Shown in pieces: positions 1-29,230 of a DNA stretch of 29,230 bases. The position numbers were made by a program, and so were the translations under genes. The stretch comes from a virus (lineage: Duplodnaviria; Caudoviricetes). Below the pieces are notes generated by a model. It was not told the DNA's origin and made no database searches. It saw only the letters and a list, made by a program, of their open reading frames with translations. The first letter of the stretch is position 1. Every line of letters begins with the position of its first letter. Location: positions 1-29,230 of the IMG/VR virus record IMGVR_UViG_3300048576_000607; one strand, given 5' to 3'.

Positions 1-468
1 ATGAATCGCACGCTTACCGACGCCTTTCCGCGCGAGCAACAGGCGTCGCTGCTCGGCTTCTTGCGCGATGGTCCCATCGGCCCTCCGGGCCTGGCCATCG
101 CGGCGGCCGGCAGCTCGGCGGCCAAGGCCTCGGCTTTTGACTACCGCGTCAACGGTAAAATCTACGCCAAGGCGGCCCAGGCCACCATTTCCCTGGTTAC
201 CCTCGGCGTGGTGGCCGCCGGAAAATCCTCGGCCGTCTTCCTGGCCATTGACGCCGCCGGCAACGTCACCATGTCGCCCGTGGCTCCCGACGAGGCCGGC
301 GATATCGTCGTGCCCGATCCCGGCGAGGGGGCCTGCCTGTTCGGCGCGGTCAAGGTGGCCAACGGAGCGGCCACGGCCTTTACGGGCGGCACCACGGCCC
401 TGGACGCGGCCAGCGTCACGGCGACCTACTACAACCTGTCCGGCGTGATCCCCGGCGAGAGCCTGTAG
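1..468 (+). CDS. Phage structural protein, possible head decoration/cement protein (155 aa; upstream context outside window)
   Basis: ATG at 1, TAG at 466-468, high GC3 codon usage. Small Ala/Gly/Val-rich, beta-strand-like protein at the head of a structural operon. Function inferred from position. Confidence 0.55.
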   Translation: MNRTLTDAFPREQQASLLGFLRDGPIGPPGLAIAAAGSSAAKASAFDYRVNGKIYAKAAQATISLVTLGVVAAGKSSAVFLAIDAAGNVTMSPVAPDEAGDIVVPDPGEGACLFGAVKVANGAATAFTGGTTALDAASVTATYYNLSGVIPGESL

Positions 469-477
469 GGAGCAGCC

Positions 478-678
478 ATGGAACGTACGCTCAACGATAT
501 CCTGTCCAGCGTCCATGATCCCGGCACGAAGCTCGCCCTGCAAAAGGTGTTTCGGCTGGTCATCGACGCGATCGAGAACCATGCGCACAAATGCGGCGGC
601 GACGGCGTGGTGTCTTCGATGGCCTGTACGGACCCGCCGGGCCATACCGCCACGACGCCGCTGGTCCTGCCCAAATAA
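478..678 (+). CDS. Small phage hypothetical protein (66 aa)
   Basis: GGGAG RBS just before the ATG; fills the gap between neighbouring genes; high GC3. Confidence 0.65.
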   Translation: MERTLNDILSSVHDPGTKLALQKVFRLVIDAIENHAHKCGGDGVVSSMACTDPPGHTATTPLVLPK

Positions 679-690
679 GGAGCGGTTGCT

Positions 691-1014
691 ATGCCCAAAA
701 AGGAATCGCCCGTGGCGACGGGCCACCGGATCGTGATCGCCAGCGAGAAGACGAAGGAGGGCCGTCGGGCCGTCGTCGGGTGCCATGCCGGCGTCAACTT
801 CCAGATCCCCCGCGACACGGAATGCACCGTGTCCGAGGCGGTGCTGGAGATCCTGCGCAACGCGCAGGTGCCCGACGTCGAGGTGCTGGAAGACGGCGGC
901 GTGGACATGCGCATGGTCCAGCGCTTCCCGATCACCTACCTCGGCCCGGTGTACGAGGAGCCGGCCGGCGCGGAGAACGAGGAAAACCAGGAGCCGGCCG
1001 GTGCGCCTGCCTGA
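691..1014 (+). CDS. Phage hypothetical protein of the type found just downstream of podovirus major capsid genes (107 aa)
   Basis: AAGGAG RBS. Motif VGCHAGVNFQIPRDTECTVSEAVLEILRNA...RFP resembles the small capsid-adjacent family; acidic tail. Confidence 0.65.
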   Translation: MPKKESPVATGHRIVIASEKTKEGRRAVVGCHAGVNFQIPRDTECTVSEAVLEILRNAQVPDVEVLEDGGVDMRMVQRFPITYLGPVYEEPAGAENEENQEPAGAPA

Positions 1015-1855
1015 TCTTCGCGAAGCCGCGCGCCTGGTGTTCGTCGATGCGCGCATCGGCGACGATGAACTCAACCTCTACGCCAACGAGGCGCTTCTGA
1101 CGGCGGCCACCCAGGTCTTTCTGCCCGACATGGAGGCCGCCGCCTCCGTCGTTGTCCCGGCCGGAACGGATTCCGTCCCCTTGCCCGGGGACTTCCATCG
1201 GGAGCTGTTTTCGTGCCGCAACGGCGAGGGCGGCCGCGTGGCCGTGCTCAAACAGCCCAGGGACATGGAGCGGCGGGAGCACGGATGTCCGACGCCGGGC
1301 CTTGTTCAGGCCGTGGCCGCCGTCGGGACGCGCCTGCTCCGGGTCTGGCCGAAACCGGAAACCGAGGAGACGCTTGTCCTTGGCTACTACCGTCGGCCCC
1401 ATGTGCTTGAACAACAGGTCGGGTCCGTGGCTTTCGATGCCGCGGCCAAAGCCTTCACGGCGACGGCTCCTATCTTCGGGCGGTTTCGGTACGGCGACGT
1501 TCTGACCATCAAGGGCAGCGCGCGAAACGACAAGGTGTTCACCGTCGTTTCGGCCACTTCGGATGTCTGTGTAGTGGCTGAAAACGTGGCCGATGAACCG
1601 GCCGTTGAAGTCGATGTGCTGGCGCTCGATGTCGAGGCCGTGCCCGAGGAACTCCATCGCAACGTGTTGGTGAACGGCATCCTGGCCAGGGCTTACGAGA
1701 CCAAGGAGGACGCCCTGGAAGGCAAGCGCAATACGGACCGCTTCATGGCGCTGACCGAAAAGGCGTTCAAAGAACTCAAGATGGCCATCAACGCCACGGG
1801 CTATCGGGCGCGCACGGCGGATTGCGGCGAGATCCGCCGGAGGTCCCTATGCTGA
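1001..1855 (+). CDS. Phage adaptor/head-tail connector-like protein (284 aa, GTG start)
   Basis: AGGAG RBS 7 nt before GTG at 1001, in frame with ORF 785..1855. Adaptor-like motifs DDELNLYANEAL, VPLPGDF, LRVWPKPE, LGYYRRP, VPEELH...ARAYET. Confidence 0.65.
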   Translation: MRLPDLREAARLVFVDARIGDDELNLYANEALLTAATQVFLPDMEAAASVVVPAGTDSVPLPGDFHRELFSCRNGEGGRVAVLKQPRDMERREHGCPTPGLVQAVAAVGTRLLRVWPKPETEETLVLGYYRRPHVLEQQVGSVAFDAAAKAFTATAPIFGRFRYGDVLTIKGSARNDKVFTVVSATSDVCVVAENVADEPAVEVDVLALDVEAVPEELHRNVLVNGILARAYETKEDALEGKRNTDRFMALTEKAFKELKMAINATGYRARTADCGEIRRRSLC

Positions 1856-2757
1856 CCGCCGATTTCCGCGTCTGTCGGGGGCTCAACACCCAGGCCGCGC
1901 CCGAAGGGCTCGCCTGGGACGGACGCTCCGGGGCGTATGAGACGGCCATGCTCCTGGACGTGGACGTGCTGGATGGCGGCCGCCGGGTGCGTCGCCGGCC
2001 CGGCCGGGTACGCGTGGACCCCAGGCGCTGGCGTGACACGTTCACCGCTCCTGACCGCGCGGTCTACGCCGTGGTGGATGACGTGTTGTGCCGCCTTTTG
2101 TCCGGTCCGACGCCATTTCCGCTCTTGCCTTTGGAGACGCCCGGCCGGGTGGTCTACGCGGCGCTCGATGACTTGGTGTTCTGGAGCAACGGGCTTGAAA
2201 AGGGGCTCATCCAGCACGGCGAACCCGTCGCCTGGGGCGGAAAGACCTGGCCCGTGGCCAGCGAGGCGGATCGGTTCGTGTCGCCGCCGGCCGGGACCGT
2301 GCTCGGGGCCCATGCCGGCCGGATCTGGATCGGGGACGGCTGCATGCTCTGCTTCACCGAGGGAGCGGGCGGGTTCCATTTCTGGCAGATGGCGACCGGC
2401 TATTTCGAGATGCCCGGCGAGATCACCATGATCCGTGGGGCCGACGACGGGCTCTACGTCGGCACCACGGCCGGCGTCTACGTCCTGGCCGGCATGGACC
2501 CGGGCCAGATGCAGCCCCGCCGGGTGTCCATCGACGCGGCCATTCCCGGCTCCGACGTCTCGGTCAGAGCAGACGATTGGGGCAGGTTCGATCCGCAAAA
2601 CGCCGCCATGTGGACTTCGCCCCGTGGCGTCTGCCTCGGCCTGCAGCAAGGCATTCTCGTACAAATCACCAAAAACAGGGTGGCGTTCGATGCCCCGGCA
2701 TCCATGGCGGCGGCCATCGCCCTGCCGCGCCGGTACGTCGCCATCCTGCATCCCTAG
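1849..2757 (+). CDS. Phage tail/stabilisation protein, probably beta-propeller-like (302 aa)
   Basis: GGAGG RBS before ATG at 1849, which overlaps the previous stop. Motifs FRVCRGLN, HAGRIWIG, GLYVGT, AMWTSPRGVCLG. Position after the adaptor. Confidence 0.6.
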   Translation: MLTADFRVCRGLNTQAAPEGLAWDGRSGAYETAMLLDVDVLDGGRRVRRRPGRVRVDPRRWRDTFTAPDRAVYAVVDDVLCRLLSGPTPFPLLPLETPGRVVYAALDDLVFWSNGLEKGLIQHGEPVAWGGKTWPVASEADRFVSPPAGTVLGAHAGRIWIGDGCMLCFTEGAGGFHFWQMATGYFEMPGEITMIRGADDGLYVGTTAGVYVLAGMDPGQMQPRRVSIDAAIPGSDVSVRADDWGRFDPQNAAMWTSPRGVCLGLQQGILVQITKNRVAFDAPASMAAAIALPRRYVAILHP

Positions 2758-2766
2758 GAGGCCACC

Positions 2767-3225
2767 ATGGCGCTTCGCCTTTCCACCGGGCTGCGCAACC
2801 TCTTGCTCGGCACCAGCAGTTTAAAAACCATCCTCCAAAACGGCGTGATCCGGATTTTCCCCGGCGTGCAGCCGTCCAGCGCCGATGACGCCGAGGGGGC
2901 CACCCACCTGATCGAGATCACCGTCTCCTCGGGCGCGTTCACGCCTGGTTCGGCCGCCAACGGCTTGAACTTCGCCGCGCCGTCCAACGGCCAAGCGGCC
3001 AAATCCGCCTCGGAAGTCTGGTCCGGAGTGGCCTCGGCCACGGGCACAGCCGGCTGGTTCCGGTTCTACGCCAACGACCGCACCACCGGGGCCGACACGA
3101 CGCACGCCCGTTTCGACGGATCGGTCTCCACCTCGGGTGCCCAGATCAACATGTCGAGCACGGCCCTCACCGCCGGGGCCACCACCACTATCGACAGTTT
3201 CGTCGTGACCATGCCGGCGTCATAG
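2767..3225 (+). CDS. Virion structural protein (152 aa)
   Basis: AGGAGG RBS. Motif pattern MALRLSTGLRN...IFPGVQPSSADD...GTAGWFRF...FDGSVSTSGA of a common phage tail-associated family. Confidence 0.7.
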   Translation: MALRLSTGLRNLLLGTSSLKTILQNGVIRIFPGVQPSSADDAEGATHLIEITVSSGAFTPGSAANGLNFAAPSNGQAAKSASEVWSGVASATGTAGWFRFYANDRTTGADTTHARFDGSVSTSGAQINMSSTALTAGATTTIDSFVVTMPAS

Positions 3226-3261
3226 CCCTCTCAATCCGTCCTTTATGAGCAGGCCAATTCC

Positions 3262-5085
3262 ATGAGCGAGTCAAAGAACAGACCGCCAGAGCAAATAAAC
3301 TGGCGACTGGAAGGCGACAAGGATCGCGCTGACTCTTTGCGAGGGATTGGCCTGCAACTTAAGGGACAGATGCAAAGAGAGAATACGTTCGACTATTCCG
3401 TATTTTCGAGACGGTACACTGGCAAAGACGGGACAACGTGTACTATCGTTCGCAACTGCGGGCCAACAACTGACGTATATACAATAACGATTTATTGCCC
3501 GCCACAAAAACAAGGAAATCAAAACGCCCAATCGAATATCCCGTCATTGCAACCTGGTCAGTTTTATTATGTGCCTGGATGCGTGGCAAGGTATGGGTTC
3601 ATTAACGAACTGTACAATGAAATCCCCTTGAAGAGAGGTAGCGCCGGAGAAGGCGTCGATACCAGCAACACAGGAATGGGCGTTGTCTTCATTCCTCTAA
3701 AAGATTCTGGATTGCCTGGGACTGGTGTTACGCCAGATGGGTCCATTTCCAGGGACTACCGTGTCATCGACTTCGTTGGCAGTGATCCAGACGATCCTTA
3801 TACGGCACCTTTTCTGGAATTGTCGTCTTGGCACATTCCGAACGAAGGGCCGTTCTCCATCTCTTGTGTTTTCAGACTCAACGAAGACGTCATATGCGAT
3901 TACTCGCAGACGACAAAGACTGGTGAATTGGACAACGGATTTGCTGTCTATAACGAAATCAAAGCACGCCTGCTTTTTTCCGACGATGGCGCGACTTGGT
4001 ACACGCATTGTCCCGGGGGGACTGCGCCACTCATCGGATATAAAATCCCTGAAAAATTCTACGACCATTGGGTTACTATTACTTACCCATGGCCTACTTA
4101 CAATAACAACTTTGTTCAGAACGGCGACAAGGCAATAGGCTATCGCGAAATCGCCACCATTTGTTCTGGAGAACCCTTGCTTGTATCTCCATATAGCCAG
4201 GATTCTCCGTATTGGGACAAGGTTTATACAGGAGGCCTTGAGACTCTTTCAGGAAAGTTTCTTTCGGGGTGGGCAGAGAATACAGACATTCAGAATACCG
4301 CGCCATACAAGTCATTTTGCACGTTCCGTGTCGAAGGTGCTCATGGAAAGGATGCCGGCACTCGGGCTGTCGCTTCATTGAGCGATGGAACTAGGCGCTA
4401 TGCAACCGTTGAATCCCTTTACTATGAATATGAAAATGATGAGATTGTCGCCACTGTTTTTACTTTGAAAGACTACCAGTACAAACTTTACATGACCGAA
4501 GCCCAGGCCGCCATTACGTTTGGGTCTCAACCATTCCCTGTGAGTCGCCCCGAAGGTTTCATGATCGGGATGAACATCATGGGGATGGTCTTCTTCAATG
4601 CCGGTGGAACCCGTCTTGTTGCTGGAAAGGTTTGCAACTTTCAAGATGAGTGCAAGAATCCTCCCATTGTCTCTGACATTCTGGACCTAGGTGAATGGTA
4701 CCATGCTGTTATGAGCTATGACGAGAAAGGTAAAACGGGATTGTATTTGACGAAACTTGGACAGAATGAAGTAGCGCCTCTTGAGGCGGCCCAATCTACT
4801 TCAAAATTCCAGAACGTTGACGGTTTCGGCGGGGCCGTTGGATTGAATGTCGCTTCCGATAACTGGTCATTGGGACCAAGGGCGGATAGCCCGGCAACCG
4901 AACGCACGGCAGAGTGGGAATTTTCTTCCAAGATGAGCATTGGCCTCATGCGATTTTATCACCACGCCCTGAAAAAAGAAGAAGCCGTTTTGCTTAAGCG
5001 TGAAGTCTTTGATGGAATCTTCGTTGCTGATGACAATGAGGCAGCGCAACTTGTTGGATCTGGCTTTCAGCCCGTGACGGTGTAG
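3262..5085 (+). CDS. Putative receptor-binding/tail protein with LamG/ConA-like jelly-roll elements (607 aa, low GC)
   Basis: Long ORF with FSISCVFR, LGEWYHAVMSYD..GLYL and IGLMRFYHHALKKEE, which match LamG-like strand motifs. Sharp drop in GC content relative to the flanks. Confidence 0.6.
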   Translation: MSESKNRPPEQINWRLEGDKDRADSLRGIGLQLKGQMQRENTFDYSVFSRRYTGKDGTTCTIVRNCGPTTDVYTITIYCPPQKQGNQNAQSNIPSLQPGQFYYVPGCVARYGFINELYNEIPLKRGSAGEGVDTSNTGMGVVFIPLKDSGLPGTGVTPDGSISRDYRVIDFVGSDPDDPYTAPFLELSSWHIPNEGPFSISCVFRLNEDVICDYSQTTKTGELDNGFAVYNEIKARLLFSDDGATWYTHCPGGTAPLIGYKIPEKFYDHWVTITYPWPTYNNNFVQNGDKAIGYREIATICSGEPLLVSPYSQDSPYWDKVYTGGLETLSGKFLSGWAENTDIQNTAPYKSFCTFRVEGAHGKDAGTRAVASLSDGTRRYATVESLYYEYENDEIVATVFTLKDYQYKLYMTEAQAAITFGSQPFPVSRPEGFMIGMNIMGMVFFNAGGTRLVAGKVCNFQDECKNPPIVSDILDLGEWYHAVMSYDEKGKTGLYLTKLGQNEVAPLEAAQSTSKFQNVDGFGGAVGLNVASDNWSLGPRADSPATERTAEWEFSSKMSIGLMRFYHHALKKEEAVLLKREVFDGIFVADDNEAAQLVGSGFQPVTV

Positions 5086-5086
5086 C

Positions 5087-5971
5087 ATGGAATTGCTCAA
5101 GACTTATTACGATGACAATGGCAAGATCATTCTTTCGCCGCAAGACATGTCGGCGAGAGAATTCTATAGAGACTATATCGCTGTACATAGATTTAACGAA
5201 ATGTTTGTTGGTTGCCCCCAGACTGTGAACCTTGAAAGAGTCATCACCGCAAACGGTTTTAAAGAGCGTTGGGGGAATACGCCTGGTGCTTTGCGAATAG
5301 GCTCTTCCAGTGATTACGACGTTATGATGTCTGACGGTCCATTTGGGACAAAAGTTTGCCAGCTTGTTGGAAGTTTTGTCGATGGAGGCGATATCTTTTC
5401 GAATAATTATCGAGAAACATACAATGCTGTTGGAAAAGAAATAAGGCTGAAAGGAAGAATAAAGTCTCCTACAAAACCATGGCGAATCGATCAATATGAT
5501 GAGAACGGTTATTATTTAAGTTCAACATATAATCCAGAAGAAGAATTTGGGATGTATTTATTTTCCTACGACTCCCAATCAAACCCATATGGGTGTATGG
5601 CCTACCTTTGGGTGTCAAACAGAGGTGGAGTCCGTGCCATAATACAAAATAGTGCCTCATCTGGAAACTCTTGTGATTTAAGCTATGGAGGATTTGTTTT
5701 TGACATAGCCATCGAAGCCTTGGATGGTTTGTGGCATGCCTGGGAATTACGTTTAAACCTAAGTACAAAGTTAATGTCTATTGTCCTTGATGGAACTACC
5801 GTCGCGAGTAGTGTTTACAACGAATCGAGCTTTTATAATTCAGATAGCTGGAATGGGACAAATCCATGGGACCCCAATGATAACTATATGGGAACATACT
5901 GGACAATGACAGGAGACAAGAAAACGATTTCTGAAATAGCGTTCGATTCTTACGAACTTGAGATAATATAA
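5087..5971 (+). CDS. Hypothetical protein, possible ConA-like lectin fold (294 aa, low GC)
   Basis: Starts 1 nt after the previous stop. DGLWHAWELRLN...MSIVLDGTTV resembles a LamG/ConA strand pair. AT-rich. Confidence 0.6.
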   Translation: MELLKTYYDDNGKIILSPQDMSAREFYRDYIAVHRFNEMFVGCPQTVNLERVITANGFKERWGNTPGALRIGSSSDYDVMMSDGPFGTKVCQLVGSFVDGGDIFSNNYRETYNAVGKEIRLKGRIKSPTKPWRIDQYDENGYYLSSTYNPEEEFGMYLFSYDSQSNPYGCMAYLWVSNRGGVRAIIQNSASSGNSCDLSYGGFVFDIAIEALDGLWHAWELRLNLSTKLMSIVLDGTTVASSVYNESSFYNSDSWNGTNPWDPNDNYMGTYWTMTGDKKTISEIAFDSYELEII

Positions 5972-6648
5972 TGCAATTTAATTACCCGCAAAGCATGTCT
6001 TGTCGGTTCGATGGCTTTCCCCAGCAAATAGAAATTCGTTGTGGGGATAGAGTGGCAGAGTTGTCACCACTTTTTTCTTTTGGAAGCAAGGTAATCTTAA
6101 GCCAAACACCCAGCAGCGGGCAAGAACTTGGGTGGATGCCGGACCAAGATGACTCTGATAGCTATTATGATGTTTCAATTGATTATAATAGCGCGACTGG
6201 CCAGTATACATACGTTAAAGTTTATAAGGGTGTAAACGATGTAAGAAAGATTTATACAGATACGGGGAATGATTGGACGTACGGGTTAAAAGTTTCATTC
6301 TTGGGTCGCGGTACATTTTTCACAAAAAGCAATACCGATCAGTTCTATTCGTTTTGTGTTTACAAGGCTATCAGGGTTGAATCAAGTAGTGGGAGTGTTG
6401 TTGAATTTGGAGACAATTTCACATGCGCAACTCAAGTGCCTATTTCTGTAGATTTAGCTTCAATGTACACTGTCCCATCTCCAACATATAACTACTCCGA
6501 CCCCATCCCAGGTAGTTTTGAACAGAATGGAGATATTTATATAGGTGGTGTAAAATTTACGATTTCGAACGGATCGACCATTGTTGTTCATTCTTCTGGT
6601 GGAGACATGAAGATTTCCTACATTAACGGTGGATTCATCATATACTAA
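5971..6648 (+). CDS. Hypothetical beta-rich protein (225 aa, low GC)
   Basis: TAATG stop/start overlap with the previous gene; Tyr/Ser/Gly-rich; longest ORF in an AT-rich stretch. Confidence 0.6.
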   Translation: MQFNYPQSMSCRFDGFPQQIEIRCGDRVAELSPLFSFGSKVILSQTPSSGQELGWMPDQDDSDSYYDVSIDYNSATGQYTYVKVYKGVNDVRKIYTDTGNDWTYGLKVSFLGRGTFFTKSNTDQFYSFCVYKAIRVESSSGSVVEFGDNFTCATQVPISVDLASMYTVPSPTYNYSDPIPGSFEQNGDIYIGGVKFTISNGSTIVVHSSGGDMKISYINGGFIIY

Positions 6649-6649
6649 T

Positions 6650-8383
6650 ATGGCCACTATTTTTAACTACATGGCCACAATGGAAGCCGTCGCCGTGGAT
6701 AATCCCACAGGCAACGGTTTTTGTGCGCTCCCGCAACCGATTGGTTCGGGGACGGCAACCTGTGGCGTGGTGGCCGCGATGGCACTGCCCATGCCGTCCT
6801 TGGAGGCGTCGGCGGATTGGGAACCCCTGGGCCAAGTTGTGCTCCCGGCACTGGATTCCACGGGTACCACCGCTGGCTATCATCCGGCCTGGGGAGCGAT
6901 CCTCTTTCCAGCGATGACGGCAGACGCCCAAGCCCATGCGGTGATCGAATCCAAAGCACTCCTGCCAACGTTGTTCGCGGTGGGCCATACCGGGGCGGCC
7001 GGCGAGATGGACGTGCTGGTGGACGCCAATGCCATGGCCGGCGCGCAGGGGATGTGTTCCTTTTCGCTTGATGCCCTCGGGGCGGATATTGGTCTGCATC
7101 GCCATGGAGCCGGGACCGCGACCATGCCCTTGGCCGCCGCATCGGGCCTTTCCTGCGGCCTGGACAAGCCCATCGACACCGGGGCAACGAGTGCCGCCGT
7201 CGTTGCCCTGCTCCAACAGGGCAACATGACCCTGGCCGATGCTGCCGCATCCATCTGCGCCTACGACGACACCGACGATGACCGGGCCATGTCGGTGACC
7301 TATTTCGTTTCCCACCTCATGGCCTACGTTCAGGACAGCGCGTCCGGCATCGGGGACCGCTGGACCTGCGCCCTGGCCACGTGGCTGCGAAAATACGGCG
7401 ACTGCGAGGACGGCGCGATCCTGATCCACGCGCTCCTGCTCGCGGCCGGCGTGAACCCGGGCCGCCTCCGCACAGCCTTCGGTTTGGCCATGACCACGGA
7501 CTTGGTCGCCTCCGGCCACGCTTGGGTCATGTATCGTCGCCTGACCGACGAAGAATGGATTCCCCTCGAGTGGACGTTCCAGCCGTCGCCCTATGATCGT
7601 GAGGCTTGGCAAATCAACCGCCAGGTGGACATGGCGGCCAGCTACACCAAGATTTCCTACATCCTGACCCACGAAGCCTTCTACGCGGTCAACGACGCCA
7701 ACTACATCCCCAAGCTGGCCGCGATTCGCTCCATGGCCACGGCTTCGTTCCCCTTGCCGACAGTCGCCGCAACGACAGGCCTGTCCGCGACTGCCGCCCT
7801 GAAGCTTTTCCAAGGAACATTGGCCACCACGTTGTTCGTCGCTGGCCAAGCCGGGGCACGGGCCTCTCTGCTCGTTGGCTTGCCATCTGTTGACGGCGAG
7901 GCTTCGCAGGTGGCCACCAGCCGGGGGGCGTGCGTGGCCCCGGCCCTGGCGGCGACAGGCGCGGCCGGGGCGCAGGGTGTGGCAAATCTGCCACAACTGC
8001 TTGCCACCGGCCAGTGTGGCCTGTCCGGCCGGGCGGATGTGGCCCTGCCCATACTGGCCCTGGCCGCGACCGGGACCGCCGCCGCCCTGGTCGCGGCCGA
8101 ACTTCTCCTGCCGCGCCCGACCGTGGCGGCCGTGGCCGGTGTCGGGGCTGTTTCGTCCGGCGAAACTCCCATGCCGGCCCTGCGTATGACCGGCCGGGCC
8201 GCGCAGGGCCCGGTGGGCCGTGCGGCGGTCACGTTGCCACGGGTTGCGCTTTGCGGCCTGGCCATGCCGGTGTCGGTCGGCGTTGGCGATTGCGAGCTTC
8301 CCGTGCCGGTTGTGCGCGCCCATGGCGGCAAGACCGTGTCTTGGGCCGAACCCATGACCTACAATCCCGAGAGGTGGACATGA
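6650..8383 (+). CDS. Ala-rich virion protein with an internal transglutaminase-like cysteine peptidase domain (about 577 aa)
   Basis: ATG at 6650, directly after the previous stop (6671 is an alternative start). Catalytic-type motifs GDCEDGA (Cys codon 7403), GHAWV (His codon 7517) and WIPLE (7556-7570), flanked by LP-x-L-x-A-x-G repeats. Confidence 0.7.
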   Translation: MATIFNYMATMEAVAVDNPTGNGFCALPQPIGSGTATCGVVAAMALPMPSLEASADWEPLGQVVLPALDSTGTTAGYHPAWGAILFPAMTADAQAHAVIESKALLPTLFAVGHTGAAGEMDVLVDANAMAGAQGMCSFSLDALGADIGLHRHGAGTATMPLAAASGLSCGLDKPIDTGATSAAVVALLQQGNMTLADAAASICAYDDTDDDRAMSVTYFVSHLMAYVQDSASGIGDRWTCALATWLRKYGDCEDGAILIHALLLAAGVNPGRLRTAFGLAMTTDLVASGHAWVMYRRLTDEEWIPLEWTFQPSPYDREAWQINRQVDMAASYTKISYILTHEAFYAVNDANYIPKLAAIRSMATASFPLPTVAATTGLSATAALKLFQGTLATTLFVAGQAGARASLLVGLPSVDGEASQVATSRGACVAPALAATGAAGAQGVANLPQLLATGQCGLSGRADVALPILALAATGTAAALVAAELLLPRPTVAAVAGVGAVSSGETPMPALRMTGRAAQGPVGRAAVTLPRVALCGLAMPVSVGVGDCELPVPVVRAHGGKTVSWAEPMTYNPERWT

Positions 8384-8829
8384 GCGCCAACACCCTGGGC
8401 ATCTCCCTGCCGGCCGATTCGCTGGCTTTGTCGCAGTACAGGAACCTCCCTTTCACGAGTTTTTTCCAGATGGACGGCAAGACCTACGGGTGCGCTCTGG
8501 ATGGGCTGTATCTGATCGGTGGCGACGATGATGCCGGCGAGACCATCCGGCCTGTGATCGAGGGGCCGAAGACCGATGCGGGTTCCGATGCCTACAAGCG
8601 GTTGCGCGGCGCGTTCGTGGCCGGCCGGGGCGTCGAAGGGCTGACGTTCTCCACGCGCCAAGGGGAAGGCGATTGGCGCGAGGCCCTGGCGGTCGGCGGC
8701 GGGCGTTTCGCCGTGGGTCGCGACAGCGCCGGTCGCGACATGCAGTGGCGCATCGAGGGCGACGGGTCGGACTTCGAGATCTCGTCCGTGACGCTAGACG
8801 TCCTCAACCTTGGCCGGGCCAGGAGGTAA
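8380..8829 (+). CDS. Phage structural hypothetical protein (149 aa)
   Basis: GAGGTGG RBS and ATGA overlap at 8380. Motif LSQYRNLPFTSF...YGCALDGLYLIGGDDDAG of a conserved phage tail-associated family. Confidence 0.7.
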   Translation: MSANTLGISLPADSLALSQYRNLPFTSFFQMDGKTYGCALDGLYLIGGDDDAGETIRPVIEGPKTDAGSDAYKRLRGAFVAGRGVEGLTFSTRQGEGDWREALAVGGGRFAVGRDSAGRDMQWRIEGDGSDFEISSVTLDVLNLGRARR

Positions 8830-8832
8830 TCC

Positions 8833-10746
8833 ATGGGAACGGCCGCCACGACCATCACGCAGATTCAGACCGCTTCCCGGGACTACGGCACCCAAATCAC
8901 GTCGGAGCTGTATAGCGTCTTGGGACAGCTCGCCTCGGGCGCTGTGATCGACGCGCCCAACGTCTCGTTTCCTTCGGAACCGGGCGGCCCGTCCTTGACC
9001 GGCATGCCTTCCGCGCCGGCTGTGCCGGGCCTGGAGTTTCGAGCGCCCTCGGCACCGGTCGCGCCGACGCTGGCGGCTACCGATGTCGCCGATGTGGAAG
9101 TGCCGCAGTTCGCCATTGCCGCGCCGTCGCTGGTTTTCCCGACCTTTGACGACATCGTGTTTCCGGCCGCACCTGGCGATGCGCCGCTGATCGAGGATGT
9201 GGCCATGCCGGCCGATCCGGACGTGGTGCTGCCCGATGTGCCGACGCTTTCCGACGTGGACATTCCGGCCATGCCGGATCTCATTGTGCCGCAATTCGAG
9301 GGCGTGCGGCCCGTGCTGCCGGCCATGGACACTCCGGGCCAGGTTTTCTTTTACCAGGAAGGGGAATTTTCGAGCCCCTTGTGGGAGGCCCTGCGCGACC
9401 AGCTGGCAGACGATCTGCGAAACGGTGGAGATGTCGGGACCATCGCGGGCATGGCCAACCTCAATGCCCAGGCCGTCGCGGCCATCGTCGAAGACCGTGA
9501 GCGCAAGAAGGAAGAGGTGCGCGACACGTTCGCGGCCATGGGGCATGCCAAGCTGCATGGCCCGGCCCTGGCGGCGATACAGCGCATCGAACGCGATGCG
9601 GACCGGGATATCCAGAATCTCCAATGGCAGCTCACGAGCAGGCGGGCCGAACTGACGGTCCAGAACCGCCAGTTCACGGTCCAGCAAGCGCTGGCCGCCG
9701 TGACCGGCGTCTGCCTGGAGGTCTGGAACCAGAGCAACGGCCGCGCCCTGGAAGCGGCCAAGGCGACCGTGGCGGCGGCCTACCAAGATGTGGATGCCCG
9801 GGTCAGCCTGTTTAACTGCACGGTTTCCGCCTACCAGGTCGAGGCCGCCGTGATGGAGGCCCGCATCCGCGCGGCCCTGGCCGGGCTCGAAAAGGCCAAG
9901 CTGGAACTGGAGGCCGCCAAGGTGCGGGGCGAACTGAACCAGCAGCGCGTCCAGACCTATGTGGCCCAGATCCAGGCCGTGGCCCAAATCGTCGAGGTGT
10001 TCAAGGCCCGCTTGCAGGGCGCGGCCACAAAAGCCGAAGTCCAAAAAGCCAAGCTTCAGGCCTACGAATCGAGCGTCCAGGCCTACGCTTCCAGGGTCAA
10101 TGCGACCACCGCGCAGTACAACGCCAAGGTTTCCCAGATTACGGGAGAAAAGGCCAAAGCCGAGGTCTACGAAAGCCAGGTGCGCGGCTACCAGGCCCGG
10201 GTGGACGCGGCCAAGACCCAGGCCGAGATCGGCAGCGTGCGGGCGGGCATCGTGGCCGAGGCCAACAAATCCGCCGTCGCCCTCTACCAGGCCGACACCG
10301 ATGCCTACCGGGCCAACTGGCAGGGCATTCTCGGACAGATCGACGCGGCCGTGAAGAATACCGCCAATCTCGTCCAGGTCTACGACGCCCAGGTACGCGG
10401 TACGACCAGCGACAACGATATAAAATTGCGCCGTTTCCTGGCCGACTTGCAGGCCTGGACGTCCCGGTTGCAGGCCAGTGTCCAGGCGGCCGATTTGTCC
10501 TTGCGCTGGGGGGAAAGCAAGGCCCGCCTCAATGAGGCGGCGCAGCAGGCCACGGCGCAGGTGCTCGGCCAACTCGCCGCTTCGGCCATGGGCCAGATCC
10601 ACGGCAGCGCTGCGCTGTCCGATTCCTCGTCGGATTCCACCAGCGTCAGCGAACAGCATTCCGTCTCCGAGAGCACGAGCAAAAGCGAAAGCAAATCGAG
10701 CGGATACAGCGAGAATTACAACTACAATCAGTCGTTGAGCGCATAG
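8833..10746 (+). CDS. Putative internal virion/ejection protein with Pro-rich N-terminus and long coiled coil (637 aa)
   Basis: AGGAGG RBS. Pro/Asp-rich first third, then Y-x-A-x-V heptad-like Ala/Gln-rich helix and a Ser-rich C-terminus. Located upstream of the giant protein. Confidence 0.65.
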   Translation: MGTAATTITQIQTASRDYGTQITSELYSVLGQLASGAVIDAPNVSFPSEPGGPSLTGMPSAPAVPGLEFRAPSAPVAPTLAATDVADVEVPQFAIAAPSLVFPTFDDIVFPAAPGDAPLIEDVAMPADPDVVLPDVPTLSDVDIPAMPDLIVPQFEGVRPVLPAMDTPGQVFFYQEGEFSSPLWEALRDQLADDLRNGGDVGTIAGMANLNAQAVAAIVEDRERKKEEVRDTFAAMGHAKLHGPALAAIQRIERDADRDIQNLQWQLTSRRAELTVQNRQFTVQQALAAVTGVCLEVWNQSNGRALEAAKATVAAAYQDVDARVSLFNCTVSAYQVEAAVMEARIRAALAGLEKAKLELEAAKVRGELNQQRVQTYVAQIQAVAQIVEVFKARLQGAATKAEVQKAKLQAYESSVQAYASRVNATTAQYNAKVSQITGEKAKAEVYESQVRGYQARVDAAKTQAEIGSVRAGIVAEANKSAVALYQADTDAYRANWQGILGQIDAAVKNTANLVQVYDAQVRGTTSDNDIKLRRFLADLQAWTSRLQASVQAADLSLRWGESKARLNEAAQQATAQVLGQLAASAMGQIHGSAALSDSSSDSTSVSEQHSVSESTSKSESKSSGYSENYNYNQSLSA

Positions 10747-10755
10747 GGAGGGGGT

Positions 10756-11484
10756 ATGGCCTGGGATCAATCGCAGTTCGACGCGGCTTTGAAGCGTAAA
10801 TACGAGATTCAGGGACAGCAAGCCAATGCGGACACTACCAGGGCCAATGCTGCTGCGCAGGACGTCGCCCAGCGGCCGGCCCTGCAGGCGGCGGCGGACG
10901 CGGCGGCCGAGGAACGGGCGCGCCTGGCGTCCCAAACGCAGCTGGCGGCCGAGCAGACCCGTGGCGGCTTTGGCCTCCAGGAGCGGACCCTGGCCAACCA
11001 AGGCGCGGCCAATGTGGCCAATATCCAGGGCGGGTACGGCCTGCGGGAAGCCGAAACCCGTGGGCAATACGGGGTCCAGGAGGCGCAGGTGCGCGGCCAG
11101 TACGGCCTGGAGGCCGCGAAGCAGCCCGAGTATGGCACGGTGGAAAACCCCTTGTTCGGACAGCCAGGCCAAAAACCCTACTTTTTGTCTCCGCGTAACC
11201 AATCGGCGGTGGAGGCATTGAAGCCAGCCGTGCCAGGCGGGGTGGGGCCGGCGGGGGGTGGCGGGGCGAATAACGCTCCGGGGTCCAGCGGTTCTGTGGT
11301 GAACGCGGTGGGCGGCGGCTACGGACTGAATGAACGCCCGGGGACCAGCGCGGGGTCGGGAACTGGTGCGGTCAATGCCTTTCAGCCGGGACCGGTAAAT
11401 GTGGGAAAGGCCGAGATGGCCGATTACACGTTCAATGGGGACACGCAACGCAGGCAGCCGCGTGGCGTGTCCGGTTCCTGGTAG
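10756..11484 (+). CDS. Putative ejection/pilot-like protein, Ala/Gln/Gly-rich (242 aa)
   Basis: GGGAGGGGG RBS; 11-aa G(G/Q)YG repeats; low-complexity Gly-rich C-terminus. Confidence 0.6.
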   Translation: MAWDQSQFDAALKRKYEIQGQQANADTTRANAAAQDVAQRPALQAAADAAAEERARLASQTQLAAEQTRGGFGLQERTLANQGAANVANIQGGYGLREAETRGQYGVQEAQVRGQYGLEAAKQPEYGTVENPLFGQPGQKPYFLSPRNQSAVEALKPAVPGGVGPAGGGGANNAPGSSGSVVNAVGGGYGLNERPGTSAGSGTGAVNAFQPGPVNVGKAEMADYTFNGDTQRRQPRGVSGSW

Positions 11485-11496
11485 CGCGGAGGGCAC

Positions 11497-14400
11497 ATGG
11501 CCATCGACCTTGCCAAGTACCGGGACGAGAATTCGGACTATTACGGGGGTTCCACGCTGGCCGACGTGGCGGCCGACCTGCACGAACGGAGCGGCGCGGC
11601 CGCCACCGGGGAGACGCTGGATCAGTTCAATAAGCGGTACGGCTTCGATGGCCAGATTGTCGAGGAGTCCAAACCCCAGGGAGGGGGCGGGTTCGGCTTA
11701 CAGGAGAGCAGGCCCACGGTGGGCGACTATGCCCGGTCGGTCGGCGTCGGCCTGGATCAGTTCGGCCAGGTGCTCGGGCGGGGCATGCAGTGGGCCGGCC
11801 TCGAACGGGCCGGCAAGGCCGTGGAGGACATTTACAAGGAGCGCGAGGCGGCCACGCGCGGCGAACAATCCGAGGCCTACAAGGCCGAGCTGGCCAAACC
11901 CTTCACGGAGAAGCGGACGGACGGCAGCGGCCTGTTCGGCTACGGCCTGGGCCCTGGTGCGACGTCGCCCGCCAAGATCGTCGGCTCCATCATCGAAAGC
12001 GCCCCGGCCATGGCCGCCGCCGGCGGTCCATCCGTGGCCATGACCAAGGGCCTGGTCGGGCTGGGCCTGAATGCCGGCGTGGCCGGCATCGTGGGTTCGG
12101 GATTCGGCGAGGGCGCGATAGGCGGCCTGTACGCGGCCAAGGAAGGCGAGGACCAGATACTGGAAGCGCCTGACGACGTGCTGCGCCAGCATCCCGATTA
12201 CCAGCAAGCCCTGGCCGAACTGCCGGCCGACATGCCCGAAGGGGCGCGCCACGCGGCGGCCAAGGCGTCGGTGGCCCGGAGCGAGGCTCTGCGTAGCGGC
12301 CTGCTTGTCGGCGGCACGACGGCCCTGCTCGGCGCGCCTTCCGGCCATTTCCTGGGCAAGTCCGTGGGCGGGGAGACCGGCAAGACGCTGCTGCGCACCA
12401 TCGGCAAGCAGGGCGCGTTGGAGGCCGTCCAGGAGGCCAGCCAGAACGCGGTGGAGAAGGTCATCCACAACCTGGCCGCCCAAAAGTACATCAACCCCGA
12501 CCAGGATCTGTTCGAGGGAGTTGTCGAAGAGGCCGCCAGCGGCGCGATCACAGGCGGCGCGATGGGCCTTGGCATGGGCGGCAGCGCCCATAACGCCGAA
12601 GCCCTCAAGTTTCGCAGAGAATTTCAGACGGAAACGGGCAAGGCCCTGAAAAGCGGGGCCGTGGGTCAGCTCGCGGACGCGGATCTGGACCGGGCCTATC
12701 AGGTGGCGGATGGACTGTACCGCGAGGAGCCGGAGGATGGCCTGCGGGAGGTCCTGCTTGGCCTCAACGCCGAACAGCGCCGCCGCCAAAACGAGGCGCG
12801 CGGTTTCCCTCTCAATGAGGTGCTGGCCGATGAAGAAGCGGCCCGGGCCGCAGCGGAGCAAACGGCCGAGGCGGATGCCGCGCCCGAGCCGGCGAGGCCG
12901 CCGGCCGGCCCGGACCGGGCGGCCGAACTGGCGAAGTTGTCGAAACGCCAACTCAACGACCTGGCCAGCGGGCTCGGTATCGGTACGCCCGGCCGGATCA
13001 AGCGCGACGCCCTGGTGGCGTCCGTGCTCCAGGCCGAGGAAGCGGCCCGGAAATGGAACGAACCGGATGCCGTGGAAGCCCGCTACCTGGAGGCCCACGC
13101 CGCGCCGTTCCCGGCCAGCCAGGATGATTTTCTCGGCCAGGCCGCGCCCACGCCGGTTGGCGCGGCCGAGGCCGTAGCGGAAACGGCCGTCCAAGAACCC
13201 CTTCTGCAGGATGGGTTTTCCGAGGGGGCCGCCCCTCCGGATAGGGCGGCCGAACTGACCGATCTGTCCCATTCCGAGCTGCGCCGCATGGCCGCCTCGC
13301 TCGGCATCGAAAAGCCGGGGCGCATGCGCCGCGACGCCCTGGTGCCGGCCATCGTGGCGGCCGAGGAGCGGGCCCGTCAATTTTATGAGCCCGAGAATAT
13401 CGAGGCCCGGTACCAGGAAGAGCACGCCGCGCCATTCCCCGGCCAGCTGGACGGCTTTTTGGACGGGGCCGCGCCCACGGGCCGCCGGGCGCGCTCGCGC
13501 AAGGTCGGTCCGGCCGCCACGGAGACGGTTCAAGCGTCCCAGGCCGCGCCCGGAGCGGCGACGCCCGAACAGGCTTCCACGGCGTCCCCCACGGGCGAGA
13601 TCCCGCTGGTCGAAGCCGGTGCGGAACCGGCCGCGCCCGAGGCGCAGGCCCCTTCCTCTGTCCCCCCGTCCCGGCCGGCCCTGGTGGAGCAGACGCCGGA
13701 AGGCGCGCTGCCGACCGGCGAGGTGCCGCTGGTGGAGGCCGGGCAAGAGATCGAAGCAGGAAACGGACAGCCGGAAAGCGCCCCCAACGTCGAAGCGCCT
13801 GGAAATGAAGCGGCCCATTCCCTCAACGAAACGCCCCCGGCGCGGCCGGCCGAGGACTTGGCGGCCAAATCCAAGCGGGAGCTGAACGCGCTGGCCGTCG
13901 CCCTCGGCGTGGAGCGTCCCGGCGGCATCCGGCGCGAAGATCTGGTAGGCCGCATCGAACAGGCCCGGCAGGAGCCGGCGGCCCAGGGGCAACCGGAAGC
14001 CCCGATCGGACAGACGCCGGCAGCGGCGCGGCCGCAGACGGAACAGGCGCGGCCGTGGATGCGGGAGGCCGGCGAAAAAGCCACGGTGGGGGCGTTGCTG
14101 CGCGCCGATGACCACATGGTGGCGCGCAAGTCTGTCGAAGGCCAGGTGGTCCATTTCGAGATCCCGGGGCTTGAGGATGTGGGTTTCGTGGCCCACCCCG
14201 ACCTGAACGGCGGCCAGGGCTGGACCGTCACGGAAACACAGTCCGGAACCGCCGCCGTGATGGGAGCCGCGACCAAACAGGAGGCCCTGAAGGCGGTCCA
14301 TGACCGCCTGGCCGGATTCGATGTCCAGACGTTTCGCGCCAACCGGGACGATTTGGTTGCCCGTTTAGGAAGCGCCGAGCAGACGACGCCTGCACAGCCG

Positions 14401-17400
14401 GCCACCAAACCCCAGGAACAGACGATGCAGCCGGCCCCGGGAGCGTCCGCGCCCAGCCAGGAAGGCCCGCGCTACGCCATGTCGCTTCGGGAGACGACGC
14501 ACGCCAAGCGGGGCCATCCCCTCTATGTCGTGACCCTGGACGAACGGACGTCGAGCGAGGCCTACCAGGGTCTCAAAAAAGAATTTACCAAGCTTGGCGG
14601 CTACTGGTCGCGCTACAAGGGCCGGGGTGCGATTGTAGGCATCCAGTTCACGGACAAGGCCAAGGCCGAGGCGTTCCTGGATCGGTTCGGCAAAAAGAGG
14701 GCGGTCCAAGAGGCCGCCACGGAACGTGCTCTCGCGCCGGCCGAGGAGCCCCGCCCGTCGTCCTCCCCGGAACAGCCCACCGCGAAGCCCCTTGGCGTCA
14801 ACAGCGAAGGCAACCAGGTCTTCGAGGACGAACGCGGCAACCGTTCCGTGCGCGAGGGTGAGGTCCACATCAAGGCCCCGGTTCCGGTCCGGCCGACCCG
14901 GGCCGGGGTGGTGGCCGAGGCGCATGGACCGGAGCAGCTTTACCGGGACGGGCACAGGGAGTTTCTGACCAAGGAGGAACTGGCCGCGTTCGAGCGCCCG
15001 GAGTCCTCGACACCGGCCGGCGAAGGCCTTAATTCTACCAAGGAAGACCAAGGAGCGCGCGATGACGATGCCCGTGCACACCCTGACCGATCCCGACCGG
15101 ATGTGGGACTGGAAGGCCCATCTGACGTGGCTCCTGGAGAACAAGCCCCAGGAGACGTGGGAGGACTTCCAGACGAATCCGGACGGCCTGAAAGAGGCGA
15201 TCGACCGGAAGACGTTGCAGTCGTCAAACGTCCTGGCGCGTCTCAAAGCCCGGAATCTCCCGGAGGACGCGATTCGGGAGGCGATGCTGGCGGTGGTCGC
15301 GCCGTCGGACGGCCCGGCCTTGAACGCGGAGAATCCGCCCGAACCCCTGCCCCGGCAAAAGGAAAGCCGGATCTGGGCGTGGTGGGAGAACCTGCCGCCC
15401 CGAAAGATCACGGTCCTTCCGGACGGAACCTATCGCGAGACCATAACCACCGCATAGCCCCGGACGACGTGCTGGTGCCCGGCGGCAACGCCACCCGGGC
15501 CAAAGCCAATCTCTCCGCTGTCCGGCTCCTCAAAGAGCTGGAGGCGCAAAAGCGTCTCCCCACGCCCCAGGAACGCAAGGTCCTGGCCCAATTTTCGGGC
15601 TGGGGCTCTCTCGCCGAAGAGGTCTTCAAAGCCGATTTCGAGAATCTCGCCAACCGCTACGGCGGCGAGGTGCCCGCCTCCGAGCGAAACCGCTATCACC
15701 AGCCGTTCCTGGAGAAGTACGACGCCTGGCGGCGCAGGTACGGCGAACTCCATCCCAACATCGGCGGCCTCTTCTCCAAAGAGGAATGGGACGCGGCCAA
15801 GCGTTCGACGCTCAACGCCCACTACACCGACCGGGACGTCGTCACGGCCATGTGGGACATGGTCCAGCAGTTGGGCTTTACCGGCGGCCAGGTGGTGGAG
15901 CCGGCCGCCGGCATCGGCCACTTCTTCGGCCTGATGCCCGAGAACCTGGCCGCCGCCTCCCATCTCAAGGGTGTGGAGCTGGATTCCGTCACCGGCCGGT
16001 TGCTGGACAAGCTCTACCCCGCCGCCGACATCCAGGTCACCGGGTTCCAGGATGCCAAGCGCATGGGGAACAACACGGCCGATCTGGTCATCTCCAACGT
16101 CCCGTTCGGCGACTTCCCGGTCTACGACAAGGCCCACAAGGACTATTCGGGCTGGAGTATCCACAACTACTTTCTGGCCAGGGCCCTGGACGTGGTGCGG
16201 CCCGGCGGCCTGGTCGCGGCCATCACCTCGCACTACACCATGGACACCACCCGGTGGGGCAAGGTCCGGGAGTATCTGGCCGGCAAGGCCGACCTGGTTG
16301 GCGCGGTCCGCCTGCCGGGCACGGCCTTTTCCAAGAACGCCGGCACCGACGTCACGACCGACATCCTTGTCCTGCGCAAGAAGGACGGACGGCCTTTCGA
16401 GGGCCAGCCCTGGCGGCAGGTTGAGAAGGTGGAAACGCCCGAAGGCCAGGCCGGGGTCAACGAATACTTTGTGGCTCACCCGGAAATGGTGCTCGGCAGA
16501 CATTCCCTGACCGGCTCCATGCACGGCGGCCTCGAATACACCGTCCTGCCGGACAAGACCCGCCCGATCATCGAGCAGGTGCGGGAGGCCGTGGCGCAGC
16601 TGCCCGTGGACATCATGGGCGAAGGGGCGGCCAACCAGCCGAAGCCCTTGCCCCAGGCCCTTGGCGAACGGGCCGACGAAGACATGCGGGAAGGGACCCT
16701 TGTCGTCCGGGACGGTAATGTCTTCGCCGTAGAGGACGGACGACTCGCGCGGCCGGAATGGCAGGACGGCAAGCTGGCCGAATCCCGGTCGGCCATCGCC
16801 CGCCAGTATGTCGGGGTCAAGGCGGCCGCCCAGGACCTGGTCCGGGCCATGCTGTCCGAGGAATCGACCGATGCGGACGTCGCCGCGAAACAAAAAGAGC
16901 TTGGCCGGCTCTATGAGGCCTTCGTCAAGAAGCACGGGCCGTTTCTCGACAACCGGAAGCTGACGTTTCTGCGTGACGACGTCGAATACCCGAACGTCCT
17001 GGCCCTGGAAAAGAAGGAAGATGCGGTTGATGGCGAACGGAAGACCATCGTTACCAAGGCCGACATCTTCACCAAGCGGACGATCCGACCCTTTGTCGAG
17101 CCCAGGACCGCCGCATCGACCGAGGATGCCGTCAAGATAAGCCTGCTCTACCGGGGCAATGTGGACGCGGCCAAAATCGGCGAGCTGCTCGGCCTGCCCG
17201 AGGCCGAAGCCAGGCGGCAGCTCGTGGAGACCGGCGCGGCCTATGAAAACCCGGAGACGGGGCTGCTCGAAACGCCGCAGGAATACCTGTCCGGCAACGT
17301 GCGCCAAAAGCTGCAAGTCGCCAGGGACAGCGCGGAAAGCAACCCGGACTACAAACGCAACCTGGACGCCCTGGAGGCGGTGCAGCCGCCCAAGAAGCCC

Positions 17401-20400
17401 GTCAGCCGCATCGACGCCCGCCTGGGCGCGACCTGGATTCCCGATAACGTGGTGTCCGCCTTCATGGAGCACATGGGCGTGCGGTGGGGCAAGGCGGTCC
17501 AGACCCGCACCAGGGCCGGCGAGGACGGCCTTTCTTCCTGGGACGTCAAGGGGTCCCTGACCCAGGAGGCCCAAAACCGCTGGACCGTGGGCGACACGGA
17601 CCTCCTCGACATCCTCAAGGATTCGCTGAACCTCAAGCTGTCCAAGGCCTACAAGTATCTTCCGGACGGCAAGGGCGGCCGGGAGCGGGTGGTCGACCAG
17701 GAAGGGACGCTGCTTGTCCAGGAAAAGCAGAAGGCCCTCCAGGAGGAGTTTCTCAAATTCGCCCGCGAGACGCCCAAGGTCGCCACGGAGTTGGAGAACC
17801 TTTACGACGAGCGGTTCGGCGGGCAGATCCCCCGCGAGTACAACATCCCGGACGTGGCCCATTATCCGGGCGCGGTCGATACCATCACCCTGCGCGACCA
17901 CCAGAAACGCGGGGTCTCGCGCGGGCTCCAGGAAAATACTCTGTTTGCCCACGGCGTCGGGGCCGGCAAGACCTACCTGGTCACGACCCTGGCCATGGAG
18001 GCCCGGCGGCTCGGCACGGCCAAAAAGCCCATGATCGTGGTCCAGGGGGCGACCCTGGAACAGTTCGCCAGCGCGTTCAAGCGGCTGTATCCGGCCGCCA
18101 ACGTCCTGGCCCCCAATGCCGAAGACCGGACCAGGGCCAACCGGCAGCGCCTGCTCTCCCAGATCGCCACGGGCGATTGGGACGCCGTGATCGTGCCCCA
18201 CTCCTTTTTCAACGGCCTGGCCATTTCCCCGGAGCGGGAAGCGGCCTTTATCGAGGAGGACCTGGACGCCCTGCGCGCGGATCTGCGCGAAGCCCAGGCC
18301 GACAAGAGCCAGGAACGGGGCAGGAAGTCGCCACGGGTCAAGCAGATCGAAAAGATGATGCTCAAGCGCGAGGCGCGGCTCAAGGCCCTGCTCGACGCCC
18401 GCAAGGATGAGAACGTCTTTTTCGAGGACACGGGCGTGGACATGCTGGTGGTGGATGAGGCCCACGCCTACAAACGCGGCGATTTCGTCACCAAGATGGA
18501 CAACGTGAAGGGCCTGGACCGGGATTCCTCCCAGCGGTCCATGCAGCTTCTTTTGAAGTCCCGGTACATCGCCGAGAAGACCGGCGGGAAAAACGTCCAC
18601 CTGGCCACGGGGACACCGGTTTCCAATACCCTGGCCGAACTGTGGACCGCCCTGCGCTACATCCGCCCGGACCTCCTGGAGCGGTTCAACGTCACGCAGT
18701 TCGACGACTTCGCCTCGACCTTTTGCGCCACCAAGACCGACATCGAGGAGACGGCCACGGGCGACTACAAGCCCGTGACCCGGTTCAACCGCTACCAGAA
18801 CCTGGGCGAGCTCATCTCCATGTGGAAGGCCGGCGCGGACATCGTGCTGGCCGAAGACCTGGACTACATCAAGGACATTCCGAAGCTTAAAGGCGGCCGG
18901 CCCCAGGAAGTGTCCCTGGAGCGCAACCCGGAACTGACCGGCTACATCCAGCACCTCAAGCAGTGGCGGATGGAGTGGGAGCACCTGTCCGGCAAGGAGA
19001 AGCGCGAGCAGTCCCATGTGCCGCTTCTCATTTACAACCTGGCCCAAAAGGCCGCCCTGGACATGCGGCTGGTCAACCCGGAACTGGAAGAGGCCCCGGG
19101 CGGCAAGCTCGACGCGGCGGCCGGGGAGATCTTCAAGCGGTATCAGGCCCACCAGGACACCCGGGCGGCCCAGGCGGTTTTCAGCGACATCTACCAGTCG
19201 TCGGACAAGTCCTTTAATATCTGGAAGGACCTCAAGGCCAAGCTCGTGGCCAAGGGCATCCCGGCCAAAGAAATCGCCATCATCTACGACTTCAACGAGA
19301 AGGCCCGGGAAAAGCTCTTTGAAGCGGTCAATGTCGGCGATGTCCGGGTGGTGATGGGGTCCACGGAAAAGCTCGGCGTGGGCGTCAACATCCAGGAACG
19401 CCTGGCCGCCCTGCACCACCTGTCCCCGCCGGTCCGGCCCATGGATTGGGAGCAGCGCAACGGCCGCATCCGCCGCCAGGGCAACATGTTCGACGAGGTG
19501 GAGGTCCTGGCCTACGGCGTGAAAAACACGCTCGACTCGGTCAGCTTCAACATCCTCCAGAACAAGCAGAAGTTCATCAACCAGCTCCTTCGCGGCGAGA
19601 TCGACGGCGACGTGATGGAGAATCCTTTCGACGACGTCCAGCTCTCCTTCGAGGACATGATGGCCGCCTTTTCCGGCAACCCGCTGGCCATGGAGCGGGT
19701 GAAGCTGGAAGGCCAGGTGCGCGACCTGGGGCGGCTGCGCCAGGCCTTCCAGGACGAAAAGGCCGGCCGCATCCGCCAGCTCGACCTTTTGCGCGAGAGC
19801 CGGATTCCGGACATCGAAAAGAGCCTGGCCGCAGCGGAAAAGGAAGTGGACCGGTTGCGGGATTCCTTCCCGGACCTCAAGGCGGAAACCTTCACGTTAA
19901 AAGACGGCACGTTCGAGAAGAAGGATTTCACCAGGAAGCTGACGGATTGGTACGACGGGATCAAGGGCCGCCTGGAAAAGGAGACGGTGGGCAAGACCGT
20001 GGCCCACTACGAAGGGGTGCGCAGCGGCGGCAAATTCGGCGGCGCGGTCACCTTCGAGACCGGCGGCCATGAGGTGGAAATCAAGGTGCGCCCCGTACCG
20101 TCCAGCCTGGTCGGCGCGGACTCCAACCGGGGCGACGGCCTGGCCAAGGTCACCGAGGCCACCCTGACCGGCTCTTTCACCGTCACGGCCAAAAGCGGGG
20201 AAACCCTTTTCGAGCGCAATTTCGGCGCGCCTTCCGGATTTGTCCGCTCCTTCAACAACGGCCTCGAGGAGCTTTCCCGGGAGCCCGAGCGCATCCAGGG
20301 CCAGCTTGACCGGGCCCGGGAGTCGGCCACGTCCCTGGAGCGGCTCGTGGAGGAGAAATTCTCCAGAGAAGCGGAATACGAGCAAGCCTCCGAGCGGTTG

Positions 20401-23400
20401 CGGGAGGTCGAGGAGGAACTGAAAAAGGCCAGGAACGAGGACTTGGCCGCTGCGGCGCAGGCGGCGGAACCAGCCGGGGAAGAAGACGGCGGCCCCGCTG
20501 CCCGGTTGTTCCGGGCCGAGGCCAGCGCCGCCAAGGTCGCGCCGATAGCCAGGGCCGTGGCTGAGGAGTTGCGCAAGGGAATCGCGCAGTTCCCGGCGCT
20601 TCGCGGCATCGTGGACATTTACCATGCCGAGTCCGACCTGCCGGCGAATCTGCGGCGCGAGGTCGAGGAGGCGGGCGTTTCGGGGCGGTTCTACGGGGCC
20701 TATAACCCCGAAACCAAGCGCATCGCGCTTGTAGCCGGGAATATCCCCACGGAAAAGGCCGGGCAAGTCGCGTTCGTTCAAACGTTGCTGCGCCACGAGG
20801 GCCGGCACGGCGGGCTCGACCTGGTGCTCGGGGGCCGGGAGGCGCGGCAGGAGTACATGACCCGGGCCGCGCATGCCATGCCGCGCCAGGTTTCCCTGTG
20901 GCTGGAACGCCAAGGCCTCGACTCCACGCGCGCGACCCGGGCCGAAGCGGCCGAGGAGATACTCGTTTCCTGGGCCAAGGACGGCACGGTCCACCGGGTG
21001 CTGGATCGCCTGCTGGCCAAAATGGCCGAGTGGGTCCGTTCCGTTTTCCCGAGTCTGAAGCTGACCAAGGCCGAGCTGCGCCAGATCCTGGCGTCGGCCG
21101 ACGACTTCGTGGACGGCAAGGGGCTGAATTTCGTCGCGCCGGTCGGCCAGTCGTTCGCCGCCGCGCCGGCCTTCGCGCGCGAGGAGACGCGGTTTGCCCG
21201 GGCCGGCGAACTGGCCGGCGTGCCGGCGGAAAAAGAAGACGTGGCCACCTGGTTCAAAGGCGAGGTCACGGCCCATGTCCGTTCCTTCCTGCCGACCCTG
21301 CGCGGGACGCTCAAGGAGACCGCCACTCTCGGCAAAATCCTGCGGTCGCCGGAGTATTGGAAGCATCCGGTCCTTAAGCGGCTCTACGAGATTTTCCGCG
21401 ACCGCACGGACCAGGCCCATGAGCTGCTGCACGCGGCCTTCGACCTGGGCGATGGCCGCACCATCGCCCTGGCGGCCAAGGAAGTCTTCAAGGAGAAGGG
21501 GCAACGGGAAATCCTGAACCGGGGCGTGGACTACGCCGACGTGAACGAGGTCAAGCCCGAGGAAATGGAGACATGGTTCCGGGAGCATGGCGCGACCGAA
21601 GCGACCATCGGCCTTTGGCGCTCGATGCGCGACGGCTACGACATGCTCCTCGATGCGCGGCTGAAATCCTACCGCGCGCTCATGGGCAAGGCCCGGGACA
21701 CCTACGGCCGCAAGATCGTCCGGCGTTTGATCGAAGCCGGCATTCCGGCCAAGGAAGCCAGGACGTTCGATGCGAAGGCCTACCATGCGGACAAGACCCT
21801 TTCCGACGAGCTTGCGCCCTACGCTCGGCAGGTGGCCGGAGTGGTGGCCACGGCGCGCAAAGCCGGCATCACCATCCAGGGCCAGCTTGCCGACGTGCGG
21901 TTGACTGGCGAGGACGGCGCGTCGTTCTCGCTCAAGGAGCTTATTGAGCGCATGGGGCAGCTTCGCGGCTTCTACGCGCCACGTTTGCGCGAAACCGGTG
22001 AGTATGTGGTGCGCGGGCAGCGCACGGGCCCGGACGGCGAACTGGAGCGTTTCCGGGCGCACAAGGAGTGGCGTTCCGGGGCAGAATCGCTACGGGCGAA
22101 GATGGAGCGGACCGGCTGGGACATGGAGCCGGTCGGGCGGATCGAGAAATTGCCCGAGGCCACGCAGGGAATCGTCAAAGCCCTGGAACTGGCCAAGACC
22201 GTGGAAAGCGCCGTCAACCAAGTGGGCGAGGACGTGGACGCCGGGCTGGTCCAGGAGCTGCTCGAAACCCTGGCCGACGAGGTCAAGGCGCGGGGCTTCA
22301 GGGCGCAGTCCATCCGGCGCACCGGCCGCCACGGCGACGTGGTGCAAGGTTATTTCAAGGACGCCCTGGAGCGGTACACCCGGTACGCCGGGGCCACGGC
22401 CTACGGCCTGGCCAAGATGGAGGCGGCGGGAAAGGCGGCCAAGGCCCTTTTCGGCCAGGACGGCGCTACGGGTATCGACATCCGCAAGGAACGCGACGTC
22501 TACCGGCTGGCCGTGGATTATCTTGCGGAGAACCTACGCAACGCCGAGGCCGGGGACAGGGTCTTCAGCCTGGCCAAGTCGGTGGCCAGCCTCAAATACC
22601 TGGGGCTCAATCCCAGGTCTGCCTTGGTCAACCTCTCCTCCATGGCCACCTCCGTGCCGGCGGCGCTTCACGCCTACGCCCTGGAGGGCAAGGGCGGCTG
22701 GGCCAGGATCGGCCGGGAGACGGCCCGGGCCATGGCCGACTACCTGGGCGTGATGACCGGCAAGTGGGGCTCGTTTACGGCGGACGAAAAGCGGTTCCTG
22801 GAGGGCATCCGCAAAGAATCCCTGGACGATCCGCAATTCGCCCGGGAGGCCCTGTCCACCTACCGCGACACGGCCGGGAAAAGCTGGTCCTGGCTCATGG
22901 GCAAAACCCTGGCCCTTTTCGGGGCGACCGAGCAGCTCAACCGGGGTTCGACGCTCCTGGCCGCCTACCGACTGGCCAGGCAAGCCGGCGCGGACCACGA
23001 GACGGCCATGGCCCGGGCGCGCGAGACGTCCGACCGGGCGCACGGCGTCTACGACCGGGCGACCCAGCCCGCCTGGACCTGGGGCACGTCGGCTGGGTCC
23101 CGGCTTGGCCAGAGTTGGTACGTCTACAAGAAATATGGCCACAACTACCTCCAGCTCGTCCATGAGCTCTTCCAGAAAAAAGACTGGCAGGCGGCTACCT
23201 TCGCCCTGGCCGCGCCCATGGCGCTCGGCGGCTTGGGAAGCCAGGTCCTGACGTCCATCGTCAAGGCGTTGTTCGTTGCCGGCGGTTCCGATGATGACCC
23301 GGAAAAATGGCTCTATGACTTCATCCGCCGCAACATGGGCGACAAGGGGGAGGAATTGGCCCGGTTCGGCCTGCTGGGGCTCGTGACCGGCACGGACATG

Positions 23401-24342
23401 TCCGGCTCCATCGGCACCATGATCGACACGCCGGACACCGTAACCGACGTGCTCGGCCCCATGGGCGGCATGGCCCGGGACGTGCTGGCCGGCATCGGCT
23501 TTTTCGCGGCCGGCCAGCCGGGCCGGGGCGCGGAAAAAATCCTGCCGACCGGCCTGTCCAAGATCCTGCAAGCCGCGCGCGAATCCTCCCAGGGCGTGTC
23601 CACCTCGAAGAACTTCCCTGTCGTGGGGCCGGACGGCAAGCGGCTGATGCCGACGGACGGCGAGTCCGCGGCCAAGGCGCTCGGCTTCCGCCCGGCGCGT
23701 GAAGCCACGGCCCGGGCCCGGACCTCGGAGGCCATCGAGGAAGAGAAGCGGTGGTCCGAAAAGCGGGACAATATCTACTCGCGATTCCGGGCGTTCACGC
23801 TGGCCGGCGGCAAGGACGCCGACGAGCGGCAGTCCCTGGTCGCGGTCGTGGCCGAGTACAACAAGGGCGTGGCCGATGCGGGCCTCTCCGGCCGGGTGTC
23901 CTATATCACCCGCGAGTCGCTCCTGCGCCAGGCCGAACGGTTGGCCCGGCCGACGAAACGCGAGCAGGCGCGGCTTGGCGACAAACCCGGCGTGGCCAAA
24001 TCCTATGCGTCGGTTTCCGGCGAAGACATCGAGGATTTTTCCCACCCCTATTTCGCCGTGCGCCGGGACTATGCCGAAGCCAAGGAACGCTATGACGCTC
24101 TGCGCCAGGCCGGGGACCTGGAGGGAGCGGCGGTCCTGCGCGGCGAAGCCCGGTTGCCGCTCCTGCGCAGGCTGATCGGGCGCGTCTCTTCCGTGCGCGA
24201 GGAGATGGGCAAGGTGCGCTCCAGCCGTCTGTCGGACGAGGTGAAGTCGCGCCGGCTGGAAGTGCTTCGGGAACGCGAGCGGCTGGAAATGGACAGGGCC
24301 GCGCGCACGGCGTCGGGAATGCAGGCGGCCGGAAGGGAGTGA
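11497..24342 (+). CDS. Giant polyvalent DarB-like virion protein (4281 aa): Rho_N-like repeats, N6-adenine DNA methyltransferase, SF2/SNF2-type helicase, HExxH metallopeptidase-like domain, PLxRFG-like C-terminal region
   Basis: GGAGGG RBS; uninterrupted 12.8-kb ORF. MTase motif I VEPAAGIGHF (about 15895) and motif IV SNVPF (16093-16107). Helicase Walker A AHGVGAGKT (17947), Walker B VDEAH (18451), motif III ATGTP (18604), motif VI QRNGRIRRQGN (19453). HEGRH at 20794 with downstream EAAEE. FYAPRLRETGEYVV at about 21970. Confidence 0.9.
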   Translation: MAIDLAKYRDENSDYYGGSTLADVAADLHERSGAAATGETLDQFNKRYGFDGQIVEESKPQGGGGFGLQESRPTVGDYARSVGVGLDQFGQVLGRGMQWAGLERAGKAVEDIYKEREAATRGEQSEAYKAELAKPFTEKRTDGSGLFGYGLGPGATSPAKIVGSIIESAPAMAAAGGPSVAMTKGLVGLGLNAGVAGIVGSGFGEGAIGGLYAAKEGEDQILEAPDDVLRQHPDYQQALAELPADMPEGARHAAAKASVARSEALRSGLLVGGTTALLGAPSGHFLGKSVGGETGKTLLRTIGKQGALEAVQEASQNAVEKVIHNLAAQKYINPDQDLFEGVVEEAASGAITGGAMGLGMGGSAHNAEALKFRREFQTETGKALKSGAVGQLADADLDRAYQVADGLYREEPEDGLREVLLGLNAEQRRRQNEARGFPLNEVLADEEAARAAAEQTAEADAAPEPARPPAGPDRAAELAKLSKRQLNDLASGLGIGTPGRIKRDALVASVLQAEEAARKWNEPDAVEARYLEAHAAPFPASQDDFLGQAAPTPVGAAEAVAETAVQEPLLQDGFSEGAAPPDRAAELTDLSHSELRRMAASLGIEKPGRMRRDALVPAIVAAEERARQFYEPENIEARYQEEHAAPFPGQLDGFLDGAAPTGRRARSRKVGPAATETVQASQAAPGAATPEQASTASPTGEIPLVEAGAEPAAPEAQAPSSVPPSRPALVEQTPEGALPTGEVPLVEAGQEIEAGNGQPESAPNVEAPGNEAAHSLNETPPARPAEDLAAKSKRELNALAVALGVERPGGIRREDLVGRIEQARQEPAAQGQPEAPIGQTPAAARPQTEQARPWMREAGEKATVGALLRADDHMVARKSVEGQVVHFEIPGLEDVGFVAHPDLNGGQGWTVTETQSGTAAVMGAATKQEALKAVHDRLAGFDVQTFRANRDDLVARLGSAEQTTPAQPATKPQEQTMQPAPGASAPSQEGPRYAMSLRETTHAKRGHPLYVVTLDERTSSEAYQGLKKEFTKLGGYWSRYKGRGAIVGIQFTDKAKAEAFLDRFGKKRAVQEAATERALAPAEEPRPSSSPEQPTAKPLGVNSEGNQVFEDERGNRSVREGEVHIKAPVPVRPTRAGVVAEAHGPEQLYRDGHREFLTKEELAAFERPESSTPAGEGLNSTKEDQGARDDDARAHPDRSRPDVGLEGPSDVAPGEQAPGDVGGLPDESGRPERGDRPEDVAVVKRPGASQSPESPGGRDSGGDAGGGRAVGRPGLERGESARTPAPAKGKPDLGVVGEPAAPKDHGPSGRNLSRDHNHRIAPDDVLVPGGNATRAKANLSAVRLLKELEAQKRLPTPQERKVLAQFSGWGSLAEEVFKADFENLANRYGGEVPASERNRYHQPFLEKYDAWRRRYGELHPNIGGLFSKEEWDAAKRSTLNAHYTDRDVVTAMWDMVQQLGFTGGQVVEPAAGIGHFFGLMPENLAAASHLKGVELDSVTGRLLDKLYPAADIQVTGFQDAKRMGNNTADLVISNVPFGDFPVYDKAHKDYSGWSIHNYFLARALDVVRPGGLVAAITSHYTMDTTRWGKVREYLAGKADLVGAVRLPGTAFSKNAGTDVTTDILVLRKKDGRPFEGQPWRQVEKVETPEGQAGVNEYFVAHPEMVLGRHSLTGSMHGGLEYTVLPDKTRPIIEQVREAVAQLPVDIMGEGAANQPKPLPQALGERADEDMREGTLVVRDGNVFAVEDGRLARPEWQDGKLAESRSAIARQYVGVKAAAQDLVRAMLSEESTDADVAAKQKELGRLYEAFVKKHGPFLDNRKLTFLRDDVEYPNVLALEKKEDAVDGERKTIVTKADIFTKRTIRPFVEPRTAASTEDAVKISLLYRGNVDAAKIGELLGLPEAEARRQLVETGAAYENPETGLLETPQEYLSGNVRQKLQVARDSAESNPDYKRNLDALEAVQPPKKPVSRIDARLGATWIPDNVVSAFMEHMGVRWGKAVQTRTRAGEDGLSSWDVKGSLTQEAQNRWTVGDTDLLDILKDSLNLKLSKAYKYLPDGKGGRERVVDQEGTLLVQEKQKALQEEFLKFARETPKVATELENLYDERFGGQIPREYNIPDVAHYPGAVDTITLRDHQKRGVSRGLQENTLFAHGVGAGKTYLVTTLAMEARRLGTAKKPMIVVQGATLEQFASAFKRLYPAANVLAPNAEDRTRANRQRLLSQIATGDWDAVIVPHSFFNGLAISPEREAAFIEEDLDALRADLREAQADKSQERGRKSPRVKQIEKMMLKREARLKALLDARKDENVFFEDTGVDMLVVDEAHAYKRGDFVTKMDNVKGLDRDSSQRSMQLLLKSRYIAEKTGGKNVHLATGTPVSNTLAELWTALRYIRPDLLERFNVTQFDDFASTFCATKTDIEETATGDYKPVTRFNRYQNLGELISMWKAGADIVLAEDLDYIKDIPKLKGGRPQEVSLERNPELTGYIQHLKQWRMEWEHLSGKEKREQSHVPLLIYNLAQKAALDMRLVNPELEEAPGGKLDAAAGEIFKRYQAHQDTRAAQAVFSDIYQSSDKSFNIWKDLKAKLVAKGIPAKEIAIIYDFNEKAREKLFEAVNVGDVRVVMGSTEKLGVGVNIQERLAALHHLSPPVRPMDWEQRNGRIRRQGNMFDEVEVLAYGVKNTLDSVSFNILQNKQKFINQLLRGEIDGDVMENPFDDVQLSFEDMMAAFSGNPLAMERVKLEGQVRDLGRLRQAFQDEKAGRIRQLDLLRESRIPDIEKSLAAAEKEVDRLRDSFPDLKAETFTLKDGTFEKKDFTRKLTDWYDGIKGRLEKETVGKTVAHYEGVRSGGKFGGAVTFETGGHEVEIKVRPVPSSLVGADSNRGDGLAKVTEATLTGSFTVTAKSGETLFERNFGAPSGFVRSFNNGLEELSREPERIQGQLDRARESATSLERLVEEKFSREAEYEQASERLREVEEELKKARNEDLAAAAQAAEPAGEEDGGPAARLFRAEASAAKVAPIARAVAEELRKGIAQFPALRGIVDIYHAESDLPANLRREVEEAGVSGRFYGAYNPETKRIALVAGNIPTEKAGQVAFVQTLLRHEGRHGGLDLVLGGREARQEYMTRAAHAMPRQVSLWLERQGLDSTRATRAEAAEEILVSWAKDGTVHRVLDRLLAKMAEWVRSVFPSLKLTKAELRQILASADDFVDGKGLNFVAPVGQSFAAAPAFAREETRFARAGELAGVPAEKEDVATWFKGEVTAHVRSFLPTLRGTLKETATLGKILRSPEYWKHPVLKRLYEIFRDRTDQAHELLHAAFDLGDGRTIALAAKEVFKEKGQREILNRGVDYADVNEVKPEEMETWFREHGATEATIGLWRSMRDGYDMLLDARLKSYRALMGKARDTYGRKIVRRLIEAGIPAKEARTFDAKAYHADKTLSDELAPYARQVAGVVATARKAGITIQGQLADVRLTGEDGASFSLKELIERMGQLRGFYAPRLRETGEYVVRGQRTGPDGELERFRAHKEWRSGAESLRAKMERTGWDMEPVGRIEKLPEATQGIVKALELAKTVESAVNQVGEDVDAGLVQELLETLADEVKARGFRAQSIRRTGRHGDVVQGYFKDALERYTRYAGATAYGLAKMEAAGKAAKALFGQDGATGIDIRKERDVYRLAVDYLAENLRNAEAGDRVFSLAKSVASLKYLGLNPRSALVNLSSMATSVPAALHAYALEGKGGWARIGRETARAMADYLGVMTGKWGSFTADEKRFLEGIRKESLDDPQFAREALSTYRDTAGKSWSWLMGKTLALFGATEQLNRGSTLLAAYRLARQAGADHETAMARARETSDRAHGVYDRATQPAWTWGTSAGSRLGQSWYVYKKYGHNYLQLVHELFQKKDWQAATFALAAPMALGGLGSQVLTSIVKALFVAGGSDDDPEKWLYDFIRRNMGDKGEELARFGLLGLVTGTDMSGSIGTMIDTPDTVTDVLGPMGGMARDVLAGIGFFAAGQPGRGAEKILPTGLSKILQAARESSQGVSTSKNFPVVGPDGKRLMPTDGESAAKALGFRPAREATARARTSEAIEEEKRWSEKRDNIYSRFRAFTLAGGKDADERQSLVAVVAEYNKGVADAGLSGRVSYITRESLLRQAERLARPTKREQARLGDKPGVAKSYASVSGEDIEDFSHPYFAVRRDYAEAKERYDALRQAGDLEGAAVLRGEARLPLLRRLIGRVSSVREEMGKVRSSRLSDEVKSRRLEVLRERERLEMDRAARTASGMQAAGRE
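12910..13974 (+). repeat. Three Rho-N/HeH-like helical repeats inside the giant protein (about 12910-13152, 13237-13479, 13846-13974)
   Basis: ELAKLSKRQLNDLASGLGIGTPGRIKRDALVASV / ELTDLSHSELRRMAASLGIEKPGRMRRDALVPAI / DLAAKSKRELNALAVALGVERPGGIRREDLVGRI. The first two also share the downstream EARY.E.HAAPFP...FL..AAPT. Confidence 0.75.
15062..15457 (+). CDS. Nested +1-frame gene inside the giant ORF (131 aa, weakly TnpV-like helical protein)
   Basis: AGGAG at 15051-15055, 6 nt before the ATG. Most codons in this frame end in G/C and give a globular-looking protein (WKAHLTWLLENKPQ...AIREAMLAVV), while the giant-ORF frame here reads as G/R/P/D low-complexity linker. Confidence 0.7.
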   Translation: MTMPVHTLTDPDRMWDWKAHLTWLLENKPQETWEDFQTNPDGLKEAIDRKTLQSSNVLARLKARNLPEDAIREAMLAVVAPSDGPALNAENPPEPLPRQKESRIWAWWENLPPRKITVLPDGTYRETITTA

Positions 24343-24344
24343 GC

Positions 24345-24635
24345 ATGTCGAGGAAAAAGCCCTACGTCGGTGACATCGGCACCGACATCATTCTGGATGT
24401 GCACGAGGACCTGACCGGCGCGACGGTCGGGATCTCCGTCCGCAAACCGTCAGGGGCCACGGTCGTCTGGCCGGCGGCGGTCTACGAATCCCGGTCCGTA
24501 CGGCACACGGCGGTGGCCGGGGATTTCAACGAGGCCGGCGTCTACCGCGTGCAGCCCGCCATCTCCCTGGCCGACGGCACGTGGTCGGGCCTGGGGGCGA
24601 CGGCGGAATTCCGTGTGTACGGCAAACACCAATAA
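24345..24635 (+). CDS. Small tail protein, BppU-N/Ig-like (96 aa)
   Basis: GGGAG RBS. YVGDIGTDIILD...LTGATVGISVRKPSG...GDFNEAGVYRVQ is typical of BppU-N-like phage domains. Confidence 0.7.
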   Translation: MSRKKPYVGDIGTDIILDVHEDLTGATVGISVRKPSGATVVWPAAVYESRSVRHTAVAGDFNEAGVYRVQPAISLADGTWSGLGATAEFRVYGKHQ

Positions 24636-24647
24636 AAGGAGCGTTTC

Positions 24648-25007
24648 ATGGGCGCATTGACTGCTTCCGGGAAAAACACGGTCCTGGACTCCGGCCTCCC
24701 CGCCAACCTGTACGCGGCCCTGCATGGCGGCGCGCCGGGCGCGGACGGATCGGGCAACGAGCTTGCCGGCGGCACGCCGGCCTATGCCCGCAAGGCGGTC
24801 GCCATGGCCGCCGCGTCGGCCGGGGCTCGGGCGATCGGCGCAGGGGTGACGTTCGATGTGCCGGCGTCATCCACGGTCGCCTTTGTGAGCCTGTGGACGG
24901 CGGCGACCGGCGGCACGTGCGTGGCCACTGATGACGTGACCAGCGAATCCTTTACCGGCCAGGGCACCTACAACCTGACCGCCTTTACCGTCTCGCTGGC
25001 CGACTAG
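24648..25007 (+). CDS. Phage tail-fibre-associated structural protein (119 aa)
   Basis: AAGGAG RBS. LYAALHGGAPG..GNE...YARKAV...FDVP..TVAFVSLWTAATGG is the pattern of a widespread small tail protein family. Confidence 0.75.
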   Translation: MGALTASGKNTVLDSGLPANLYAALHGGAPGADGSGNELAGGTPAYARKAVAMAAASAGARAIGAGVTFDVPASSTVAFVSLWTAATGGTCVATDDVTSESFTGQGTYNLTAFTVSLAD

Positions 25008-25019
25008 GGAGGGGACCCC

Positions 25020-25850
25020 ATGCTTGGCCCCTGGGTCGATTACAATACCGCCTGGGTCGATTACGACGCGGCCTGGCAACCGACCGCAGCGGAATCCGCT
25101 TCCGGCGAAGCGGCGGCGGCTGGTGTCGCGTCCGCCGTCGCCTCGGGGGCAAAGCATGGCCGGGAGGCCGCGTCCGCGCATGGCGCGGCGCTGGATGCGG
25201 GGGCCGGTTCCAAGGGCGCTTTCGGGCAGGCCCAGACCGCGTCCGCAAACCAGGCCCAGGCGGCAGGGAGACGGCACGGTGCCGGGCAAGGGGCCGCCCT
25301 GGCCGATGTCGACGCCGTTGCCACGGGGCGCAAACACGTTTCCGGCCAGGCCGCCGCCCAGGTGTCTGCCTCCTGCGCCGCCGGCGGGTCGCGGCTGGTG
25401 GCCGGGGCAGCGGCTTCGGCGGCTTCGGCCGCCATCGCCGTCACTGGAACGAAGGCCGGGAGAAGCGCATCGGCTTCCATCGCGCATTCCGGCGCGGCTT
25501 CCGAAGGGTACAAGAAAGCGTCCGGCCAAGCCGTGATCGCGCAGCGCGCCCTGGCGTCGGCTGTCGGGGAAGCGCCGATGGCCGGGACCGCCTTTGCGGT
25601 GGGCCTGGTTTTCGCCCAGGCCTCGGGCTTCAAGGCGGCGATGGGCGAGGCCTCGGCGGCCGCCGTGACCCTGGCCATGGCCGTAGGCCCGGCCGCGCCG
25701 CTTGCCCCCGAGGTGATCCGTTTGTCGTGCCCGGTTGCCCGCATCCTCCGGGATTGCTGCCCCCTGGAGCGCACCATCAGTGCGGCCTGTCCCATCGCCC
25801 GGGATATCCGCCTGTCAACGCCGGTCGCGGAAACCAAGCCGTGGGGCTAG
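25020..25850 (+). CDS. Ala/Gly-rich repetitive tail-fibre-like protein (276 aa)
   Basis: GGGAGGGG RBS. About nine 20-aa repeats beginning xG-x-(K/R), four C-terminal 10-aa (C/T)P repeats and an N-terminal WVDY duplication. Confidence 0.7.
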   Translation: MLGPWVDYNTAWVDYDAAWQPTAAESASGEAAAAGVASAVASGAKHGREAASAHGAALDAGAGSKGAFGQAQTASANQAQAAGRRHGAGQGAALADVDAVATGRKHVSGQAAAQVSASCAAGGSRLVAGAAASAASAAIAVTGTKAGRSASASIAHSGAASEGYKKASGQAVIAQRALASAVGEAPMAGTAFAVGLVFAQASGFKAAMGEASAAAVTLAMAVGPAAPLAPEVIRLSCPVARILRDCCPLERTISAACPIARDIRLSTPVAETKPWG

Positions 25851-25877
25851 TTCCGAAGGACGGCAAAGAGGACCTCC

Positions 25878-26537
25878 ATGTCACTCTCCGATCGTATCGA
25901 GTACCGCACCTACAAGATCACCCTGGTCGAGCCGATATTGGGCTCGCTCCCGTCCCAGCGCCAGGTTTACCAGGACCTGGTGGCGGCCAAGGCTCCGGAG
26001 CCGGATGTCGAAGGCGTGGAAGAGATGGCCATGATCCCGGCGCTTCCAGAGGGTGCGGATGAGCGGACCACGGTCTTTCTGCGCAACAACGACGGGTGGT
26101 GTTCCCTCCTGGACTACCAGTTCCTCGGCTTCCTCAAGGAGGCGGGCAACACCCTCAAGGACATCGTGCGCTACGAGACCACGGGCAAACGGGCCAGGTC
26201 GACCAAGGAAGGCATCGCGGCGCTTCGGAACAAGCTGACCCGCTACGTGTTCTGCGGGCCGCGCATCATCCCCTTGCAGCAGGAGCCGAACGGGATCTTC
26301 AGGCGACCGCTCAGGCGGATCACGAAAGACGGTCCCATGAGCTGCATCGCCACGTCGGAAATCATCAACGCCGGCATTTCGTTCAATGTCTGGATCGGCC
26401 TTCTGCCGCATGGCGAGGTTAAGTGGAGCGTGGTCGAGCAGATCCTGGAATATGGTCAGATTAAAGGGCTTGGTCAATTTCGGGGTGGAGGCTTCGGTCG
26501 GTTCGCGTTCGACCTGGTCTCCCATAGTGCAACGTAA
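25878..26537 (+). CDS. Solo Cas7-group RAMP-like protein (219 aa)
   Basis: AGAGGA RBS. First RRM strand YKITLVEPILGS, helix LDYQFLGFLKEA, thumb-like RRPLRRITKDGPMSCIATSEIINAG, and terminal Gly-rich loop YGQIKGLGQFRGGGFGRF characteristic of RAMPs. Confidence 0.75.
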   Translation: MSLSDRIEYRTYKITLVEPILGSLPSQRQVYQDLVAAKAPEPDVEGVEEMAMIPALPEGADERTTVFLRNNDGWCSLLDYQFLGFLKEAGNTLKDIVRYETTGKRARSTKEGIAALRNKLTRYVFCGPRIIPLQQEPNGIFRRPLRRITKDGPMSCIATSEIINAGISFNVWIGLLPHGEVKWSVVEQILEYGQIKGLGQFRGGGFGRFAFDLVSHSAT

Positions 26538-26592
26538 AAGCTACGTCCGGTATCGTTGCGTGCCGCGACGCGCGGCTTGTTTCGATCAAGCC
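26528..26592 (+). ncRNA. Candidate small guide-like RNA: period-5 NGY-NN tract plus 3' hairpin
   Basis: Pentamers TGCAA CGTAA (A) AGCTA CGTCC GGTAT CGTTG CGTGC CGCGA CGCGC GGCTT, of which 8 are in strict register at 26539-26578. Hairpin GGCTTG-T-TTCG-A-T-CAAGCC at 26574-26592. Directly after the RAMP stop codon. Expression is not shown by the sequence. Confidence 0.55.
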
Positions 26593-26618
26593 CTTCAATC
26601 TGGCCGTAGGATGGACGC

Positions 26619-27428
26619 ATGGATTTGTTCGAGTGCAAGGGGCTGCGAGCCCGCATCAGCCCGGCCCAATGCCGGGCGAACCGGACGCGGCCGGTGTCGT
26701 CCTCGCTGGCCAATCTGCCCACGCGGCCGCCGGCCTGCCGGTCCTGCATCCAGTGGAAGGAGATCGATCCGCCTCCTCCCAAGGTGGAAGACCCGGCTGA
26801 GCAGGCCCTGGCCGAGACACTGGCCACCTTGTGGGGCGACATCGATGAAGGGCGTCTCGGGGTCAAATACATCCTGAATGCCTACAATCGACGGGTGTTC
26901 CCGGAACTGCGGAAACGCCGATCGTTGAACATGGCCGATTGGCTCCAGATGCTCGGCTTTCGGGTTCTGGACGGGGAAAGCTTCCGGGGGGTGCATGGCC
27001 GCCGTTGCCTGCTAGTGGATGTGGCGGTCGAAGCGTTCGTGAAGGGGCGGGGCTTAGCCGTGCTGCAAGCCAAGGAAGTGGCGGCGGTGGACCAACTGCT
27101 GGATGTAGTCGGTCTCAAGGAGGACGCGTCCGATCCGGAGGATGATGGCGAAGAAGCGGATGGCCAGGATGAAGAGGAGCCGGTGGGCATGCCGGGCGAG
27201 TGGATTTCCACGCCGGTTTTCACCCCTCCGAGACAGGCAGAAAACGGCGCGCCTTGCGTCCGATGCCGCTATTTCAGGCCGTTGCCGACCTTTGATGATG
27301 GTGTTGAAGGCATGCGTCTGTGCTGGTCCAGGAAGCCGGCCTGGAATTTCACCTGTTTCGAGCTCCGCAGGGAGGTTGCGCATGAAAGTCGTTCTGAGTC
27401 GGGATCTGCGCTTGGTGGCCACCCATAA
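26619..27428 (+). CDS. Cys-rich, putative Zn-binding phage protein (269 aa)
   Basis: ATG 27 nt after the hairpin. N-terminal FEC...QC...CRSC and C-terminal CVRC...LC...TC clusters, separated by a helical core and an acidic linker. Overlaps the next gene by 47 nt. Confidence 0.6.
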   Translation: MDLFECKGLRARISPAQCRANRTRPVSSSLANLPTRPPACRSCIQWKEIDPPPPKVEDPAEQALAETLATLWGDIDEGRLGVKYILNAYNRRVFPELRKRRSLNMADWLQMLGFRVLDGESFRGVHGRRCLLVDVAVEAFVKGRGLAVLQAKEVAAVDQLLDVVGLKEDASDPEDDGEEADGQDEEEPVGMPGEWISTPVFTPPRQAENGAPCVRCRYFRPLPTFDDGVEGMRLCWSRKPAWNFTCFELRREVAHESRSESGSALGGHP

Positions 27429-27894
27429 CGATGACCAGGATGTCGTTGACAAGTACCCTGGTTGCCACGTGATCCGCGTGACCTCGGGGGTGCCGCTGGA
27501 CTTCAATGTGCCGCTGGACGTCTCCTTGGAGGAGCTCCGGACGGCCGCCTGCGAAGCCATCGACGCCAGGGCCGAAACGCGACGGCTGGCGGTCCTGACG
27601 CCCGGCTCCGGCCAGATGGCGGCCTACCAAGCCAAGGAGGTTCAGGCCGCCGCTCTTCTCCAGGACCCGGACCCGACCGAGGCCGAGTACCCGGACGTCT
27701 TCAACGAAATCGGCATCACGGCGGACACGGCGCACGAGGTGGCCATGGCCGTGCTGGCCGCCGCCGAGCGGTGGCGGCAGTATGGACGGGGAATCGAGAA
27801 GGCGCGGCTGGGCGGGAAGAAGGCCGTGGCCGAGGCCGGCGACTCGGCCGGAGTCCTGGACGCCCGGGATGGCGTGGCTTGGCCGGAGGCGTAA
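27382..27894 (+). CDS. Tail-fibre assembly/chaperone-like protein (170 aa)
   Basis: GGGAGG RBS before ATG at 27382. TPGSGQMAAYQAKE...EYP...EIGIT...W...IEKARLGGKKAV...VAWP, with the C-terminal WP typical of tail-fibre assembly-like proteins. Confidence 0.7.
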   Translation: MKVVLSRDLRLVATHNDDQDVVDKYPGCHVIRVTSGVPLDFNVPLDVSLEELRTAACEAIDARAETRRLAVLTPGSGQMAAYQAKEVQAAALLQDPDPTEAEYPDVFNEIGITADTAHEVAMAVLAAAERWRQYGRGIEKARLGGKKAVAEAGDSAGVLDARDGVAWPEA

Positions 27895-28187
27895 TGCTAA
27901 CGTCAAAAGTCGCCTACCGGCCGGCCAGGCGGGGGCTGACCGATCCCCTGGCCGTGTTGCAGTCCAAGGGCGCGCGCGTGTCCCTGGTTGACGGGAAGGT
28001 TCAATTGCTTTTCGACAACCATGTGGGCCGGGATATCAGAAAACGGTGCTACGAGTATGCCGCCCATTTCGATGCGTTGCTCAAGCTGCAACTCGACGTG
28101 CCCCCTGGCGAAAATCCGCGCACGATCCAGCAGCTGGTGGGCGTCGGCCGGGTCCGGTGGACGGGCCAGCGGTTCGAGATCCCATGA
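27894..28187 (+). CDS. Small hypothetical protein, TubC-N-like (97 aa)
   Basis: GGAGG RBS and TAATG overlap at 27894. LAVLQSKGARVSLVDGKVQL resembles the TubC N-terminal docking-like motif seen in phage proteins. Confidence 0.55.
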   Translation: MLTSKVAYRPARRGLTDPLAVLQSKGARVSLVDGKVQLLFDNHVGRDIRKRCYEYAAHFDALLKLQLDVPPGENPRTIQQLVGVGRVRWTGQRFEIP

Positions 28188-28417
28188 CGTTGCCGCGTGG
28201 CCTGCCTTTGCCGGCGGACTGGTCGATGCTCCCCAGGGAGCGGCAACTCCGACTCTGGCTGCGGGGCCAGGGGCTCACGTTATCCAGTCTGGCCGAGAGG
28301 ATGGGCGTGCACAAGTCAGCGTTGGGAAAGTGGCTGGTAAGCTGCTCGGAACCGTTGCCGGAAAAAAGAAAGGCGGAATTACTCGCCTTGGGGCTTCCCG
28401 AAGGGTGCGTGCCGTAA
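28184..28417 (+). CDS. XRE/Cro-like helix-turn-helix protein (77 aa)
   Basis: ATGA overlap at 28184. LRLWLRGQGLTLSSLAERMGVHKSALGKWL is a clear HTH pattern. Confidence 0.75.
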   Translation: MTLPRGLPLPADWSMLPRERQLRLWLRGQGLTLSSLAERMGVHKSALGKWLVSCSEPLPEKRKAELLALGLPEGCVP

Positions 28418-28762
28418 CGACTAGTGCAGATTTTGAACCCTTCATTTCCCCTGGTCGTTGTTAACATGCTGTTTTAAAAGTAAATTTTTTTGAAAGCATT
28501 TCCTCTGAGCCACAGCTTTGCCCTCTTGGCAGTTTGTTCTCGACCGTTTAAGGAGGGAGCCAGGGTTTTTCGGGAGGATCGGCAACTTTTCACATCCGGG
28601 GTTGCCGACGTTTTGGAATCGGAATTCTATATAGGGTAAATGACTGTAGTTGCTATGTATAATTACTGCGCCATATATTCATAGGTCTTATTGATAGATG
28701 TTTTAGAATGCTTCCGGCGTCAAGAGGTATTTCCTGTCTGCAATAAAACGAGGGTGGCCTAT

Positions 28763-29230
28763 ATGGATGCACAGGACAAGGAATTAGAGATATACAAGCA
28801 AAGATGTGAGGGATTTCGTTCTCTCAATGAGATCATGTGGCGTATTCCCGTGATGGTTATGACCATAACGGGTGGTCTTTGGTTTGCGATAGCCAAATTT
28901 GAGATGACTTCGTATTCGAGGTCCGCTCTTTTGTTGTTTGGGATTATATTGAATGCTGTTTTCATAATTGTTTTGTTTAGAATTCGAGTGGTTATGAATA
29001 AATTGTTAAAATTAACCAACGAATTTGAGGGCATCCCTCATAAAAAAGGGTTCTTCGTTGTTTGGTGCTTTTCTTTCGGTATGCTTGCGATGATTATTGC
29101 GTGTGCTGTGGCAATGGTCTCCTTGGATAAAGTTTTTGAAAAAACAGAAAGGAGTGTTCAACCTACTGCAATCATGTATAACAATTGTTGTGTCTTCTCT
29201 GGGCAGGATTGTCTTGTTTGTAAAAAATAG
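28763..29230 (+). CDS. Low-GC membrane protein with about 3 transmembrane helices (155 aa)
   Basis: GAGGG RBS before ATG at 28763; TAG at the window end. Hydrophobic segments IPVMVMTITGGLWFAIA, ALLLFGIILNAVFIIVLF and FFVVWCFSFGMLAMIIACAVAMV. Confidence 0.7.
   Translation: MDAQDKELEIYKQRCEGFRSLNEIMWRIPVMVMTITGGLWFAIAKFEMTSYSRSALLLFGIILNAVFIIVLFRIRVVMNKLLKLTNEFEGIPHKKGFFVVWCFSFGMLAMIIACAVAMVSLDKVFEKTERSVQPTAIMYNNCCVFSGQDCLVCKK

Follow-up and report, generated by a model that had tools for sequence, protein, structure and literature searches.

The question raised by this locus is whether the gene of a giant virion protein carries a second gene in another reading frame and, if so, what the product of that second gene might do. 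The window, by which we mean the whole 29,230-base virus record analysed here, holds a podophage-type virion module with adaptor, head closure and structural genes, and the host gene of the overlap encodes a DarB-like polyvalent virion protein (11497..24342, + strand, 4281 aa) that matches the PHROG DarB-like family phrog_10089 with an E of 0 over residues 1126-3042. Its LPD36 and adenine methyltransferase module lies at 15457..16500 (+ strand; EPAAG at residue 1468 and NVPF at residue 1534), where the PHROG match runs from residue 1320, and a SNF2-type helicase/translocase lies at 17830..19690 (+ strand, ends approximate; GVGAGKT at residue 2153, DEAH at 2320 and QRNGRIRRQG at 2653). The LPD36-like helix and the methyltransferase and SNF2 motifs are found in order in one chain, which is the arrangement of the DarB-type dyad, and a genome search places the nearest relatives of the methyltransferase in Syntrophaceae and a deltaproteobacterial bin, at 51-53%.

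Other features of the giant and its surroundings are recorded here as observations in their own right. The N-terminal region of the giant has three Rho_N-like repeats (about 12928-13041, 13252-13362 and 13858-13974), two stretches passing for Pfam PF07498 (E 4.6e-16) and the third recognised by eye, which likely bind nucleic acid, while the C-terminal third holds a zinc-peptidase-like motif, HEGRH (20794-20808), comparable to the metallopeptidase domains of polyvalent proteins. Three ORFs at 3262-6648 (607, 294 and 225 aa), which have about 41-53% GC within a virion module of 66% GC and gave no match in Pfam and PHROG searches, may represent a tail or receptor-binding module of recent acquisition. 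Among the structural genes, 6629-8383 encodes a protein of 584 aa, rich in Ala and Gly, whose central domain is transglutaminase-like (PF01841 at 24 bits, with a cut-off of 23), and the right end (28046-29230) has a small HTH gene and a lower-GC ORF weakly matching O-antigen ligase (E 0.0067).

The nested gene occupies 15062..15457 on the + strand, in the +1 frame of the giant, and runs from an ATG at 15062 to a TAG at 15455-15457. Its 131-aa product, a predicted helical protein of the TnpV superfamily, is hereafter referred to as P0001. The first-pass annotation had described an AGGAG, an ATG and a Trp-rich frame of 131 codons with the motif HLTWLLENKP, and the sequence bears this out, with 7 Trp and with the AGGAG at 15051..15055 (+ strand), 6 nt 5' of the ATG and retained in two close relatives (L004 and L006). 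The region of the AGGAG is weakly folded, at −11.3 kcal/mol against a mean of −22.4 kcal/mol, and 1.5% of 197 windows are equally weak. The same annotation held that codon bias changes frame exactly here, and the frame-specific GC3 over 15062-15457 agrees, being 0.85 in the nested frame and 0.47 in that of the giant. The stretch is unique within the giant, whose GC3 is always 0.81-0.92 at the other alternative-frame ORFs of at least 100 aa (n = 18). Similarly, when 131-codon windows are stepped along the giant, the codon log-likelihood of the +1 frame exceeds that of frame 0 only in the three windows overlapping the ORF (+0.31 vs. −0.41 at the nested ORF). Opposite the nested gene (15061..15456, + strand; residues about 1189-1320) the giant stays open and reads as a linker of G/R/P/D/S/E, unconstrained in sequence, a composition that confirms the open G/R/P/D-type linker noted earlier; the nested stop lies at the start of the methyltransferase region, as had also been noted. 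Pooled over 50 loci, hydrophobic residues make up 11% of the giant's frame and 30% of the nested frame.

To see which of the two products is under constraint we turn to dN/dS in both frames, a check that the first-pass annotation had proposed, using the window and three close relatives (L004, L005 and L006; 6 pairs, 127 gap-free codons). The nested frame gives 0.17-0.31 in 6/6 pairs and the methyltransferase 0.11-0.18, and the nested dS is close to the methyltransferase dS in most pairs. Across the overlap the long frame has an apparent dN/dS of 1.2-2.45, which, since the count ignores the overlap, is read only as “unconstrained,” and it drops to 50% identity where the nested protein holds 76%. 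These substitution patterns show that the constrained product is the small protein and that the linker of the giant is unconstrained; on the long frame, selection acts to keep stops out and nothing more. Taken singly, the window's open long frame is unremarkable, with a P of 0.18 under synonymous resampling. Over 43 nested ORFs, the long frame contains 0 stops against 153.7 expected and the third frame 266 against 198 expected, counts that overstate independence because the loci are related to each other. The control of 20 Pfam TnpV loci from 5 Firmicute genomes behaves in the same way for its 10 nested copies, which have 0 long-frame stops, whereas 9/10 stand-alone copies carry 1-8 stops in the corresponding frame. 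Both frames are open beyond chance and the nested product is under selection, the combination by which overlapping genes are recognized. The nested-frame dN/dS, the family-wide lack of stops, the conserved +1 position and the stand-alone control together make it nearly certain, on sequence grounds, that 15062-15457 is truly dual coding, in line with the original claim.

What kind of protein is encoded is less direct. A search of 1.84 billion representatives with P0001 gave 57 matches at E ≤ 0.001, 2 of which are spurious long repeat proteins, and most homologues are 96-144 aa long with 26-45% identity. The structural model, calculated from an alignment of 55 rows (A1), has a pLDDT of 93.3, with predicted helices at residues 15-27, 29-38, 40-63, 68-79 and 98-109 and a small sheet that would link the two ends. 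The family alignment contains a single near-invariant residue, and net charge ranges from −17 to +7, i.e., mildly and variably acidic. P0001 has no match in Pfam at E ≤ 1 or in PHROG, Foldseek with the model gave none in PDB or BFVD at E ≤ 0.001, a PDB sequence search with A1 returned just designed repeats and noise, and the ESM Atlas gave no usable match.

The first-pass annotation called the protein loosely TnpV-like, and this stands as remote homology while the Pfam cut-off is not reached by P0001 itself, which falls below the gathering score of 27 bits for TnpV (PF14198). TnpV is listed for 6/55 family members (best E 0.015), and among the nested ORFs of related loci it appears at E ≤ 0.23 in 11/24 and attains the Pfam cut-off in 2/24. 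HHalign of A1 against the canonical TnpV alignment gives 88.6% (E 2.6e-6, 64 columns), and a second profile (A2), from whose build canonical TnpV was excluded, recovers TnpV loci down to an E of 6e-8. These profile comparisons support P0001 as a remote TnpV relative, with homology at the profile level of the helical core. The helix-Pro-helix-long helix core of TnpV from Tn4451/Tn4453 is common to P0001. Unlike TnpV, P0001 is without the N-terminal Y-x3-GDY hairpin (in alignment A3 and the TnpV model, absent from A1), its central helix is shorter, its C-terminal arm is Pro/Trp-rich and includes a hairpin, and it is encoded inside a phage virion gene, not next to a serine recombinase. A subfamily with the motif IANRWMxGWP sits in the same +1 slot (nested ORFs of L047, L022, L052, L053 and L071), its tie to TnpV coming only from profile A2, which included those ORFs.

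When 48,161 chains were searched by structure, the first hit to the P0001 model was PDB 2apl (Z 5.4, rmsd 2.0, 62 aa), which is DUF1896 (PF08989)/PG0816, and the same entry ranked first, tied with others, for the TnpV model (Z 5.6, rmsd 2.2, 60 aa). Both matches span about 60 residues, in a putatively shared N-terminal fold; the C-terminal half differs, and Z is in the range of common helical arrangements. HHalign against DUF1896 is weak (6.9-12.8% for the nested family and 0.5% for TnpV), and a Pfam search for DUF1896 gave no match in P0001 and its nested relatives. With a weak Z and a poor profile match, the link of P0001 and TnpV to DUF1896 is tentative. Homology of P0001 to P1 Ulx was considered as well and rejected, with HHalign at 0.1-0.2% and the position of Ulx, downstream of darB, also unlike.

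The nesting occurs far beyond the window. Our methylase-helicase set comprises 94 loci after removal of exact duplicates, with near-copies remaining. The search of the pre-methyltransferase linker for the nested product, which had likewise been proposed as a check, gives a TnpV-like profile match upstream in 71/94 loci and in +1 within an open long frame in 70/71, a tally that is partly circular because 39 ORFs built profile A2; the canonical TnpV profile alone matches 33/71. The one exception (L119) is a broken locus, and the 23/94 loci without a match include some cut by contig ends or flanks. The enzyme is present without a nested match in P1, Lalka8, PHB04, Tripp and a Streptococcus element, as well as in three loci from Acetobacteraceae and one unclassified proteobacterium. 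In PHB04 (L041:12253-12579) and Lalka8 (L038:12147-12524), both elements without the nested gene, we observe Ulx-like genes with (Y/F)G(P/V)YW 3' of DarB, the one in PHB04 being annotated merely as hypothetical.

In 15 named phage records the ORF is unannotated in 9 (Bcep22, VvAW1, LASTA, Gerry, Pavtok, Atu_ph08, Y7, 8P and USP_18), fused in PBC5 and absent in 5, so the expectation that annotation would miss the gene holds for 9/9 intact named podophage records. The PBC5 record (L039, about 8100-8470) has one frame break just 5' of the nested ATG relative to Atu_ph08. As a result the N-terminal part runs on into the nested frame (gp22), and the methyltransferase goes unannotated. A sequencing error or a natural variation would each explain the break, which probably put the TnpV-like domain into phrog_938; the matches of 3/24 nested relatives to phrog_938, via its C-terminus, probably stem from it.

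Outside these phages, Firmicute conjugative elements carry a true Pfam TnpV nested in +1, 1.2-3 kb 5' of the methyltransferase, and a Clostridium plasmid has TnpV nested likewise in an annotated helicase gene. In Verrucomicrobia and Acidobacteria the long frame begins just about 60-150 nt 5' of the small gene and still crosses it, and nesting is retained at loci where the giant has merely a 20-50 residue N-terminal piece. Directly 5' of the same enzyme in Bacteroidales is a DUF1896 gene, which overlaps the enzyme's start by 11-14 nt in 10/11 evaluable loci (13 examined, 2 at contig ends); here it is a separate gene, and its frame offset differs from that of the nested case. A search for DUF1896 gave nothing in 5 genomes holding loci and a match in just 2/61 order-level genomes. 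An origin of the overlap in the upstream extension of such a tandem pair is unsupported, as the frame offsets differ. A metagenome scan gave 2 loci only, repeating L004 and L005. A quick tree, which carries long-branch warnings and does not give the order of events, has nested loci on all main non-P1 branches and is consistent with one old origin of nesting.

Next to the nested gene, the long frame contains QL(D/E/S)LF-type peptides in 7/50 loci compared with 1/281 control windows, located just 5' of the nested ATG in L079-L082 and L086 and just 3' of the nested gene in L135, with none near the window's copy. We take QL(D/E/S)LF to be a sliding-clamp binding motif, in which case the stretch of linker in the overlap may serve to hold a clamp anchor onto the enzyme.

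Signals for separate expression of the nested gene are found at many loci. Words resembling a Shine-Dalgarno sequence precede 38/50 nested starts compared with 9.4% of 709 control ATGs, and sigma70-like sites scoring at least 9/12 are present in 13/52 upstream regions vs. 2.8% of 3279 control windows, while 39/52 regions score below 9. Many nested copies have their own promoter-like site. In the window's subfamily, a perfect TTGACA is seen in six members (L010-L013, L015 and L017), where 20-35 nt separate the end of the second hexamer from the ATG. The window itself has a weak candidate for an internal sigma70-type promoter at 15007..15036 (+ strand; TCGACA at 15007-15012, then 16-18 nt and an AT-rich hexamer; 8/12), which is one of 6 places in the giant scoring at least 8, and a stricter scan for promoters at the window's nested gene gave 0 sites. 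The corresponding site scores 9/12 in L004 and 8 in L006 and is absent in L005. RNA contigs of close relatives start 3, 7 and 4 nt before the ATG in 3/4 runs from 2 studies, whereas DNA contigs X2 and X3 extend upstream past it; RNA run X18 does not cover the nested gene. These RNA contig starts are a weak hint, since the runs were selected for the stretch, contigs cannot show starts and DNA is possible in the libraries.

Two readings would do away with an independent small gene. A chance ORF in GC-rich DNA, or a frame pair made by an assembly frameshift, might be suspected from the 18 further alternative-frame ORFs in the giant and the lack of a Pfam or PHROG match for P0001, but it has to contend with the codon-bias flip, the purifying selection, the diverged homologues, the confident fold and the conserved position. 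An assembly artefact is further opposed by an independent 26.5-kb contig (X2), which covers 14733-15900 with frame-preserving indels only; contig X1 is identical to the window, may be its source and is not counted as independent. The dN/dS values and the conservation over the 94 loci refute this reading, to which we give almost no credence. The second frame could instead serve recoding, with frameshifting or coupled re-initiation giving a shorter or fused methylase-helicase. The nested stop does abut the methyltransferase, and the window has GTG codons at +14 and +20 nt; in Bacteroidales the ATG of the enzyme is overlapped by DUF1896, and the PBC5 record joins the N-terminal part to the nested frame. 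The coupled re-initiation that the first-pass annotation envisaged is nevertheless unsupported for want of a conserved restart codon: no more than about 30 nt from the nested stop, an in-frame GTG/TTG is found in 8/43 loci and an ATG in 0/43. The Firmicute nested genes are 1.2-3 kb away from the enzyme. In-phase slippery heptamers occur in just 2/52, and the PBC5 fusion is one frame break that its relative Atu_ph08 does not have, which leaves recoding highly improbable.

What, then, would a separate small protein do? Judged by gene context, the role of partner that the first-pass annotation suggested (as chaperone, inhibitor or packaging factor) is plausible. The small gene tracks the enzyme across phages and conjugative elements, often with its own promoter-like site, and from this we infer a partner made apart from the late operon; elements delivered in virions and elements that conjugate share the link, which hence points to the enzyme and not to the capsid. 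From this distribution we lean slightly toward the small protein being a partner of this methylase-helicase, and find it possible, though short of probable, that the partner restrains or switches off the enzyme and is made in the resident cell. Such a partner would require that both products are translated, that host sigma70 polymerase can transcribe the small gene while the late or transfer operon is off, that the small protein binds the methylase-helicase, and that binding keeps the enzyme inactive or turns it off once it has entered; the giant would then work mainly when delivered with DNA into a new host. Several observations sit poorly with this restraint. The window's own promoter is weak and its counterpart missing in L005, with three quarters of the upstream regions (39/52) scoring below 9, and enzymes without a nested match exist in P1, Lalka8, PHB04, the Streptococcus element and the Acetobacteraceae and unclassified proteobacterium loci. 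The wide range of charge and the single near-invariant residue offer little for a conserved interface. Half of the examined Firmicute TnpV copies stand alone on small elements, which suggests activity without the giant in cis. Prediction of a complex between P0001 and giant residues 1321-2100, a span that ends before the helicase (alignments A1 and A4), gave no answer in either direction, at a score of 0.00 in two runs, the controls not being folded.

If the gene is real, two other roles compete with a restraining partner. P0001 could act as a chaperone in folding or loading and deliver the giant to the virion or conjugation channel, in the manner of P1 Ulx but without homology to it. A small helical protein tied to a delivered enzyme fits this role, P1-type elements with a downstream ulx are without the nested gene, and the JC1 paper reports no Ulx homologue in Bcep22-like phages (PMC9144972). 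It seems quite unlikely all the same, considering that P0001 has no likeness to Ulx by HHalign, that a promoter of its own is superfluous for a factor that the late mRNA of the giant would supply anyway, and that one family serves phages and conjugative elements, whose loading machines differ. Alternatively, the protein could have a job independent of the giant (as a transfer or recombination accessory, a regulator or an anti-defence factor) and be locked in by an overlap that is hard to undo. Mobilisable elements commonly carry tnpV on its own, an earlier proposal had TnpV assisting excision (PMC3158075), and DUF1896 often lies close to AcrIIA9 homologues (PMC6739104). The nested gene also has expression signals of its own. 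Set against this are the un-nested DUF1896 gene, which still adjoins the same enzyme, the persistence of nesting where the upstream piece is just a short peptide, and the recurrence of the link on all main non-P1 branches of the quick tree even though a nested gene could be copied out, and we regard an independent job as somewhat unlikely. The restraining-partner reading can also be widened, to a form that we hold doubtful, in which TnpV/DUF1896 would be the control subunit that DarB-type injected methylase-translocases have so far seemed to lack, an off-switch of ancient origin lying within its target gene under its own promoter and common to phages and conjugative elements of several phyla. 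Resident elements would then be immune to their own enzyme and to those that relatives bring in, and mobilisable transposons would have pirated their stand-alone tnpV as a copy that acts on the enzyme of the helper element.

Overlapping genes, the TnpV superfamily and the DarB dyad are each already known; what is described here is a real, widespread and unannotated nested gene. In prokaryotes it is rare for a long same-strand nested gene to be retained across phyla. The gene provides a candidate partner for DarB-type antirestriction in Bcep22-like phages that is removable without touching the giant, together with a testable context for TnpV, a common gene, and a tentative TnpV-DUF1896 link. 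The tnpV gene is found in 16/24 MOBQ2 IMEs with unknown function (PMC12084326), and pipelines count TnpV as a transposase (PMC13639185, PMC9815147). Full-text literature searches gave no description of this nesting, and mention in supplements or in the Bcep22 genome or P1 Ulx papers is possible.

Among known systems, the closest to the giant is DarB of P1 and the polyvalent dyad, with which it shares the dyad, the motif order and the location in a virion module. The LPD36-methylase-SNF2 dyad of polyvalent proteins has been proposed to methylate and shield entering DNA (PMC5512222), in a paper whose main text leaves TnpV, DUF1896 and frameshift all unmentioned. The homologue of the giant in JC1 is virion-associated, and the same source reports that none of P1's accessory Dar proteins were identified in Bcep22-like phages (PMC9144972). 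The darB gene of P1 has no nested gene and has ulx downstream, unlike the window's giant. For the nesting itself the closest precedent is the spanin gene Rz1, embedded in Rz. Rz1 lies in the +1 frame of Rz, and the Rz and Rz1 products bind each other. By analogy, the nested and host products here may work together. Like Rz1 (PMC9144972), P0001 is encoded on the same strand as its host gene, fully nested in another frame and with its own start. P0001 is an unrelated protein, and without a cysteine it is no lipoprotein, unlike Rz1; its frame is the constrained one while the host frame is a linker, and the overlap, about 100-130 codons long, is found across phages, conjugative elements and plasmids.
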